Assembly: GCA_050175015.1 (NCBI GenBank) | Contig: JBFXJJ010000001.1 | Span: forward strand, 96,001 to 160,000 | Length of the DNA: 64,000 bases | DNA from: Alphaproteobacteria bacterium | GTDB lineage: Bacteria > Pseudomonadota > Alphaproteobacteria > JBFXJJ01 | Reading direction: 5' to 3' | Shown here: in pieces, positions 1-64,000 of the stretch | Layout: each line of letters opens with the position of its first letter | How positions within the stretch are numbered: position 1 is the stretch's first letter | Notes under the pieces: generated by a model | What the model saw: only the letters and a program-made list of their open reading frames with translations | Told to the model about the DNA's origin: nothing | Databases searched by the model: none | Made by a program: the position numbers and the translations under genes

Positions 1-142
1 ATCCATAAAGACCATATCTTATTAAGTCTTGGATATTGCCGAACCTGTTTTTAGAAAAATATGACCAGCAATCAAAGCTTTCAATATGATAGCCTTCTAT
101 CTTTTCTTCTGGAACTAAATTAAACAAACAAACTTTTTTCAT
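1..142 (-). CDS. 5' part of a gene running off the window (MKKVCLFNLVPEEKIEG...), probably part of the glycan cluster
   Basis: ATG at 142 overlapping the end of the flippase; frame open to the window edge. Confidence 0.4.
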   Translation of the reverse strand, partial: MKKVCLFNLVPEEKIEGYHIESFDCWSYFSKNRFGNIQDLIRYGLYG

Positions 143-1478
143 TTAATTTTCTTTTCAATGCTAAATAAACTACCGAAATTGAACATAACGCTAAAGATGC
201 CGAGCCTATTGTAGTTGCCCACGCAATTCCCTGTCCACCTAATAATGCCCCTAACTTAAATGATAAATAAGCCTGAATGGCAACAGAAATTATTGTTAAT
301 ATACTTATTGTACCATTCATTCGCATCGCAGCTAGAGCTTTGGTTCCCAAAATAGCAATTAGTGCAAAAGGAATCTGCATAAAATATGCCTTTTGAATTG
401 GACTGACAATAATGCTGGCTGCGTCATCAAAAGCCCCTCTTCTATAAAAAATAAAAATTATAAAATCTGATAAAAAGAATAAGACTGATGCTAGTGCTAA
501 ACCCGATAAAAACAAAATTACGGTTATTTTTTTAAGGCTATGCATACAATATGAAAAGTTCTTAGCTCCAATCATTGCAGAAAAATAGGGAAGAACTGTA
601 ATTCCAACTGCTGTTACTAATATTCCATAAATTGCGGTAGGAAGCCTGTAACCATAACCTAAGGCGGCTACCGTTCCGCTTGATAGGGAGGCGGCTATCG
701 ATCTTTCAATAAGCTGCCCTAAAGAAAAAACCACATATCCTGGTAATATCGCCAAAATCCCAATATAAATATCTTTCTTTATAACTTTGCCAAGCTTAAC
801 CAGAGCTATCATTTTATCTTTAATCAAAATAAGATTTAAAACAACAAACTCTAATGCGGTTCCAATTACTAATGCCCATACTAAAACTTCCCAAACAGTT
901 TTATCCATCTGGAAAAATATAATAAGTATGGCAACAATCGGCGTCGTTATAGGCAAGAGTCCATTGAGCCAGAAACGTCCCTGCGATTGCATAACGCCAT
1001 AAGCAAGCAGGTTAATTCCATTAAAGAAATAATATGGAATTAACAGGAATAAAGCCTTTTTTAATAACGTTATCTTCTCTGGGCTAAAGCCTGACGCTAA
1101 AAAAGGAAGTGTAAAATCTATTCCTGATATAAATAAAAATAAAGCAAGGGTTATAAAAATAAGACTTATTGCCAGAATAAAGCTATAGACTTCAGCCTGC
1201 ATTCTATGATTTTTAGTCGCCGATATTTGCGAAATCAAAATGGTCTGAGTCGAATTAATAATAACGCTTAAAGGAAAACCGATAATGACAAACGCTAGAA
1301 GATAAATATCTAAGTCTTCGCTTAAGCCAAAGGCATAGGCTACCACAACTTCTTTCAAAAACCCTATTATTTTAGCTAAAAGAGAGGCGTTAGCTGCAAC
1401 GATAGAGGAATAAGCAAGCGTTCTTAATGGTGATTTGCCTACAAATTTTTCTATTTTATCTTTTAAAACAGAAAGCAT
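120..1478 (-). CDS. MurJ/MviN-like (MOP family) flippase
   Basis: Many TM segments; N-terminal 'AKIIGFLKEVVVAYAFG...DIY' and 'RRGAFD' typical of MviN-like proteins; sits in a glycosyltransferase cluster. Confidence 0.8.
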   Translation of the reverse strand: MLSVLKDKIEKFVGKSPLRTLAYSSIVAANASLLAKIIGFLKEVVVAYAFGLSEDLDIYLLAFVIIGFPLSVIINSTQTILISQISATKNHRMQAEVYSFILAISLIFITLALFLFISGIDFTLPFLASGFSPEKITLLKKALFLLIPYYFFNGINLLAYGVMQSQGRFWLNGLLPITTPIVAILIIFFQMDKTVWEVLVWALVIGTALEFVVLNLILIKDKMIALVKLGKVIKKDIYIGILAILPGYVVFSLGQLIERSIAASLSSGTVAALGYGYRLPTAIYGILVTAVGITVLPYFSAMIGAKNFSYCMHSLKKITVILFLSGLALASVLFFLSDFIIFIFYRRGAFDDAASIIVSPIQKAYFMQIPFALIAILGTKALAAMRMNGTISILTIISVAIQAYLSFKLGALLGGQGIAWATTIGSASLALCSISVVYLALKRKLNEKSLFV

Positions 1479-2011
1479 TACATCTTATCACATTCAACAT
1501 TAAGACTAATCAAGGTTCCGTTTTCTTTATCCATATGAGGGATATAAGCTTGGGAGTAGTCATCGACATCAGCGTGTTCGGTCTTGCGCCAGTCATAAAG
1601 ACGGACATTACCAAAACCTGCATTCTCAAGTTCTTTTTTGAGCGATTTAAAATCAAAAATGTTATAGTGGATATTATAAAGGTAATCCTGTCTGCCAAAA
1701 ATTGGTCCCATCACCATATTGATGTCGTCATACTTTGTGTAGATTTCACATAGTTTTTTAAAATCTGGAACCGCAATTCTTAGAACTCCGCCTTTTTTCA
1801 TAACACGGCGCCATTCTTCTAAAACTCTTGGCAAATCTTTTCTTTTAAAATGTTCTAAAACGTGGCAGGTATATATTAATTCTACCGTTTCATCTTGAAT
1901 AAAAGAAAGAGTGTCAATCGTTGCAACGTGATCTATATGAGGATAGTCAACCGCATCAATATGAATAAAACCCTCAATAAACCTTTTTCCGCAGCCAAGA
2001 TGCAACTTCAT
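1478..2011 (-). CDS. Class I SAM-dependent methyltransferase-domain protein
   Basis: MKLHLGCG motif I, HVLEH, 'RVMKKGGVLRIAVPD'; start moved to ATG 2011 after an AGGAG RBS. Confidence 0.8.
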   Translation of the reverse strand: MKLHLGCGKRFIEGFIHIDAVDYPHIDHVATIDTLSFIQDETVELIYTCHVLEHFKRKDLPRVLEEWRRVMKKGGVLRIAVPDFKKLCEIYTKYDDINMVMGPIFGRQDYLYNIHYNIFDFKSLKKELENAGFGNVRLYDWRKTEHADVDDYSQAYIPHMDKENGTLISLNVECDKM

Positions 2012-2101
2012 TATTATATCTCCTAAATATTTAATCATAAATTTAGGAAAATATTACAAAACTAGGCTGGTAATGTAAATTGATATTTGGCAGCTTAAAA
2101 A

Positions 2102-3220
2102 TTAAATGCTCTGATAGTATTTATTATAATTATCGATACATTTTACCAATGAGTATTCATTTTTAATTCTGAGGACAGCCTTACTGCCAAAATCTGCATT
2201 TAGAGCTTTATCCGAAAGCTGCATAATTGCTTCTGCCATTTTTACGGGATCTTTAATAGGAACTGTTATTCCTGTATCTTTTACAATCTCTTTTGCATCG
2301 CCAACATCTGTGGTTACGCAAGGAACTCCACAAGCCATCGCCTCCCCAAGAACATTAGGAAAGCCTTCACCAAAAATTGATGACAAACAAAGAACGTCAA
2401 AAGCTCCATAGATTAATGACAGATCCAAACATTCTCCTAAAAGAAAGGTTTTATTCGATAGTTTAGAATTTTCTATTTCGTTTTTTAAATCTAAATTATC
2501 GTTATCGACACCTTTGCCAATAAGAACAAAAACCGCATTGGGCAGTTGTTGAGATACAATCTCACAAGCCTTAACAAAACTAAAATGGTCTTTCATAGGA
2601 TCAAAACGGGCAATATGACCAATAATAAAAGCATCATCTGCAAGTTTTAAATCTGTTTTAAGCTTGGCTTGTGCTTTTTCTCTCGTTTGATACTTTGCCA
2701 TATCAAAACCATTGGGAAAATATATCCAGTTGCTATTTTTATAGCCTATTTTCTGGTGAAATGCTTTGCCAGAATATGAATTAAAGATTATCGCTTCAGG
2801 ATAATGTGATAAAAAGACTAAAGCTTTTAAAATAATTTTAGAAATTAAGCTGTATTTGCTCATATCCATATTGGAACAACGGATATTCCATAAAATATGC
2901 TTGATACCGCATAACTTTCCGACAATAAGTCCCAAGAAATCGGCGTGATAAAGCCACGTCTGTAAAATATCAGGCTTTTCTTTCTTTAGAATTGATATAA
3001 GATTTAAAACAGGTTTCAAAGAAAGTGATTTTTTCTTCATATTAAGAGTATAAACTTTAACACCTAAATCTTCCAATTTACTGCCAAAAACACCTTTGTC
3101 CATCATACTTATAACAATATGAGTAAGCTCTTTATTATCAGAATTCGAAGCGAAATTAAAAAGAGTCTTTTCGGCTCCTCCCGTATTCAAACCCGTAATT
3201 AAATGTATTACTTTTTTCAT
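2102..3220 (-). CDS. Glycosyltransferase family 4 (GT-B)
   Basis: GGAE N-terminal motif; EGFPNVLGEAMACG (Ex7E); TDVGD. Confidence 0.9.
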   Translation of the reverse strand: MKKVIHLITGLNTGGAEKTLFNFASNSDNKELTHIVISMMDKGVFGSKLEDLGVKVYTLNMKKKSLSLKPVLNLISILKKEKPDILQTWLYHADFLGLIVGKLCGIKHILWNIRCSNMDMSKYSLISKIILKALVFLSHYPEAIIFNSYSGKAFHQKIGYKNSNWIYFPNGFDMAKYQTREKAQAKLKTDLKLADDAFIIGHIARFDPMKDHFSFVKACEIVSQQLPNAVFVLIGKGVDNDNLDLKNEIENSKLSNKTFLLGECLDLSLIYGAFDVLCLSSIFGEGFPNVLGEAMACGVPCVTTDVGDAKEIVKDTGITVPIKDPVKMAEAIMQLSDKALNADFGSKAVLRIKNEYSLVKCIDNYNKYYQSI

Positions 3221-3456
3221 TATAAAAGTTCACAGTGAATCTAAATTGGAAAAAAAATGCTTAAATCAAATTTGAAATATATAACAAATAGAACAAATAT
3301 TAAAACAAATTTTTACTAAAATCTTATATCGCGCACATAATAGAAGCTCCTGAGCAGAAACTTATCTAAGAAGTGGGACTTTGAGCAAAGCTTTAGCCTA
3401 ACACTCTAGAGGTATATGTTTATTAACTTGTATAAATGGGAATAATTTTTTCGGTT

Positions 3457-4419
3457 TTATTTTAAAAATTGATTGATAGCTGTAATAATCGCAGGTCCTA
3501 AAATAATGATAAATAAGACAGGAAGAAAAAACAAAATCATTGGAACTGTAAGTTTTGCAGGTAGAGAACCCGCTTTTTTTTCAGCAAAAGACATTCTGCT
3601 CTCGCGGCTTTCTTGAGACACAACTCTTAAAGCCGTAGCAAGCGGAGTTCCATATTTTTCTGATTGAACAAGAGCTGTTGCTAAAGATCTTGCGGCTTGC
3701 AATCCTGTTCTTTTAAAAAGATTTTCGTAAGCCGTCCTTCTTTCTGGCAAAAAGGAAAGCTCAGCCGAAGTAAGGGCTATTTCTTCTGCTAATGCTGGTG
3801 AAGTTTCGATTAAATCATTAGATACTCTGACAAAAGATGCTTCAGCAGAAAGACCCGCCTCAACGCATATTAACAATAAATCCAAGGCATCAGGAAAAGC
3901 TCTTTTCAACTCCTGTTGTCTTTTCTGGATATTATTACTAATTAATGTCCCAGGTATATAAAAACCAATCGCCCCAGCTAGCATTAATAACAATAATTTA
4001 GGAAAAAAAGATATTTTTAAAATTATCATAAGAAAGAAAACTAATGAAAAAGGAAGAGCAATTCTTATAAACATAAAGGTAATAACTGCAGATTGATTTC
4101 TAATACCTGCTTGGACAAGTTTTTCCTTTATTTCTCTGGTAGTATTTTGATTTTGAAGTTTTAGGTAATCCAAAATATTACTCATAAAACTAACTTGGCT
4201 GCTCTTTTTTTGCCGCAAGGTTTTTTGTTCAGCTAATCGTTCTATTTGTTGTTTTTGAAGCTCTTCTCGTTTAAGGGCTACACTTTTTAACCTTGCCGAA
4301 ACTTTGTCTTTATTAAACAACGGCTCAACCAAAGCTAAAAGCGTTACTAACCCGCCTAGCAAAGCCAAAACAACCGTTAAAATGTTTAAAATTTCATTGT
4401 TCATAATCTTAAAAATCAA
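3457..4419 (-). CDS. tadC: Tad pilus assembly protein TadC (T2SSF family)
   Basis: FPDALDLLLICVEAG; QSEKYGTP; KLTVPMILFFLP; Tad operon context. Confidence 0.92.
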   Translation of the reverse strand: MIFKIMNNEILNILTVVLALLGGLVTLLALVEPLFNKDKVSARLKSVALKREELQKQQIERLAEQKTLRQKKSSQVSFMSNILDYLKLQNQNTTREIKEKLVQAGIRNQSAVITFMFIRIALPFSLVFFLMIILKISFFPKLLLLMLAGAIGFYIPGTLISNNIQKRQQELKRAFPDALDLLLICVEAGLSAEASFVRVSNDLIETSPALAEEIALTSAELSFLPERRTAYENLFKRTGLQAARSLATALVQSEKYGTPLATALRVVSQESRESRMSFAEKKAGSLPAKLTVPMILFFLPVLFIIILGPAIITAINQFLK

Positions 4420-5377
4420 AATTTATCATATTTTTCATAACTAAAGTGCCGATTATCATCCAAATAGCACCACAAATCAGCATAACATGTCCTATAGTTT
4501 CTTCGAAAAGAATGCCAACATAATCAGGAGCAATTATCTTTAAAATAACTATCATAAAAAAAGGAAGAGAGCCAATTATCATTGCCGAAGCTTTAGCTTC
4601 GCTTGATAAGGCTTGGATTTTATCTTTCATCTTTTTGCGTCCACGCAAAACATCTGAGAGTTTTTCAAGCGTTTCTGCAAGATTACCACCAGTTTGTTGT
4701 TGAATAGTAATAACAACAGAGAAAAAACGAAAATCATCAGTTGGCATTCTTTCTAATGCTCTTTGCATAATTTCATTTATTGTAAGCCCTATTTTCTGCC
4801 CTTCAACAATCAATCTAAATTCCTGACCTACAGGATCTGGCATTTCCTTGCCTATCATTTTGATACATTCACCAACAGGAAGACCAGACCGAATACCTCT
4901 AACAATTATATCTATGGCATCGGCAAAATTACTGGTAAAAGCTTTTTGTCTTTTAAAACATCTTTTTTTCAAATATCTTTTTGGAAATCCGAAAGTCGAA
5001 TAGAACCATATTAAACAAGCAACAAAACTAAAACCTTTGATTGCTACCCATAAACCTGTTACTAACAGACCAAATAATATTGAAAGAAGCCAAAAATGCA
5101 AAGGGGATATTTTTAAATTCGCCTGCATCAAAAGACTTTTTATTGAATGCTTACTGTTTGGCTTTTGGGTGTCTTCTAATTGTTTTAGATTATCTTGAAT
5201 TTTTTTACGCCGATAACTATTAGTATCAAATACCTTATCATCTTTGACATTTTTTTTGCCCACTATTATTTCTAGACGTTTTTGCAAATTTTGCTGTTTA
5301 TCATATTTGTTAGCAAGCAAAAAAGTGATACCAAATATAGCAATAATCGTTATTAAAAATGTTAAAAGATAAAACAT
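4409..5377 (-). CDS. tadB: Tad pilus assembly protein TadB
   Basis: DAIDIIVRGIRSGLP; QQQTGGNLAE; SSEAKASA. Confidence 0.92.
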   Translation of the reverse strand: MFYLLTFLITIIAIFGITFLLANKYDKQQNLQKRLEIIVGKKNVKDDKVFDTNSYRRKKIQDNLKQLEDTQKPNSKHSIKSLLMQANLKISPLHFWLLSILFGLLVTGLWVAIKGFSFVACLIWFYSTFGFPKRYLKKRCFKRQKAFTSNFADAIDIIVRGIRSGLPVGECIKMIGKEMPDPVGQEFRLIVEGQKIGLTINEIMQRALERMPTDDFRFFSVVITIQQQTGGNLAETLEKLSDVLRGRKKMKDKIQALSSEAKASAMIIGSLPFFMIVILKIIAPDYVGILFEETIGHVMLICGAIWMIIGTLVMKNMINFDF

Positions 5378-5378
5378 T

Positions 5379-6803
5379 CTATATTCCTGATTGATTAAGG
5401 GCTTCTGCTAATTTTAATTCTAGTCCAAAATACTTCGCACTATCCCAAAACTTTGGTTTGATACCTGTTGCCACATGCCTGCCAAATATTTTTCCGTTTT
5501 CATCTTCTCCTTGGATTTCATATACAAATATATCCTGCAGAACGACAACCTCACCCTCCATGCCTACGACTTCAGTTATATGAGTGATTTTTCTTGAACC
5601 GTCTCTAAGTCTAGCCGCTTGAATAATAACATTTACCGCTCCTGCTATTTGTTCACGAACAGCTTTAGTCGGCATATTAAAACCACCCATAGCAATCATA
5701 TTCTCGATACGTGAAATTGCTTCTCGTGGATTATTAGCGTGAATAGTTCCCATTGACCCATCATGACCAGTATTCATAGCTTGGAGCAAATCAAAAGCTT
5801 CTGGTCCACGAACTTCGCCCACAACAATTCTTTCTGGACGCATACGCAGACAGTTTCTTACTAAATCACGCATAGTGATTTCACCTGCTCCTTCAAGATT
5901 AGGAGGACGAGTTTCAAGCCTAACAACGTGAGGCTGTTGTAACTGGAGTTCCGCAGAATCCTCACAAGTAATGGTTCGTTCTTTGGGGTCAATAAAACTG
6001 GTTAGAGCATTTAAGAGTGTCGTTTTGCCGCTGCCTGTTCCTCCAGAAATAATAGTATTAATGCGGCTTGCCCCAATAACCTCCAAAAGAGTTGCTCCCT
6101 GCTTAGTTATTGAGCCAAACTCAACCAAATTTTTGAGTTTCAATTTGTCTTTTTTAAATTTACGAATAGTAAGTGTTGGGCCATCAATGGACAATGGCGG
6201 AGCAATAACGTTGACACGAGAACCGTCCAAAAGCCTAGCGTCACAAATAGGATTAGCTTCATCAACACGTCTTCCGACAGCACTAACAATACGTTGACAG
6301 ATGTTCATTAGCTGGGCATTGTCACGAAAGTTTATATTCGTTAATTCAATTTTGCCATTGGTTTCAATGTAAACTTTGCCCGCACCGTTAACCATAATGT
6401 CAGCAATATCATCTCTTTCTAAAAGCGGTTCTAAAGGCCCTAGGCCTAAAACATCATTACAGATATCAACAATAACCTGATTTTGTTCAGCAGCACTCAA
6501 AACAAAAGAGCGCATACTTATAATTTCAGAAACGATATCAGATATTTCTTCTCTTACCTGCTCTTGATTAAGTTTGGCAAGATCAACAAGATCAACTGAA
6601 TTTATAAGATCGGAAAAAACGCTGATTTTGATTTCACTAAGCCTATTATCTATTTTAATCTTAGAACTTTCATTATTATCGATAACAATAGATGGTTCTA
6701 CTGGGTTTTTTTCCTCTTCTAATAAGACAATATCTTTCTTTTCGTCATCAATCGGCGATATTTTTTTTACTTTCTCTGGCGCTTCTTTTCGTTTTCCGAA
6801 CAT
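5379..6803 (-). CDS. cpaF: Pilus assembly ATPase CpaF/TadA
   Basis: Walker [10 protein letters not shown]; [15 protein letters not shown]; [16 protein letters not shown]. Confidence 0.97.
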
Positions 6804-6811
6804 CTTTTAAA

Positions 6812-8023
6812 TCACATTTTTTTAATAGGTGTTTTCAACCATTTTAACAAAGTATTGATTTTTGTTTCTTGTTGTTTTTCTATTTTTATATCCCAACCAG
6901 ATATTTTACTGGTAAGCTCTTTTAAAAGCAAACTAGTATCATTGTTAGGATCCATCTCGCAAATCATTTGCCCGTTATTATTGGCTTCGCCAAAGACATC
7001 AGGAACATAAGGCATTGTCATTAAGGGCTGCACACCCAAAGTTTCACTGAAATCTTTTTCTGAAAGCTGCGTCTTTCTATTAGAATCATATTGATTGAAA
7101 ACCAACTTGAAAGGTTTCTTTTCTCTAGTTTTATCAATAATATCCTTAATGTTTTTAATGTTTCTAAAACTGGTAAGATCTGGAGTTGCAACGATAACAG
7201 CTTCATCAGAATCAATTAAGGTTTGATATATCCAAGCTTCATAGTTATGGGGCAAATCAAGAATAACGATATCAGCCATCTGACGAAGCATATCAATAAT
7301 CTTATCTAAAACTTCAATACTTATCTTAACATTATTAGAAAAATTAGCTGGAGAACCTAATATCATAAGATAATCGTCGTAATGTATCATAATCTTTTCA
7401 AGCAAATCTTGATCCAGCCTATTAGGCTGCATAATAGCATCAACAATAGTTTGCTTAACATCAAGATTGAAAGCAAAGGCTGCTGTTCCAAAAAAGATGT
7501 CTGTATCAACTAAAATAACATCATCTTTTTTCTCGTGGCTTAGTATCCAAGCAACATTATGAGCAAGGCAACTGGAACCAACTCCTCCTCTTGCACCATA
7601 AAAACTGATAAGCTTACCTTTAGGCATAGAATCTGGTCTTGAAAAAACCGTTTCTATTCTATTAATTAAATCATCAAAAGAAAGAGGATACGTGAAATAT
7701 TCGGTAACACCTTCAGAAATAAGTTTACGATATAAATTTATGTCATTTAATTTGCCAACAATAATAACTTTGGTGTTGGGTGAACAAAATTCTGCAAACT
7801 TCTCAAGATAAGAAAGCATTTTGTTATCATCTTCTTCTTTTTCTTCTAAAATAACTAAATCAGGAGTTTCTTTATCTTTGTAATATTCAACCGCAGCAAT
7901 AAGCCCGCCTTTATGAAAATTAATTGTTGAATATGATAACAATTTATTTTTATGAGCTTTTTCTACTTCTAACTTTGTTTGTTCGTTCAAATAAAAAACA
8001 TCTATTTTTAATCGTAATATCAC
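6812..8023 (-). CDS. cpaE: Pilus assembly protein CpaE/TadZ (atypical REC + MinD-like ATPase)
   Basis: GARGGVGSS deviant Walker A; N-terminal receiver-like 'PDLVILE'; operon position. Confidence 0.92.
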   Translation of the reverse strand: MILRLKIDVFYLNEQTKLEVEKAHKNKLLSYSTINFHKGGLIAAVEYYKDKETPDLVILEEKEEDDNKMLSYLEKFAEFCSPNTKVIIVGKLNDINLYRKLISEGVTEYFTYPLSFDDLINRIETVFSRPDSMPKGKLISFYGARGGVGSSCLAHNVAWILSHEKKDDVILVDTDIFFGTAAFAFNLDVKQTIVDAIMQPNRLDQDLLEKIMIHYDDYLMILGSPANFSNNVKISIEVLDKIIDMLRQMADIVILDLPHNYEAWIYQTLIDSDEAVIVATPDLTSFRNIKNIKDIIDKTREKKPFKLVFNQYDSNRKTQLSEKDFSETLGVQPLMTMPYVPDVFGEANNNGQMICEMDPNNDTSLLLKELTSKISGWDIKIEKQQETKINTLLKWLKTPIKKM

Positions 8024-8046
8024 TTTTGGTTTGTCCTGTTAAATTT

Positions 8047-8688
8047 TTAATTTATTAAAGAAGCCTCTACTTCTGACTCTGAATTAGTCTCTTCTCCTGC
8101 CTCATATTTCCTTATGATTGTCTCTCCTCTAACCGCTGAACGAGGTGAGCTTGGTCTTTGTTCAATTAAATCTTTAGGATTAGAAACCATTAAACCAATA
8201 TTGTGCTGCGTGGCACAGCCAAAATTAGGGTGCTGAAGATTAGGATTATATGATTCCCACCTTCCGCAATCAGGCAATTTGGCGTTATATATAATAAATT
8301 TAATATATGAATACTTTGTTTTTTCTAACGATTGAGATTCTACTGGCAATAAATTAAGTATTATTTTTTCTGATGTTATGCCTTGTTCTTCAAGAACTTC
8401 AGCAAGTTTAGCCGCCTTTAGATAAGCTGCGCTATCAGATTCACCTGAGACAAACGTTGTAAAAACCTCAATATTGCCATCACCTTTGGTAAGATAATCC
8501 TTAATATTGGTTTCAATTTTGGCAACCGATTGCTCGCTTATCTCTCCATTTTCGTTAATATCAATTTTGAGCGTGACTTCATTAGGCTCAACTGTGATAG
8601 GATGTTCCGTGCGATAATCATAGATATTCTTACAAGAAGCACTAAGAAAAATTATAAATATCAGCATAAATACTTTTGAGTTTTTCAT
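8047..8688 (-). CDS. cpaD: Pilus assembly lipoprotein CpaD
   Basis: Lipobox LSASC; NFGCATQHNIGLMVSNPKDL motif. Confidence 0.88.
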   Translation of the reverse strand: MKNSKVFMLIFIIFLSASCKNIYDYRTEHPITVEPNEVTLKIDINENGEISEQSVAKIETNIKDYLTKGDGNIEVFTTFVSGESDSAAYLKAAKLAEVLEEQGITSEKIILNLLPVESQSLEKTKYSYIKFIIYNAKLPDCGRWESYNPNLQHPNFGCATQHNIGLMVSNPKDLIEQRPSSPRSAVRGETIIRKYEAGEETNSESEVEASLIN

Positions 8689-8699
8689 AAACAGCTCCT

Positions 8700-10262
8700 T
8701 TAACGCATACTATAACCAATAGGACCCTTTAACGCACCCTTTATCAGTTTGCTATTTTTATCGCGATAGGTCTTATATAAACCGCCAAGCAAGAGTCTGT
8801 TTAGGTCCCCGGCTGGAACAAAGCCATCTGACGGGCTGGCAAATTCATTTTCGCTTCTAGGTTCAACAATGTAACCGCTAATTGTAACAACCAATTCTGT
8901 TTCATTTTTACGGAAGGACTGCGAACGAAACAACGCTCCCAAAATAGGAATGTTCTGAATACCTGGAACTCCTCCCGAATTATTTATCGTATCATTCTGT
9001 AGAAGCCCACCTATCATTAAACTTCCGCCGCTTGGAATTTCTACGGTTGTTCCAAATCTTCTGGTATTCATAGTAGGAACCGTTGCTCCAGATATAACTT
9101 CTAAATCAGCAATAGAACTTACTTCTGTTGAAAGTTTAAGACTAATCCTGCCAGAACTTAAAATAACAGGAGTAAAAGCAAGACTTATACCATACGGTTT
9201 AAAAGTGAAGGTTACATTTCCCTCTTGATCAAAAACAGGAATTGGATACTCGCCGCCAGCTAGGAGATCTGCTTTCTCTCCAGAAACCGCCGTTAGGTTT
9301 GGTTCCGCAAGAGTTTTTATTAATCCTTGGGTTTCAAGAGCCTGCATAACGGCACTGAAACTTCCTTTGCTGAGGGTAGCACCATAAAGAGAATTAACAC
9401 CAAGTCCACCAGCAGATAAGCCTGTATTTGTTACTCCAGCCCAATTTAAAAGCCAACTATTTTTATTTTGATTAAAACTGGTATTCAAGCCAAACTCTTT
9501 AAGAACGCTTCTCTGCATCTCAGCAACACGAACTTTTAATAAAACCTGCTGTTCATCTTTAATCCCAAGCATATTAACAATTTTTTCAGTTGTAACAAAG
9601 TTATTAGCAACTTGAATAACGTTTTTAGCAATAGCGTCAGAACTTACAGAACCTGAAATTACCAAACTATCTTTGGTTGATAGAACGTCGATTTTTTCTT
9701 CAGGAAAAAGTTTTTTATAAATACCAGCTAAAGATTCAGAACTAACATTAACGCTAACATTAAATCTCGTCAGAATTTTACTGCTGCCATCAAGTAAAAT
9801 AACATTAGTATCGCCAATGCCTGTGCCATTTAAATAAGCCAGATTTTTATTAACAATTTTAATATCAGCAACAGCAGGGTTGGCAATAATAATCTCTCTA
9901 GTTTCGGGATTGATATTAATGACTTCTGAGTTACCAACGGCAATATTTAAAGCTATCGCATTCTTTGAAGAATCCTGTTGTAATTGAACTTTGCGGTTTA
10001 TTTTTTTATACGGAGCCTTCTGACTATTGAGAATAAGATTTAAGTCGCTGTCCAAAATTATACTTTTAGCATCTTGCAAAGAACCTTCTTCAATCTTAAT
10101 AGAGGGGTGAGCTTTTGGTTTAATCTTAGCTTCTTCAGATTCTTCGTTGTTTGATTTTAACTTTGAAAAAAAGCTAAAAAAACCGCCTTCTGACTCTGCA
10201 AAAGCACAGGGACTAAACAAAAAGCTTAACAACAAAGCTATTAATAAAATTTTGTTTTTCAT
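8700..10262 (-). CDS. cpaC: Secretin CpaC/RcpA
   Basis: Signal peptide; AEPNLTAVSGEKADLLAGGEYPIP; IPILGALFRS; ETELVV. Confidence 0.95.
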   Translation of the reverse strand: MKNKILLIALLLSFLFSPCAFAESEGGFFSFFSKLKSNNEESEEAKIKPKAHPSIKIEEGSLQDAKSIILDSDLNLILNSQKAPYKKINRKVQLQQDSSKNAIALNIAVGNSEVININPETREIIIANPAVADIKIVNKNLAYLNGTGIGDTNVILLDGSSKILTRFNVSVNVSSESLAGIYKKLFPEEKIDVLSTKDSLVISGSVSSDAIAKNVIQVANNFVTTEKIVNMLGIKDEQQVLLKVRVAEMQRSVLKEFGLNTSFNQNKNSWLLNWAGVTNTGLSAGGLGVNSLYGATLSKGSFSAVMQALETQGLIKTLAEPNLTAVSGEKADLLAGGEYPIPVFDQEGNVTFTFKPYGISLAFTPVILSSGRISLKLSTEVSSIADLEVISGATVPTMNTRRFGTTVEIPSGGSLMIGGLLQNDTINNSGGVPGIQNIPILGALFRSQSFRKNETELVVTISGYIVEPRSENEFASPSDGFVPAGDLNRLLLGGLYKTYRDKNSKLIKGALKGPIGYSMR

Positions 10263-10278
10263 TATGACTCCATTGAAT

Positions 10279-11178
10279 TTATTGAGTAATAATTTCTTTA
10301 CCGCGATAAATCTTTATATTGTTATTATTAGAAACAGGAGCTTTTTTAATTTCGTTTTTTACAAAACTTCCTCTTATCATCGCACTTAGAAGATTACTTG
10401 CATCTAAATCGCCAGTAAAAGCTTTATTTTGGTAAACGTTTTCTTCCTTAACTAAAGGCCTTAAAACAAAAGTAAGATCACCCATCTTTTGAGCTACAGC
10501 CAAAATTTCAGCTTCTTGAGGTGTAACCTCAAGAGTAAGACTTTTTGCCGTAGTTTTCTTCTTATCTTTTGCGGTCTCTTCTTTTTCTTTAGTTTTTGTC
10601 ATTTTACTATCAACAGCTAAAACTTTTATACTTGTTAAAATCGTTTCGCTAAAATTCTTATAAGCTAGAGCTCCTTGCTTTTGCTGCTCAACATTTTGCC
10701 CCACTAGACGACCAACTAAAACAACATCAACCAGATCTCCTGGAGAAATAAAACCTGTCATTCCGGATTGTAAAGAAACAGGCACGCCATAAGCTCTTTT
10801 GCCAGTAGCAATCATTCCCGACATAACGCTGGATTTTTCGGGATTAAACGTTCTTTGCTTTATAATAATCTCGTTTTCAAAAAAATCTGTTTTAGCAACC
10901 CGCCCTATAAAATAATCAAATTTATCTTTTTCACCGCCAGATATAAAATCACTGCCAACACTTTTTTTAGGCCAATCCTGCCACCTGATGTCATTATCTT
11001 TTATAGTTTCTCCTGCGGCTATATTCCTATTTGCAACCAAGACTTTCTCTATAGAGCTAGAAATGGTTTTTTCTCTTGATATATCTTGGTTTTGTTTGAT
11101 TGCTTTACGAGCCATCAAAGCTGCAGCACCAGAAAAAACAATTGCTAATAAAATTAAAATAAAAGTAATAGGTCTCAT
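10279..11178 (-). CDS. cpaB: Flp pilus assembly protein CpaB/RcpC
   Basis: SAF-like N-domain; GFISPGDLVDV; TLEVTPQEAE. Confidence 0.92.
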   Translation of the reverse strand: MRPITFILILLAIVFSGAAALMARKAIKQNQDISREKTISSSIEKVLVANRNIAAGETIKDNDIRWQDWPKKSVGSDFISGGEKDKFDYFIGRVAKTDFFENEIIIKQRTFNPEKSSVMSGMIATGKRAYGVPVSLQSGMTGFISPGDLVDVVLVGRLVGQNVEQQKQGALAYKNFSETILTSIKVLAVDSKMTKTKEKEETAKDKKKTTAKSLTLEVTPQEAEILAVAQKMGDLTFVLRPLVKEENVYQNKAFTGDLDASNLLSAMIRGSFVKNEIKKAPVSNNNNIKIYRGKEIITQ

Positions 11179-11232
11179 TAACTATGGTTCCTAAAATTTA
11201 AAACGAGTATGGATAATATAGTCTTTAATCAA

Positions 11233-11757
11233 TTATAGCTTATAAAAATTTTCGATCACAAAACAAATTATAGCAGAAAAACAAATTGCTACACCATAAG
11301 GAATACCGTTCTTATCATTCATAAGCTGGTTTAAGCATTGCGGGTACTTCCTGTTTTTCAAAAAAGTTCTTATGAAAATCAGGAATAAAGCGATAACTCC
11401 CCCCAAAAAAGATGTCATAACAATCATAAGCAGAATGTTTTTTAAACTAAACCATAAACCTAAAACAGCAAAAAGTTTAATATCTCCACCACCAATAAAA
11501 CCTAATTGCCAGATTATTATGCCTAAAACCAAATTAGAAATAGCAATTAGAGAGCGTTCAATTAAAAACAATAAAAATTCTTCGGGATTTTCTAAATATT
11601 TATAAAAAGCAAAAAATAAAAATAAGAATAATAAAAATAACGGTATTTTATTTGGAATAGTAAAAGTAAGAATGTCTTTAATAGATGCCCATAACATTAT
11701 AGTTAAGAAAAAAAAGAATATTAATGCTTTGAAATAAATGCCGCCTATCAAAAACAC
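11233..11757 (-). CDS. cpaA: Prepilin peptidase CpaA/TadV (A24)
   Basis: D..TFTIPN; GGGDIKL; IPYGVAI. Confidence 0.92.
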   Translation of the reverse strand: MFLIGGIYFKALIFFFFLTIMLWASIKDILTFTIPNKIPLFLLFLFLFFAFYKYLENPEEFLLFLIERSLIAISNLVLGIIIWQLGFIGGGDIKLFAVLGLWFSLKNILLMIVMTSFLGGVIALFLIFIRTFLKNRKYPQCLNQLMNDKNGIPYGVAICFSAIICFVIENFYKL

Positions 11758-11780
11758 ATTAACAACCCTTGTATTATTAA

Positions 11781-11818
11781 AATGTGCTGAGACAGTTTAA
11801 TTTCTATATCAGCACATT
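11781..11818 (-). terminator. Stem-loop downstream of the pilin gene
   Basis: Perfect 10-bp inverted repeat AATGTGCTGA/TCAGCACATT between flp and cpaA. Confidence 0.55.
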
Positions 11819-11833
11819 AACAAACAACTATCT

Positions 11834-12049
11834 CTATTCTTCGGCTGACATTTCAGCTGTTTTTTCAGCAACTTTATCAGAAATACCTGTGAATAAACCT
11901 TTAATGTTATCACCTAATGTGAAAACAATAACGATAATTGCAACAGCAACACCAGCTGCAATTAGTCCGTATTCAATGGCAGTTGCTCCTTTGATATCCT
12001 TAACAATTTTATTTTTCAATAACATTGCTTTAATATATAAACTTAACAT
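11834..12049 (-). CDS. flp: Flp family type IVb pilin
   Basis: G|ATAIEYGLIAA Flp motif followed by a hydrophobic helix. Confidence 0.95.
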   Translation of the reverse strand: MLSLYIKAMLLKNKIVKDIKGATAIEYGLIAAGVAVAIIVIVFTLGDNIKGLFTGISDKVAEKTAEMSAEE

Positions 12050-12310
12050 TCTAATATCTCCTTATTTTTTACTAAGCTAGCCCCATGCTATCTCTTTACA
12101 TAACTTCATATGCTACATAATATATAAAGAAACATCAATACTTTAGTTGATAATTAACAGTAGCCTTAAATCAACTAGGAGTTTATATTTTATGATTAGT
12201 CAACCGGCAACGCTATGATGTGTGTCACAGATATAAATATTCAGCTGTCTTAAAATTAAGAAAGATGATAATTGCAAAAAAAACAATTATGGGGATAAGG
12301 GAAAATAAAA

Positions 12311-12847
12311 TTGCTATTACCTTCAAAAAAATATGTAGAATCCAGATTTCAAAAGTTATCTGCTGATAATAAAGGATCTGTAGCAATCGAATTTGCTTTT
12401 TGCGCCCTTCCTTTTTTGGCCTTACTTTTTGCAATAATTGAAATATCAATGGTTTTACTGTTTAGCATTATTCTTGATGGCGCTGTTCTTGATGCTGCAC
12501 GTAAAATCAGAACTGGGGAAGCTTTTGAATCGGGAGATGCAGCAGGCACATTTGCAACCAAGCTTTGTGATTCTTTATTTGGGGTGATTGATTGTGACAA
12601 GGTAAGCTATCATGTAACCGTTTTTCCCGATTTTTCATCAATTACCTTTGCCCCGATGTACGATGAAGATGGAGAACCTATTCCTAGTTATTTTGAAGAC
12701 AGCGTGGCTGGAGATATTGTTGTTGTCAGAGCTTCTTATACTTGGAACATTTTAACTCCTTTTTTAGCTCCCTTTTTAGGCAGAGATAACTTTGGATTAG
12801 TTGCAACTACCGTTTTTCGCAGTGAACCTTATCAAGGAGCAATTTGA
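12311..12847 (+). CDS. tadE: TadE-family pseudopilin
   Basis: G|SVAIEFA N-terminus; C-terminal FRSEPY. Confidence 0.88.
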   Translation: MLLPSKKYVESRFQKLSADNKGSVAIEFAFCALPFLALLFAIIEISMVLLFSIILDGAVLDAARKIRTGEAFESGDAAGTFATKLCDSLFGVIDCDKVSYHVTVFPDFSSITFAPMYDEDGEPIPSYFEDSVAGDIVVVRASYTWNILTPFLAPFLGRDNFGLVATTVFRSEPYQGAI

Positions 12848-13365
12848 TGCTAAAACAGTTCCAAAAAGATATCTCTGCATCAGCAGCATCTGAATTTGCT
12901 TTAGTCATACCTTTTATGCTTATCTTGCTTTTGGGTGTTGTGGAAACATCACAGATTCTAATGGTTAAAAGGAAAGTAACTGCGGTTGCTCAAAATTGTG
13001 CTGATTTAATTTCCCGTGAAACATCAATAACAAACACTGAACTTGCTGATGTGGTTAAAGCCGTTTCTATGATTTTCTACCCTCTGCCCACGCAAAATCT
13101 AGGCATAAACATAAGCAGCATTGTTTTTGATGAAAGTAACAATCCCAGCTTAGATTGGGAGTTGACAGAAAGTGAAATTACGCTGCTTGGGGATCCTGTT
13201 TTAGATGATGTCACAGGATTAGGAGAAGCAAATGGAAGTGTGATAGTTGTATCGGTTACTTATAAACATAATCTTTTGTTTCCAACTTTGTTTGGCAGCA
13301 GTTACAACTTTTTTGAAAGGTCTTATGCCAAACCTAGGCGTTCAGCAAAAGTTACAAAGGAGTAA
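12844..13365 (+). CDS. TadE/TadF-family pseudopilin
   Basis: ASAASEFALVIP; C-terminal KPRRS. Confidence 0.85.
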   Translation: MMLKQFQKDISASAASEFALVIPFMLILLLGVVETSQILMVKRKVTAVAQNCADLISRETSITNTELADVVKAVSMIFYPLPTQNLGINISSIVFDESNNPSLDWELTESEITLLGDPVLDDVTGLGEANGSVIVVSVTYKHNLLFPTLFGSSYNFFERSYAKPRRSAKVTKE

Positions 13366-13371
13366 GAGATA

Positions 13372-14913
13372 ATGAGTATCACTAGAAAAAATAATTTAAA
13401 TGATGAAAGAGGAGCCTTTGCTGTAATTTTAGCTGTTGCAATTATTCCATTAATGTTTGTTGTCGGTTCAGCAATAGACCTTTCCCGTGCATATGTTGCC
13501 AAATCACGTCTTTCTTTTGCTCTCGATGCCGCAGGTTTAGCTGTTGGTGCGGCTAGCACCCAAGATGAAGATGAGCTTAATGAAATTATGCAGGCTTATT
13601 TTAATAAAAATTATCCCAGTTCAGAAATTGGAGACGAAGTTGATTTAGATATGACTTTTACCAATGGAGTTGTAACTCTCAGCGCAACAAGAAGAGTTCC
13701 AACAACATTTATGGCTCTTGCTAATTATGATTATTTAGATGTTTATGCTTCAACTCAAATAATCCGTGAAACTAAAGGATTAGAAGTAGCATTGGTGCTA
13801 GATAACACAGGTTCCATGTCATCAAACGGCAAAATAGTGGCGTTAAGAACTGCCGCAACATCATTGATTAATATTTTATTTGGCAACCAAGAAGATCCTG
13901 AGAACCTTAAAGTCTCACTCGTTCCTTATGTTACAACAGTTAATATCGGTAAAAACAATAAAGCGTATGTTAATTTTTCTGGAACGTCCTTTACAGGAGA
14001 CGATGCGATCGATTTAGCAAATACGGGAACAACTTGGAAAGGCTGTGTTAAAGCAAGATCATATCCTTTTAATGTGGAAAATGAAGGGGGAGGTTTATGG
14101 CCGGCCTATATCTGGCCTAAGGAGCCGCGTTATAGAGGAACAAGCGGAACATTAACCAGCAGCTGTGCTAATGTTTCCAATTCTTCAGGAACAGCGTGGA
14201 GCTATATTAAAGAACCTAATATCATTAGCAATAGTACTGTATCATCTTCTGGTCCCAACAAAGATTGTCCTCGTGCGCTTGTCCCGCTTTCTAGTGACAA
14301 ACAGCTTTTGCTTGATGAAATTGCGGCAATGTCTCCTTGGGGAAGTAACGGAACCATGTCCCATATGGGAATTTTCTGGGGAACAGAAACTCTTACCCCC
14401 GAGGCTCCTTTTGATGAAGGCGTCGATTGGGGAGATGAAGAATGGAATAAAGCTCTCATTATTATGACCGATGGTATTAACACGCTTACTCAACAGCATT
14501 ATCAATATAATACCAGTGAAACATCATCATCACATTATTGCCGTAATCCTACAACTCAGCGCCCAGTTGCATCTTCATGGCCCAATGGCGGTCCTTGGAC
14601 TCATTTTAGCGGAGAAGGATACCCCGTTGATGATGGACTTTTGCCTCTCGGTTCAGGAACAAAAGCTCAAAAATATAATAATATGATGACATTATTAAAT
14701 ACATATACGGCAGAGACCTGCGAATATGCTAAGTCAAAGGGCATTATTGTTTATACAATTACATTTCAATTAACAAATACAACCATTCAAGATTTATATC
14801 GGAATTGCGCAACTGATCCTAGTAAATATTTCAACTCTCCAACCAGCGAATCTTTACAGCAAACTTTTAGGGCAATAGGGGCAGAATTAAGCAATCTTCG
14901 TGTTAGTAGATAA
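13372..14913 (+). CDS. tadG: TadG-family vWA-domain pilus adhesin
   Basis: ERGAFAVILA pilin-like N-terminus; MIDAS DNTGSM; MTDG; C-terminal 'LSNLRVSR'. Confidence 0.88.
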   Translation: MSITRKNNLNDERGAFAVILAVAIIPLMFVVGSAIDLSRAYVAKSRLSFALDAAGLAVGAASTQDEDELNEIMQAYFNKNYPSSEIGDEVDLDMTFTNGVVTLSATRRVPTTFMALANYDYLDVYASTQIIRETKGLEVALVLDNTGSMSSNGKIVALRTAATSLINILFGNQEDPENLKVSLVPYVTTVNIGKNNKAYVNFSGTSFTGDDAIDLANTGTTWKGCVKARSYPFNVENEGGGLWPAYIWPKEPRYRGTSGTLTSSCANVSNSSGTAWSYIKEPNIISNSTVSSSGPNKDCPRALVPLSSDKQLLLDEIAAMSPWGSNGTMSHMGIFWGTETLTPEAPFDEGVDWGDEEWNKALIIMTDGINTLTQQHYQYNTSETSSSHYCRNPTTQRPVASSWPNGGPWTHFSGEGYPVDDGLLPLGSGTKAQKYNNMMTLLNTYTAETCEYAKSKGIIVYTITFQLTNTTIQDLYRNCATDPSKYFNSPTSESLQQTFRAIGAELSNLRVSR

Positions 14914-14996
14914 AAACTATGTTTGCAAGATTACATTTTACAGTTATTATATTTCTTTAATTAACTTATAAGGCATTTATTACCAACGAGTAAAGT

Positions 14997-15707
14997 ATGG
15001 CAGAAGATAATAAAAAATATACCTTATCTAATTTATCATTATTTGAAGACGTTTCAGCAGAAATTGTTGCCAAAATCGAAAACGAATGTGAGTGGCGCAA
15101 TTTAGAAAAGGACGAAATCATTTTTGATGATAAAAACGCCACAATAGATGTCTTTTTCATTGTTAAGGGAAAGGCGAGAGTTTTTATTGATTCAAAAAAT
15201 CAAATACAAGATGAAGAAAAAGAAGTCGCGCTGGCTGAACTTAAAGAAGGTGATTATTTCGGAGAAATTTCAGCAATTGATGGCCGTCCTCGAACGGCGA
15301 AGATTAAAACTACAGAGCCGACAATATTAGCCGTTTTAAAAAGAGAGCAGTTTTTATATCTTGTCGAAAGAATCCCTCAAATATCCTTTAAAATAATTAA
15401 TAAATTTGTCGGCATTATTAGAGCCCTTGATAAAAGGGTAACAGAACTTTCAGTTCTAACCGAAAGCGAAAGAATCTGTTCAGAAATAGCTAGATTGTCA
15501 ATAACAGACGTTACTAAACCAAACAGCCGGATTATTCCTATAATGCCTCGACATCAAGATATTGCAATGTGGGCAGGTGTAAGCAAAGAAATGGTTGCGA
15601 AAATAATAGGAGAGCTTGCTAGAAACAGTATTATTGAAAGACGCAGTTTATCTTTGATAATTAATGATTGGGACAAGCTTCAATCTCTTTGCCATTCAAC
15701 AGTATAA
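14997..15707 (+). CDS. Crp/Fnr family transcriptional regulator
   Basis: cNMP domain GDYFGEISAIDGRPRTA; HTH 'HQDIAMWAGVSKEMVAKIIGEL'. Confidence 0.9.
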   Translation: MAEDNKKYTLSNLSLFEDVSAEIVAKIENECEWRNLEKDEIIFDDKNATIDVFFIVKGKARVFIDSKNQIQDEEKEVALAELKEGDYFGEISAIDGRPRTAKIKTTEPTILAVLKREQFLYLVERIPQISFKIINKFVGIIRALDKRVTELSVLTESERICSEIARLSITDVTKPNSRIIPIMPRHQDIAMWAGVSKEMVAKIIGELARNSIIERRSLSLIINDWDKLQSLCHSTV

Positions 15708-15709
15708 TT

Positions 15710-16522
15710 CTAAAATTTTTTATTATATAATCCTAAATTCTCATATAACTTTTTATTGCTTTGAAAATCTTTTTCATTAAGATCTTGCCTCATTAGCTCT
15801 TCAGCTTCTTTTGTTTGACCTTTAAAAAGTTTAAGCATAGCTAGATTCTGCCTTAATTGGGGAGAAGATTTTGAGCTGTATACAAGAGGTTCAAGAAGGT
15901 TTATCGCCTCATCAAGTTTGTTGGACTTGGCTAAAGATAATGATAAATTATTGAGAACATCAATATTAGACGGTGATATTTTAAGAGCTTGATTATAATA
16001 ATCTTGAGCTTTATCAGAATCTTCCTTTACATCGTATGCAATACCAAGCGCATTTAAAACTTCAATATTCTCAGGTTCGCTTTCCAACGCTTTAAGAAGA
16101 GCTTCAAGTGCATTATCAATAGAATTATTAGCAATATTTAATTTGCCATATTCTATTAAGACTGGCGTTGAATAAGGCTCTTTTCTTAATGAGGAAATAA
16201 GATCTATTGCTTCTTGAGTTTTTCCTACATAGCGTAAATTTTTTGCTGCCCCAATTAAAAAGTCATCAGATTCTGGTTTATAATGTACAAGGCTCAAATA
16301 GTTCTCAGATGCCATTTGATATTGATTGTTTGCTTCCGCAGTAACAGCATCTTGTAGAACCGATGGTAATAAAGATTTATTCAAAGCTTTATAATCAGTA
16401 GATGGGCTGTTTGTTGAACAAGAAGCAATAAAAATACAATAAATAGTTAAAAGAAAGATTTTAATGCTTATGCGTCTTTTATAATTATCTTTTTTTATAA
16501 AAACGTTGTTTGTTCTCAGCAT
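15710..16522 (-). CDS. tadD: TPR lipoprotein, TadD-like pilotin
   Basis: Lipobox IASC; TPRs 'LNALGIAYD', 'LNNLSLS', 'RQNLA'; next to the Tad locus. Confidence 0.8.
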   Translation of the reverse strand: MLRTNNVFIKKDNYKRRISIKIFLLTIYCIFIASCSTNSPSTDYKALNKSLLPSVLQDAVTAEANNQYQMASENYLSLVHYKPESDDFLIGAAKNLRYVGKTQEAIDLISSLRKEPYSTPVLIEYGKLNIANNSIDNALEALLKALESEPENIEVLNALGIAYDVKEDSDKAQDYYNQALKISPSNIDVLNNLSLSLAKSNKLDEAINLLEPLVYSSKSSPQLRQNLAMLKLFKGQTKEAEELMRQDLNEKDFQSNKKLYENLGLYNKKF

Positions 16523-16855
16523 TTAGAGCCTCATTTGTAAATTGGTCTTTATTGTAAGTCTGCTACTTTTTTGAAGTTATCGCCCTAACGATTATAATTT
16601 ATTTATTATTTTATAGATATGAAAAAATATCGGATATTTTTAGTAATTATTGGGGGCTATTTTGCCATCACAGCAATTCAACCTATAGTGTATTTATGCA
16701 AATAATTTGTAACAAAAAGATTATTTGTTATGGTTTTAAGATTGTTTTATTAACATTTACAATAACTAAAATATCGTTAAAAAATGTCTTTTGTTAACTT
16801 TTTGTTCTCTTTATGTTATATGTTTGTTTCTAATTTAAACAAAGGAGATAAAATT

Positions 16856-17533
16856 ATGGGTATGCTTGAAAAACTTATAGAAACGGCAATAACTGGGGCT
16901 ATAGTATATGGGGTAGCAAAACATGAAGAAAAGAGTAAAGAGCAAAAAGAAAATTTTCCGCCCAAAGATGACACTGATTCTAAAGGAGATAACGATGAAA
17001 ACTCATCAAATGAAAATGAAGATGGTTCAGAAGATAAATCCAGTAATTTTATGAACAAAAACTATTCTCAAACGTTAGCTAATATTATGCCTGAGGTTAG
17101 AAAAGAATTTTATGGTATGGTTGATAAAAGTTCTAAGATTTTATCAAAAAATCCAGTAGAAATGACTAAAGAAGAAATGATGAAAGCAAAAGCATTCGTT
17201 TATGATAATGCTTATCACCCTAAAAAAGATGCTTTGAATCAGCATTTAGAAAATTATTTTAAAGTTCGTTACCCTGGAGAGGTTGAATATGATGAAACTG
17301 GTCGTATGATAGACCCTCAATCTATTATCCCGGAACCAACAGTTAAGGCTAAATATAAAGATATAAATGGCAGATTAATTGATGATGGGCTTGATAATAT
17401 CCTTATTAAAACAGCTCTTAGTTCTAAATCTGGGAATGGGGCAAAAAATCTCCAAAAAGCTGTTAATTCATTACAAGGCTTTAATGTTTTAAAAGAAGAT
17501 AATGATGATAAATTTGATTTAAGATATATTTAA
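16856..17533 (+). CDS. Hypothetical protein, possibly truncated
   Basis: AAGGAG RBS before ATG 16856; no recognised domain. Confidence 0.55.
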   Translation: MGMLEKLIETAITGAIVYGVAKHEEKSKEQKENFPPKDDTDSKGDNDENSSNENEDGSEDKSSNFMNKNYSQTLANIMPEVRKEFYGMVDKSSKILSKNPVEMTKEEMMKAKAFVYDNAYHPKKDALNQHLENYFKVRYPGEVEYDETGRMIDPQSIIPEPTVKAKYKDINGRLIDDGLDNILIKTALSSKSGNGAKNLQKAVNSLQGFNVLKEDNDDKFDLRYI

Positions 17534-17550
17534 ATAAACCTGTATTAAAG

Positions 17551-18531
17551 TTGGGGCAAGTGTTTGGAATCTTGGTGAAAATTATGTGGCAAAAAATAAA
17601 AGATAATTTTTTAACTATCGCAACTTCGGCATATTTTTTGTTTTGGGGAATCGAAATCATAGCTTTTTACATAGGTTATAAAAAATTTGAAGAAAAAAAG
17701 AATATGGATTTTATACAAGATGTATTAAATAATTCTTTAACAAATGTTATTATTTTAATAATTATATTAACAACTTTATCTTTGTTCTTAATTTTTGCAT
17801 TAATAAGAAAAAAGAAAAAAGCGTTTTTAAAAATAATATCTTATTTTTTAATTCCTCTAATATTATTTACTAATATTATTTTTTTGTTTTCTTCGTTAAA
17901 TGGATATGTAGCAAAATATTTAATCTACGGAACGAAGAATCAGATAGAGCAGTTATTTAATAGCCCTAACTCTGTTCTTATTAAATTGATACCAAAATTA
18001 AATCCTATATATGTAAGTATTATTTATAATAGAGATGAAAAAATTATTGAATTTTTAATAAACAAAACCAAGAAAGTTAATGCTATAGATTTCTTTGGAA
18101 GAACACCTCTTGTTTATGCTGTTACAGAAAGTTCTCCTGAAATTGTAGAACTCTTAGTAAAAAATGGAGCAGATGTTAACTTTCAAAATAAAAAGCTTCA
18201 TAACTATACTCCTTTGATGGAATCTATTGTTTTAAATAATAAAATAAATGATAAAGAAAAAATTGTAGAACTCCTAATAAAAGCAGGAGCTGATGTCAGT
18301 CTGCAATCTAGTGATGGTAGAAAAGTTTTAGATTATGCAACAATCTTATATAGCAAAAATAAAGATGAAATAACTTTAAGAACTATTGAATTATTATTAG
18401 AAGCTGGAGCGAACCCATTTTTAAAACCTAATGAAAAAGTCTTGTCGCCATATGAAATGGCTCGGAAATATGAAAATGCTGAGCTAATAGAACTATTTGA
18501 AAAGTATCGGGATAAAGACAAATTAAAATAG
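17551..18531 (+). CDS. Membrane-anchored ankyrin-repeat protein
   Basis: Three N-terminal TM segments; GRTPLVYA, YTPLMES and LLxxGADV/N repeats. Confidence 0.85.
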   Translation: MGQVFGILVKIMWQKIKDNFLTIATSAYFLFWGIEIIAFYIGYKKFEEKKNMDFIQDVLNNSLTNVIILIIILTTLSLFLIFALIRKKKKAFLKIISYFLIPLILFTNIIFLFSSLNGYVAKYLIYGTKNQIEQLFNSPNSVLIKLIPKLNPIYVSIIYNRDEKIIEFLINKTKKVNAIDFFGRTPLVYAVTESSPEIVELLVKNGADVNFQNKKLHNYTPLMESIVLNNKINDKEKIVELLIKAGADVSLQSSDGRKVLDYATILYSKNKDEITLRTIELLLEAGANPFLKPNEKVLSPYEMARKYENAELIELFEKYRDKDKLK

Positions 18532-18541
18532 AGGTTTAATA

Positions 18542-18670
18542 ATGGAAAATATTCTAAAATCAATAGAAGATGGTTTTAATAAAATAACAAATATAACCTG
18601 TATTATAGATTATATGAGCAAAGGTGAAAATCACAAGCCGACTAAACTAAAACCAATTTATGAAGGATAA
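18542..18670 (+). CDS. Possible 42-aa small ORF or gene remnant (MENILKSIED...)
   Basis: GAGGT RBS directly after the ankyrin stop; short open frame. Confidence 0.3.
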   Translation: MENILKSIEDGFNKITNITCIIDYMSKGENHKPTKLKPIYEG

Positions 18671-18750
18671 TTAAAAAAATATTTGTAATACCTTAAAAAA
18701 CTATCCGTCTTCTCTTTATGTTTTTTGATTAAAAAGGTTACCCCAAAGAA

Positions 18751-18784
18751 AAAGGGCTTTAAGGCAAAAACCTTAAAACCCTTT
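18751..18784 (-). terminator. Original tRNA-Lys terminator displaced by the island
   Basis: 14-bp stem (one G-U on the minus strand) plus T tract, immediately 3' of the duplicated tRNA end. Confidence 0.7.
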
Positions 18785-18789
18785 ATTTA

Positions 18790-18836
18790 ATTGGTGGGCG
18801 ATGGGGGACTCGAACCCACGGCCCGCTGATTAAGAG
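18790..18836 (-). repeat. att site: displaced 3' half of tRNA-Lys (47-bp direct repeat)
   Basis: ATTGGTGGGCGATGGGGGACTCGAACCCACGGCCCGCTGATTAAGAG, identical to 45051-45097; identity ends at the anticodon loop. Confidence 0.97.
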
Positions 18837-18941
18837 ATTTTGTCAGGAAATTTAGAACTGGTCCCGAAAGACACGCTAACCCATTGAAAAGCAATGGTAA
18901 AACTTTAACTAAGCGATTAGCCCCGTGTTAAGCAATCCGTG

Positions 18942-18963
18942 TTCCCGCCTTATTCCCGCTTTT
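18942..18963 (+). repeat. Putative integrase arm-type sites (2 x TTCCCGC, 11-bp period)
   Basis: TTCCCGCCTTA-TTCCCGCTTTT; the same motif recurs at the other island end. Confidence 0.7.
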
Positions 18964-19166
18964 ATCACCAAATTTCAGCTTAAAACCGATAACAGCCGTT
19001 TTTAGCATAAGCTCCTATTTTTAAACAAATTTGATGTAGGCTTAACCTGTAGAGTAATTTAATACGGAAAAAAGGAAAAAATTGATTGATAGAAGGACAC
19101 TTCAAAAGCTAGATAAATGAGCTATTTCACGCTATAATTATTCACGATGATTATCATTCTTCTTTA

Positions 19167-19201
19167 GTATTAAGTATTATGTATTATGTATTATGTATTA
19201 T
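19167..19201 (+). repeat. Tandem 7-mer repeat (GTATTAW)x5
   Basis: gtattaa gtattat gtattat gtattat gtattat. Confidence 0.85.
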
Positions 19202-19407
19202 TCGATAGTTAAAAAAATATCCGATAAAGCATATAGTTCAAACAAAATAAGCATTTTGAATTAACTTATTACCATCTGAATGCACCACTTCTCTTTTTTT
19301 GTCATTAGGCATTTATTTTCCTTATATATGAAAAAGAAAGAATTTAACATTAAAAAAACCATGAAACTTTCCTACTTCCCACAAAAACATATGACTAGTT
19401 GCAAATA

Positions 19408-22400
19408 TTAATATCTTGGCCACTGATTACGCACTTCAGAAAATTCATTTGTATCCTGACAAATTTGTTTCCACACGTTAATTTCTTCAGAAATATCCTG
19501 CTCACGCTCTAAAAAATAAGAATACAGAGCATAAGCAAGGCGTGCGCTATTTTGCCGAATAAGAAGTTTATCTGCTTCTTCTTTAACTGTCGTATCGTTT
19601 TGTGGGCTTGTTTCTTTAGCTAAATATTCTAAACCCTGTAAAACTAACCGCTGAGCTGATTCATTAAGCAAATCTGGCCTTATTTTAATAGCTTCTGTTA
19701 CAAAATGCATAGATGAAGACAAAGCCAATTTTCGCCTCCAACAAACAGCTTGAGCAACGAAAGAAATCAGTCCTTCTAATTTGCTTTTTGAGAAATCAAT
19801 ATTTAATTTTTTAAGTAAAACTAACCCCGCATGTAAATTAATATTTATTGTCTCTTCATCATTTGATGCAATATTATTTGTAATCTCTGTTACTATTTCT
19901 TCTTTCCATTCAGGAAAAATATTTAAAGCTGCCACCTTTAACTGAACATTATGTAGCTCGTATATTTCTAACTCTTTAATTAACTTAGAAAGAGTCCTCT
20001 TAGTTTTAGCATCTACGATTTGATCCAAGTTAGGAATTATCATATAAAACAACACACGGATCAACGCACAAAAACGTGCTTTAAATTCGTCGTAACGAGA
20101 GCCGAAGAGCATAATTTTTTTATTTTCTTCGTTTCTTAATTCTTCTTTATCAGCATCCCACCATTCAACAAGCCTATCTAAAATTCCTTTAATATCTTTT
20201 ATGCTCCAAATTTGCTTATCTCCCAAGCCGATAAGTTCATCACAAAATTCTATTTTTCCTCTTGTTCCAGTATATGATTTATTCCCATTTGTAGTTGGTA
20301 AGGGTAATTTCAGAACGTAATTTTTTACCAGATCATTTACAAAGGTTTCTTTTGGAGAAGGCAAAGTAAGAAGAACAAATTTATAAAAATCCATATTTTC
20401 AGGAAGACCGTTATTATCGACTTTTGACCAGAGAGCTTTAGCAAAATTATTGTTTTGTTCTTCCGTTAATAGACCATATTCATGCAATTTGGCAAGTGAT
20501 ATGATTGCCCATGCTCGTCCATTTGCATTTCCTGAATCTGTATATTTGATTAATTCATTTATCTGTATTTCTGCAAATTCTGATCTAGCCCAATCTTTTA
20601 GTAAATCTTTATCAAATGTTACAAAATAAAATGGATTCATAAATTCATCTTTTGCCATATCAGAAAGATTATCCAATATGGGAAAACTTAACAATTTTGG
20701 AATCCGTTTCCACAATTCATATGGATTATAAGATTCTATTAATCTACGAACCAGATTTTTAATCCCTGCATATTTATTTTTTTGGTTGGATAAATAAATG
20801 GTTTGTAAAAAATACAACAATTGATCTTTTTTCGAGAGAGAAGCTTTAGAACAAAGACGAGAAAGAATATCAGAACCAATTTGAGCAAACAAAATGCCAA
20901 AATTAGGCTTATCATAAGTATTTCCATCTCGTATTTCGGTCTGGTTTTTCTCTAAAATATCCAAAATGAATTCAATCTGTAAATCCGTTTGCTTTTGGTC
21001 AAATTGATTGAAAAAGCTACGGCTAAAAAAATCATCGATGTTTTTTCTATCTCCACAGCGGAGTTGCACTATAAAAGCTAAATAAGGATTGTATTTATAA
21101 ATTCGTTTACATACACCATTGCCTTCTCTTATAGCAAAATTAACCATCGGTACTTTAAAAGGAGAACCTATTTCTTCAATAAAACGCAAGAACTGTTTAG
21201 CAAGAATATAGTCTTTGTCACCACGAATATCCCAATGATAACTGGACTTTATCACACCAATATCAAAATCTGTTTTCTCTATTTTTTCTCTATATATTGT
21301 AGCTTCTCGAGTTAATGCTTGGCTGAACAACAAATTCTCTATTTCAGGATCTATCCCAAATATCTTAAATTGATTCCAATGATTTTCAATATTAGAGCTG
21401 TTTTTATCTCCATAATTACCTTGTTTTGCACGAACAGAAAAAGAAACCTTTCTAAATGACCATAAAATATAAGCCTCTTGAGAAACAAGAGACAAATCAT
21501 CCTTTGTAGGTTTTAAGTTTATCTTTAAACGAATAGTATTTAACGATTGTTCTAATATGGATTGAGCTTCCTCTATGCGCCCTAACTCAGCTAATACACC
21601 TGCTCTTTTTGCCTCCCAGAAGGGTAGCGTTTCATCCTTTTTCCATTTATTAAGAGTTTTTTCAATATCAGGAACTATAAAAGTAAATAAATCTTGTAGA
21701 ACGCATTCGTAGTAAAATCTAGCTCGCTGTTCTGCCGACAAATATCCTTCTATTTTTTCTATTTTATTTTTTATCTTTTTCCATTCATTGTGCTTTCCTT
21801 TTTCCCTAAAATATCGCAGCAAAGAAAATGATAAGTAAATCCATGCATTCTTAATATCATCCCATGGAAGAGATTCATATTTTTTGTCATCATAACATAC
21901 AACCACTTCTTTTTTATGGTTAAGTAATGTTTCAAAAGGCAAATATTTTTTCAAAAGCTTTTTGATAAATTCTGCTTCATAATGATGTAATGGATACAAA
22001 CATCTCTCCAAACGCCAAACTAGCTCATACATAAATTTAATATCAGTAGGAATAGGAAATTTCTTTTCATCCGAAGATATAAACCGATGAAGTTCCGTAA
22101 ACGTTAACAACTTCTCTCGCAAGTTATGTGGCAAAATACACCATCCAGGATAATTTTCTCTGTCTTTTTTCCAAAGTGGAATAAGTTCTTTAAGTTCTTC
22201 TTTTTGATGATACTCTTTAGGCCAATTATAATTATATGGTTTCTTATACTTCAATTTTTTTAAAAAATATTCTAATGCCTTATAATGAAAATTGGATACA
22301 TTGGTGTTTGTTCTCACCTGTTGAGACAAGTCGACAACAACAATATTGCGCTTTTCAAATAGCTTATATTGAGAATGTGTTGGTCTTGATGCTGTTACCA

Positions 22401-23121
22401 AATATATTTTAGGTGAATATTCTGATGTAAAATTATCTCTTAGCCAACCTATCCACTGCAAAAAATTTGGGTCATTTGCAGAAAACCCAATAAGACACAG
22501 AGTGTTTTCTAATAAAGATTGCTGAACCGTATTAACAAAGGGTTCGAATTTTTTAGGATATTTTCTATAATCTTCTTCTGTGATAATAAAAGGTCGTATT
22601 GTAGGAAAACTTCCATGTAGTTTAATAATCCTTGGGTTATCGGCATTTTGCAGATCTTCTGTCGTCGTTACTATATCGTATTTAACTTTATTCCATGGCT
22701 TTACCTTACAAGCCCTTTCTAACAGTGTGTCATAATTTGTGGTAAAAACATCAACCCATGGCAGTTCCAAAAGTTTTGAATGCAATAGGGATGGTTCGTA
22801 TTTCAAGTCGGGGATATTGTCTGTTAGAAATTGATTTAAAACTGTTCTACCAAAAACAGCTTCTACTTCTTCCGCAAGCTTTAATACATCTAAATATCTG
22901 GATTCTTCTGGTTTGTATCCATAGAGTTTTTCATAAAACTTATCGCCTAAAGCATCCCAGCTTGGAAAAGCATTTAGATCGTCTGATGCAGCATTTTTAC
23001 TAAAACCAGCTCCAATCATTACCGCAGCATGGCCCGAATAAAGCCGATCTGCTATTTCATCAATAAGTACGTTTGTCTCATCATAAAATATGCTATCCAT
23101 ATTATCCATCGCAACACTCAA
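19408..23121 (-). CDS. Large SIR2-domain protein, defence-associated sirtuin (Dsr1-like)
   Basis: N-terminal SIR2 motifs GAGFS, TTNYD, KLHGS, IGFSANDPNF; ~950-aa helical C-terminal region; 1237 aa; island context. Confidence 0.8.
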   Translation of the reverse strand: MSVAMDNMDSIFYDETNVLIDEIADRLYSGHAAVMIGAGFSKNAASDDLNAFPSWDALGDKFYEKLYGYKPEESRYLDVLKLAEEVEAVFGRTVLNQFLTDNIPDLKYEPSLLHSKLLELPWVDVFTTNYDTLLERACKVKPWNKVKYDIVTTTEDLQNADNPRIIKLHGSFPTIRPFIITEEDYRKYPKKFEPFVNTVQQSLLENTLCLIGFSANDPNFLQWIGWLRDNFTSEYSPKIYLVTASRPTHSQYKLFEKRNIVVVDLSQQVRTNTNVSNFHYKALEYFLKKLKYKKPYNYNWPKEYHQKEELKELIPLWKKDRENYPGWCILPHNLREKLLTFTELHRFISSDEKKFPIPTDIKFMYELVWRLERCLYPLHHYEAEFIKKLLKKYLPFETLLNHKKEVVVCYDDKKYESLPWDDIKNAWIYLSFSLLRYFREKGKHNEWKKIKNKIEKIEGYLSAEQRARFYYECVLQDLFTFIVPDIEKTLNKWKKDETLPFWEAKRAGVLAELGRIEEAQSILEQSLNTIRLKINLKPTKDDLSLVSQEAYILWSFRKVSFSVRAKQGNYGDKNSSNIENHWNQFKIFGIDPEIENLLFSQALTREATIYREKIEKTDFDIGVIKSSYHWDIRGDKDYILAKQFLRFIEEIGSPFKVPMVNFAIREGNGVCKRIYKYNPYLAFIVQLRCGDRKNIDDFFSRSFFNQFDQKQTDLQIEFILDILEKNQTEIRDGNTYDKPNFGILFAQIGSDILSRLCSKASLSKKDQLLYFLQTIYLSNQKNKYAGIKNLVRRLIESYNPYELWKRIPKLLSFPILDNLSDMAKDEFMNPFYFVTFDKDLLKDWARSEFAEIQINELIKYTDSGNANGRAWAIISLAKLHEYGLLTEEQNNNFAKALWSKVDNNGLPENMDFYKFVLLTLPSPKETFVNDLVKNYVLKLPLPTTNGNKSYTGTRGKIEFCDELIGLGDKQIWSIKDIKGILDRLVEWWDADKEELRNEENKKIMLFGSRYDEFKARFCALIRVLFYMIIPNLDQIVDAKTKRTLSKLIKELEIYELHNVQLKVAALNIFPEWKEEIVTEITNNIASNDEETININLHAGLVLLKKLNIDFSKSKLEGLISFVAQAVCWRRKLALSSSMHFVTEAIKIRPDLLNESAQRLVLQGLEYLAKETSPQNDTTVKEEADKLLIRQNSARLAYALYSYFLEREQDISEEINVWKQICQDTNEFSEVRNQWPRY

Positions 23122-23631
23122 AAATCCATAGGTTAAAAAAAGTATTGTAACTCTCTGGATTGCTTATAGCAAAATGATTTGTGCCTTTTTGAACTTATTT
23201 CCTCAACACCACTTCTGATCTTTCAAAAACATCTTCCAGAAAGGAGAATTGGATGGTAATGTTGGCGGTTTGGAAGGCCTAGCGAGGATTATAGTATTGA
23301 TAACGCAAGTTTTAATTATAACTTTAAGCTTGAAGGAGGCAAAATAATCTTTATGAATACCTAGATAAAAATGTAAAGCCAAAACGTATTGAATTTTGCA
23401 AGGAAAACAAAAAAAATCTGGAAAAAAGGCAAAAAGTGTTGTCAATGTGAAGGCAAAAATCTTTAGCTTTTCCATAGCTAAGGAGACGTTTTTTATGATT
23501 AAAAATCACTGTTATTCTTTAGTATTATAATAATTACCTCTTAAACACAATTTCTAAATACTTTAATAGTACATTAAACTTTGTATCTAAAACGCTTTTA
23601 AAAGTTAGCTTAAGCTTTATATCTAAATTAG

Positions 23632-25317
23632 TTATTGCTCAATATCCTGAGTTGTATCGAAAAAGATATCTACTTCTATTTTAGGAAAAAACATAAAATC
23701 TACAAAAGATACAACCTCGTTTCCTTCCTCGTTTTCTGATATTACAAAGCCATCAAAACGGTTAAAAGTTATAGGACCAATGTGCCTTAACAATCTGCAA
23801 TATGAAAAAAAATCTTTCCCAATTTTATTAAGAAAAGTAAAATATCTTATAGAAATAATATTTTCAACGTCTTCAACAACTTTAATGTTTTCATCTTTTT
23901 CAAATTTTTCAATATCCTTCGGCGTCATTATCTTACTATTTGCCAGATATTTTTGATTTAAATCTCTAAAAAAGTCTTGGAGCCTTCTTAATAAGGTTGC
24001 ATCATTGTTTTCATAGATAGGATTTCTTCCTACTTTCTTAAAATTGTATTTGCTAATTTCTTCTGCCAATTCAGTAAATGTATATTTTTTTTCGTTGTTT
24101 TTCTCTTTTATCAAAGTTGCTATAGCTAGTATTTCTCGTAAATGCTTTTTTGTATTTAGGTTAAACACCATATTTTCTTTTTTATTTTTATCAAATACAA
24201 GAATATCTATTTCGATATTTTCTATAGGTTTTTCTTCATTGTTTTCTTTGCCATTAGGATAAATTTTAACCTCAATGTTTCCAGATATTCTTTCTATTAA
24301 CTGTTCAAAGTCTTTTTGTAATACATTAACATTCTCAAAATGATAAAATATGTTTTTTGATTCATGCAAATTATTTTTTAGATAGTCCTTAAAAGACTCA
24401 ATTTTTTCAGGGGCTTCCTCTTTTTCAAAAGGTTTTACTGAAGAAGGCCTGTTTTCAAGAATTACCTTAGAGTAACAGCTATCATAATGCGACTTTTCAT
24501 TATCTAATTTAACATAAGGAATTGTTTTAAATTTATTAAATCTACTTTTCAAAGTTGCTTCATCACCTAAAACATGAACAGAAAAACCTCTGGTATTGTC
24601 AATTTGATCTTTTATGAATTTTTTGTATGTATTATCAAGCTTTAAGCTTTGGATTGGAAAAGCGTTGTTTCCAGAGTAATCAAATACATATTTATTTCTA
24701 CCCCATAAAGAATAATTTTCCGTAAAACTAAAAATATTTTTTCTGTCATCTAACATATAAATTAACTTCCCAAGAGTAAGAAACTCCAATGACTCAAAAT
24801 CTGTTAATGTCTTTATTGAAAGCATTCTACATATTAAAATATCTACGAGTATGATTTCTTGCTGATTTTGACTCAATTTGTTGAATTCAGTTTTTGATAT
24901 TCCAATGGAGAAAAAATCATCTATAGAATACCTATCGATTTTCATATCTTTGTATAATGCTAAGAGCTCTGTTCTATTAGGAACTATAGGCCCAACCTTT
25001 TCATTTTCGTCAAAGTCTTGTGAGGTCATTTTCCCAAAACTAAGCACTTTTAAAAAATTAGCTCCAGATTGATTTTTTCGTTCCTCTTCAGGAAAATGAA
25101 CTTCATAGCGATTTAGTTCATTATATAACTCATCGATATTAGTAAAATTTTTATTAGGTGAACGTTTTAACCAAAGTCTTAATAAAATAAAAATGTTTTT
25201 TAAGCTTATTGTTTCTTCTGGATTAACAATAAACTTACTCATCTCATCAATAATATCAACCGTTGTATTTTCAGACAAATTATTAAATATCCTTCGTTTA
25301 TTCAATAATATTCGCAA
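23632..25317 (-). CDS. Hypothetical protein (561 aa)
   Basis: Long ORF; start uncertain; no recognised domain. Confidence 0.65.
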   Translation of the reverse strand: MRILLNKRRIFNNLSENTTVDIIDEMSKFIVNPEETISLKNIFILLRLWLKRSPNKNFTNIDELYNELNRYEVHFPEEERKNQSGANFLKVLSFGKMTSQDFDENEKVGPIVPNRTELLALYKDMKIDRYSIDDFFSIGISKTEFNKLSQNQQEIILVDILICRMLSIKTLTDFESLEFLTLGKLIYMLDDRKNIFSFTENYSLWGRNKYVFDYSGNNAFPIQSLKLDNTYKKFIKDQIDNTRGFSVHVLGDEATLKSRFNKFKTIPYVKLDNEKSHYDSCYSKVILENRPSSVKPFEKEEAPEKIESFKDYLKNNLHESKNIFYHFENVNVLQKDFEQLIERISGNIEVKIYPNGKENNEEKPIENIEIDILVFDKNKKENMVFNLNTKKHLREILAIATLIKEKNNEKKYTFTELAEEISKYNFKKVGRNPIYENNDATLLRRLQDFFRDLNQKYLANSKIMTPKDIEKFEKDENIKVVEDVENIISIRYFTFLNKIGKDFFSYCRLLRHIGPITFNRFDGFVISENEEGNEVVSFVDFMFFPKIEVDIFFDTTQDIEQ

Positions 25318-25485
25318 TAAATTTTAACCTACAGAAAACAATCTGTATAGAAAATTAAGTATCCCCCTTTTATCATTTTTTCCTAATTTATAAAGAAAAG
25401 CGAAAATGCAAAACCATTATTTTTGTGTGACAATTCAAGGTGTTGCCAATAGTGGTAGCAATAAATTTTTTAAACGAGGTTTTTA

Positions 25486-26190
25486 ATGACTGAAGCTAAA
25501 AGTAAATTTCTGGGCGAATTTCCCAACGAATACAATAAGTACGAATATAAGAGCAATTTTAGGTTATCAGACGATCGCCGTCATACAGCTATACTTTTAC
25601 AAGGGTTTGAGAGGTATATTAATAAAATCCCAGTTTATCATTTAAATACTATACCTAGTATTACAACAGCAAGCTTTCAACTAGGTATAGACTTTTCTGA
25701 ATATAACTTCAATGTCTTTTACGATAGGCGTGTTATGATTGAACCTAAGACTATTCAAGCCTTAGGAGAGAAGAGTTTTGAACTCTTGAAAAAAGAACTG
25801 ATACGATGTGAGGCAAGATTTATTGGAGAAAGTTACAATGATCCCAATCCAGTTTCTATAACTGATACGGGTGATGGCGTTGATAAGAAAAAAGTTGATT
25901 TCTTTGGCGAAAACCTAACTTGCTCTGTACCTATGATGAACGATGATAACCAACATCATGTAATTATTATTAAGGGTTTCAGAATGTTGCCCTCAGAATG
26001 CGAAGAATTTAATTATCAATTTTTAACTCCCGAAGGTAAATGGCAGGATGAATTCAGTGATTCTTGGGAAATTCTTGAGTATAGAGGAATCTCTTATATT
26101 GAGAAAATGATAAATAAAGGTCTTCAAATAAATCTGGCTTTTGATTTTAAAGATCATTTAGAAAAACTAACACTAGAACAATGTGCTTAA
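25486..26190 (+). CDS. Hypothetical protein (234 aa)
   Basis: GAGGT RBS; divergent from the 561-aa ORF. Confidence 0.7.
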   Translation: MTEAKSKFLGEFPNEYNKYEYKSNFRLSDDRRHTAILLQGFERYINKIPVYHLNTIPSITTASFQLGIDFSEYNFNVFYDRRVMIEPKTIQALGEKSFELLKKELIRCEARFIGESYNDPNPVSITDTGDGVDKKKVDFFGENLTCSVPMMNDDNQHHVIIIKGFRMLPSECEEFNYQFLTPEGKWQDEFSDSWEILEYRGISYIEKMINKGLQINLAFDFKDHLEKLTLEQCA

Positions 26191-26205
26191 TTCAATATGG
26201 CATAA

Positions 26206-26245
26206 ATGCAGTGAGGGGATAACCCTCACCGCATAAATTTTTTTT
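26206..26245 (+). terminator. Terminator-like hairpin upstream of the HUH gene
   Basis: ATGCAGTGAGGG-GATAA-CCCTCACCGCAT, then AAA and T8. Confidence 0.55.
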
Positions 26246-26262
26246 AATAACCTAAACAAAGG

Positions 26263-26913
26263 ATGGCCATAATGGACCAAATGAACCCCTATGCCCAAAT
26301 GGCACCAAGTCCCAGCATTATTCGCAGGAATGCTGTTCGTAGAGAACAAAATCTTTATTCAAAAACTTTTAAAAAGTTACGTGGAAGATGGAAAGATCTA
26401 AGCCCTAAAGAAGAGCTCGTAATAATTTTTAATAACATTATCAATTATAGATATTTAATATTTACTCTTGTTTTATCTATAGGCTTTACCAAAAAATTAA
26501 AAGGGTTGAGCAACAAAGAAATGACAGACCTAGTCCGCCGCAGATTGAATACTAATTTTAAAAACAACCTTGGGTATCTACCAAAAATACTGTTTATTTT
26601 AGAAGGACAAGAAAGTCAATGCCTCCATTTGCATGGTGTAATTGGACCTAAATCCGATCTCATCCTTTCACAAAAGCAAAAAGAACGGATAGCTAAAATA
26701 ATGAAAAAAACAGCCTTCGGACCTGATTACAAAAATAACCCAATGTCAAAAAATATATTGCGACTAGGAGAAGTCTATGCTCCTAAGGGATGGCTACGTT
26801 ATATGGCAAAAGACTTTAAGAACACAAAAAAAGCCATCTATTCACAATTTTATATTTGCCATGATTTAAGAAGAGAGGCTAAAAAATATTATGAAAAAAC
26901 GCTCATTTGCTAA
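26263..26913 (+). CDS. HUH endonuclease, rolling-circle Rep/relaxase-like
   Basis: RCR motifs in the correct order: I 'IFTL', II 'LE...LHLHGVI', III 'WLRYMAKD' (YxxK). Confidence 0.7.
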   Translation: MAIMDQMNPYAQMAPSPSIIRRNAVRREQNLYSKTFKKLRGRWKDLSPKEELVIIFNNIINYRYLIFTLVLSIGFTKKLKGLSNKEMTDLVRRRLNTNFKNNLGYLPKILFILEGQESQCLHLHGVIGPKSDLILSQKQKERIAKIMKKTAFGPDYKNNPMSKNILRLGEVYAPKGWLRYMAKDFKNTKKAIYSQFYICHDLRREAKKYYEKTLIC

Positions 26914-27026
26914 GAAAATACTATGTGGTGAAACATGATGTTGTAATGGAAGACGTTGTTTTGGATCCAAATCTTAAAACAAGCGAAGAATTCTTTAATG
27001 GCCTGTAAAATAACGGCTGCTAACCA

Positions 27027-27059
27027 TGATAAAGGCAACTATTACAGTTGCCTTTATCA
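27027..27059 (+). other. Perfect 14-bp stem-loop with AACTATTAC; putative nick site (dso/oriT)
   Basis: TGATAAAGGCAACT-ATTAC-AGTTGCCTTTATCA; ~110 bp downstream of the HUH gene; no adjacent U tract. Confidence 0.55.
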
Positions 27060-27180
27060 CATAAAATTGTTGTTTTTTGTGTTAACTCTTTTAACTTTAC
27101 CTGAGGGACGTTTCAAATATTTTGCCATATCGGAATCACAGCAAAACACACTCACAATTAAAGGAGTGCTTTTATATATT

Positions 27181-27204
27181 CTCTCGGAAAGGGTTGCTAC
27201 GCCC
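27181..27204 (-). promoter_or_regulatory. Second putative antisense target site (a2/b2-like)
   Basis: Plus strand CTCTCGGAAAGGGTTGCTACGCCC, near-identical to 27921-27946. Confidence 0.55.
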
Positions 27205-27328
27205 CAGTTTTACAAGTTAAAATGTAAAACCAATTTAATTATTACTAGCTCGTTTTAAAAAAGCAAATATTTTTTACTTTTTTTGTATTTGTATTTGTTT
27301 TCAAATACATATTATTACTTTGATAAAA

Positions 27329-27727
27329 CTACTTAGGATTTTTTTCACGCCACCTTCTAAACGTATCAATATCATCTCTTACTAGTTTTAAGCACAGCAT
27401 TATAACCATAGCATCATCAGCAAGACCAATAATAGGAATAAAATCAGGAATAAGGTCAATTGGGCTAAAAACGTAAAGCAAGGCAACAACCATTGCCGCA
27501 ATTGAACTCCAAGGGATTTCTGTATAAGTATTGTCCCAGTAACAAGATACCATATCAAACATAGTCTTAACATCATCAATATATTCACTTAATAAAGATG
27601 AATCTCCGACTTTGTTAATTACTTCGTCTTTGTTTTTTAGAGCTTTCTCTAAATCTTTATTAGAAATAGATGCGGCTTGCTCTTTAATAAAGCTTTCGTT
27701 GATTTGTTCTTTATAATTTTGATTCAT
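27329..27727 (-). CDS. YkvA/DUF1232 family membrane protein
   Basis: LLYVFSPIDLIPDFIPIIGLADD; start at ATG 27727 after a GAGGA RBS. Confidence 0.88.
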   Translation of the reverse strand: MNQNYKEQINESFIKEQAASISNKDLEKALKNKDEVINKVGDSSLLSEYIDDVKTMFDMVSCYWDNTYTEIPWSSIAAMVVALLYVFSPIDLIPDFIPIIGLADDAMVIMLCLKLVRDDIDTFRRWREKNPK

Positions 27728-27782
27728 TTTAATATCCTCTTGTTTGATAAAACCAAAAGACCACCAGATATAACGATCTGGC

Positions 27783-27880
27783 GGTCGGGGTGTTAGCAAC
27801 CTATCCAAGAGAAAAGGCGATCAGATTTTGGTTACAATTCAAAGATTGTAACTTGGACATATACTGATACCACCCCGACC
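27783..27880 (-). ncRNA. Structured RNA resembling phage C4/CI antisense RNAs
   Basis: Closing stem GGTCGGGGTG/CACCCCGACC; inner stems ATCAG/CTGAT and GTTACAAT/ATTGTAAC; segment CTCTTGGATAGGTTGCTA complementary to upstream and downstream sites. Confidence 0.55.
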
Positions 27881-27920
27881 ATAGATAAGGTCGAGGCGAC
27901 ATTTCTCGGCTTGTCTGCCG

Positions 27921-27946
27921 CTCTTGGAAAAAGGGTTGCTACGCCC
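27921..27946 (-). promoter_or_regulatory. First putative antisense target site (a1/b1-like)
   Basis: Minus strand GGGCGTAGCAACCCTTTTTCCAAGAG can pair with the RNA segment at 27794-27811. Confidence 0.55.
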
Positions 27947-28399
27947 TTGCTTACTTATAATTTAAGCAAGCAAAACAGATTATCTTTAAATATTGCATTT
28001 AAAGCAAGAGATTATTTCTCAATAAAACTATCATTGTAATAGAATGCGATATTCTTAACTCAAGTGTTAAGACATGCGAAGAGTTCTTTATTAGCGTATA
28101 AAATAAGTATTATATAGAATAGTAAAGAAAAATAATCAAAAAAGACAACTGTAGTAGCTTAATTTTTTTTAATCAAATTATTCATAAGCATATTAGTCAA
28201 GCAAATTGTTTATTTTAATGGTTGCATACTGTTCAATAGCTGGGATTAGTTGTTTAAAAACAAATTCATAATGTTAAATGCTTTTATACTTTCCTCATCA
28301 AAATTGTAGTTTAGCAAGATATTGCTATGAATTGTTGATTGTTATGTCATTCAATTTCAACAGCTTTCATTTATTTGTTTTCAAATTATAAGAATAGTT

Positions 28400-29251
28400 C
28401 TAACTGCCGATTATAGCAGCCTCAAATTTTTCTCTGTTTTTAATAATTACAGGAGCTTCTTTTGGGTTATCTAAAGCTTCTGCAATATCTAAACGCAGAC
28501 GTTTGCGGAAATAGTACAACAACGCACGGCGTATATTTATTCGAGAGCAGCCATCTTCCATATTGTAATCATGAGCAATAATTTTTTGCTGATTATCTCC
28601 TAACTTAGGGTTGGGAATTAGAACAACTTCAAAAGTATCATTCCACTCACTATCCTGCTGTCTTGAAACATTGGTTGCTTCTGGGTTGCGAACATCAAGG
28701 GTTCGAGAAAGAATAAAATCCTTAAATTTTTTATCGTCATGACAAAATGCTCGTGTGTGCCACCGAAGCCCATCGCTACCAAAAGCATGTGGTGTAATTC
28801 GTCGCCAAATTGGATCTGGTTTTTGATCGTTCATTGATTGATACAAGATTTCAATTGATGCTTGTTCTCTTATAGTATTTATGATTCTCTGTAAAATAGA
28901 CGAATCAATACGACGATAAGGAATAGGCATTACATCAACATAAGGAAAAACAGAAGCCTTGTTGTCTTGTTCCAAGTATAGTTGTCTTAGGTATTCGTCG
29001 GAATCTGGAGTGAAAAATTTCGGCTTAAATTCTTTTGAAGGAAAATATTTTTTTACACTCTTGTCATAACAGATGTTTTCCTGAGCCAATTCTTGATATT
29101 GGCTTAGATCTTTCGATGCCTGAGGCACTGATATATTAAAAAATTTTATAAGATCAGAGCGGTTTATTCCACCCTCCCAAAATAAACAAAACTCAATAAA
29201 TTCAAGACGTTGTTCAACACTCCAGCGAACATGTGATTTTTTGGCGACCAT
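28400..29251 (-). CDS. capW: WYL-domain transcriptional repressor, CapW/BrxR family
   Basis: 'EQRLEFIEFCLFWEGGINRSDLIKFFNISVPQASKDL' wHTH; 'RRITPHAF..DGLRWHTRAFC..FKDFILSR'; divergent from CBASS. Confidence 0.88.
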   Translation of the reverse strand: MVAKKSHVRWSVEQRLEFIEFCLFWEGGINRSDLIKFFNISVPQASKDLSQYQELAQENICYDKSVKKYFPSKEFKPKFFTPDSDEYLRQLYLEQDNKASVFPYVDVMPIPYRRIDSSILQRIINTIREQASIEILYQSMNDQKPDPIWRRITPHAFGSDGLRWHTRAFCHDDKKFKDFILSRTLDVRNPEATNVSRQQDSEWNDTFEVVLIPNPKLGDNQQKIIAHDYNMEDGCSRINIRRALLYYFRKRLRLDIAEALDNPKEAPVIIKNREKFEAAIIGS

Positions 29252-29264
29252 AAAACCTCCAATG

Positions 29265-29332
29265 AGTATATAAACTATATTGACATATAAACTATATTGA
29301 CATATAAACTATTTTCATATAGTTTATATACT
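29265..29332. promoter_or_regulatory. CBASS/capW divergent promoter with palindromic operator and 17-bp tandem duplication
   Basis: ATATAAACTAT-N6-ATAGTTTATAT at 29302-29329; TTGACA(29297)-17bp-TAGTTT; unit ATATAAACTATATTGAC present twice. Confidence 0.75.
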
Positions 29333-29371
29333 AATAAAGACAATCAGGTCAATAGCAAATTGGAGGCAGAT

Positions 29372-29605
29372 ATGTCAAAAAATGATCGATATGTAGTAAA
29401 CCACCCAGATGGTTGGGCGGTAAAAAAGTCTGGAGCGACGCGTGCAAGTGGTGTCTACGAAACACAAAAAGAAGCCATTGGTGCTGCTAAAGAAATTGTG
29501 GGGCACGCGGGTGGCGGAGAAGTCCGTATTCAGGGAACCAATGGAAAATGGCGTGATTCTGACACGGTATCTCCTGGTAACGATCCGCATCCACCCAAGG
29601 GTTAA
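29372..29605 (+). CDS. DUF2188 family small protein
   Basis: 'VV..DGWAVKKSGATRASGVYETQKEAI..A..I......V.I.G.NG..RD.D...GNDP.PPKG'; GGAGG RBS. Confidence 0.85.
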   Translation: MSKNDRYVVNHPDGWAVKKSGATRASGVYETQKEAIGAAKEIVGHAGGGEVRIQGTNGKWRDSDTVSPGNDPHPPKG

Positions 29606-29629
29606 TATCATAAAAAACGGAAAAGCATC

Positions 29630-29947
29630 ATGAACATTAAAGGTCTTAAGGAGTTTCAGAAGAAGCTTGAGCAATTGGAAGAAAATGCAAAATCTCTCGA
29701 TGGCCAACACAATATTGCTATTGCAGAACTGCTGACCCCAGAGTTTGTTTGCCATCACACGCAGTTTTCGTCTGTTGATGAGCTATTTGAAAACAGTGGT
29801 TTTCAGATTGAAAACTCAGATGATTTTGCCGCAATACCTGATAAAGAGTGGGATACATATATTCGTTCGGTTTCAAGTTTCAGTGATTGGCATACTATGC
29901 TTTCAAAAGCATCGGAAGAATGGGCCAAGAAAAAGCTTGGCCTTTAG
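29630..29947 (+). CDS. Hypothetical 105-aa protein in the CBASS operon
   Basis: Co-oriented with short spacers between DUF2188 and capV. Confidence 0.75.
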   Translation: MNIKGLKEFQKKLEQLEENAKSLDGQHNIAIAELLTPEFVCHHTQFSSVDELFENSGFQIENSDDFAAIPDKEWDTYIRSVSSFSDWHTMLSKASEEWAKKKLGL

Positions 29948-29975
29948 AAATTATCCTTAAAAAAGAGATACGGAT

Positions 29976-31091
29976 ATGAGTAACAAACCTTTTCGAGTTT
30001 TAAGTTTGGATGGTGGTGGAATGAGGGGAATATATTCTGCCATTTACCTAAAAAAGCTTGCAGATTCTTGCGCAAAAAACAAGGGATTTAAGACACTTGA
30101 TATCGGCAAAGCATTTGATTTGATTGTCGGCACAAGCACCGGTGGCATCTTGGCATGTGCGCTTGCGTTTGGAGCGCCCCTTTCTAAGGTTATAGAACTG
30201 TATAGGAATGAAGGGCCTCGAATTTTTCAATCTCAACTTCCATCAGGTATTAACGTAGAACTTGGCAGGCAGCTCTTAATGCGCCCAATAGAATTAAGAA
30301 GTGGCGCGCAAGCATTAAAAAGAGCTTTGAGCCACGTTTTCTTAGGAGAAACAATGGAAAGCCTTTATGAGCGCAGGAAAATTGCTTTGGCTATTCCTTC
30401 CGTCAATATGCATACACATAGTGCGTGGGTTTTCAAAACCCCACATCTTTTAGGCAACAACGGAAGAGATAACAAATATACCCTTGTTGATGTTTGTTTG
30501 GCCACTAGTGCCGCACCGATATTCAGAAGTTTAGAAGCCATAGAAGAACCGGGTGGTTATGGAACATATCATGTCTTTACAGATGGTGGCTTGTGGGCAA
30601 ACAACCCTGTTTTAGTTGCTTTACTCGAAGCTTTGCGAATGACGGAACATGGACGTTCAATAGAAATTTTTTCTTTAGGAACATGCCCTAAACCTGTCGG
30701 TGAAAATCTGTCAAAAGAAGAAGTCAACAGAGGACTTCTTGAGTGGAAATTCGGAGGAAAAATTTCCGAGCTTTCAATAGACGCTCAGGAATTTGCATAC
30801 GATCATATGGCAAGAATGTTCGCCGGAGCAATTAATCGTCCCTGCAATATATTACGCTTTCCTACAGCAAATATTCCTCCTGATGATATAAAGTTTTTAA
30901 ACTTGGATGAAACCTCCAAAGAAGGATTAGAGGCGTTAACGCGTTTGGCTCTTCGTGATGCAGATATTGCAAATTCAAAAATTCAGGATCCAAAGAGTGA
31001 AGAAGGCGCAATGATCAAACGGTTGTTTGATGACATGCCAAAGTCAGAAAAGCCAAAGCCTTACGGCCTTGCGGTGGAATGTAATAGCTAA
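29976..31091 (+). CDS. capV: CBASS patatin-like phospholipase effector (CapV-like)
   Basis: DGGGMRG, GTSTG (GxSxG), SAAP, DGG; adjacent to the CD-NTase. Confidence 0.9.
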   Translation: MSNKPFRVLSLDGGGMRGIYSAIYLKKLADSCAKNKGFKTLDIGKAFDLIVGTSTGGILACALAFGAPLSKVIELYRNEGPRIFQSQLPSGINVELGRQLLMRPIELRSGAQALKRALSHVFLGETMESLYERRKIALAIPSVNMHTHSAWVFKTPHLLGNNGRDNKYTLVDVCLATSAAPIFRSLEAIEEPGGYGTYHVFTDGGLWANNPVLVALLEALRMTEHGRSIEIFSLGTCPKPVGENLSKEEVNRGLLEWKFGGKISELSIDAQEFAYDHMARMFAGAINRPCNILRFPTANIPPDDIKFLNLDETSKEGLEALTRLALRDADIANSKIQDPKSEEGAMIKRLFDDMPKSEKPKPYGLAVECNS

Positions 31092-31164
31092 AAATAATCC
31101 TATTTTCATAGGTCTTCTTGGGGGCCTATTAACAGCCTGTTTACTAGATGAAAAGGAATGCAAG

Positions 31165-32220
31165 ATGCTTGATTGTTCAAAAGAAATAAGAAAATTTCAT
31201 GACGAAGAGGTTACTCTTCAGTCTGCCCAACAGAATGAAATGAGAGAAAGACGAAATTCTAATCGTGATCGGCTAAAGAGTGGACTTAAAAACAATGGGA
31301 AACCAAGTCCTATATATTTACGCTCACAAGGCTCTTACGCCATGCGTACAATGGTTCAAGATGCAGAAAACGATTACGATATTGATGATGGTATGTATTT
31401 CAAACAGGAAGACCTAAAAACAAGTCAAGGCAATGACATGTCCGCATTATCCGTAAGGAACATGATTTGTGATATCATTCAGGATGAACGATTTAATAAC
31501 AAACCTGAAGTGAAGAACAATTGTGTAAGAGTTTACTATAATGACGGCTCTCATATTGATGTTCCTGCGTACCGTATAATAATAGAAAAGGATTTTTTGG
31601 GCAATGAAACAGAGAACTTTGAACTAGCCAGTTCCGATTGGAAAGCAAGCGATCCAAGAAAGGTGACAGACTGGCTAAGAGATACCGCAAAAGATAAAAG
31701 CCCAGATGATGATCCAGATCAATTCCGCAGAATCGTCCGCTTGTTAAAAGCTTTTTCAAAAAGTCGCTCAGGTTGGAAAACAGACAAAGGTGCAAGTGGC
31801 TTTACTATTACTAAGCTTACACAAGAAGTTTTTGTGGCTGCTTCAGGACGTGATGATGAATCTCTACATAAAACAATGAAAGCTATTAAACAACGCTTAG
31901 ACTTAAATTTAAGCGTTTACCATCCTGTTATCCATGGAGAAAAGCTCGCAAAAAATGATGATGTTAGAACACGTCGTTTTAAAGAACGGTTAGAACAAAA
32001 TCTGGAACATTTGAATGTTATGGATAATCCCGAATGCACGCCAGAACAAGCACTAAAGGCCTGGGGAAAAGTATTTAACAATACGGATTTCTTTGATGCC
32101 CGAATCCAAGAACGGAAAAGTGCCAACAACGCAATAGGTAGCATGGCAATTATTAAAGAAGCTGAACGGTTGAACCTTAACTCGCCTGTTAATAAACAGG
32201 GGAACAATGAATATGCCTGA
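31165..32220 (+). CDS. CBASS cGAS/DncV-like nucleotidyltransferase (CD-NTase)
   Basis: SQGSYAMRT...DYDIDDG; K..CVRVYY...HIDVPAY; SDPR; start at ATG 31165 after AAGGA. Confidence 0.92.
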   Translation: MLDCSKEIRKFHDEEVTLQSAQQNEMRERRNSNRDRLKSGLKNNGKPSPIYLRSQGSYAMRTMVQDAENDYDIDDGMYFKQEDLKTSQGNDMSALSVRNMICDIIQDERFNNKPEVKNNCVRVYYNDGSHIDVPAYRIIIEKDFLGNETENFELASSDWKASDPRKVTDWLRDTAKDKSPDDDPDQFRRIVRLLKAFSKSRSGWKTDKGASGFTITKLTQEVFVAASGRDDESLHKTMKAIKQRLDLNLSVYHPVIHGEKLAKNDDVRTRRFKERLEQNLEHLNVMDNPECTPEQALKAWGKVFNNTDFFDARIQERKSANNAIGSMAIIKEAERLNLNSPVNKQGNNEYA

Positions 32221-34051
32221 AGATGACTTGTTTTGGATCGAATTGCACAGGAAAGCAGCCAATGAAATAGAAGAATACTTTATGGCGGCGGGCTGGCATT
32301 TTATCCCTCTGAAAGATGAAGAGATAAATAAAAGCTATTCTGGGCGAAAAATTTCCTTCGGTTGGAGTTTGTTGTTTTCTTTTCCTTGTGGAACGAAAAA
32401 ACGCCTGCATTTGCTTATTGATAAAAACTTTCCTTATTCCCTTCCCCGGGTAGCATTAGAAGACAAAAGCTTTTATATGAAATGGCCTCATGTTGAAGAA
32501 GATGGCATTCTTTGTCTTGGATCAAAAAATAGCAACGCTATAGATAATAGCAATATTGCATGCATGGTTTTCGGTGCGTTTAGATCAGCTTATGAACTAA
32601 TAGAAGCTTGTCTTGACGAAAGCTGTTTTTCTGACTTTGACACAGAATTTAATTCATATTGGTGCAGAGAAGAGCACGACTCAGAGGCCTTTTTATCCCT
32701 ATTGGATGATTCCAGAAAAACGCGAAAAGTTATGTTCGCCAACGTAAAAGATAGAGTTCTTGTTTGCGACGATAAAAAACATGGACAACGCTGGATAAAC
32801 AACTTTTTTACCTTCAAACCAGAAGAGAAAGTTACCTTTAAAAAAGGAGTTTTTCTATGGCTATCTAAACCGTTAAGACCACCATATCCCAAGTCCGGAA
32901 AAGAGGTGCTTTCTTTAATAAAAGAGTGTGCGGAACAAAGCGATGCTAAAATTATAGGAGAAACTTTAAAAGATATTCCCAATACGTTTCCAATTTTTTT
33001 TGGCTTTGAAACAAAAAACGGCCCTGCATTAGGCTGTTTTTATACCGAGAGACCAAAAACAGAAAAGCTTCCTAATGGGAAAGAGATTAATCCAATAACA
33101 AACGGATTTCGTCCTGGCAAAATTCCTTTTAAAGTCATAACCACACGATATTTATCAAAGGCTGATATAAAACCAAGAAAAGTAGATAGAGTTGATCATG
33201 CTTGGTTGCATGGCAGGGCTGTAGATGAGACTTCTAATTCTATTAGAAACAAATCTGTTGCTATAATAGGGCTAGGGGCTGTTGGAAGTTTTGTCGCGGC
33301 AATACTTGTCAAAGCTGGTGTAGGAAACATAGTTCTAATTGACGACGACAAACTGTCATGGGTGAACATAGGCCGTCATGTCTTGGGTGCGCAACATGTT
33401 GGCAAATACAAGAGCCGTGCCCTATCCGAAGATTTAAGAAGAAACCATCCAAATCTCAATGTGATTTATGATGATCCATCAATTATTCAGAGTGTGTTGC
33501 TCGAAAGAATAGATGTCTTGCAAAAGTGCGATATAATAATAGACCTTACAGCCGATTGGATAGCAAAAAGTATATTGAATGAGTTTTGGCATAGAGGGAT
33601 GCTAAGCGCCCCCCTTGTTTTTGGCTGGACAGAACGCTTTGGGGTAGCAGGCCATGCTATTGCACTAATAAACAAAAATCATGGCTGTTATCAATGTGGA
33701 TGCAATTTTGATGGCGGTTTATTAAATCCCTTAACAAACTGGCCAGAGGATATGCCTGTTTTTCAAGAACCTGCCTGCGGAACTGTTTTTCAGCCTTATG
33801 GGCCTACGGAACAGGGGTTTTCTAATTCACTGATCAGCAATCTTATTATTGATGTTCTAATGAAAAACATAGAGCAGTCCGTTCATAGAGTTTGGGTTGG
33901 CCCAAAGAAAAAAATTAACCATTATCGTGGGTGTATTTCTGATGATTGGAAGGAAATAACCAAACATATAGAAGAGCATGGTGGTATTGTTTGCAGGAAT
34001 TGGGAAAGACGAAAAGATTGTCCAGTCTGCGGAAAAGGGTACACGCGATGA
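32207..34051 (+). CDS. cap2: CBASS Cap2 (E2-E1 fusion)
   Basis: E2 'WPHVEEDGILCL'; ThiF 'IIGLGAVGS', 'NIGRH'; EPACG; CYQC and CPVC. Confidence 0.9.
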   Translation: MNMPEDDLFWIELHRKAANEIEEYFMAAGWHFIPLKDEEINKSYSGRKISFGWSLLFSFPCGTKKRLHLLIDKNFPYSLPRVALEDKSFYMKWPHVEEDGILCLGSKNSNAIDNSNIACMVFGAFRSAYELIEACLDESCFSDFDTEFNSYWCREEHDSEAFLSLLDDSRKTRKVMFANVKDRVLVCDDKKHGQRWINNFFTFKPEEKVTFKKGVFLWLSKPLRPPYPKSGKEVLSLIKECAEQSDAKIIGETLKDIPNTFPIFFGFETKNGPALGCFYTERPKTEKLPNGKEINPITNGFRPGKIPFKVITTRYLSKADIKPRKVDRVDHAWLHGRAVDETSNSIRNKSVAIIGLGAVGSFVAAILVKAGVGNIVLIDDDKLSWVNIGRHVLGAQHVGKYKSRALSEDLRRNHPNLNVIYDDPSIIQSVLLERIDVLQKCDIIIDLTADWIAKSILNEFWHRGMLSAPLVFGWTERFGVAGHAIALINKNHGCYQCGCNFDGGLLNPLTNWPEDMPVFQEPACGTVFQPYGPTEQGFSNSLISNLIIDVLMKNIEQSVHRVWVGPKKKINHYRGCISDDWKEITKHIEEHGGIVCRNWERRKDCPVCGKGYTR

Positions 34052-34515
34052 TGATTTTTTGTTCTGATCAGTTGAGGCAAAAGGTTGTCTTTACAAACCG
34101 TGTAGTCAAACTGTTCAAAAAACACCAACAAACAAATGCAAAAAGCAAGGAAGCAGGGGGACAGCTTTTTGCAAGCTTTGAAAAAGATTCTGTAATCATA
34201 ATGGATGCTTCAGAGCCAAATAGACAAGATATAAGGGGTAAATATTTTTTCCATCCAAACAGAGATAGGGAAAGACAAGACATCAACATTTTTTTTAAGA
34301 AAGGCCTTCATTATGTAGGTGATTGGCACACTCATTTTGAACCAGCTCCTAATCCATCGGATAAAGACAAAGAAACTATTCGGGATTGCTTTATAAAATC
34401 AGACCATAAATTAGATAATTTTATTTTGGTTGTAGTTGGAACAGCCTGTTTCCCTGAAGGATTATCTGTCTCTATTCATAACGACAAAACATATTTGTTT
34501 TTACACAATGTTTAA
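34048..34515 (+). CDS. cap3: CBASS Cap3 JAB/MPN isopeptidase
   Basis: EAGG...DWHTHFEPAPNPSDKD (HxH..S..D); ATGA overlap with the cap2 stop. Confidence 0.9.
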   Translation: MMIFCSDQLRQKVVFTNRVVKLFKKHQQTNAKSKEAGGQLFASFEKDSVIIMDASEPNRQDIRGKYFFHPNRDRERQDINIFFKKGLHYVGDWHTHFEPAPNPSDKDKETIRDCFIKSDHKLDNFILVVVGTACFPEGLSVSIHNDKTYLFLHNV

Positions 34516-34943
34516 TTCAAATAATAGCTTCATCTTACATTCATCTAAAATTGCAGTTATTTCTCTTATCGCTATAACAATGCTTCCCAATTTTACCCAA
34601 AGAACTTGAACTTTTGGCACTTTTATAAATGGTTTTTTCTGCAGCAGTGGCGATATAATTATAATATCATAACAAGTAACTTGTTTAGAGCAAAACCTCT
34701 TTCCTGTTTTTGTCGTTAATAATATTTTTATGGCATAAAAATCAACTTGAAGCACACAAGCATACTTTTCAAAGTTTTCAACTTATTTAAATTTGTCCAA
34801 TATGTACAAGTAAACTAGCGTAATAGCTATTGATTTAGCGTCACTTTTCTGGACAGTTTATTTTAATAAAATTATGATACATCAATTTAAAATAACAAAT
34901 ATGTCCCCCGTAATTATCAAGAAAACATAAGTATATTATTAAT

Positions 34944-35048
34944 TTGTGCTTAGCAAATACGCCCTGCTGAACAATTGTTCTAAGCAGGCTCTAAGGCTAG
35001 CACATTTGTTTAACCGCCCGATAGGTTCGTTCCTATCGGGCTTTTTTT
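34944..35048 (+). ncRNA. Putative small RNA or attenuator leader
   Basis: Nested stems TGTGCT/AGCACA and CCTGCT/AGCAGG, then perfect terminator GCCCGATAGG-TTCGTT-CCTATCGGGC-T7, just upstream of ORF 35062. Confidence 0.45.
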
Positions 35049-35061
35049 ATGGGTTGTTATT

Positions 35062-35343
35062 ATGACAGCAGACATTCCTAACTTAAGCTCTGTTTTATCG
35101 CTTTATAAAGCAGAGGAGAAAGATGTTGTTCGCATCTCTTTTACAGAAGTGTTGAACGGAAAGCCTGACCCTTCAGGCATTGTTCAGTATATGCAAGATT
35201 TAGACATCAACATCAAGATATTAATCGACCTTCTTAAAATCAACGAAGATGAAGACGAAGAAGAGCTTTACGCTCATCTTTGCCAAGAAGGCATTGCCAT
35301 TAGCCACAAATCAGACGGCTTGTGGTTTTTATTCACCAATTAA
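35062..35343 (+). CDS. Hypothetical protein (93 aa)
   Basis: First ORF of a co-oriented cluster upstream of the integrase. Confidence 0.6.
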   Translation: MTADIPNLSSVLSLYKAEEKDVVRISFTEVLNGKPDPSGIVQYMQDLDINIKILIDLLKINEDEDEEELYAHLCQEGIAISHKSDGLWFLFTN

Positions 35344-35357
35344 CAAAGGGCAAAACC

Positions 35358-35711
35358 ATGAAAGAAGAAATATTACAACGATTAAAACTTTTGCCAAAAC
35401 TTTGGGCAACCGAGGCAATAGAAACATCTGACTTAAGCTTGCCTCTTTGCCTAAGGTGTAATTGGCATAACTTACTATGGTATCCAGTCGAATTTGACGA
35501 ACAAAGAAATATCATCTATGGACTAACCGTTAAATCCATTCCCGAATGGCGTCATTTCCACGTTGAAGAGTTATTTAAACAATACCAAAGACAACCAGTC
35601 ATCATAAACAGTAATCATATTTGCGTTTCTGCTCCAGAGGTTCCAGAAATTGCAAGATTTATGCTTGATGATATTACCCCATTTATCCCAATGAACGTCA
35701 AAGATATATAG
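35358..35711 (+). CDS. Divergent DUF2958-like protein
   Basis: LWYPVEFD...IYGLT..IPEWRHFHVEEL aligns by eye with the next ORF's TWFACEYN...FFGWV..EQEAGYFSLDEL. Confidence 0.55.
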   Translation: MKEEILQRLKLLPKLWATEAIETSDLSLPLCLRCNWHNLLWYPVEFDEQRNIIYGLTVKSIPEWRHFHVEELFKQYQRQPVIINSNHICVSAPEVPEIARFMLDDITPFIPMNVKDI

Positions 35712-35723
35712 AAAGGAGATATT

Positions 35724-36038
35724 ATGAAGCTTTTAACTAAAGAGATTGAAAAACGCTTACCGCTTAGGCAAGAAAATCCAAGCGAGAAAATAGGAGAATT
35801 AGTTGCCCATGTTAAATTCTTTACACCGTGGGCTGGCTGGACGTGGTTTGCTTGCGAATACAATAGAGATGAGAGGACATTTTTCGGCTGGGTGATAGGT
35901 CTTGAGCAAGAAGCAGGCTATTTTAGTTTAGATGAATTAGAAGAACTTCAGGGACCATTTGGCTTAAAAGTAGAGCGAGATTTGTATTTTGAGCCAACCA
36001 AACTTAAAGATATTCCTGAAGTAAAGCTTATTTATTAG
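35724..36038 (+). CDS. DUF2958 family protein
   Basis: VKFFTPWAGWTW..E....FFG.V.G.E.E.GYFSLDEL....GP.GL.VERDLYF. Confidence 0.85.
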   Translation: MKLLTKEIEKRLPLRQENPSEKIGELVAHVKFFTPWAGWTWFACEYNRDERTFFGWVIGLEQEAGYFSLDELEELQGPFGLKVERDLYFEPTKLKDIPEVKLIY

Positions 36039-36175
36039 CTTGTTTAGTCATAACTCGTCATTTTTCAGCACAATTTACTTAACAATATATTGAGGGCTTT
36101 TGAAAGCAATTTTCAGTAAATGACTTCTTACGCCCTCTAATTATTGTTAACAATTATTTTTATGGAGAGTAAAAA

Positions 36176-37345
36176 ATGGCAAAAATTAAGCTTAATGCCA
36201 ACGTAGTTGCAAAAATTAAACCAACAGGAGAAAGAAATGATAAGGAACGTTATTATTGTTCTGAAAACATAGGCCTTATGCTTGAAGTAAGAGCAACAGG
36301 AGTAAAAACATTTTATGTCAATTATCAATTACCTGATGGAACAAAACGTCAATTCAAGATAGGTAGATATCCTGAAATTTCTTTTGAGAATGCCAAGAAA
36401 AAAACTTTGGAAATTAGGGGCTTAGCTATGACAGGAGTTGACCCCACAAATTCAAGACAAAAGTCAAGGGGCACTCCATTGTTTTGTGAATTTGCGGATA
36501 CATATCTTAAACATGTTAAGGATCAAAAATCATCTTGGAAAGACGATGAATGTATTATTAGAATTTGGCTTAATCCTAATTTTGGCAGAAAGAAACTAGA
36601 CCAGATTGATACTGTTGATATTAGCCGTCTTCACAATACTATGAAACAAAGTCGTTCATCTGCTACCGCAAATAGAACGTTATCTATAATCAAGCATATG
36701 TTTAATGTTGCCATTAGCTGGGGAGAGATTAACAAAAATCCAGCAAAGGGCATTAAAAAATTTAGAGAAAACCAAAAAGAAAGATATTTGTCTGTTGAAG
36801 AAATCAAAAGACTCATGGCTGTTCTTAATGAGGAAAAAAATCACTCCATTGCATCTCTTGTTATGTTGCTATTATTTACAGGTGCCAGAAAGTCTGAAGC
36901 CCTGAAAATGAAATGGTCTGATGTTGATTTTAAAAATGCAATCTGGACAGTTCCCCAAGAGAACTCAAAATCAAGAAAAGTGAGACATATTCCTTTATCC
37001 AATATTGCGATTAGGATTTTGCAAAACATTGAGCGGGTAGAGGATTCTCCTTATGTTTTTGTTGGTAGATATGACATTTACAAACCAATGAACAGTCCTA
37101 AAAAAACTTGGTATAAGATTAGAGAACTAGCAGGATTACCAGATGTTAGGCTTCATGATTTAAGACATAGTTATGCTTCTTTGCTGGTCTCTAATGGACG
37201 TTCCTTATATGAGGTTCAAAAGATATTAGGACACAGCTCTCCTAACATGACTCAAAGATACAGTCATTTTAGCAAGGATACTCTAATAACAGCGGTTAAT
37301 TCTGTTGGCAATTCGTTAAACGACATTTTAGTTATAGAAGCCTGA
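36176..37345 (+). CDS. Tyrosine recombinase/integrase with N-terminal arm-binding domain (P4-like)
   Basis: N-domain 'GL.L.V..TG.KTF...Y......IGRYPEIS'; catalytic TGAR, K, HDLRH, LGH, TQRY all intact. Confidence 0.95.
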   Translation: MAKIKLNANVVAKIKPTGERNDKERYYCSENIGLMLEVRATGVKTFYVNYQLPDGTKRQFKIGRYPEISFENAKKKTLEIRGLAMTGVDPTNSRQKSRGTPLFCEFADTYLKHVKDQKSSWKDDECIIRIWLNPNFGRKKLDQIDTVDISRLHNTMKQSRSSATANRTLSIIKHMFNVAISWGEINKNPAKGIKKFRENQKERYLSVEEIKRLMAVLNEEKNHSIASLVMLLLFTGARKSEALKMKWSDVDFKNAIWTVPQENSKSRKVRHIPLSNIAIRILQNIERVEDSPYVFVGRYDIYKPMNSPKKTWYKIRELAGLPDVRLHDLRHSYASLLVSNGRSLYEVQKILGHSSPNMTQRYSHFSKDTLITAVNSVGNSLNDILVIEA

Positions 37346-37354
37346 GTTTAGTTT

Positions 37355-37401
37355 ATGAGACAAGAATTGGTATTATTTATCAGTTCTTGTTTCTTTTTTT
37401 T
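37355..37401 (+). terminator. Terminator-like hairpin after int
   Basis: ACAAGAATTG...CAGTTCTTGT followed by a T tract. Confidence 0.5.
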
Positions 37402-37461
37402 GTAATTAATCAAAAAGTGTAGTGCATCAATTTGATGTTTTTAACTTTCAGGAGAAATGCA

Positions 37462-37687
37462 ATGGGAATAACGATAAAGAGAGAGACTCAACCAGAAAAA
37501 CTTTTAACACCTAAAGAAGCAGGAGAGTATCTGCAAGTGGCTCCAGCTACTTTAGAAAAATGGCGTATGAAAAAAAATTGGTCCTAAATATGCTAGGTTT
37601 GCCAATAGAACAGTTAGGTATAGCAAAGTTGATTTAGAAAACTTTGTTTTTGAAAATAAAATTATGCCAACCGCCCAAAAAAATTAA
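37462..37687 (+). pseudogene. Excisionase-like HTH protein frameshifted in an A8 run
   Basis: MGITIKRETQPEKLLTPKEAGEYLQVAPATLEKWRMKK, then stop after NWS; removing one A from 37570-37577 gives ...IGPKYARFANRTVRYSKVDLENF; AGGAGA RBS. Confidence 0.8.
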
Positions 37688-37891
37688 GGCTCTTATTTTT
37701 TTTATTTTCGGATTTTTAATGGTTTTAGCAATAATAAACGCTACCCTAAACATATTGCCCTTATCCAAAACGGATAAGGGCTTTGTGTTATTCTTTTTAC
37801 TTTTAGCTAAATCATTAAAAACACATAGAAATCTACAGTTTTCCACATTATGACCTGTCAGAATTATTGTCTTTCTAAACACTAATTTCTG

Positions 37892-37926
37892 TAACGTCCA
37901 ATTTTGTCGCACATAGGTGTCATCTT
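37892..37926 (+). promoter_or_regulatory. Putative DriD-type box plus -10 upstream of dnaQ
   Basis: TAACGTC-N7-GTCGCAC, then ATAGGTGT-CATCTT. Confidence 0.55.
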
Positions 37927-37961
37927 TATAAACAACAATTAGTTTATAAGGAGGTGTTGCT

Positions 37962-38858
37962 ATGCGAGAGATAGTTTTAGATGTTGAAACAACTGGTTTG
38001 TCTGCAAAAAATGGGAATAGAATTGTTGAGATAGCAGGAATAGAGGTTATAAATTATGTTCCAACAGGAAAATATTTTCAGGCTTATGTGAATCCAGAAA
38101 GAGAAAGCGATGCTGACGCTTTTAAAGTTCATAATTTAACTACAGAGTTTTTATCACAGAAGCCTTTGTTTAAAGAAATTGCTTCTGATTTTTTAGAGTT
38201 TATCAAAGACAGTCCGTTAGTTATTCATAATGCCCCTTTTGATATGAGTTTTATTCAAAACGAGCTTAAAATCGCAGGCTTGCCAATTCTTCAAAATAAA
38301 ATAGTTGATACATTAGAAATTGCTAGGAAGGCGTTTCCTGGAATTTCTAATTCATTAGATAGCCTATGCAAAAGGTTTAACATTGATATTTCCGAAAGAG
38401 AAATTCATGCCGCTCTTTTAGATGTTGAGTTGTTGGCAAAAGTCTATTTAGAGCTGATGGGCGGCTCTCAAACCAAAATGACTTTTGCTGTTAATGAGGA
38501 ATGTAATGTAAAGTCAGAAAAGAAATTTTATCCCCCAAGACCTCATTTTCCAAGTGAAGATGAGTTAGATGCTCATAAAAAAATGTTTAGCGATAATTAT
38601 ATGTGGTGCTGGAAAAATGACTTAGAAAAAATGCCCTTAAAAGATTTTATGTTAAAACATAATCTTGAAAGATTCTTTCCAGCCTTTTTTAATGAAGAAT
38701 ATAAACTTTTTACTGATTTAAGTATCAAGGCTCTAGGTGATACAGGAAACGCATCAGAGGCAAGATTATTTTGCTTGCTTGAAGCATTAATTAAAAAACA
38801 TCGAATTGAAAATTTAAAAAACATACTTGATAAAATCAGAAACAAACAACCTATTTAA
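37962..38858 (+). CDS. dnaQ: DNA polymerase III epsilon (DEDDh exonuclease) with C-terminal extension
   Basis: MREIVLDVETTGL (ExoI), HNAPFD (ExoII), HAALLD (ExoIII); ~80 extra C-terminal residues. Confidence 0.88.
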   Translation: MREIVLDVETTGLSAKNGNRIVEIAGIEVINYVPTGKYFQAYVNPERESDADAFKVHNLTTEFLSQKPLFKEIASDFLEFIKDSPLVIHNAPFDMSFIQNELKIAGLPILQNKIVDTLEIARKAFPGISNSLDSLCKRFNIDISEREIHAALLDVELLAKVYLELMGGSQTKMTFAVNEECNVKSEKKFYPPRPHFPSEDELDAHKKMFSDNYMWCWKNDLEKMPLKDFMLKHNLERFFPAFFNEEYKLFTDLSIKALGDTGNASEARLFCLLEALIKKHRIENLKNILDKIRNKQPI

Positions 38859-38877
38859 GATAGAAACACAAACAACA

Positions 38878-38912
38878 AAACGTCCAAATTTATCGTGTAT
38901 ATATGACATTTA
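38878..38912 (+). promoter_or_regulatory. Putative DriD-type box upstream of the UDG-like gene
   Basis: AAACGTC-CAAATTT-ATCGTGT...TGACATTTA; parallels the dnaQ box. Confidence 0.5.
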
Positions 38913-38988
38913 TTTGTTGTAAAAACTTATTTTAACTTGCCTAATAAAAACTAACTTAAAGTTTAAAAACAAATTGGAGGAGAAAATT

Positions 38989-39702
38989 ATGCAAAACCAG
39001 AAATTAGAAGATATTCAAGCCAACATTTATGACTTTCTTGATAAAGCAAATAAGGTTCTACTGAAAGAAGACTCTCTTTTTTATGGCGGACAATATATAA
39101 CAGGTTGCCTTGAAAATCCTAAAATTCTTTTTATTGGTATTAATCCAGGTTTTGCAGCAAACGATGAATGGGGAGACCGTCCACATACTTTTAATCGGAA
39201 AACTTTTTCTCAAAAAGATTGTAAATATATTGAAGAAGCAAAACGAAAAAACTCTTTGGCTCTTAAAGTTGTTGAATATCTTCTAAATAACGAAAATGAT
39301 TTACTAAAAAAATGTGCTGAAACAAGTTTTAAATCTTTCTTTGCTACATCTAATGAAAACGGTATTGATGGCTCATTAAAAAATCTATCCTCCTCTGGAT
39401 TGCAAGTAGAACATCATAAAATTATGAACGATGCAATCAAAACAATTATAGAAGAAATTTCTCCTGAAAATATTGTATTTATTGGAAAAACAGTCTTTGA
39501 CAATTTTGTTTGTACCTTTGGTTGTAAAAAAACAGAAATAAAAGAAATGACTTCACTAAGCGGAAAAACAAAACGTATTTTTTATCAAAAAACGTTTTTT
39601 AACGGAATACCAACTCACGGGGTTTTACATTTATCTGGAGCTCAACCCTCTACTAAAATTTTGGACGAGCTAAAAAATATTTTTAAATCTGTAATTAGCT
39701 AA
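38989..39702 (+). CDS. Uracil-DNA-glycosylase-superfamily-like protein
   Basis: 'PKILFIGINPG' motif 1, 'PENIVFIGK', 'VLHLSG' motif 2; GGAGGAG RBS. Confidence 0.6.
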   Translation: MQNQKLEDIQANIYDFLDKANKVLLKEDSLFYGGQYITGCLENPKILFIGINPGFAANDEWGDRPHTFNRKTFSQKDCKYIEEAKRKNSLALKVVEYLLNNENDLLKKCAETSFKSFFATSNENGIDGSLKNLSSSGLQVEHHKIMNDAIKTIIEEISPENIVFIGKTVFDNFVCTFGCKKTEIKEMTSLSGKTKRIFYQKTFFNGIPTHGVLHLSGAQPSTKILDELKNIFKSVIS

Positions 39703-39719
39703 ACTTTTTTAAACGCCAT

Positions 39720-39750
39720 AAAAGAGCCTGCTTTAAAACAGGTTCTTTTT
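39720..39750. terminator. Bidirectional terminator
   Basis: AAAAGAGCCTG...CAGGTTCTTTT between convergent genes. Confidence 0.6.
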
Positions 39751-40113
39751 TTATGTTCTATAATGGCTATCGGTTTTGATGATATAGTTTTGTCTTAAAA
39801 GACCAAATTCGTTGATAATTTTTTGCATGATAGATTTTTTTAAAAGTTTTCTATCCGCATAGATATAAAACCGTTTTTCTGGCACATGATAAGAAACACG
39901 ACCTCTTGGCACTTCATCATATTCAAAATCATGAAAAACAGAAGAAAATCCTGTTTTAAGCTCCATCTCTTCCCAAAAATCCACATGCCCTTTATCGTGA
40001 ATTAAAAAAACACCATAAGAAACAGCATTATCAAGCAAAGTCTTATCACAAATAAGCTCCAAAGACTTAAACCAGAAAATGCCAACATAAATATTTTTAT
40101 TTGTATCTGTCAT
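39751..40113 (-). CDS. Hypothetical protein with GIFW, H..W, EY..PRGRV and D.HY motifs
   Basis: 120-aa ORF with enzyme-like polar motifs. Confidence 0.7.
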   Translation of the reverse strand: MTDTNKNIYVGIFWFKSLELICDKTLLDNAVSYGVFLIHDKGHVDFWEEMELKTGFSSVFHDFEYDEVPRGRVSYHVPEKRFYIYADRKLLKKSIMQKIINEFGLLRQNYIIKTDSHYRT

Positions 40114-40133
40114 ATATTAATAATAACAGCCAA

Positions 40134-40167
40134 TAACGTCACAAATGGACATGTTAGAAAACATAAT
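40134..40167 (+). promoter_or_regulatory. Putative DriD-type box plus -10 upstream of the MBL gene
   Basis: TAACGTC-N7-GACATGT, then CATAAT at 40162. Confidence 0.45.
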
Positions 40168-40234
40168 CTAAAAACATTTTAATGCTTTCATAATTGTCAT
40201 AATATTTAAGTTTATCTTTTAAAGGAGTTTTCTT

Positions 40235-41458
40235 ATGCTGAAAAAAAAGTTTTATGCCTTTGTAGATAACGTTGATATATTAAGTAAAAGCTCTAAAGGA
40301 AGAGTTTATATAGAATTCGACTGTATTAACGCAGAGGCTTATAAGATTGGTAATTTTAATTCCAAGCCAGATGCTTATGCCGTTTTAAGAATTGTTACAA
40401 CCAAAAAAAGACTACTTGATATAACATCAGAAAAAACTCTTCCTAAAACCTCTAGTTGGTGGGAAATAGGCGTTTCTTCTAATAAAAAGTGGTTGCCGAC
40501 TTGGTTTTCAAAATTGCAAGAAGATGGTTTTAGCTTTCCAATTAAATGTTATACGCATGGTTTAAAGCGAATTAAAGATGATGAAGATTACCCTAAAAGA
40601 AAAAGTTTAAGTGCGGCGGCGACAAAAAAGGTTATGTTAAGCGATGTTACTCAAGATTTTTGTATTGATAATTTAAGCAGAGAAAAATGTAATGCCTGCA
40701 AAATTTTATCAAAAATTAAACCGATTGACAAAATTATTATATATGATGTTGGACAAGCTAATTTTATTGCCCTTTTAAATAAAGATAATCAAAAAGAGCT
40801 TTATGTTGATGTTGGTTTCCCTCTCCCATTTAATTATAATACGATAAACAAAGCTATTACTGCAAAAGTTTCAAAATTACCTCAAGCAACGATTTTATTA
40901 ACTCATTGGGATTATGACCATATGAGTGCTGTTTTTAAAAATAACAATTTAAGAGAAAGTAACTGGGTTGTTCCTAATCAAAAAATAGGACCTAGCAAAT
41001 TTAAACTAGCAAAAGAGCTAGCAGATAGAGGAAAGCTCCACATATGGGACAATAGTAACAGTAACTGCCGAAAATATTTTAATTTTGGAGACATAAAACT
41101 AGCAACTGGAGATGATATAAATAATTCTGGTTTAATTCTAAATGTAAGGTTTAAGGATTTTTATAATGTACTAATGTCTGGAGATACAGATTATAGTAAT
41201 TGTCCTTTTAATCTCACTTTTGATGCAATTGTTGCTACTCATCATGGAGGAAGTTTTAATGGAAGATGTCCTTCGCCTAAAGGAGGATTAGGAATAAAAC
41301 ATAACTTTATAGATAAGGTTTATTTATCTTACGGCAAGGGTAATCGTTACAAACACCCTTCAAATGCAGCAACCAATCAATATATACGCAACGGTTGGAA
41401 AATAGAAAGAACAGCGAAAGATGTTTCTAAAAAAAGAGGTGATATTTCGATATCTTAA
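40235..41458 (+). CDS. MBL-fold hydrolase (ComEC/Rec2-like) with unknown N-terminal domain
   Basis: DVGQ, THWDYDH (HxDxDH), NNSG, SGD, HHGG, SYG.GNRYKHP; no TM segments or signal peptide. Confidence 0.82.
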   Translation: MLKKKFYAFVDNVDILSKSSKGRVYIEFDCINAEAYKIGNFNSKPDAYAVLRIVTTKKRLLDITSEKTLPKTSSWWEIGVSSNKKWLPTWFSKLQEDGFSFPIKCYTHGLKRIKDDEDYPKRKSLSAAATKKVMLSDVTQDFCIDNLSREKCNACKILSKIKPIDKIIIYDVGQANFIALLNKDNQKELYVDVGFPLPFNYNTINKAITAKVSKLPQATILLTHWDYDHMSAVFKNNNLRESNWVVPNQKIGPSKFKLAKELADRGKLHIWDNSNSNCRKYFNFGDIKLATGDDINNSGLILNVRFKDFYNVLMSGDTDYSNCPFNLTFDAIVATHHGGSFNGRCPSPKGGLGIKHNFIDKVYLSYGKGNRYKHPSNAATNQYIRNGWKIERTAKDVSKKRGDISIS

Positions 41459-41537
41459 TTGATATAAATGTTTTGCTCGCACATATTTGTTATAATAATG
41501 TTTTAATTTTAAAGATATTTTTTAAAAGAGGCTCTAT

Positions 41538-42485
41538 ATGCGGTATGAAAAGTCTGAAAACATTTCAAGATTAGCAATAAAAATGCAGTCTAATGCGGAA
41601 GGTCTTTCATTGGCAGATATTCAAAATGAATTTGGGGTTAGCAGACGAACCGCAGAACGTATGCGAGATGCCGTTTTACGGCTATATCCACAATACGAAG
41701 AAATTATAGATGGCAGAAGTAAACGCTGGAGAATTCCCTATGGCAGAGTAAATAATCCTGCCCTAACGGTTGATGAATTATCATCAATTGCCAAAGCGAT
41801 AAAACTAGCAGAGGAAATTGGACGAGAAGATATTTTTAAACATCTAAAATCAGCCCAGGATAAAATCAAAGCAACCATATCGCCTGATGCAATCAGAAAA
41901 GCAGAGCCAGACATTGAAGCAATTATCGAGGCTGAAGGTTATGCTATGCGTCCTGAGCCAAAAGAAAAAATCGATACTCATATTTTGGAAACATTGGTTT
42001 ATGCTATAAAAGCCTGTCGTAAAGTTAAAGTTGAATATCTTGGAGCAAATTCAGGTAAAATAAGCTTTCAAGTAATCTATCCTTATGGATTTACCTATGG
42101 AAGTCGAAAACGTTTGGTTCTTTATAATGAATATGCCGAAGATTTTTATACTTACCGTTTAGCTAACATAAAAAAAATCAAACTGCTTGATGAATGTTTT
42201 AAAAAAGACGCCAATTTTTCTTTAAAAAAATATGTTGAACAGTCTTTCGGAGCCTTTCAAGAACCTCCTCAAAAAGTTGTTTGGAGAGCCTCTCCCGAAA
42301 TTGCAGATGATGCCAAAAATTGGCTGTTTCACCCAACACAAACCATAGAAGAACAAGCTGACGGCTCTTTACTAATCACCTTTATCGCAGGTGGTTTTTT
42401 AGAAATGGCTTGGCATCTCTATACTTGGGACGGCAAAATGGAAGTCTTGGAACCAAAAGTTTTAAGAGATATGATTGATTTTTAA
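41538..42485 (+). CDS. driD: HTH-WYL-WCX transcription factor, DriD-like
   Basis: 'MRYEK...SNAEGLSL...GVSRRTAERMRDAV..YPQ', 'PDIEA', 'W.FHPTQ...DGSLLITF.AGG..EMAWHLYTW' match my recollection of Caulobacter DriD. Confidence 0.8.
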   Translation: MRYEKSENISRLAIKMQSNAEGLSLADIQNEFGVSRRTAERMRDAVLRLYPQYEEIIDGRSKRWRIPYGRVNNPALTVDELSSIAKAIKLAEEIGREDIFKHLKSAQDKIKATISPDAIRKAEPDIEAIIEAEGYAMRPEPKEKIDTHILETLVYAIKACRKVKVEYLGANSGKISFQVIYPYGFTYGSRKRLVLYNEYAEDFYTYRLANIKKIKLLDECFKKDANFSLKKYVEQSFGAFQEPPQKVVWRASPEIADDAKNWLFHPTQTIEEQADGSLLITFIAGGFLEMAWHLYTWDGKMEVLEPKVLRDMIDF

Positions 42486-42603
42486 ATGTTTAATCAGATA
42501 ATACTTTTTGCTTTCAAGAAAAAATATTTATACCTCTACACTTTAAATATCATATGACATATTAAACGTCTTATTATAAATAATATACAATTTTTTAGTT
42601 TCA

Positions 42604-42636
42604 CCCCTCACGATTGACTGTGAGGGGAGTTTTTTA
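42604..42636. terminator. Terminator between convergent driD and ykvA-like genes
   Basis: CCCCTCAC-N8-GTGAGGGG followed by a T run. Confidence 0.6.
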
Positions 42637-43008
42637 ATCTTTTTCTAACCATTTTTTATATTCTTTCAGTTCATCGCTCACCATTTTTAGGCAGACTGAT
42701 ATTACTGTAATATCATCTGTATAGCCAAAAATAGGGATAAAATCTGGTATCACATCAATAGGCATTAATAAGTAAATTAAGGCAAAAACTATTACACTTA
42801 AATTATTCCAATTAATGTTTTTATAAGTTCCGTCATAGTAATCTTTTGCTAGGTTAAACATTATTTTAACATCACTAGAAACAGAAGATAATATGCCATT
42901 TAGCATAGAAAACAATCGTTCTTCCTTCGCTATTAATTTATGTAAATCTTTTTTATTAACATTATTAGATTGCTTTGTTACAAGCTTTTTAGTTTTTTCA
43001 AAATTCAT
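42634..43008 (-). CDS. YkvA/DUF1232 family membrane protein (second paralogue)
   Basis: LIYLLMPIDVIPDFIPIFGYTDD. Confidence 0.88.
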   Translation of the reverse strand: MNFEKTKKLVTKQSNNVNKKDLHKLIAKEERLFSMLNGILSSVSSDVKIMFNLAKDYYDGTYKNINWNNLSVIVFALIYLLMPIDVIPDFIPIFGYTDDITVISVCLKMVSDELKEYKKWLEKD

Positions 43009-43030
43009 ATTAATTCTCCATTAAAATACA

Positions 43031-43089
43031 AAAAAAAGCCTGAACAACCAAATATTCAAGCTAAATTAATGATATATGTTTTAAAGAAA
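43031..43089 (+). repeat. ~58-bp imperfect direct repeat, copy 1
   Basis: AAAAAAAGCCTGAACAACCAAATATTCAAGCTAAATTAATGATATATGTTTTAAAGAAA; matches 44634-44690. Confidence 0.85.
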
Positions 43090-43248
43090 AAATAATTACG
43101 ATTAAAAATACATTTTTTATCAGTATTCTATCTTTATTACAAGTTTCGCTATCAAAACTGGCAACAATCTCTATCTTTTCTTTAATTGACTAAGTGATAT
43201 TCTTAGTTTTAATATAGTTAAATACAATTGAATAATTCGGAGAAAGCA

Positions 43249-44175
43249 ATGTCAGGAGCATACGCTCATATAGCAGCGGTACAAACACTAACATCAGGAA
43301 ACAACCTTGATGAAATAACTATGCCAAAATTATTAAAAAAAGCATTGAGTACGAACCCATCATTTTGCATTATGGGAGCTGTAAGTCCTGATTATCCTTA
43401 TCTTGATTTAACTAATCCAAGTTCTAGTAAATGGGCAGACGAAATGCATAATGGGGGAATGCAAAATATTATAAAATCTGGCATCAAATTAATAAAATGC
43501 CTTGAAAATAATGAAGAACTGGAAAAATGTTTGGCTTGGTTCTTTGGGTTTTTAGCGCATGTTGGAGTGGATATGACCATTCACCCTATAGTTGAAGGCA
43601 TTGCAGGTATTTATTCTTTGAGTAAAGAAAACCAGAGAAAACATCGCATTTGCGAAATGAACCAAGATGTTCATATTTGGCAAAAACTAAATTTGGGAAC
43701 AATCGGCAGATGTGAAATTATAGATAATATTAGATACTGCGATGATGATAAAAAAAATCTTTATGAACCAGTTAGATTGTTTTGGGATAGTATTTTAAGC
43801 TCAGCATATCCAGAGTTATACTCAACCAATAAACCAGATATAAACAAGTGGCACAAAAGCTTCTCTTATATAGTTGACATAGTAGAAGAAAGTCACGAAT
43901 GGCCTAGATTTGCACGACATGTTTCTGTTGATGCGGGATTGTCATATCCCTTGCCAAGTGAGGTTGACGATCAATATATTCAGAAATTAAAAACTCCTGA
44001 TGGTAAAATGTTAAGTTATGATGAAATTTTTAAAAAGGCTTTATCTAACGTAAATGGAATTTGGGTTAACATAGCGGAAGCTATAGAAAACGAAAAAAGT
44101 AGTTATATATCATCTTTATTAAGTTGGAATTTAGATAGAGGTTTAACAAGTTCAGGAGGATATTTATTTTGGTAG
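43249..44175 (+). CDS. Zinc-dependent phospholipase C family protein
   Basis: N-terminal 'MSGAYAH', GAVSPDYPY, DEMH, GFLAHVGVDMTIHP, HRICE...D. Confidence 0.75.
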   Translation: MSGAYAHIAAVQTLTSGNNLDEITMPKLLKKALSTNPSFCIMGAVSPDYPYLDLTNPSSSKWADEMHNGGMQNIIKSGIKLIKCLENNEELEKCLAWFFGFLAHVGVDMTIHPIVEGIAGIYSLSKENQRKHRICEMNQDVHIWQKLNLGTIGRCEIIDNIRYCDDDKKNLYEPVRLFWDSILSSAYPELYSTNKPDINKWHKSFSYIVDIVEESHEWPRFARHVSVDAGLSYPLPSEVDDQYIQKLKTPDGKMLSYDEIFKKALSNVNGIWVNIAEAIENEKSSYISSLLSWNLDRGLTSSGGYLFW

Positions 44176-44597
44176 CCATAATACGAAAAAAATTCATAAC
44201 AATTATCATCATAAGCCTTTTTGTTGTGTCGTGTTCTTGTGCATCTGCATTCAAAGGCATAAACTCCGAAAAAGTTGATGAGATTTCAGGGAAATTGATA
44301 CTTGTTTCAAAAATAGCTGATGGTGAATTACGTTATAGCGATAATACTTATTCATCAGATGAATTAAAAGATGTTGTATCTAGAAAAAATAAGCTTCTCT
44401 ACAATTATTTCAATGATTTTTATTTGGGCTTTAATATTGAAGGAAAACTCTCGTCCGTAATTGTTTGCGATAAAGAACGTAAATATATGATTGCTGAAGA
44501 TTCTAACTGCACAAGTAAACTTGATAAGAAAGACTCAACTCAAAGTCTTCCTTGCTCTTTTACTTTAAATCTAAATGAAATATGTGCTTATAAGTAG
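44169..44597 (+). CDS. Putative Cys-rich lipoprotein
   Basis: Basic N-terminus, hydrophobic stretch, VVSC lipobox-like; overlaps the PLC stop. Confidence 0.6.
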   Translation: MVAIIRKKFITIIIISLFVVSCSCASAFKGINSEKVDEISGKLILVSKIADGELRYSDNTYSSDELKDVVSRKNKLLYNYFNDFYLGFNIEGKLSSVIVCDKERKYMIAEDSNCTSKLDKKDSTQSLPCSFTLNLNEICAYK

Positions 44598-44633
44598 CAA
44601 CCTTATCCTTTTTATATTTTCAGAAACGTTGCT

Positions 44634-44690
44634 AAAAAAAGCCCGAACATCAAACGTTCAGGCTAAACTAATGATATATGTTTTAAGAAA
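44634..44690 (+). repeat. ~57-bp imperfect direct repeat, copy 2
   Basis: AAAAAAAGCCCGAACATCAAACGTTCAGGCTAAACTAATGATATATGTTTTAAGAAA. Confidence 0.85.
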
Positions 44691-44716
44691 GGGATTGCTG
44701 CGTCGCTGAAAATATT

Positions 44717-44828
44717 TTCCCGCCGTATTCCCGTTTTATAATTAGCGTTACTTCCCGTATTTGATTTTTATTTTTTGTCTGGAGCTGTTGAAAACAATCA
44801 TTTTGCTAAAGAAAAATTTCCCGCTTTT
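44717..44828 (+). repeat. Putative integrase arm-type sites (4 x TTCCCG[C/T])
   Basis: Copies at 44717, 44728, 44752 and 44818; the first pair mirrors 18942-18963. Confidence 0.7.
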
Positions 44829-45014
44829 TTCTGTAGGATTCTCGTCCGCCCGCCTTAACCCCGCCTGAGCATGCCTCTAAGCAAGAGTTATCAACGTTTT
44901 TTTCTGTTTAAGATTTTTGCTTTTGTTAATAGCAGAATTGGCTCTTGATGGCTCTATCCTTAAGTTTTTTGTATTTTGAGTTTGAAATGAAATTTCATTA
45001 AATTTTGAGCAACG

Positions 45015-45050
45015 AAAAAGCCTTGAAACCGTTGAGTTTCAAGGCTTTTT
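45015..45050 (-). terminator. Island-supplied terminator for tRNA-Lys
   Basis: Perfect 15-bp inverted repeat AAAAAGCCTTGAAAC/GTTTCAAGGCTTTTT directly after the CCA. Confidence 0.85.
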
Positions 45051-45052
45051 AT

Positions 45053-45128
<76 letters not shown>

Positions 45129-45271
45129 GCACCTTTTATGTTGTACATAATGATACAAACTCAAAAAAAATCAAGCAACTATTATTATAAAAAAAATTTA
45201 TTTAGCTTTTTTTCATTTTTAAGGTATTAATCATACTAATAAATTAGCAACAACGTTATAGGAAAATCTTT

Positions 45272-45892
45272 ATGGAACAGTTAGAAGCACAACAGTTAGA
45301 AAACATTAAGTTCTTAGTTAAACGTAATATTGATGCTAAAAACAAACTCTTAGAACAAAATATCATTCCATCTCAAATTTACAATTTAGCAAACATTTTT
45401 GCCGACACTTTTAAAAATGGCGGCAAACTTCTTTTTTGTGGCAATGGCGGCTCAGCTGCCGATGCCCAGCATCTTGCCGCTGAGTTCTTGATTCGCTTTC
45501 GTAAGGACGTTGTAAGACCACCATTACCAGCTATTGCCTTACATTTAGATGCGTCTTCTATTACTGCCTGTGGCAACGATTACGATTTCGAATCATATTA
45601 TTCACGTTTAGTTGAAGCTTTAGGAAGCAAAAATGATTGCCTAATAGGCATATCAACTTCAGGAAATTCTAAAAACATTTTAGACGCTATAAAAAAAGCT
45701 AAAGAAAAAGGCTTAAAAACAGCCGCTTTCTTAGGTTGTGATGGTGGAGAAATTGCCAAATTCTGCGATTATCCTATAATTGTTGATGAAAAAATCACCG
45801 CTGTGATTCAAGAAATCCATATTATGGTTGGTCACGCTTTAGTAGAAACAACTGAAAATATAATGATTAAAAAAAATTATTTTAATCATTAA
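45272..45892 (+). CDS. gmhA: Phosphoheptose isomerase (SIS domain)
   Basis: CGNGGSAADAQHLAAE; ND; STSGNS; IQEIH. Confidence 0.9.
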   Translation: MEQLEAQQLENIKFLVKRNIDAKNKLLEQNIIPSQIYNLANIFADTFKNGGKLLFCGNGGSAADAQHLAAEFLIRFRKDVVRPPLPAIALHLDASSITACGNDYDFESYYSRLVEALGSKNDCLIGISTSGNSKNILDAIKKAKEKGLKTAAFLGCDGGEIAKFCDYPIIVDEKITAVIQEIHIMVGHALVETTENIMIKKNYFNH

Positions 45893-45943
45893 AAAAAAAC
45901 GTTACTATTAATCAACAAAATTAATAACTTCAAAGATATAACA

Positions 45944-46669
45944 ATGATTAATAAAAAACCATACATAATAGTTGTAGATGATGACTTAATTACACGTGAA
46001 CTTTTAAATGATGTTTTGATAAAGCACGATTTTAAGGTTGATGTTTTTCGTGATGGACAGGAATTATTTAGAGCGTTAAAAACCAAAGTTCCCAATCTAA
46101 TTGTTTTGGATTTAATCCTGCCTGGAGATGATGGGTTAACCATTTTAAAAAAACTGCGTGAAAACAGTAATATTCCAGTAATTATGCTTACCACAGCCAA
46201 TGAAGACGTCGACAAAATCATTGGCATTGAAATGGGAGCGGACGATTACCTTGGAAAGCCATTTAACCCTAGAGAACTTGTTGCCAGAATTAAATCGGTT
46301 TTAAGAAGAACTTTAGTTCAAAAAATGTCTTCTGTTGAATCAGCAGAAGGAATTATATCTTTTGAAACTTTCACTCTAGATAGTTTTAAACATAAACTCC
46401 TAAAGAATGATGTCGAAATAAACTTAAGCTCTGGTGAATATGAAATGTTACTTATTTTCATTAAACACGCAGGACGAGTTTTAACGAGAGAACAGCTTTT
46501 ATATTATTTACGTGGCGAAGAAGCTACTCCTTTTGATCGTTCGATTGACATTCAAGTAAGCCGTCTCAGGAAAAAAATTGAAGAAGACAGTGCTGACCCC
46601 AAAATTATCACAACAGTAAGAGGCGGCGGCTATATTTTTGTCCCGCAAACCACAAAAACTCTAAAGTAA
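45944..46669 (+). CDS. OmpR-family response regulator
   Basis: REC (DD, D, T, KPF) plus wHTH 'DRSIDIQVSRLRKK...TVRGGGY'. Confidence 0.95.
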   Translation: MINKKPYIIVVDDDLITRELLNDVLIKHDFKVDVFRDGQELFRALKTKVPNLIVLDLILPGDDGLTILKKLRENSNIPVIMLTTANEDVDKIIGIEMGADDYLGKPFNPRELVARIKSVLRRTLVQKMSSVESAEGIISFETFTLDSFKHKLLKNDVEINLSSGEYEMLLIFIKHAGRVLTREQLLYYLRGEEATPFDRSIDIQVSRLRKKIEEDSADPKIITTVRGGGYIFVPQTTKTLK

Positions 46670-49600
46670 TTTGATAAAATCTTCAAATACCTTTACTGTT
46701 CTTATTAGTTCATCTTTTGCTTCGTTAATTTTGGTATCAATCTCATCTAGCTCAGAAAGTTTAAGAGCTTTTTCTACAACAAACATCTTTTCTGAAAGAT
46801 TAACAGCCCCAAGAATTCCGCTAGAGCCCTTAATGCTATGGACGAGTTCTATTAAATCTTTTTTATTGCCTTCCTGCCATAATCTATCAATAACATTATA
46901 TGCTTGAGACCGGTCTTTAATAAAGATATTAAGCATCTTCGACAATCTATCAGGATTGTAATTAGTCCATTCCAACATTAAACCTAAATCAAAGCCGTCG
47001 ACTTGCGGCAATTTGCTATACCAAAGATTTTGGTCTTTCTCATCTTCTTTTTTAGAACCATTTTCCGCCTTTACCCATTTAAGAATGGTCTCAAGCATAA
47101 CTTTGACATCAACTGGCTTTGGAATATGATCATTCATGCCAACGTCTAAACATTTTTGACGATCTTTACTCATTGCATTAGCTGTCATTGCTATAATAGG
47201 CATATTTTTGTATTCAGCTTTTTTCCTAATTTCTCTAGTAGCCTCATACCCATCCATCTTAGGCATTTGAACATCCATCAAAATAACATCGTAATCAGAA
47301 TTAATTTTTTCTAATGCCATGACCCCATTTTCTGCAGGTTCAACCAAAGCTCCGTAGTCTTCAAGCAATTCTTTAGCTATTTCCATATTTATTAGATTAT
47401 CTTCTACTAAAAGAATTTTGACCCCTTCTAATTTTTTATTAGTGCCAGAATAGCTTAGCATAATTTTTCTTTCTACTTTGTTGTCATAGGCATTAACAAC
47501 CGCATCTAAAATCATAGAGGCTGTTGATGGTTTTAATAAGGAACCATCAAATAATTTTTCATCTTCCTCATTGGTTAAACCTACAGCAGAAATCATTATT
47601 ACTTTTGGTTGTTCTTTAGCAATAGATCTAATTGCTTTAGTCGCATCAACACCACTCATATCTGGCATTTTAATATCCATTAAAACAACATCAAATGGCT
47701 TATTTTCTATTGACTTATTATAGATTTCGATTGCATCTTTGCCTGATGAGCATACTGTAGGATTCCAGCCAAAAGCTTTAGTTATGCTTTCCAAAATTTC
47801 ACAAGATGTAAGATTATCATCAACAATTAAGACTTTTAAATTGTTGCGTTGGAATGCCATATTTTTAGAGACATATTTGCTTGTTTCAAACATTTCAAAA
47901 TTAGCATTAAAAGAAAACTCACTGCCTATACCTTGTTGGCTTTGAGCCGTTATATGCCCACCCATAAGATTTGCTAATCTTTGGCTAATCGTCAAACCAA
48001 GACCAGTTCCACCAAATTTTCTACTCGTCGACCCATCTTCTTGTTCAAATGGTTCGAATATTTTCTTGATATTAGGGGCAGAAATGCCAATGCCTGTGTC
48101 TCTGATAGTAAAGTTAAGTGTTACAATCGTCCCATCTTTAGAATATTCCTTAGCAGAGACAACAACTTCACCTTTTTTAGTAAATTTAATCGCATTGCTG
48201 GAAAGGTTTATTAAAATCTGTTCAAGTCTCTGAGGATCACCTACTAAGTTATTTGGCAAGTCAGATTGAATATTAAACAAAACTTCTAAATCTTTGCCCC
48301 TAGAATTCATTGCTAAAATAGTTGCAAGATTTCTTAAAACCCCATCTAGATTAAATTTAACTTTAGCAAGCTCTAGTTTACCCGTTTCTATCTTAGAAAA
48401 ATCAAGAATATCGTTGATAATATAGAGAAGAGACTGGCTTGATACTTCAATCTTTTCGGCATAATCTTTTTGCTTAAGATCAAGATTGGTGTTTTTTAAT
48501 AACTGAATGAGACCTAAAACCGCATTCATTGGTGTTCTTATTTCGTGGCTCATATTTGCCAAAAACTCTGATTTAGCAAGGCTTGCCTTTTCAGCTTTTT
48601 CAGCCATCTCTTTACTTAAGATAATGGCATTTTCTAATTCTTGGTTAATCTCATAAATTTTGATATCTGCCTGTTGGCGCAGTTGAACATTAACCAGCAT
48701 TTGGCTAAAAACCATCAAAAGTTTTTGTTCGTTCTCGGTATATGTATGCTGTTTTTTAACTGAATCAAAGCCAACAAACCCAATGCAATTACCTCTATTT
48801 ATAAGAGGAAGAGTTATCAAACTCTTTATTTCTTGTGGTTCCAATATTTCTCGAAGATTCCCAGCTGGAAGAGCCAAGACGTCCGGTACGTGCATTGGCT
48901 TTCCTGTTAAATGCCATTCCACCCAGTCTGGAATAGCTGCAAGAGGTACTGTTTGTAACTCTTCGATTTGCGGAGAAATATCATCACCACACCATTCGTA
49001 AGTGTTAGAGCAGATACCACGTTTAAAATCATAATCAAAAATATATGCTCTATCAGCACCTACAAAGTTGCCCATCTTAGCTAAAGAATCGTTGATTGCC
49101 CTATCGATTGAATCCAGAGGCATATTGATGTAAGTAGAAGATATCTCTATTAAAAGATTTCTTAATTTTGCTTGTTTTTTTAATTCCTCTTCGGCTTCAA
49201 ACTTTTCTGTTATATCTTTGCCAATAGCCTGAATTTCTAAGATATTTCCTTTGGAATCTTTGATAGCTGAACCTTCCCAAAAAAAGGTTCTTATTCCATT
49301 CGGCGTTTTTGCTTTAATTGTAACCGATGATCGATATGGAGGTTTTTTTACTTCTTCAAAGGCATCGTATATTTTTTGATGGTCTTCCTCGACAACCAGC
49401 CAATCTACCCTTTGTCCTATTACTTCTTCTTTTGTTTTGCCTATTATAGAACAATGAGCTTCATTGGCATAACTAATTCTACAATCAAGATTTATTCTAA
49501 CAATTAAATCATGCTGTGATTCTAAGATGCCTTTAAGATATTCACTTTGTTGTTTTATATCCTCTTCATCTATATGCTTCTTAAATAATAAAAGCACTAA

Positions 49601-49741
49601 ATTAATCGTGAGAAAAACTATAACAATAGGAATATCTTTATATATGTGAATATTATGAAAAAAAAGTGCATATATAAATAATATAATATTAAGAATACAA
49701 GCAAAAATGTATATTGAATTTTTAGCCACTTTTTTTAACAT
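46661..49741 (-). CDS. Hybrid sensor kinase (TM-PAS-GAF-HisKA-HATPase-REC-REC-Hpt)
   Basis: FLANMSHEIRTP, NLSSNAIKFT, GGTGLGL, two REC domains, HSIKGSS. Confidence 0.95.
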   Translation of the reverse strand: MLKKVAKNSIYIFACILNIILFIYALFFHNIHIYKDIPIVIVFLTINLVLLLFKKHIDEEDIKQQSEYLKGILESQHDLIVRINLDCRISYANEAHCSIIGKTKEEVIGQRVDWLVVEEDHQKIYDAFEEVKKPPYRSSVTIKAKTPNGIRTFFWEGSAIKDSKGNILEIQAIGKDITEKFEAEEELKKQAKLRNLLIEISSTYINMPLDSIDRAINDSLAKMGNFVGADRAYIFDYDFKRGICSNTYEWCGDDISPQIEELQTVPLAAIPDWVEWHLTGKPMHVPDVLALPAGNLREILEPQEIKSLITLPLINRGNCIGFVGFDSVKKQHTYTENEQKLLMVFSQMLVNVQLRQQADIKIYEINQELENAIILSKEMAEKAEKASLAKSEFLANMSHEIRTPMNAVLGLIQLLKNTNLDLKQKDYAEKIEVSSQSLLYIINDILDFSKIETGKLELAKVKFNLDGVLRNLATILAMNSRGKDLEVLFNIQSDLPNNLVGDPQRLEQILINLSSNAIKFTKKGEVVVSAKEYSKDGTIVTLNFTIRDTGIGISAPNIKKIFEPFEQEDGSTSRKFGGTGLGLTISQRLANLMGGHITAQSQQGIGSEFSFNANFEMFETSKYVSKNMAFQRNNLKVLIVDDNLTSCEILESITKAFGWNPTVCSSGKDAIEIYNKSIENKPFDVVLMDIKMPDMSGVDATKAIRSIAKEQPKVIMISAVGLTNEEDEKLFDGSLLKPSTASMILDAVVNAYDNKVERKIMLSYSGTNKKLEGVKILLVEDNLINMEIAKELLEDYGALVEPAENGVMALEKINSDYDVILMDVQMPKMDGYEATREIRKKAEYKNMPIIAMTANAMSKDRQKCLDVGMNDHIPKPVDVKVMLETILKWVKAENGSKKEDEKDQNLWYSKLPQVDGFDLGLMLEWTNYNPDRLSKMLNIFIKDRSQAYNVIDRLWQEGNKKDLIELVHSIKGSSGILGAVNLSEKMFVVEKALKLSELDEIDTKINEAKDELIRTVKVFEDFIKLL

Positions 49742-49823
49742 CTGTTTTTTAAAACTCTTATCTACTGCTCAACAAAATTTATTTTAGCTTATATTATTTT
49801 AGACACTAATTGAAACTATTTTT

Positions 49824-50126
49824 TTACCATTCACACTTAATTATTTTATTAAATTGAAGCGTCTCTAATAGTTTTCTTACTCTTGCTTTCGCCCCCTTAA
49901 TTACTATCTTATATTTATCTTTTGACGATTCATTTAAAGCTAAAATCATACCCAATGCTTCAGAATCAACAAAATCTACATTGCTTAAATTAATAATACA
50001 TTCTTTCGTATTTCTATCTTCGACAAAGGCGGTGGCTTCGAAGAAGTCGTTATAATCACGATAAGTAAAATCACCAGAAATCATAACCTCACCGCCATTT
50101 TCACATTTATTTACGAAATATTGCAT
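49824..50126 (-). CDS. STAS-domain anti-sigma-factor antagonist
   Basis: 'INLSNVDFVDSEALGMIL' with the phospho-Ser motif. Confidence 0.85.
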   Translation of the reverse strand: MQYFVNKCENGGEVMISGDFTYRDYNDFFEATAFVEDRNTKECIINLSNVDFVDSEALGMILALNESSKDKYKIVIKGAKARVRKLLETLQFNKIIKCEW

Positions 50127-50184
50127 TTGTTCCCCCCCCCTTTTAAACTTCTTGGAAAACCTTAATGCCCATAATTAGATTATG

Positions 50185-50245
50185 GCATAAATATGTAACA
50201 ACAATATTTCAAAAAGAAGGGTTTTTTGTAACAAAAAAGTATCAG
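50185..50245 (-). promoter_or_regulatory. Conserved upstream element with GTAAC-N6-GTATC box (copy 1)
   Basis: Aligns over ~60 bp with 57450-57509. Confidence 0.65.
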
Positions 50246-50247
50246 AT

Positions 50248-51822
50248 TTAGTGGGGGTTTACTTTTAAGGAATAAGCCTCTGTTGGATGATCTTTTAAGG
50301 GCGCAATAGAATTGCCAGCTATTAAGGAATACCTAAGCATTTTGGCTTGAGTTACCTGATCATATTTGTTAACACCTAAAACATACTTCCTTAAATTGGT
50401 CTGAGAACATAAATTGCTAAACGTTTCAATCGCATTTTCACTTGCCCAAGCAGAGTCTCCAATAAAAAATCCCGAAATTTGAATTCCAGCTTTTACTATT
50501 TCTTCTTCTTTTAACACCCCAGCTCTATTTCTAAAGATAACTGCGGCACAACAATCTTTACAAAGTTTCTGCGCTTCATGAAGCATTTTAGCGTCTTCTT
50601 TTTCATTAAAAAGCAGTTCTATAAATATATGATTTTTAGGAAATTCCCAACTATTAGCAAGACCATTTAAATAATTGTGAGTTGATTCAAAAATAACACT
50701 TTCAACATGTAAGGGAACAATTAAAATCGGCATATTTTCGGGTGTTGTCCTAACATCAGACGCTGAAAAACATTTGCCGATTACAAATCTATCGTATTCA
50801 GAAATAAAGCTTGGATTCATTCCGCTTAAACTACTAACGACAGGAATAAATTTTCCGCCTTTTTCAGTATGAGGAACGCAAAAGTAGCCTACAACTTGAC
50901 CTTTCTGATAATTCCAAACGGCACTAAATTTTACTTTTAAATGCGATAAAATTTCATCTAACCTTTGACGCATTGGATCTTTCTTATTTTCATCGTCTTG
51001 TTTACTTGAAACCCCTAAAAGATCTGAAATATCAACAGCTTCAGAATAAAGCGTTACGGCGTCAAATGCGGCATTATCTCCGATTAATTTACTTTTTATC
51101 ATTTCCGCAATATTTTGGGTTTTAATTACAGCTTCTTCCTGTGAGAGTTCAGCAAACATTAATAAATATTCAAATTTACCCACTTTTAAACAAACATCTT
51201 GGCTGCTTATTTTAGAATTAATAACTTTTTCTGTTGTGAGCAGAATATTTGGAACCCATTTACTCCATTTATCACCAAAAACCTTTTCAAGCACTTGAAT
51301 ATTCAGATAGGTTATTTTTCCCAGTTTAGCATTTTCATGTTTTTTAAGATAATTTTTAACTGTATCAACAGCATTAGAATGAGAAATATCTGCGTGTTCT
51401 GATCCAGTATTAACATTTTCTTGAGGCTCAAAAACAACGCCTGTGCGTTTAATAATAGAGGTTGCTTTAGCAATCAGAATATCATAATCAATCGGCTTAC
51501 ATATATAATCATCAACTCCTGTTTCATACCCTTTTAAAACATCTTTTCGATCGGAATAAGCAGATAGGAAAACAAATGGTATTTTAGCATATTCGCTATT
51601 TTCCGCTCTAACCTTCGCAATAAGTTCATAACCATTCATAATCGGCATATTAATATCAGAAATAATAAGATCTGGAGCTTCTTGGGACAATTTTTGCATA
51701 GCTTCTTCGCCATTTGCGGCCTCAACAACTTCATATCCTTCGCTACGAAGCTCTTCAGCAATATCTTCTCTTAATTCTTTTTCATCTTCTACACAAAGTA
51801 TGAGTTTCTTTTCTTCTGCCAT
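50248..51822 (-). CDS. Response regulator with degenerate GGDEF/EAL-like output
   Basis: N-terminal REC; 'VGKFEYLLMF' at the GGDEF position; EAL-like start 'FSAVWN....VVGY' lacking EAL. Confidence 0.7.
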   Translation of the reverse strand: MAEEKKLILCVEDEKELREDIAEELRSEGYEVVEAANGEEAMQKLSQEAPDLIISDINMPIMNGYELIAKVRAENSEYAKIPFVFLSAYSDRKDVLKGYETGVDDYICKPIDYDILIAKATSIIKRTGVVFEPQENVNTGSEHADISHSNAVDTVKNYLKKHENAKLGKITYLNIQVLEKVFGDKWSKWVPNILLTTEKVINSKISSQDVCLKVGKFEYLLMFAELSQEEAVIKTQNIAEMIKSKLIGDNAAFDAVTLYSEAVDISDLLGVSSKQDDENKKDPMRQRLDEILSHLKVKFSAVWNYQKGQVVGYFCVPHTEKGGKFIPVVSSLSGMNPSFISEYDRFVIGKCFSASDVRTTPENMPILIVPLHVESVIFESTHNYLNGLANSWEFPKNHIFIELLFNEKEDAKMLHEAQKLCKDCCAAVIFRNRAGVLKEEEIVKAGIQISGFFIGDSAWASENAIETFSNLCSQTNLRKYVLGVNKYDQVTQAKMLRYSLIAGNSIAPLKDHPTEAYSLKVNPH

Positions 51823-51846
51823 CGTTGATATTCCTCTTGCTTAATC

Positions 51847-52257
51847 TTAATTATCGCTAAGATTAACGTTTTTTCCTGCCCTTTTTAAAATAGCTTTTAT
51901 TTTAGCTATTAAGATATCAAAATCTATTGGTTTACAAATATAATCTTCTATACCTTTTTCAAAACCTCTTAGAATCAAATGCCTATCGGAATAAGCTGAT
52001 AAAAAAATTACGGGAATACTCGCAATTGAATCTTTTCTAGCTCTAATTTTTTCTATAAGCTCATATCCATCCATAATTGGCATTTTTAAATCTGAAACTA
52101 TTATATCTGGAATCACACTTTCAAGTATTTTAATTGCTTCTTCACCATTCTTAGCTTCAATAGCTAAATATCCGTTGCTACGGAATTCATCTATTAAATC
52201 TTTCCTTAATTCATTTTTATCTTCAACACAAAGTATAAGTTTTTTTTCTTCAAGCAT
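51847..52257 (-). CDS. Single-domain response regulator
   Basis: LILCVED, SDLKMP.MDG, KP; paralogue of the REC in 50248-51822. Confidence 0.92.
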   Translation of the reverse strand: MLEEKKLILCVEDKNELRKDLIDEFRSNGYLAIEAKNGEEAIKILESVIPDIIVSDLKMPIMDGYELIEKIRARKDSIASIPVIFLSAYSDRHLILRGFEKGIEDYICKPIDFDILIAKIKAILKRAGKNVNLSDN

Positions 52258-53857
52258 TAATAATTTCCTGATCTAAATTAACATTTTGCTTAAAATTTTT
52301 GGGTATTGACACTATGATTGTAGTTCCAACGCCTTTTTCACTTTCTATTTTTATATAACCTTGATGTTTTTCAATAATATTCTTAGCTAGATAAATTCCA
52401 ACGCCTGTACCCGGAATATTTTTGGTCTCATCAACTCTAAAAAACTTCTCTCCAACCCTAGATATATACTCCTCAGAAATACCAACCCCCGTATCAGTAA
52501 CAGAAACTTTTATATAATCTTTATCTTCAAAACAGAGAACATTAATTTCTGCGGCAGAGTATTTAATAGCATTTGATAAGAGATTGTCTACAACCAAAGA
52601 TACTCTCTCGGGATCAAATTTGCAAATTGTGTTGCCTTGATATTCAAATTTAATAGTTCTTTCTGGGGTATAGTTTCTAACCTCTTTAATAGTAGTAAGA
52701 ATCACCTCTTTCAAATCGTTAATGCTAGGATTAATTGTTAGATTTCCAGCATCTAATTTAGAAAGGCTAAGCGTACTTTCAACTAAATTGTTAAGCCTGC
52801 CAACGTTTTGTCTTACACGCTCCATACGTTCCGTAATCTCGCTGTTTTCAATTGTATCAATTTTTCTAATAATTTTTTGCGCTGAGCTATCAATAATTGA
52901 AAGCGGGGTTTTAAATTCGTGAGACACCATTGACACAAAGTTCTGCTGTTTTTCTCTAGCTACTATTTCTTGTTCTAAAAGTTTTAATGTACATTCATAA
53001 GCCTTTTTTTGCTCTTCTTCTAAAAGATTTTTTTTAATTGTATTTTCTCTAAATATTTCAACCGCTCTTGCCATATCACCAATTTCATCAAGACGATCAG
53101 TACTAGGAATTTCAATATCCAGCTTTTCCGCTATTATTAAATTCATCGCATTATGAAGATTTAAAAGGGCTTTTAACTGTTTTTGCGAAATCAATGCCAA
53201 AACTAAGACCATAAATATGGTTATAAAGAAAGAAACCGTAAAATGTCCTTCTATTATAGGTTTTATAGATGCTAAAAACTTGTCTTTCTGCAATCCAACA
53301 AAATAAATGCCAACAATATCACCTTGTTCATTTTTTATTGGTTCGTAGGCTGTGTAATATAGATTATTCAGAATATCAGCCTCACCAATATATGCCTCAC
53401 CTTTAATTATTTTATCGTAGACATCTCCTCTATCTAAAAAGGTTCCAATTGCCCTTTTACCATCTTTGGTAACAATATTCGTAGCAATTCTTTCAAACTC
53501 TATTTGATCATTTATGACCTTTTTTATGAATATTGTTGCAACCCCTCCTGCAATATCTTTAACTTTATCAGGAACTTCATAATTATTGTTAATAACGTAA
53601 TCACCAAAAAAAAGTACGTTATCAATTAACCTTATATCTTTACCTTTTTCGGCTAAGAGTGTTTTCAAAACGTTTAAAAGAACTTTTTGGTTATTTTGAG
53701 CAATATTAACCATCTCGGTTTTAATATTAGTCTCGGTTTTAAAAATTAGAACAATACCTAATACAAACATACTCAAAGAGAATGACAATATTATTTTTTT
53801 AGCGAATCCACTTCTTTGAATTGTATAAAGCATTGCTACACCATTTTTATTGCTCAT
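52250..53857 (-). CDS. Sensor histidine kinase (Cache-HAMP-HisKA-HATPase)
   Basis: Cache 'GGVATIF...RIATN...G.RAIGT', 'DEIGDMARA', SHEFKTPL. Confidence 0.92.
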   Translation of the reverse strand: MSNKNGVAMLYTIQRSGFAKKIILSFSLSMFVLGIVLIFKTETNIKTEMVNIAQNNQKVLLNVLKTLLAEKGKDIRLIDNVLFFGDYVINNNYEVPDKVKDIAGGVATIFIKKVINDQIEFERIATNIVTKDGKRAIGTFLDRGDVYDKIIKGEAYIGEADILNNLYYTAYEPIKNEQGDIVGIYFVGLQKDKFLASIKPIIEGHFTVSFFITIFMVLVLALISQKQLKALLNLHNAMNLIIAEKLDIEIPSTDRLDEIGDMARAVEIFRENTIKKNLLEEEQKKAYECTLKLLEQEIVAREKQQNFVSMVSHEFKTPLSIIDSSAQKIIRKIDTIENSEITERMERVRQNVGRLNNLVESTLSLSKLDAGNLTINPSINDLKEVILTTIKEVRNYTPERTIKFEYQGNTICKFDPERVSLVVDNLLSNAIKYSAAEINVLCFEDKDYIKVSVTDTGVGISEEYISRVGEKFFRVDETKNIPGTGVGIYLAKNIIEKHQGYIKIESEKGVGTTIIVSIPKNFKQNVNLDQEIINA

Positions 53858-53858
53858 A

Positions 53859-56030
53859 TCAAGATTCTACATCTACATCAACATTTTCTTTTTGTTGGAT
53901 ATTTTTAGGTATTGATACTATAATCGTCGTTCCAACACCTTTTTCACTTTCAATTTTTAAATAACCTTGATGCTTCTCAATAATATTCTTGACTAAATAA
54001 AGTCCAACTCCTGTTCCTGGAATATTTTTGGTATTGTCCGCTCTAAAAAATTTCTCTCCAACTTTGGGCAGATTTTCCTTAGAAATACCCACGCCCTTAT
54101 CGGCAACAGCAAATCTTACATAATCTTTATCTTCAAAACACAAGACATTAACTTCTGCGGTAGAGTATTTAAGAGCATTAGATAAAAGATTATTTACAAC
54201 AAGTCCTAATCTTTCCGGATCAAAACTACAAATTGTATTGCCTTCATTTTTAAAGTTAATAACTCTTTCCGAGGTATAGTTCTTAATATCTCTAACCATT
54301 GAATGTATAACATCTTTTAGATCATTAACACTTGGATTAATTGATAATTGCCCCGCATCCAGCTTAGAAAGGCTCAAAGTGCTTTCAACCAAGTTATTAA
54401 GCCTGCCAACGTTATGCCTTACACGTTCCATACGTTCAGCGACCTCAGTAATTTCAATAGTATTAATTTTTCTAATAATTTTTTGTGCTGAACTATCAAT
54501 GATTGAAAGCGGCGTCTTAAATTCATGAGATACCATTGATACAAAGTTTTGCTGCTGCTCTCTAGCTGCTATTTCTTTTTCAAGCATTCTGATTGTCTGT
54601 TCCTGAGCTTTCTTCTGTTCTGTAATATCTGTATGGACACCTATAATTCCAACAATTTCCCCAGCATCATTTTTAATTACGTCGGCTCTTAAAAGAACAA
54701 ATAATCCTTCTCCATTTCTCTTAACAATCTCAATTTCACCTACCCAGCTTTTGCCATTTATAACGCTGGCAAACATTTCATAGGCACGATCTTTGTCTTT
54801 ATAAAGCTGTGGAACTGTAACATTTTTAATTTCTTCTGTGCTGTATCCTAGCATTTGAGTAAAAGCTTGGTTCTGGTAAAAAATTTCACCCTGACAAGTA
54901 GCCATACCAATGGCATCGCCTGAAGCTTCAACAGCTTTTTTAATTCTCATCAAATTTTCTTGAATCAAGTATTCAGAAGTAACATCACGAAAAACTAAAA
55001 CAACACCTTTGATTGTTCCTGTTTCATCTTTAATAGGAGCAGCACTATCTGCAATTTGATATTCTATCCCATCTCTAGAAACTAGCACCGCACGATTCTC
55101 TGAGCTAGGTTTTGAACCTGTCGCAATAACTTCTTGTACGGGATTAACTTTGCCAGATTTATTGCCCGTAGTCTTAAAAATATCTTCCAGATTTTTGCCA
55201 AGTGCTTCTTCTAATTTATACCCTGTTAATCTTTCTGCTACAGGGTTCATTCTCGTGATTAAGCCATTAATATCAGTTGCAATAATACCATCACCAATAG
55301 AGTTTAAGGTAATGGCTAAGTTTTGTTCATTTTCTTTGAGTTTTGCCGTACGTTCATCAACAAGTTTTTCTAAATTATAATTATCTTTACGCAATAAACC
55401 TACAAAGAATGCTAATAAAACCGCTGAAAGCGCAAAAACAATTACGACTGTTACAGTTCTAGATGCATTTTCTCCAGCTTCGGTTAAAACATCGGCAAAA
55501 CTATTATTAAAATGAGCTTTTATATCAAACACATTGGTATTCAAAGCCAAATACATCTCATTAGCGGTATTTTGGTACATATACGCTAAAGAAACATCTA
55601 TATCAATTATGTTTAAAACATCATCGATTGCTGTTTTATATTTATTTTTATTTTCGATAATTAGATTTGCAAGCTTTTTTTCCTTATCACTCAAAGCCAT
55701 TTTTTCTATTTTTAAAATGTCATCATCTATACCTTTAAGATTCTGAATAATATTTCCTTTGTAACCCTCTCTCTGTTCTAAATTAACAGAAAGAAACGCA
55801 TAGTGAGTATAAAGCTTATAGATTAAAAATTGAGTGTTTTCTACGTGTTCATAAATATCATTAATAATTTTATTTTTATTAAAGTAGTCTTCTTTTAATT
55901 CTCTCAAGACCTCTGTTTGCTTATTAGTATTTTGAACAGAAAAAAAGCCCATACCAGCCATAAAAATCACAATAAGTGCTATTTTTACTGGAGCAAAAGA
56001 TGTTTTGTTAAAAACGCTTAATATTCTCAT
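53859..56030 (-). CDS. Sensor histidine kinase (periplasmic 4HB-like, 2x PAS)
   Basis: SIGDGIIATD, VLVFRDVT, HTDITE, SHEFKTPL. Confidence 0.92.
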   Translation of the reverse strand: MRILSVFNKTSFAPVKIALIVIFMAGMGFFSVQNTNKQTEVLRELKEDYFNKNKIINDIYEHVENTQFLIYKLYTHYAFLSVNLEQREGYKGNIIQNLKGIDDDILKIEKMALSDKEKKLANLIIENKNKYKTAIDDVLNIIDIDVSLAYMYQNTANEMYLALNTNVFDIKAHFNNSFADVLTEAGENASRTVTVVIVFALSAVLLAFFVGLLRKDNYNLEKLVDERTAKLKENEQNLAITLNSIGDGIIATDINGLITRMNPVAERLTGYKLEEALGKNLEDIFKTTGNKSGKVNPVQEVIATGSKPSSENRAVLVSRDGIEYQIADSAAPIKDETGTIKGVVLVFRDVTSEYLIQENLMRIKKAVEASGDAIGMATCQGEIFYQNQAFTQMLGYSTEEIKNVTVPQLYKDKDRAYEMFASVINGKSWVGEIEIVKRNGEGLFVLLRADVIKNDAGEIVGIIGVHTDITEQKKAQEQTIRMLEKEIAAREQQQNFVSMVSHEFKTPLSIIDSSAQKIIRKINTIEITEVAERMERVRHNVGRLNNLVESTLSLSKLDAGQLSINPSVNDLKDVIHSMVRDIKNYTSERVINFKNEGNTICSFDPERLGLVVNNLLSNALKYSTAEVNVLCFEDKDYVRFAVADKGVGISKENLPKVGEKFFRADNTKNIPGTGVGLYLVKNIIEKHQGYLKIESEKGVGTTIIVSIPKNIQQKENVDVDVES

Positions 56031-57337
56031 TTAATACTATCCTCACAAGAAAAATCAAAATCTTTTAATAAATAAACTGTAAACGTTGAACCAGAGCCTA
56101 ATTTGCTTTGAATATCGAATTTACCGCCATGCATTTCTATAATATTTTTAATCAGATAAACTCCAACTCCTGTTCCTGGAATATCTTGAGTATGCTTGGC
56201 TCTAAAAAATTTGCTGCCCATCTGTTTTAAGTCATCTTCAGATAAGCCATATCCTTTGTCTGTAACCGAAACTCTTAAATATTTATCATAATCATCACAC
56301 TTAACATTTATTTCTTCCGCAGAATATTTTATAGCATTGGAAATCAAGTTGTTAATAACCAAATAAAGGCGATGCGGGTCAAAAATTCCAACCGTGTTTC
56401 CACTGTATTCGAAATTGATTGCTCTATCTGGCGTTACATATTTGATTTCAGCTATAACTGATAAAACTATATCTTTAAGATCGTTCATACTAGGATTAAT
56501 TGACAATTTTCCGGCATCTAATTTGGAAAGGTTAAGTGTTGTTTCAACCAGATTATTAAGACGGCTTATACTATTGCGGATTCGTTCCATACGGTTAATA
56601 ATTTCGCTGGGTTCCATAGTATTAATTTTGCGTAAAATTCTTTGGGCTGAACTATCAATAATTGAAAGTGGGGTCTTAAATTCGTGAGAAACCATCGAGA
56701 CAAAGTTTTGCTGCTGAATTTTTTGCTGTTGAATTTCCAGCAGTTTTATTTGAATTTGCCTTTTATCATATGCCCAAGCAAAAATATCTGCTAAAATCTG
56801 CATAAGATTTATTTCTTCATCAGACCAACTTATTTTTTTGTTTACGCCGTCTATGCCATAAAAACCATAAACCTTGTTTTGTTTTTTTATCGGAAAGCAG
56901 ACAAAGGACTTAATCTCAGCCTTCTTAACTAGTTCTTTTTCAACCGACATTTCTTCAGAAATATCATCAACATCTGGAATAAATACATAAGATTTTTTAG
57001 AAAGCTCACCAAAACTGTTTGATATTTTTTCCATTTCTATTTCTAAACACGTTCCGAGTTTAGAATAAATATTCTCGGCACAAACTTCGTATGAATATTC
57101 TAACCTTTTATTGTCTTTTGAAACTTCAAAAACATAGACTCTATCTGAATCAAGAAGCTCTCTAATTTTTGCAAGAGATTCTCTCATTACTGCATCAAAA
57201 TTATCCTGAGTTACAATGTTAATAAAGCTTTTGGATATGCTTCCTATAATTTTTTCAAATTCTTGCTGCTTATCTTTATTAGAATTACTAAGAGAAGCAT
57301 TATTAGATTTTAGATTTTTTGAATTATCATCATCCAT
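56027..57337 (-). CDS. Cytoplasmic GAF sensor histidine kinase
   Basis: GAF 'DRVYVFE...YEVCA...GFYGID'; SHEFKTPL; GTGVG. Confidence 0.92.
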   Translation of the reverse strand: MDDDNSKNLKSNNASLSNSNKDKQQEFEKIIGSISKSFINIVTQDNFDAVMRESLAKIRELLDSDRVYVFEVSKDNKRLEYSYEVCAENIYSKLGTCLEIEMEKISNSFGELSKKSYVFIPDVDDISEEMSVEKELVKKAEIKSFVCFPIKKQNKVYGFYGIDGVNKKISWSDEEINLMQILADIFAWAYDKRQIQIKLLEIQQQKIQQQNFVSMVSHEFKTPLSIIDSSAQRILRKINTMEPSEIINRMERIRNSISRLNNLVETTLNLSKLDAGKLSINPSMNDLKDIVLSVIAEIKYVTPDRAINFEYSGNTVGIFDPHRLYLVINNLISNAIKYSAEEINVKCDDYDKYLRVSVTDKGYGLSEDDLKQMGSKFFRAKHTQDIPGTGVGVYLIKNIIEMHGGKFDIQSKLGSGSTFTVYLLKDFDFSCEDSIK

Positions 57338-57449
57338 AATGCTTCTCTCCCCTCTTACTTAAACAACAAGCCTTACAACTCAAAGTTAGGATTATAACAT
57401 AATTCTCTTTTTTATTGTAAGCATTATTGCTTCCCCAGTTCTAATTAAA

Positions 57450-57509
57450 GCATAATTATGTAACGTTAGTATTTCAAAAAACGACTTTTTTGTAACAATT
57501 TTGTATCAG
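57450..57509 (-). promoter_or_regulatory. Conserved upstream element with GTAAC-N6-GTATC box (copy 2)
   Basis: Aligns with 50185-50245. Confidence 0.65.
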
Positions 57510-57650
57510 TCAGTTTTTTCTAATAATTCTTTTTATATTTAAAAAAATATCGTATTTTTAAATACAAGACAATGAAGCTAGCTATAATATATACTAATTG
57601 TTATATTTTAGTAACATTGCTCCTTATCTAATCTTTTTAAGGAATCCTTA

Positions 57651-58691
57651 ATGAAACAAAAAATATTTTACCAAATAGCATCTAGCAAGCAGCCTGTAAC
57701 ATTAATTACAGCCTATGCTGTAAGTGGTTCAACGCCTTGCCAGAGCGGTTCAATGCTTGCGGTATTTAATGATGGCTCTAGAGTCGGAACCGTTGGCGGA
57801 GGGCTGGTTGAAGCCAAAGCAATTGAACTTGCTCAAAACTGCTTAAAGCAAAAAACATCAGATGTTTTAACCGTTGATATGCTTGGGCAAAATACTTCTG
57901 AAGAAGAAATGATTTGCGGTGGTACGGTTAAGCTTTGGGTAGAATATATTGAAGATGTTTCACCTTTTAAATTAATTATTCAGAATTTGGACAATGGTGA
58001 TCTAGTTGTAAGAATCGGCAAAATTAGTTTCAAGGGTCAAACAAAAGCCATTATTAACGCTAATAAAGAAGTTGTTTTTGGCAGTCTTGAACAAGTTGAC
58101 TATGAAGCCGTTTCTGAAACCATTTCTCTTAATAAAAACACTTTAAAAGACAATATTTTTTATCAATTTATTGCTCCTTGCGAAAAACTATTAATTCTAG
58201 GCGGAGGCCACGTTGGTCGTGCTTTAGCCAACATTGCGGCAAACTTAGGATTTGAAACAACTGTTGCCGATTTTAGAGCCGAATTTGCTAATAGTTCTCT
58301 TTATCCTGAAAATGTTACTTGTATCAAGGGAGAACTTGCTGAAACTATTGATAATTTTAATTTAAGCGCTAATAGTTATGTTGTTGTTGTAAGTCCAAGT
58401 CATATAACGGACTTAGATTGCGCTAGAGCTCTTATGAAAAAAAATTATCGTTATGCTGGGTTAATGGGTTCACGGCGCAAAGTCAAAATGATTTTTGATA
58501 CTTTAGAGCAAGAAGGCTTTGACCGATACAAAATTGAAACAATTAATGCTCCGATAGGTTTAGATGTTGGAGCCGTTTCTCCAGAAGAAATTGCGGTTTC
58601 TATTTTGGCAGAAATTATTTCGGTTAGAAGAAACTCTGCTCACTTGGAAACCTTCCAGCAAATGAAAAAAGAACGACGTCAAAAGGCATAA
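57651..58691 (+). CDS. xdhC: XdhC/CoxI family molybdenum cofactor chaperone
   Basis: GSTP, GTVGGGLVE, MICGG, GGGHVG, GLMGSRRK, APIGLDVGAVSPEEIAVSI. Confidence 0.9.
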   Translation: MKQKIFYQIASSKQPVTLITAYAVSGSTPCQSGSMLAVFNDGSRVGTVGGGLVEAKAIELAQNCLKQKTSDVLTVDMLGQNTSEEEMICGGTVKLWVEYIEDVSPFKLIIQNLDNGDLVVRIGKISFKGQTKAIINANKEVVFGSLEQVDYEAVSETISLNKNTLKDNIFYQFIAPCEKLLILGGGHVGRALANIAANLGFETTVADFRAEFANSSLYPENVTCIKGELAETIDNFNLSANSYVVVVSPSHITDLDCARALMKKNYRYAGLMGSRRKVKMIFDTLEQEGFDRYKIETINAPIGLDVGAVSPEEIAVSILAEIISVRRNSAHLETFQQMKKERRQKA

Positions 58692-58697
58692 ATTAAC

Positions 58698-59408
58698 GTG
58701 CAGTCTCTTTGCCATATTATTAATAAAATCCTTCCACCCAAAACTGTCATCTCTTTAGTTGGAGCTGGAGGCAAGACCTCGGCATTATTTAAACTTGGAG
58801 AATATTTTAAAAATCAATACAAAATTGCCTTAACAACAACAACTCATATCTATGACCCTCAAAACGAAAAAAACCGCTGTTTTGATACCGTAATATCTAA
58901 TTTTGATATCAATATTATCAAAGATTTAAAAAATGACGAAAAAGATATAGTCGTCTTAGGCGCAGGCAAAACAAAAGATGATAAATTAAAGGGTCTCAAG
59001 TTTGATGAAATTGAAGCTTTAAAAGAGGTTTTTGACTTAATTATTGTGGAAGCAGACGGCGCTAAAAAGAAAGCTTTAAAAGCACCTGATGCCCACGAAC
59101 CTGCCGTTCCTCCATCTAGTAACATTGTAATTGGGGTTATCGGCATTAATGTTCTTGGAAAATCCCTTAATCAAGAAAATGTTCATCGTCCAGAAATATT
59201 TTCAAAGATAACAAATTGCCAGCTTAATAATGCCATTACTTTAGATCACATTATTACTTTGATTAATCACAAAGAAGGCTTATTTAAAAACTGCCCCAAG
59301 GACGCTGTAAAAATTGTTTTTTGCAACCAGTCAGAAGGGCTTTCTTTGGAGCAGAAAGAATATCTAGAAACAACCTTAAGACCTTTAATTGTCTCGTTTT
59401 TTTTCTAA
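58698..59408 (+). CDS. yqeC: Selenium cofactor biosynthesis protein YqeC
   Basis: VGAGGKTS, TTTTHI, VEADGAK...KAP..HEP, VHRPE. Confidence 0.88.
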   Translation: MQSLCHIINKILPPKTVISLVGAGGKTSALFKLGEYFKNQYKIALTTTTHIYDPQNEKNRCFDTVISNFDINIIKDLKNDEKDIVVLGAGKTKDDKLKGLKFDEIEALKEVFDLIIVEADGAKKKALKAPDAHEPAVPPSSNIVIGVIGINVLGKSLNQENVHRPEIFSKITNCQLNNAITLDHIITLINHKEGLFKNCPKDAVKIVFCNQSEGLSLEQKEYLETTLRPLIVSFFF

Positions 59409-61235
59409 CGCTCGAGCATAATAACGGAAAACATCAATTTCAGAAACATACCCAACAACGCTGTAATCTTTAAGGTTAGCTATAACTGGCAAAATTTCTG
59501 TTTTACCTTCTTCAAAAAGTTTAATCGCTCTAGAAACCGAACTGTTATTTGTTAAAACAACTTTTTCTAACGATACCAATCCTAAACTAGAAATAGATTC
59601 GCTTAAAGAATTATCTAAATCAGGTGATTTTGCCATAACGACATCGACCAAACCTTCATAAAGCCCATTATCATCAACGGCTATTACTAAAATTTTGGCT
59701 CTATGTTCTATCATTTTTCTTAGATTTGCTAGCGTTTCATTGATATTGATTGTTTTCATATCATTACGAACAATCGGCTTCACTTTAATTTCATTGAGCC
59801 AGCCAATATCTCTGGCATCTTTAATCATTTTGCCTTTCAAATGGAATTTCCAAGTTGAAAAACTATAACCAAAGTTGGTTCGAACCAACAAAAATGAAGT
59901 GATAGCACCAGACATAACGCCAAGAGCGGCTTTATAATCCCCCGTAAGCTCCAAAACCAGCATAACCATTGTCATTGGAGTACCAATAACACCTGCGCCA
60001 AAAGAACCCATACCAACCAGAACAAATGTCAACATCTGCCCTTCCGTAATGCTGGTAAACTGTCCTACCGCATAGCCTATAATTGAGCCATAAAGACTGC
60101 CGATAAAAATCGATGAACTAAAAAGACCGCCTAAAAATCCTGACCCTAAAGAAACCGATGATGCCACCAGCTTAACAACAAACATAAGAAGCAAAGTATA
60201 AATCGGCCAACTTATATCAAGATTATATTGAATAGCTCTTTGTCCGCTTCCAAGAACCTGCGGCGCAGTCAGTGCCATAAGTCCTAGAGCAAACCCGCCT
60301 ATTGCAGGTTTAAGCCAGTCTGGGGTTGAAACTTTTTTAAATCCCTGTTCGGTCCAAGTTACAATTTTCATTGTAAATATACTAAAATAACCAGCAAAGA
60401 CTCCCATTATAATAAAGACCAAATACTGCCAGGGCTCTATCAGTAAGTCGGTTGTAAGCATAAATATCGGATTAGAGCTTTTAACCAAACGGGTAAACAA
60501 TGCCCCCGAAAAAGCTGCTGCCGATACTGGCGCTAATGCTGAAACCGTATAGCTGCCAAGCATCATTTCAAAAGCATAAAAGGTTCCTGCAAGCGGAGCA
60601 TTGTAAACCGTGGCAATCGCTGCGGCGGCCCCTGCCCCAACAAAGATTCTTAAATCTTCCCTTCTTAAGTGAAACCACTTGCCGATATTAGAAAAAATTC
60701 CTGCACATATCTGCGTATATCCTGCCTCCATACCGACAGATGCACCTGATATGTTAGAAATAATGGTTGTTGTTGTCAGTCTTATACTATCAATTAGATT
60801 AAGCTTGCCTCCCAGTAAGGCATTAGCTTCAACAGGATCGACAATATCATTAGGACGCCATTTTTTAATCAGCCTTTTGATAAGACCTAAACACAGCCCC
60901 CCAATACAAGGTATAATTAAAATACGGCTGCTAGGAATAAAACTAGCGGCACTTAAATATTCATTAGAATTGATTAAAAACAAAATGTGATGGCACCAGC
61001 GAATGCCTCTATTTATAAATAGGACTAAAATACTTAGGAAAATTGCAATAATAACGCACAGCAAAACCAATATAATGGTGCTGTTACGAACATTTCTCTG
61101 TGCTAATTTGATGCGGACAACTGCGTGTTTTTTTAATCTTCTGAAAAAAAGTTGCAGCTTTTTTTTAAGCAAGTTTAATCTTTTTTTATAAAAATCGCTT
61201 ACTTCCGTTTTACATATTTTTAGTTTTTCAAGCAT
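59385..61235 (-). CDS. ClC family chloride channel/antiporter with CBS domains
   Basis: GASVGMEAG, YNAPLAG, GGLFSSS, ELTGDY; C-terminal CBS pair. Confidence 0.9.
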   Translation of the reverse strand: MLEKLKICKTEVSDFYKKRLNLLKKKLQLFFRRLKKHAVVRIKLAQRNVRNSTIILVLLCVIIAIFLSILVLFINRGIRWCHHILFLINSNEYLSAASFIPSSRILIIPCIGGLCLGLIKRLIKKWRPNDIVDPVEANALLGGKLNLIDSIRLTTTTIISNISGASVGMEAGYTQICAGIFSNIGKWFHLRREDLRIFVGAGAAAAIATVYNAPLAGTFYAFEMMLGSYTVSALAPVSAAAFSGALFTRLVKSSNPIFMLTTDLLIEPWQYLVFIIMGVFAGYFSIFTMKIVTWTEQGFKKVSTPDWLKPAIGGFALGLMALTAPQVLGSGQRAIQYNLDISWPIYTLLLMFVVKLVASSVSLGSGFLGGLFSSSIFIGSLYGSIIGYAVGQFTSITEGQMLTFVLVGMGSFGAGVIGTPMTMVMLVLELTGDYKAALGVMSGAITSFLLVRTNFGYSFSTWKFHLKGKMIKDARDIGWLNEIKVKPIVRNDMKTININETLANLRKMIEHRAKILVIAVDDNGLYEGLVDVVMAKSPDLDNSLSESISSLGLVSLEKVVLTNNSSVSRAIKLFEEGKTEILPVIANLKDYSVVGYVSEIDVFRYYARALEKKRDN

Positions 61236-61362
61236 AAGCTAAGATATTAGTTTTGGAGTCATTTCGGAAACTAAAAAATTATTAGATTTTATAACACTTT
61301 GCAAGTTTTTAATTATTTTAAGACTGTTCTTTATGCTTTTATATTTGCTTTTTAAAAATCAT

Positions 61363-61390
61363 ATCGTTATATTTTTATGGATATTACGAT
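61363..61390. promoter_or_regulatory. ModE/MopAB-type Mo-box
   Basis: ATCGTTATAT-N8-ATATTACGAT (28 bp) fits ATCGnTATATA-N6-TATATAnCGAT; 20 bp upstream of modA. Confidence 0.8.
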
Positions 61391-61410
61391 ATGAAAGGGA
61401 TTTAAAAACT

Positions 61411-62208
61411 ATGTTTAAACTAAAAACTTTAACGACATTTTTTGCTGTTGTTCTGCTCTCAGGTTTGGTAACAACCGCATCATTTGCTGAAGATTCTAAT
61501 ACAGTAAATGTTGTTTCTGCATCAAGTCTGCAATTTGCACTTAAAGATATTGCAACCAATTTTGAAGCCGAAACAGGAAAAAAAGTAGCTCTTACTTTCA
61601 GCGCTTCAGGCAATGCCTACCGCCAAATATTACAAGGCGCTCCATTTGAAATTTTTCTTTCTGCCAATGAAGATTTTGTGCTTGATTTAACTAAGGCAGA
61701 AAAAACAGAAGGTGACAGCCTTTTATATGCAGTTGGACGTTTGGTCTTATTTGCATCTGAAAATTCACCTGTAAAAGTCGATGCCGAACTAAAAGATGTT
61801 AAAGCTGCTCTTCAAGATGGCAGGATTAAACACTTTGCGATTGCTAATCCTGAACACGCACCTTATGGTGTAGCCGCTAGAGAAGCCTTAAAAAATCAAG
61901 GACTTTGGGATAGTATGTCTGATAAAATTGTAATGGGTGAAAACGTTTCACAAACTGCACAATTTATATCAACAGGTTCTGCTGAAGCTGGATTAATTCC
62001 TTATTCTTTGGTTTTAAGCCCAAAATCTGCTAATCTTGGAAAATATGTACTTCTACCAGAAGCATGGCATAATCCTATTAACCAAAGAATGGCTTTGCTT
62101 AAAGGTGCTGGCGATACGGCAAAAGTTTTTTATGATTATTTGCAGTCTCCTAAATCACAAGAAGTATTTGCGAAATATGGCTTTGTAATGCCAGAAAAAA
62201 AGGATTAA
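61411..62208 (+). CDS. modA: Molybdate ABC transporter periplasmic protein
   Basis: Signal peptide; SASSL; ASG; IANPEHAPYG; GENVSQT. Confidence 0.95.
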   Translation: MFKLKTLTTFFAVVLLSGLVTTASFAEDSNTVNVVSASSLQFALKDIATNFEAETGKKVALTFSASGNAYRQILQGAPFEIFLSANEDFVLDLTKAEKTEGDSLLYAVGRLVLFASENSPVKVDAELKDVKAALQDGRIKHFAIANPEHAPYGVAAREALKNQGLWDSMSDKIVMGENVSQTAQFISTGSAEAGLIPYSLVLSPKSANLGKYVLLPEAWHNPINQRMALLKGAGDTAKVFYDYLQSPKSQEVFAKYGFVMPEKKD

Positions 62209-62217
62209 TTTATTAAA

Positions 62218-62886
62218 ATGGATTGGGAAGCCCTTCTTTTATCTTTAAGATTAAGCTGTTTAACAGTCTCCTTCCTCCTGCCTATCGGCATTTTAATTGG
62301 CTGGTTTTTAGCTTATAAAAATTTTAAAGGTAAGGCTTTATTTGAAGGGCTTTTCACAATACCTCTAATTCTGCCGCCTACGGTTATTGGTTATTATCTT
62401 TTGATTAATTTTGGCGGCAATTCTTTTTTAGGTGCTTTCTTACAAAAAACCTTTCATATAAGCCTTGTTTTTACTTTTGAAGGTCTTTTGTTTGCTTCCA
62501 TAATTATAAATTTACCTTATGTAATCTTGCCAATTAAAAACGCTTTTAAAGCCATACACCCAGAAATAAGGCAAGCCGCCGCTGTTTCTGGAATGTCCCC
62601 TTGGGTTATTTTGAAAAAAATAGAAATTCCTTTAGCTTGGCCTGGCATTGTAACGGGACTTGTTATTTCTTTTGCTCATACTTTGGGTGAATTTGGAGTA
62701 GTTTTAATGGTTGGCGGCGCTATGGCTGGACGCACAAAAACCATTTCAATCGCTATTTATGATAGGATTCAGGCTTTTGATACCAAAGCCGCAGGATTAA
62801 TGGCAGCCCTACTTTTGATAATTTCTTTATCATCTATCGGTTTGACTTTTTTCTTATCACGCAAATTGGATAAACTTCATGGCTAA
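62218..62886 (+). CDS. modB: Molybdate ABC transporter permease
   Basis: PLILPPTVIGYYLL; FAHTLGEFG. Confidence 0.95.
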   Translation: MDWEALLLSLRLSCLTVSFLLPIGILIGWFLAYKNFKGKALFEGLFTIPLILPPTVIGYYLLINFGGNSFLGAFLQKTFHISLVFTFEGLLFASIIINLPYVILPIKNAFKAIHPEIRQAAAVSGMSPWVILKKIEIPLAWPGIVTGLVISFAHTLGEFGVVLMVGGAMAGRTKTISIAIYDRIQAFDTKAAGLMAALLLIISLSSIGLTFFLSRKLDKLHG

Positions 62887-63976
62887 TACTCTAAAATTAA
62901 AAGTTTATCAAAAAAAACCGATTGCCCTTAATGCCGAGCTTAGCTGTAAATCTGGAGAGTTATTGGCGCTTGTTGGTCCTTCTGGCAGCGGAAAAACAAC
63001 CTTACTTCGAACTATTGCGGGACTTTATACTCCCAAAGAAGCCCAAATCCATTGTGGCAATGACATCTGGCTTGATACTTCTAAAAAAATCAATTTTCCT
63101 ACGCATTTACGTTCTGTAGGTATGGTCTTTCAAAGTTATGCCTTGTTTCCTCATATGAATGTTTTAGAAAACATTACGGCGGCAATGCGTCATCTTCCTA
63201 AATCGGAATGGCATAATAAAGTTTTAAAGCTCCTTGATATGCTTCATCTAAGTGGATTAGAAGAAAGACGTCCCAGCCAATTATCTGGCGGACAAAAACA
63301 ACGTGTTGGCATTGCCCGAGCGCTGGCAAGAGATCCTAAAATACTGCTTTTTGATGAACCCTTTTCAGCAATCGATAAGGCCTCTCGTCATGGACTTTAT
63401 CAAGAGATAATGAACCTCCACGAAAATTTATCTATCCCTATAATTATGGTAACTCACGACTTTGATGAAGCTTCTATGCTAGGCGATAAAATGTCTTTTA
63501 TTCACGAAGGCAATATTATTCAAACCGATACTCCTTATAATGTTTTTACTCGTCCTGCCAACGTAGAAATGGCAAGACTCCTTAATATTAAGAATATTTT
63601 TGAAGGTGAGATTTTATATCATAAAGAAGATGCTACTTATATTAAATGGCATAATAACGTTTTAAAGGCAGCTTTTTATCCCCATTTTGAAGCGCAGGAA
63701 AAAATCTATTTTGCGATGCCTTCTACCGAAATTATTTTGCATCGAGACGATATTCCAGACGTCTTTGAAACTCCGCAAAATACTCTTAACGGAAAAGTGC
63801 TCCAGCTTATTAACTTAAGTGAGAGCATTATGGTTACCGTCGCTGTTAATGATAGCTGCGATACAGTTTCTATGACTGTTCCAGCTCATTTTGTAAAACG
63901 AACCAAGCTCCAGAAAGGTTCATCAATAAAAATATCATTACTCAGCGACGGTATTCATCTTATGAAAAAAGCTTAA
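62879..63976 (+). CDS. modC: Molybdate ABC transporter ATPase with TOBE domain
   Basis: GPSGSGKT; LSGGQ; DEPFSA; follows modAB. Confidence 0.92.
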   Translation: MANTLKLKVYQKKPIALNAELSCKSGELLALVGPSGSGKTTLLRTIAGLYTPKEAQIHCGNDIWLDTSKKINFPTHLRSVGMVFQSYALFPHMNVLENITAAMRHLPKSEWHNKVLKLLDMLHLSGLEERRPSQLSGGQKQRVGIARALARDPKILLFDEPFSAIDKASRHGLYQEIMNLHENLSIPIIMVTHDFDEASMLGDKMSFIHEGNIIQTDTPYNVFTRPANVEMARLLNIKNIFEGEILYHKEDATYIKWHNNVLKAAFYPHFEAQEKIYFAMPSTEIILHRDDIPDVFETPQNTLNGKVLQLINLSESIMVTVAVNDSCDTVSMTVPAHFVKRTKLQKGSSIKISLLSDGIHLMKKA

Positions 63977-64000
63977 GACGCAGCCAAAAGACAAAATTAT

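Follow-up and report, generated by a model that had tools for sequence, protein, structure and literature searches.

Genes and features of the locus

Analysis of the window (the whole stretch of DNA that was analysed, 64,000 nucleotides) revealed a gene for a putative HUH endonuclease of the Rep class, hereafter Rep, followed by a perfect inverted repeat. Both lie within an island bounded by direct repeats. The features of the locus and of the island are the following.

18786-18836, no strand assigned: left direct repeat, a copy of the 3' end of tRNA-Lys (repeat search)
26206-26245, plus strand: canonical intrinsic terminator of the upstream 234-aa ORF (arms of 12 bp with a single mismatch, a GATAA loop and T8)
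26263-26913, plus strand: probable HUH (Rep-class) endonuclease gene, ORF of 216 aa (ORF list, homologues, AF2, Foldseek)
26461-26469, plus strand: motif I, F67-T68-L69 (predicted strand E65-70; aligns with the family consensus aFTLxFS)
26626-26634, plus strand: motif II (HUH), H122-L123-H124, followed by G125 (strand E122-128 in the AF2 model)
26800-26811, plus strand: motif III, Y180-M-A-K183, with the putative catalytic Tyr (helix H174-181 in the AF2 model)
27027-27059, no strand assigned: perfect 14-bp inverted repeat with the 5-nt loop ATTAC, candidate cis site of the Rep (sequence, fold, shuffles)
36176-37345, plus strand: tyrosine integrase gene, 9.3 kb from Rep, in the middle of the island (Pfam Phage_integrase, E 4.8e-33)
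37462-37670, plus strand: HTH_17 gene, AlpA/excisionase-like, its reading frame broken in two at an A-run (N-terminal piece HTH_17, E 0.001, below cut-off)
45047-45128, minus strand: tRNA-Lys (45053-45128) and right direct repeat (45047-45097) (tRNA and repeat search)

The 216-aa ORF and the FTL, HLH and YMAK motifs to which a preliminary description of this DNA had drawn attention were read directly from the sequence. The ATG at 26272, which gives a protein of 213 aa, is the probable start of the gene, because AAAGGA is found 8 nt upstream of it, at 26258-26263, and because the database copy of the protein (P0001) is 213 aa long. The terminator at 26206-26245, whose hairpin occupies 26206-26234 ahead of T8, lies 26 nt before this start, and the sole promoter-like match between the terminator and the Rep start, at 26244-26273 (9/12), overlaps the start codon.

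The same description had placed the gene in a 26-kb island, and the repeat search bore this out. The island ends in a tRNA gene, is bounded by 51-nt direct repeats that are identical at 50 of 51 positions with a spacing of 26,261, and carries an integrase. Its defence genes are DSR2 (19408-23121) and a type II CBASS operon composed of patatin, CD-NTase, E1/E2 and JAB genes (29976-34515), and its regulators are a WYL protein (28400-29251) and a second protein of the WYL-WCX type. A DEDDh exonuclease, two DUF1232 genes and a Zn-phospholipase-C-like gene were also identified. Neither a helicase nor a primase was found among the genes of the island, and no coupling protein or mating-pair genes were found there. 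The two ORFs upstream of Rep (234 aa and 561 aa) are orphans that matched no family; the 234-aa ORF gave no match in the Atlas and had no homologue but itself. The DNA of the window at 25400-27400 and at 18800-43700 showed no match to plasmids. Elsewhere in the island, a palindrome at 29302-29329 occupies the gap between a regulator and an operon and is operator-like. The flanks of the island have a G+C content of about 33%, and an ankyrin-repeat protein encoded in the flank matched, in NCBIfam, only models of Dot/Icm Ank effectors, far below cut-off.

Sequence relatives of the Rep

A phmmer search of 1.84 billion representatives returned 51 proteins at E <= 1e-3, the query included, and 27 at E <= 1e-10; the closest non-self homologue (P0002) was 43% identical to the Rep. 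An alignment of 36 sequences was made from the window protein and 35 of the 50 non-self matches, leaving out 15 that were fragments or much longer proteins (P0018, P0033-35, P0038-40, P0042, P0044-45 and P0047-51). H122, H124, G125, W177 and Y180 were invariant in all 36 aligned sequences, and W43, S72, P107 and K183 were conserved in at least 90% of them, S72, which lies near motif I, being nearly invariant.

For the window Rep, Pfam gave a match to PF23343 (REP_ORF2-G2P) alone, with E 0.003 and 18.2 bits against a gathering cut-off of 27.8. PF23343 was the sole recurring family and was always below its cut-off: it reached E < 0.01 in six of the 36 members (best 0.0006), and was also seen below threshold in five of the 13 longer relatives scanned. 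The Rep had previously been described as having no helicase domain. This agrees with its 216 aa and the single domain in its model, with the Pfam scan, which detected no helicase family in the protein itself, and with the longer relatives, none of which (13 of 13) contained one.

No family for the Rep was present in NCBIfam, PHROGs or PADLOC. The Pfam models Rep_1, Rep_2 and Rep_trans gave no sequence match, no Rep_trans or other relaxase model of Pfam or NCBIfam matched the Rep, and sequence searches of the PDB with the protein and with the profile A1 as queries gave nothing meaningful. A word-indexed protein search recovered the Rep alone; with profile A1 it recovered five proteins, one of them in NCBI. 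Searches of the Rep by tblastn against 72,556 plasmid records and against phages gave no match, nor did P0002 match any plasmid. Another relative, P0041, matched one hypothetical 400-aa gene on a Gemmobacter plasmid, and no informative hairpin was seen around that gene. A literature search for PF23343 or for this Rep family found no paper. The Rep represents a rare family without a name, whose distant sister is PF23343, the family of the ORF2/G2P Reps of microviruses and inoviruses.

Predicted fold and class of the Rep

The AF2 model of the Rep, built with the family alignment, had a pLDDT of 84.8 and a pTM of 0.78, and its elements follow the order beta-alpha-alpha-beta-beta-alpha-beta-alpha with strands bearing motif I and the HUH motif and a helix bearing the Tyr. 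The features of the Rep class are found in the model, namely an HUH motif on a beta strand, a Tyr carried by a helix that lies C-terminal to that motif (the Rep and not the relaxase order), and the HUH fold. Structure prediction followed by Foldseek had been proposed as a check for this fold, and it returned the nucleases of AAV, circovirus and microvirus Reps. Against the PDB, Foldseek gave AAV5 Rep (1m55) with E 5.2e-4 and a probability of 1.00, followed by the nuclease domains of PCV2 Rep and of the ssDNA-bound duck circovirus Rep and by SIRV1 ORF119. Against BFVD, 49 viral models were matched with E no higher than 1e-3, among them CRESS Reps and replication initiators of microviruses. The ESM Atlas contained a structure row for PF23343 with TM 0.55, in a cluster that is 97% PF23343. 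Judged by this predicted structure together with the invariant residues, the ORF at 26263-26913 is very probably an intact gene for a Rep-class HUH endonuclease with a single domain.

The proteins of PF23343 (microvirus SpV4 ORF2, inovirus G2P) resemble the window Rep in that the family match covers the HUH region and in that microvirus initiators are among its structural neighbours. The microvirus initiators matched in BFVD are 263-388 aa long, however, and the window Rep is shorter; moreover, the PF23343 proteins are viral, whereas the window Rep lies in a chromosomal island in which no virion genes were detected. A second likeness is to the minimal Reps encoded by rolling-circle plasmids, pMV158 RepB and pC194 RepA among them. 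These are HUH initiators of about 200 aa that likewise lack a helicase; they nick a site carried on a hairpin and depend on a helicase of the host. They differ in being encoded on small plasmids, while the window Rep is chromosomal, is linked to an integrase and matches none of Rep_1, Rep_2 and Rep_trans.

The inverted repeat downstream of Rep

A perfect 14-bp stem with AACTATTAC at its apex had been reported about 110 bp downstream of Rep, and all of these elements are present. The arms occupy 27027-27040 and 27046-27059 (14 nt each, 100% complementary), AACTATTAC lies at the apex at 27037-27045, and the stem begins 113 nt past the Rep stop codon. The accompanying caveat, that five nucleotides of the nonamer are looped, is equally correct, the loop being ATTAC and the AACT of the nonamer being paired in the stem. 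The hairpin sits in a gap of 415 bp between two convergent genes, 26263-26913 on the plus strand and 27329-27808 (DUF1232) on the minus strand.

Chance does not account for the hairpin. The window contains two perfect hairpins whose stems reach at least 14 bp, whereas 30 Markov shuffles predict 0.03, and the ssDNA fold of the hairpin gave a z of -4.68. The nonamer NANTATTAC is by itself a common string: the window has 19 copies, where 14.25 +/- 3.8 are expected. Of the 483 hairpins with a stem of at least 6 bp, a single one has one of these 19 copies in its loop. An apex nonamer with its T^A junction in the loop arose in 0.22% of 400,000 random 14-5-14 hairpins of the same base composition.

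Comparison with the terminators of the island indicated that the hairpin is of another make. Its G+C content is 33% and three of the 10 nt beside the stem are T, against 52-62% and 7-8 of 10 for the terminators at 26206, 35016 and 37757, and a consensus terminator scan of both strands did not call it terminator-like. An intrinsic terminator is defined by a G+C-rich stem with a U-rich tract within 0-2 nt, and the hairpin has neither. The earlier statement that no U tract flanks the stem is accurate for the adjacent bases, where three of the 10 nearest nt are T on each strand, and has to be qualified further out, where a T6 run occurs at 27073-27078, 13 nt past the stem.

No iterons were detected: between 26850 and 27350 there is no direct repeat longer than 10 nt, and no tandem repeats occur at the stem. 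The two longest direct repeats of this interval lie on the 3' side of the hairpin only, 150 and 188 bp apart. The search for a second copy of the half-site gave 13 matches with at most three mismatches against 12.25 expected, the exact matches being the two arms only. Rfam gave no match at 25000-29500. An ORF of 100 aa that spans the hairpin (26956-27258) matched no family and was treated as spurious. GC skew was set aside as evidence for an origin because it tracks gene orientation.

Islands and stem-loops of related Reps

With the Rep of the window and its two nearest relatives as seeds, a genome scan returned no locus. A second scan, seeded with the clade that is represented in NCBI, returned six loci (L001-L006), all from MAGs of uncultured alphaproteobacteria, with Reps that are 28-32% identical to that of the window. 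The bacteria of L002 and L006 are of gut or rumen origin. A tyrosine integrase was located about 0.9 kb upstream of Rep in all six loci, the integrases being 25-28% identical to the window integrase. An ORF of 178-196 aa that overlaps or abuts the integrase end was found between integrase and Rep in the three loci inspected for it (L002, L003 and L006). Comparison of this ORF (ORF178) with the 234-aa ORF of the window by hhalign indicated no relationship (probability 0.4%). In L002, the locus that was scanned for it, a 74-aa ORF just before Rep gave a weak HTH_17 match below cut-off.

Direct repeats of the 3' end of tRNA-Val bound the islands, which measure 6,426 bp in L002, about 7.9-8.0 kb in L003 and 7,833 bp in L006. 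The cargo varies: L002 carries an AAA_15/AAA_21 ATPase, and L006 carries HTH proteins and a terminase-small-subunit-like match (GP3_package, E 2.4e-5, below cut-off). In these relatives Rep is a backbone gene of small tRNA-integrated islands with the order integrase, ORF, AlpA-like HTH, Rep.

In five of the six loci a stem-loop with a 13-bp stem and a 17-nt loop starts 1-2 nt past the Rep stop codon. Alignment of L002 and L006, the Reps of which are 47% identical to the query clade, revealed that the 43-nt stem-loop is identical at 40 of 43 positions (93%), while the rep genes are 55%, the integrase genes 65% and the next 200 nt 16% identical; one of its three differences reflects a compensatory change that keeps a base pair. 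Since this non-coding stem-loop has outlasted the neighbouring genes, it is most simply explained as a cis-acting site. The remaining locus, L001, does not have this stem-loop, although its Rep is 99-100% identical; it has a short G+C-rich hairpin instead, and its contig ends 128 nt further on. On the minus strand, an inner hairpin of the L002 stem-loop is terminator-like, and the inner pairing is lost in L006. Rfam identified only tRNAs in L001, L002 and L006, and the relatives' stem-loop matched no Rfam family.

The preliminary description had also asked that conservation be checked beside homologues, and in these six loci, at 28-32% Rep identity, a stem-loop accompanies Rep in five, while in none of the six does NANTATTAC occur in a hairpin within 1.5 kb of Rep. 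The loop motif of the relatives is absent from the window.

The CRESS question and a possible site of the Rep

The nonamer of the hairpin had been described as CRESS-type, and this reading was not supported. The Reps of CRESS-DNA viruses (circovirus, geminivirus, nanovirus) have the same HUH fold, and the nonamer string does stand at the apex of the window hairpin. CRESS Reps, however, carry a C-terminal SF3 helicase that the window Rep does not have, and the loops of CRESS origins, about 9-13 nt, hold the whole nonamer, whereas the window loop is of 5 nt and four nonamer bases are therefore paired. The CRESS label fails because the Rep is without a helicase, because the nonamer is half buried in the stem, because a nonamer hairpin is not conserved in the six related loci and because there are no iterons; the nearest sequence family is PF23343, matched below its threshold. 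The likeness of the apex to the CRESS nonamer is at most convergence and is no evidence of kinship, and the analysis shows no link to CRESS-DNA viruses.

As to whether the hairpin is the site of the Rep, it lies in the right neighbourhood, rep has evidently kept a neighbouring hairpin in the relatives, the terminators of the island are of a different make, and the apex nonamer is rare by chance. On the other side, a loop of 5 nt presents little single-stranded DNA to an HUH active site, the gap between convergent genes is where terminators usually sit, and the nonamer is common in the AT-rich DNA of the window. The element of the relatives, furthermore, differs in sequence, in loop size (17 versus 5 nt) and in position (abutting the stop codon versus 113 nt from it). 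The hairpin at 27027-27059 is possibly the site of the Rep, and we put it forward tentatively as a candidate nick site or origin.

Proposed mechanism and alternative explanations

The Rep is predicted to act, with fair probability, in replication of the island or in ssDNA processing. A module of Rep and cis-acting hairpin is plausible because the related Reps are backbone genes of islands and are followed by a strongly conserved stem-loop. The best overall explanation, which we hold to be somewhat probable, is that a putative HUH Rep nicks a cognate hairpin of the excised island and so starts rolling-circle copying, with the hairpin at 27027-27059 as the candidate site. By this mechanism the island, or an ancestral mini-island now embedded in the 26-kb DSR2 and CBASS island, would be excised by the integrase, and the Rep would bind the hairpin, possibly extruded from supercoiled DNA. 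One strand would be cleaved by means of Tyr180 and a metal bound by His122 and His124, and the Rep would stay linked to the DNA through Tyr180. Cleavage may, more tentatively, fall in or beside the ATTAC loop of 27027-27059. A host helicase and polymerase would then extend the 3'-OH round the circle in rolling-circle replication, and the displaced strand would be rejoined by the Rep.

A different account keeps the Rep as real and takes the hairpin to be an element of the transcript end, either a non-canonical or bidirectional terminator or an RNA-stability hairpin, with a coincidental nonamer at its apex. Its place between two convergent genes, Rep and DUF1232, which are 415 bp apart, the T6 run 13 nt downstream, the frequency of the nonamer in the window and the absence of a nonamer hairpin beside all six relatives fit such an element. 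We nevertheless consider it somewhat unlikely, given that the scan of either strand did not find the hairpin terminator-like, that its 3/10 T and 33% GC stand against the 7-8 T and 52-62% GC of the clear terminators of the island, and that the chance of an apex nonamer is 0.22%. The Rep and the hairpin might, instead, be what is left of a plasmid or small island with a Rep of its own, taken up by or fused with the larger defence island, and might no longer drive its replication. In the relatives Rep adjoins the integrase and the AlpA-like gene, while in the window 9.3 kb separate it from the integrase and the AlpA-like gene carries a frameshift; a terminator stands immediately upstream of Rep, the sole promoter-like match overlaps the start codon and the upstream ORFs are orphans. 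On the other side, the ORF is full length, keeps all its invariant residues and has a confident model, and the hairpin is perfect at 14 of 14 bp with no decay; a relic is in our judgement unlikely.

The available part of a recent preprint cites certain integrative elements in which HUH Rep-like proteins act as relaxases, as with MOB_T / Rep_trans (bioRxiv 10.64898/2026.01.13.699239). By analogy the Rep could be a relaxase and the hairpin an oriT, the island being an integrative mobilisable element that uses a conjugative system, and the lack of a helicase or primase of its own would agree with this. It is very unlikely here, as the Rep matched no Rep_trans or relaxase family and the island holds no coupling protein or mating-pair genes; the GP3_package match of L006 (below cut-off), if real, points to phage rather than conjugative transfer. 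The perfect dyad symmetry of the 33-bp palindrome would also suit a double-stranded site for a dimeric regulator or recombinase unrelated to Rep, and the operator-like palindrome at 29302-29329 gives a parallel within the island. The hairpin lies at the 3' ends of genes, however, and not in a promoter region, and no further copies of the half-site were detected; this explanation appears highly improbable.

Comparison with known elements and significance

Among known systems, integrative elements with rolling-circle initiators, such as the pSAM2-type elements of actinomycetes and integrated filamentous phages, resemble the window island. These combine a tyrosine integrase with an HUH initiator and excise as a circle. 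The window island differs from them in that its Rep is of another family, in that no transfer or virion genes were seen in it and in that its cargo is DSR2 and type II CBASS. To our knowledge, the means of replication or movement after excision have been worked out for only a minority of genomic and defence islands.

In gene order the islands of the relatives resemble the phage-inducible chromosomal minimalist islands (PICMI), for which the accessible part of the published description gives the order int, iolg, alpA, primase (PMC10803314). The islands of 6.4-8 kb appear to share with these, as far as that part of the description goes, the order of integrase, ORF at the integrase end, AlpA-like HTH and replication gene, then variable cargo. 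The PICMI, according to the same part, have a primase and are integrated beside fis, whereas the relatives' islands have an HUH Rep and are integrated at tRNA-Val. The window Rep is 9-10 kb from the integrase and from the broken AlpA-like gene, in an island of 26 kb.

There is also a broader reading, which we consider quite improbable as a whole. In it, unnamed helicase-less HUH Reps, each with a cognate stem-loop origin, would define a group of minimalist integrative islands made up of integrase, ORF overlapping or abutting the integrase end, AlpA-like HTH, Rep, origin and defence cargo, which is the PICMI layout with a rolling-circle initiator in place of the primase. Such a module would have been built into the 26-kb island of DSR2 and CBASS; once a phage had triggered excision, the defence genes would be amplified by rolling circle, and the ssDNA could feed back on the WYL regulators.

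What the present analysis adds is a recognisable family of very small HUH initiators that is named by no curated library. In the relatives this family goes together with a hyper-conserved stem-loop and with tiny islands integrated at a tRNA gene, which provides a concrete candidate pair of protein and site for the replication or mobilisation of islands. In the window, the Rep and the hairpin are the likeliest candidate for a replication module of the DSR2 and CBASS defence island.

Conserved stem-loop downstream of the Rep homologues

Analysis of the loci carrying homologues of Rep, the predicted HUH endonuclease, in tRNA-Val islands of alphaproteobacterial MAGs revealed a 43-nt stem-loop 3' of the Rep homologue stop codon at the following positions:

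L002, 6665-6707
L003, 6665-6707
L004, 3140-3182
L005, 6665-6707
L006, 6662-6704

In these five loci the structure consists of a 13-bp stem and a 17-nt loop and begins 1-2 nt past the stop codon. Between L002 and L006 its nucleotide identity was 93%, with one compensatory pair, versus 55% for the rep genes. Its position coincides with the boundary between the conserved backbone (integrase, ORF, AlpA-like HTH and Rep) and the variable cargo.

The remaining locus, L001, lacks the conserved stem-loop, although its Rep shares 99-100% identity with the Reps of L002 and the database protein P0052. In this region (6664-6788) divergence begins precisely at the first stem base; from there the sequence is G+C-rich, including a short G+C-rich hairpin, up to the contig end. 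The divergence point could represent an insertion or a cargo swap.

Cargo and regulatory genes of the island

The cargo of the 26-kb island located at tRNA-Lys consists of anti-phage defence genes, DSR2 and a type II CBASS:

19408-23121, full-length DSR2 (PADLOC E = 0, 1235 bits)
29976-34515, type II CBASS with patatin effector, CD-NTase, E1/E2 and JAB

The pairing of a DUF1232 gene with a WYL regulator gene was found twice within this one island:

27329-27808 with 28400-29251, first DUF1232/WYL pair
41538-42482 with 42634-43008, second DUF1232/WYL pair

The DUF1232 gene at 27329-27808 is flanked by an exact 17-nt direct repeat, AAAGGGTTGCTACGCCC (27188-27204 and 27930-27946), the second copy of which folds into a small hairpin. 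A tandem 17-nt unit (29268-29301) followed by an 11-bp palindrome (29302-29329) occupies part of the interval that separates the WYL regulator gene from the DUF2188/CBASS operon. It extends slightly past this interval and covers position 29297, the annotated start of the DUF2188 ORF; 29268-29329 looks like the operator of the WYL regulator.

The tRNA-Lys end of the island is adjoined by a Zn-dependent phospholipase-C-like gene (43228-44175; Pfam E 1.6e-17) and a 142-aa ORF. Both lie between the two copies of a 53-nt direct repeat (43032-43084 and 44634-44686), which are 77% identical.

Rep start region and AlpA-like gene

Two further features concern the Rep and AlpA-like genes:

26206-26245, strong intrinsic terminator whose 12-bp arms contain a single mismatch and are followed by T8
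37462-37670, AlpA/excisionase-like HTH_17 gene, directly 3' of the integrase gene

Only 26 nt separate the terminator from the probable Rep start, and the sole promoter-like match ahead of Rep overlaps its start codon; read-through may be needed for Rep expression. The HTH_17 gene is divided by an A-run into two reading frames, an N-terminal piece of 40 aa that ends in a stop and a C-terminal piece (GPKYARF...) in a different frame. The island may excise poorly, or its excision may require slippage.

Follow-up and report, generated by a model that had tools for sequence, protein, structure and literature searches.

A predicted local DriD regulon on a tRNA-Lys defence island of an alphaproteobacterium

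A DriD-like WYL gene lies in the window (the whole 64,000-nt stretch analysed here), close to dnaQ, a UDG-like gene, a PRGRV-motif gene and an MBL-fold hydrolase gene, and this arrangement raises the question of whether an island-borne DriD runs a regulon of its own and, if so, which neighbors belong to it. The block does sit on an island, as the first-pass annotation had proposed—i.e. a 26-kb tRNA-Lys island between att repeats (Table 1). This island also carries DSR2 and a type II CBASS, the latter adjoined by a second, CapW-like WYL regulator; its excisionase gene is frameshifted, and the host genome has LexA. A defence-model search of the island matched no cargo gene specifically.

The gene calls in the block (DriD, dnaQ, a UDG fold, and a ComEC-like MBL) hold. 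Specifically, the WYL gene encodes a genuine orthologue of DriD, matching Caulobacter DriD across residues 1–313 (E 1e-53), with WYL and WCX Pfam domains above cut-off and PDB matches to DriD only. The island dnaQ exceeds the cut-off of the TIGR01406 equivalog (246.8 vs 222.7 bits), shares 54% identity across 201 aa with the host dnaQ, and has visible DEDDh residues; a SAM-like domain considered for its C-terminal extension found no support. The model of the UDG-like product (pLDDT 94.9) aligns with Thermotoga maritima UDG over 169 residues (Z 12.1, rmsd 3.5), and the protein as modeled has a UDG fold.

Table 1. Features of the island block and island ends, in window coordinates.
Feature	Position	Strand	Details
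att repeat, copy of tRNA-Lys 3' part	18786..18836		Left end of 26-kb island; 51 bp, 98% identical to 45047-45097
Tyrosine integrase	36176..37345	+	PF00589, E 5e-33
Terminator-like hairpin	37757..37781		Between int/xis and dnaQ promoter
Predicted DriD box 1	37892-37912	+	23.7 bits; 8-nt spacer with TG; -10 hexamer CATCTT, 37921-37926
Second DNA polymerase III epsilon (dnaQ)	37962..38858	+	Extra C-terminal stretch of ~85 aa
Predicted DriD box 2	38878..38912	+	Weak, 10.7 bits; conserved G12 replaced by A; span includes poor -10 hexamer
Divergent UDG-superfamily glycosylase	38974..39702	+	GINPG motif; likely start 38989
Bidirectional terminator-like hairpin	39720..39749		Between convergent UDG-like and PRGRV genes
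PRGRV-family gene	39751..40113	-	120 aa; outside Pfam families and without a clear structural match
Predicted DriD box 3	40154-40134	-	14.6 bits; 8-nt spacer with TG; -10 hexamer TATTAT, 40125-40120
ComEC-like MBL-fold hydrolase	40235..41458	+	Box 3 overlapped by its sigma70-like promoter (40138-40167)
driD promoter region	41459..41496	+	Right half-site only; extended -10 TATAAT (41491-41496)
DriD orthologue	41538..42485	+	wHTH-3HB-WYL-WCX; R37, E40, R41 kept; Arg at 192
Terminator-like hairpin	42604..42627	+	3' of driD
tRNA-Lys(CTT) and att repeat	45047..45128	-	Right island end

Predicted DriD sites and their spacing

Three boxes had been reported at 37892, 38878, and 40134, and their letters are exactly as noted. 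The reported pattern, which is post hoc, matches the window three times against 0.02 expected from shuffles, and the same three sites are its sole matches in the 2.53-Mb genome. A non-circular test is provided by a box-plus-promoter model trained solely on other genomes. Against the genome background, this model ranks the dnaQ box first (23.7 bits), box 3 fifth, and box 2 between 11th and 15th; its seeds include five PRGRV-upstream sites of other genomes, so the box-3 score partly reflects homology. Caulobacter-type control of host damage genes (didA, recA, recJ, and dnaG) was not seen, with 5 of 5 checked top matches outside the window falling within long ORFs, and this supports the proposal of a regulon confined to the island.

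To collect DriD loci from other genomes we used an alignment query, a single-protein query having found none, and examined 120 of them (80 plus 40 held out), along with 19 controls. Site counts on training loci are circular and only the held-out loci are independent; there, the model finds 46 sites in 40 loci, compared with 0 in the 19 controls. Local box clusters beside DriD are thus predicted to be general. Among box-only sites in the held-out loci, YAnnnT stands at offset 8 in 24 of 47; no other offset accounts for more than 6, and offset 7 for 1. Caulobacter DriD promoters have the same spacing to the -10 element.

In the window, the spacing is 8 nt for dnaQ, the UDG-like gene, and PRGRV, which with the model ranks bears out the claim of DriD-type boxes at activating distance from a -10 element. 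At dnaQ and the UDG-like gene the CAT-initial hexamer lies 8 nt beyond the box, in line with the ~8 bp described; in the MBL direction the spacing is 7 nt. G2, C4, G12, and C14 of CGxC-N7-GxCG are all present in boxes 1 and 3; box 2 is missing G12, and its -10 hexamer has no final T. In Caulobacter, a paired mutation of bases including G12 abolished the response (PMC10853764). Judged by their letters, the three boxes are predicted DriD-type sites. The driD promoter has the right half-site and TATAAT as reported, but its model score is below 3 bits; it includes a sigma70-like match (41459-41487) and is probably constitutive.

Could these sites have arisen by chance in AT-rich intergenic DNA? 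The original pattern was fitted to the three sites and box 2 is weak, yet the independent ranks, the held-out and control counts, and a rough probability of ~1e-4 that 3 of the genome's 15 best sites should lie near a driD gene leave this reading with almost no credence, and for boxes 1 and 3 it is largely refuted. We also regard it as highly improbable that the boxes serve as operators for a repressor, whether DriD, the CapW-like protein, or LexA. The WYL regulator beside CBASS and the host LexA offer candidate repressors, and DriD could occlude the MBL promoter that overlaps box 3. However, the fixed 8-nt distance and absent -35 fit DriD activation structures, and the motif follows DriD genes across genomes. 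Moreover, the CapW-like protein barely resembles DriD (27% over 49 aa), and GTTC-N7-GTTC, which we take to be the LexA motif, is absent from the window.

Predicted target genes and the PRGRV family

Box 3 had been assigned to the MBL gene, and this assignment is not supported: it scores 14.6 bits on the minus strand, facing the PRGRV gene, vs -11.5 bits on the plus strand. It is very unlikely that the block represents a conserved mobile module whose DriD switches on the MBL nuclease together with dnaQ and the UDG-like gene. Box 3 is pseudo-palindromic and followed on the plus strand by a CATAAT hexamer, and a Caulobacter nuclease gene, bapE, is a DriD target; against this, the plus-strand arrangement has the 7-nt spacer without TG, an offset seen in just the 1 of 47 held-out sites. 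Furthermore, 80 MBL loci (768 kb) contain 0 boxes, and a WYL match is found in only 2 of the 80, weak and apparently duplicates. The proposed exonuclease–glycosylase–nuclease set does not recur either, with dnaQ, the UDG-like gene, and MBL absent from all 80 DriD loci and from all 40 held-out ones, and the four-gene set looks like a local one-off.

The MBL gene is probably a passenger that DriD does not activate, and possibly a later insertion. A sister element in sequencing run X1 joins 40160 to 41528 without the MBL gene, the sequence between not being known, and the P0209 locus matches the window letters a few bases beyond that joint. The UDG-like gene is rare (2 of 401 genomes) with no match among the plasmids searched; the one other locus viewed lies amid housekeeping genes and has no box.

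Synteny with DriD is kept for PRGRV, but not for the other three genes (0/120). PRGRV homologues adjoin DriD in 8 of the 80 loci, and in 6 of these 8 a box immediately precedes the PRGRV gene in the same orientation; the pairing is found again in several DriD lineages, and two close relatives (P0208 and P0209) keep the box and -10 register. PRGRV is a predicted recurrent DriD target. Among PRGRV loci found independently of DriD, only 2 of 17 have DriD nearby. In the window, 6 nt separate the -10 hexamer of box 3 from the start codon of PRGRV, and the promoter would be leaderless. Trp, His, Arg, and Asp residues are invariant across the PRGRV family. PRGRV has no family in Pfam, NCBIfam, or PADLOC, no Foldseek match at E 0.001 (best VIA Z 4.6, which shows neither a new nor a known fold), no usable match in an Atlas search, and no match among the phages searched.

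DriD itself is patchy in the class (37 of 401 genomes), and homologues are found on 43 plasmids, with annotated nucleases alongside in 6 of 7 viewed. A 700-aa double-AAA ATPase is also recurrent in DriD loci. Among the literature matches listed, subscription journals lying outside coverage, there was no account of island- or plasmid-borne DriD, or of an AAA ATPase beside it.

The island regulator and a second DriD

The island DriD retains R37, E40, and R41, the base-reading residues of DriD (PMC10853764). In the ssDNA pocket, Y168 and R207 are kept, Y240 is Phe, and R176, R178, and R204 differ, the last three being variable within its clade. Position 192 is aromatic in 235 of 235 homologues and Arg in the island copy. 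The Y192A mutation impaired activation in Caulobacter DriD. Because Y192R is also found in sequencing-run contigs, there is no obvious assembly error. A second DriD on contig C44 keeps Y192, R37, E40, and R41, has its own box, and may drive the boxes instead of the island copy.

These observations leave a reading that we consider somewhat unlikely: the sites are genuine, as in our preferred explanation, but the actor differs, the island DriD having lost ssDNA sensing and the regulon either lying silent or being driven in trans from contig C44. It draws on Y192R being unique among 236 sequences while the 77%-identical P0002 DriD has Tyr, on its recurrence in run contigs, on the frameshifted excisionase gene, and on the C44 copy. 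Conversely, the island driD ORF is intact; Y167, R190, R207, and F240 are kept; and departures at 57 conserved columns number 8, similar to P0002 (8) and the C44 copy (9). In addition, Arg at 192 could still touch phosphate, and DdaA is functional with one ssDNA-contact Arg replaced (PMC12392091).

Proposed mechanism, related systems, and significance

We consider it probable that the block forms a DriD regulon local to the defence island and driven by the island or C44 DriD. Here, ssDNA would activate the DriD dimer, as shown for Caulobacter DriD; the dimer would bind boxes standing in for the -35 element and recruit sigma70 RNA polymerase to the -10 hexamer 8 nt downstream. As such, dnaQ would be switched on from a strong site, the UDG-like gene from a weak one, with read-through from dnaQ probably helping, and PRGRV on the opposite strand, the transcripts running toward each other into a single terminator; neither the MBL gene nor driD would be activated. 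The most likely purpose is an inducible DNA-processing adjunct to DSR2 and CBASS, triggered by ssDNA made by phage infection or DNA transfer, in which the glycosylase would excise modified bases as Brig1 does. We hold this defence role tentatively; repair or element maintenance is nearly as likely, and recent accretion with little selected function is somewhat less so.

According to three sources (PMC9186387, PMC10853764, PMC13004042), the Caulobacter crescentus regulon, whose targets include the nucleases bapE and recJ, shares with the island an orthologous protein, the CGxC-N7-GxCG box, the 8-nt spacer, and no -35, and its didA promoter has the same layout as box 1 (PMC13004042). There driD does not activate itself, and the same is predicted for the island. 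The island differs in its tRNA integration, its LexA-positive host, targets within 2.3 kb, no boxed host genes, other cargo, and Arg at 192. DdaA of Moraxellaceae is likewise a DriD-related WYL activator tying DNA damage to anti-phage genes, but it acts as a chromosomal master regulator throughout the family, through a CGWCA-N5-TGWCG site, in contrast to the N7 box and local mobile regulon here (PMC12392091). CapW and BrxR are also WYL regulators within defence islands, although they repress an adjacent operon, whereas the island DriD belongs to an activator class with several dispersed sites (excerpts of PMC13004042, PMC9186387). Brig1 resembles the UDG-like protein in being a divergent enzyme of the UDG fold encoded on a defence island, and family-4 UDGs are the best structural matches of both proteins (PMC11078745; bioRxiv 10.1101/2025.10.29.685425); the UDG-like gene is set beside it by fold and island context, not sequence. 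The passages available from these two sources mention no defence UDG-fold glycosylase under a WYL activator, and "WYL" is absent from the bioRxiv text. A proposed pairing of a dnaQ-like gene with a WYL gene on SXT ICEs was not confirmed by passages of PMC6743048, which place WYL in hotspot 5 and have no "epsilon".

The switch itself is of a known kind; what differs is a probable island-borne, clustered regulon for a regulator so far studied as a single chromosomal damage pathway in Caulobacter. The locus itself is less important: its genes are not conserved as a set, and the function of its DriD may be impaired. Given that DriD is patchily spread and boxes cluster beside its gene, the box offers a way to nominate ssDNA-induced cargo genes for testing, with the PRGRV family and the recurrent ATPase as first candidates. 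A broader view, which we think unlikely at present, is that in Alphaproteobacteria DriD serves chiefly as a mobile, plug-in sensor of ssDNA, assembling small local regulons from changing cargo. Here it would arm an inducible defence tier in which a Brig-like glycosylase attacks modified phage DNA alongside a second epsilon subunit and PRGRV, itself of a mobile family; if true, PRGRV would represent a new effector induced by damage or phage.

DriD on the island and its second copy

The island WYL protein, described as DriD-like in the first-pass annotation, is an orthologue that matches Caulobacter DriD over its full length (E 1e-53) and retains R37, E40, and R41, the box-reading residues of the crystal structure (PMC10853764). 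Its homologues are mostly alphaproteobacterial. The host genome (2.53 Mb, 35% GC), in which the window spans C1:96001-160000, also has LexA, and its nearest sampled relatives share only the class. At position 192, in the ssDNA pocket, the island DriD has Arg, while 235 of 235 homologues have an aromatic residue; the same letters occur in contigs of sequencing run X1, which may be the source sample. In Caulobacter, Y192A impaired activation (PMC9186387), and impairment of the island's own DriD is possible, if rather unlikely. A second DriD (contig C44 of the same genome; 39% identity) keeps Y192 and has its own palindromic box upstream, so it could act in trans on the island promoters. That box sits between this gene and a divergent gene for a 362-aa unknown protein, whose neighboring ORF presumably resembles a DUF262 protein.

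Before the dnaQ–driD block come the island's DSR2, its type II CBASS with a CapW-like WYL gene, and the integrase and excisionase genes. The CapW-like gene lies beside CBASS, separated from it by two small ORFs; with it, the island has both repressor-type and activator-type WYL proteins. No DriD box was found upstream of DSR2. The excisionase-like HTH_17 gene, which follows the integrase, is frameshifted in the window and in a run X1 contig.

Features of the island and its surroundings
Feature	Position	Strand	Remarks
Tad/Flp pilus cluster	3457-14913		outside the island
att repeat	18786-18836		51 bp, copy of tRNA-Lys 3' part
DSR2, full-length	19408-23121	-	PADLOC Dsr2, 1235 bits; left island end
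DUF1232 gene	27329-27808		38% identity to the other DUF1232 gene
CapW-like WYL gene and type II CBASS	28400-34515		divergent; CBASS: patatin, cyclase, E1-E2, JAB
Integrase	within 36176-37690		8 kb inside the island, away from att sites
Box 1	37892	+	
dnaQ	37962-38858		
Box 2	38878	+	
UDG-like gene	38974-39702		
PRGRV gene	39751-40113	-	120 aa
Box 3	40134	-	
MBL gene	40235-41458		
driD	41538-42485		
Two short UDG-promoter words	42548-42572		repeated in swapped order, 9-nt spacer; no box by model
DUF1232 gene	42634-43008		
tRNA-Lys	45053-45128		with the 51-bp repeat bounds the 26-kb island

Box scores and promoter geometry

The three boxes originally proposed hold up: their pattern has three matches in the window, against 0.02 expected, and these are all the matches in the genome. 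Because this pattern was fitted to the three sites, a box-plus-promoter model was built from other genomes (13 seed sites, taken from DriD loci, which iteration extended to 115 sites across 56 of 80 loci), with no window site in training. Genome-wide, box 1 ranks first (23.7 bits), box 3 fifth on the minus strand (14.6 bits), and box 2 11th–15th (10.7 bits). All five of the other top matches checked lie within long ORFs, and thus no host regulon is apparent.

By cryo-EM, DriD sits where a -35 element would be, with constant spacing to the -10, and recruits RNA polymerase (PMC13004042); we count an 8-nt spacing in the promoter sequences printed there. Among 47 box-only sites in held-out DriD loci, YAnnnT occurs at offset 8 in 24, at any other offset in at most 6, and at offset 7 in 1. 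A CAT-initial hexamer about 8 bp downstream of each box had been reported; this is correct for dnaQ and the UDG-like gene (8 nt with TG), but not in the MBL direction (7 nt without TG). The combined pattern of box, spacer, and TG-n-YA, which is post hoc, matches exactly boxes 1 and 2 (plus) and box 3 (minus).

The target of box 3

Box 3, assigned at first to the MBL gene, belongs instead to the PRGRV gene, scoring -11.5 bits on the plus strand vs the minus-strand value. On the minus strand, an 8-nt spacer with TG leads to TATTAT, and the PRGRV start codon follows 6 nt later, which suggests that the transcript would start leaderless. In two close PRGRV relatives (P0208 and P0209), the N-terminal extensions that were called agree with the in-frame reading of the window across box and -10—i.e. 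the site is conserved in register. PRGRV homologues adjoin DriD in 8 of 80 loci by profile (7 by phmmer), and 6 of these 8, which are close kin, have a same-strand box directly upstream. The pairing also occurs in the window and in three loci (L175, L204, and L182, a held-out locus reached through PRGRV), which fall elsewhere in a quick tree of 133 rows; strong branches there force at least 7 changes. Of 17 PRGRV loci found independently (5 genomes, 7 of 78 plasmids viewed, and 5 phage contigs), only 2 have DriD nearby, which counts against an obligate link.

MBL homologues show no box in any of 80 MBL loci. In a sister-element contig from run X1 (depth 14), 40160 is joined to 41528, the tool leaving the content between undefined; this joint would put driD ~16 nt from box 3, close to the ~17 nt average published for DriD promoters (PMC10853764), and suggests that the MBL gene is a later insertion. 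At the divergent promoter that Caulobacter driD shares, DriD does not switch on its own gene (PMC13004042). The cargo set is partly shared with the sister element, in which another joint, 38401 to 39670, leaves out the UDG-like gene.

Elsewhere, PRGRV homologues occur in large phage contigs (L169–L173, reaching 341 kb; L169 has its homologue directly 3' of a NAD-dependent DNA ligase-like gene) and on plasmids (L178, L180, and L177): on 57 from Acinetobacter, next to a gene of the UDG family on one from Roseomonas, and next to a distinct MBL gene on one from Sphingomonas.

Local boxes at other DriD loci and the cargo

Within the class, 37 of 401 genomes have DriD; it also occurs on 43 plasmids, of which 25 are conjugative. 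Boxes are published for promoters of 68 of 69 homologues (PMC10853764). In 40 held-out loci (45 fetched, less 3 overlapping the training set and 2 without DriD), we find 46 sites of at least 17 bits, with 29 loci having at least one and 11 at least two, while 19 control stretches taken from these genomes have none. Annotated nucleases lie near DriD in 6 of 7 plasmid regions viewed, and boxes of at least 12 bits in 4. In 4 of the 7 (L249, L250, L251, and L253), a gene for a TM0106 RecB-like nuclease stands divergent to the plasmid DriD homologue, and in two regions weak boxes point at this nuclease.

The boxed cargo (43 downstream ORFs scanned) varies, including PcfJ-like, deiminase, SpoU, HNH, DnaB, and many unknown proteins. 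The commonest boxed neighbor, in 20 of 80 loci (e.g. L006:381-2417, L031:6782-8956, and L062:331-2385), is a double-AAA ATPase of ~700 aa with weak PADLOC likeness to IetA, a candidate conserved DriD–ATPase system. In alphaproteobacterial loci L216 (11883-17272), L185 (11929-16729), and L217, up to six boxes follow one another, each preceding a gene; the genes encode ankyrin-like and unknown proteins, and the series ends at a DUF2779-type gene. The dnaQ, UDG-like, and MBL genes, initially read as a mobile module, were in none of the other 80 and 40 DriD loci. Local regulons are thus the usual arrangement, and this cargo set is a one-off.

DnaQ is a genuine second epsilon subunit that shares 54% identity with the host copy; we found no domain assignment for its tail. 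The UDG-like protein, which is rare, has a UDG fold. Some divergent enzymes of this fold, encoded in defence islands, are able to remove modified bases from phage DNA (PMC11078745; bioRxiv 10.1101/2025.10.29.685425). This is no more than an analogy, and the single further UDG-like locus that was viewed lies outside any defence island. PRGRV, whose fold is predicted confidently (pLDDT 83.9), has no clear fold match, and MBL resembles the ComEC nuclease domain.

From these sequences, dnaQ, the UDG-like gene, and PRGRV probably form a working DriD-type regulon, in which ssDNA would activate DriD, DriD would bind boxes 1–3, and transcription may read through into the UDG-like gene. Defence is our tentative reading of the purpose here; repair or maintenance is nearly as likely, and unselected accretion somewhat less so. 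In Moraxellaceae, damage and defence are already coupled through a related activator (PMC12392091). Among the matches listed, with subscription journals outside coverage, we found no literature on local DriD regulons of islands or plasmids, nor on PRGRV as a DriD target. The switch itself is already known from Caulobacter (PMC13004042, PMC10853764, PMC9186387), and the locus is a variant with its own cargo.
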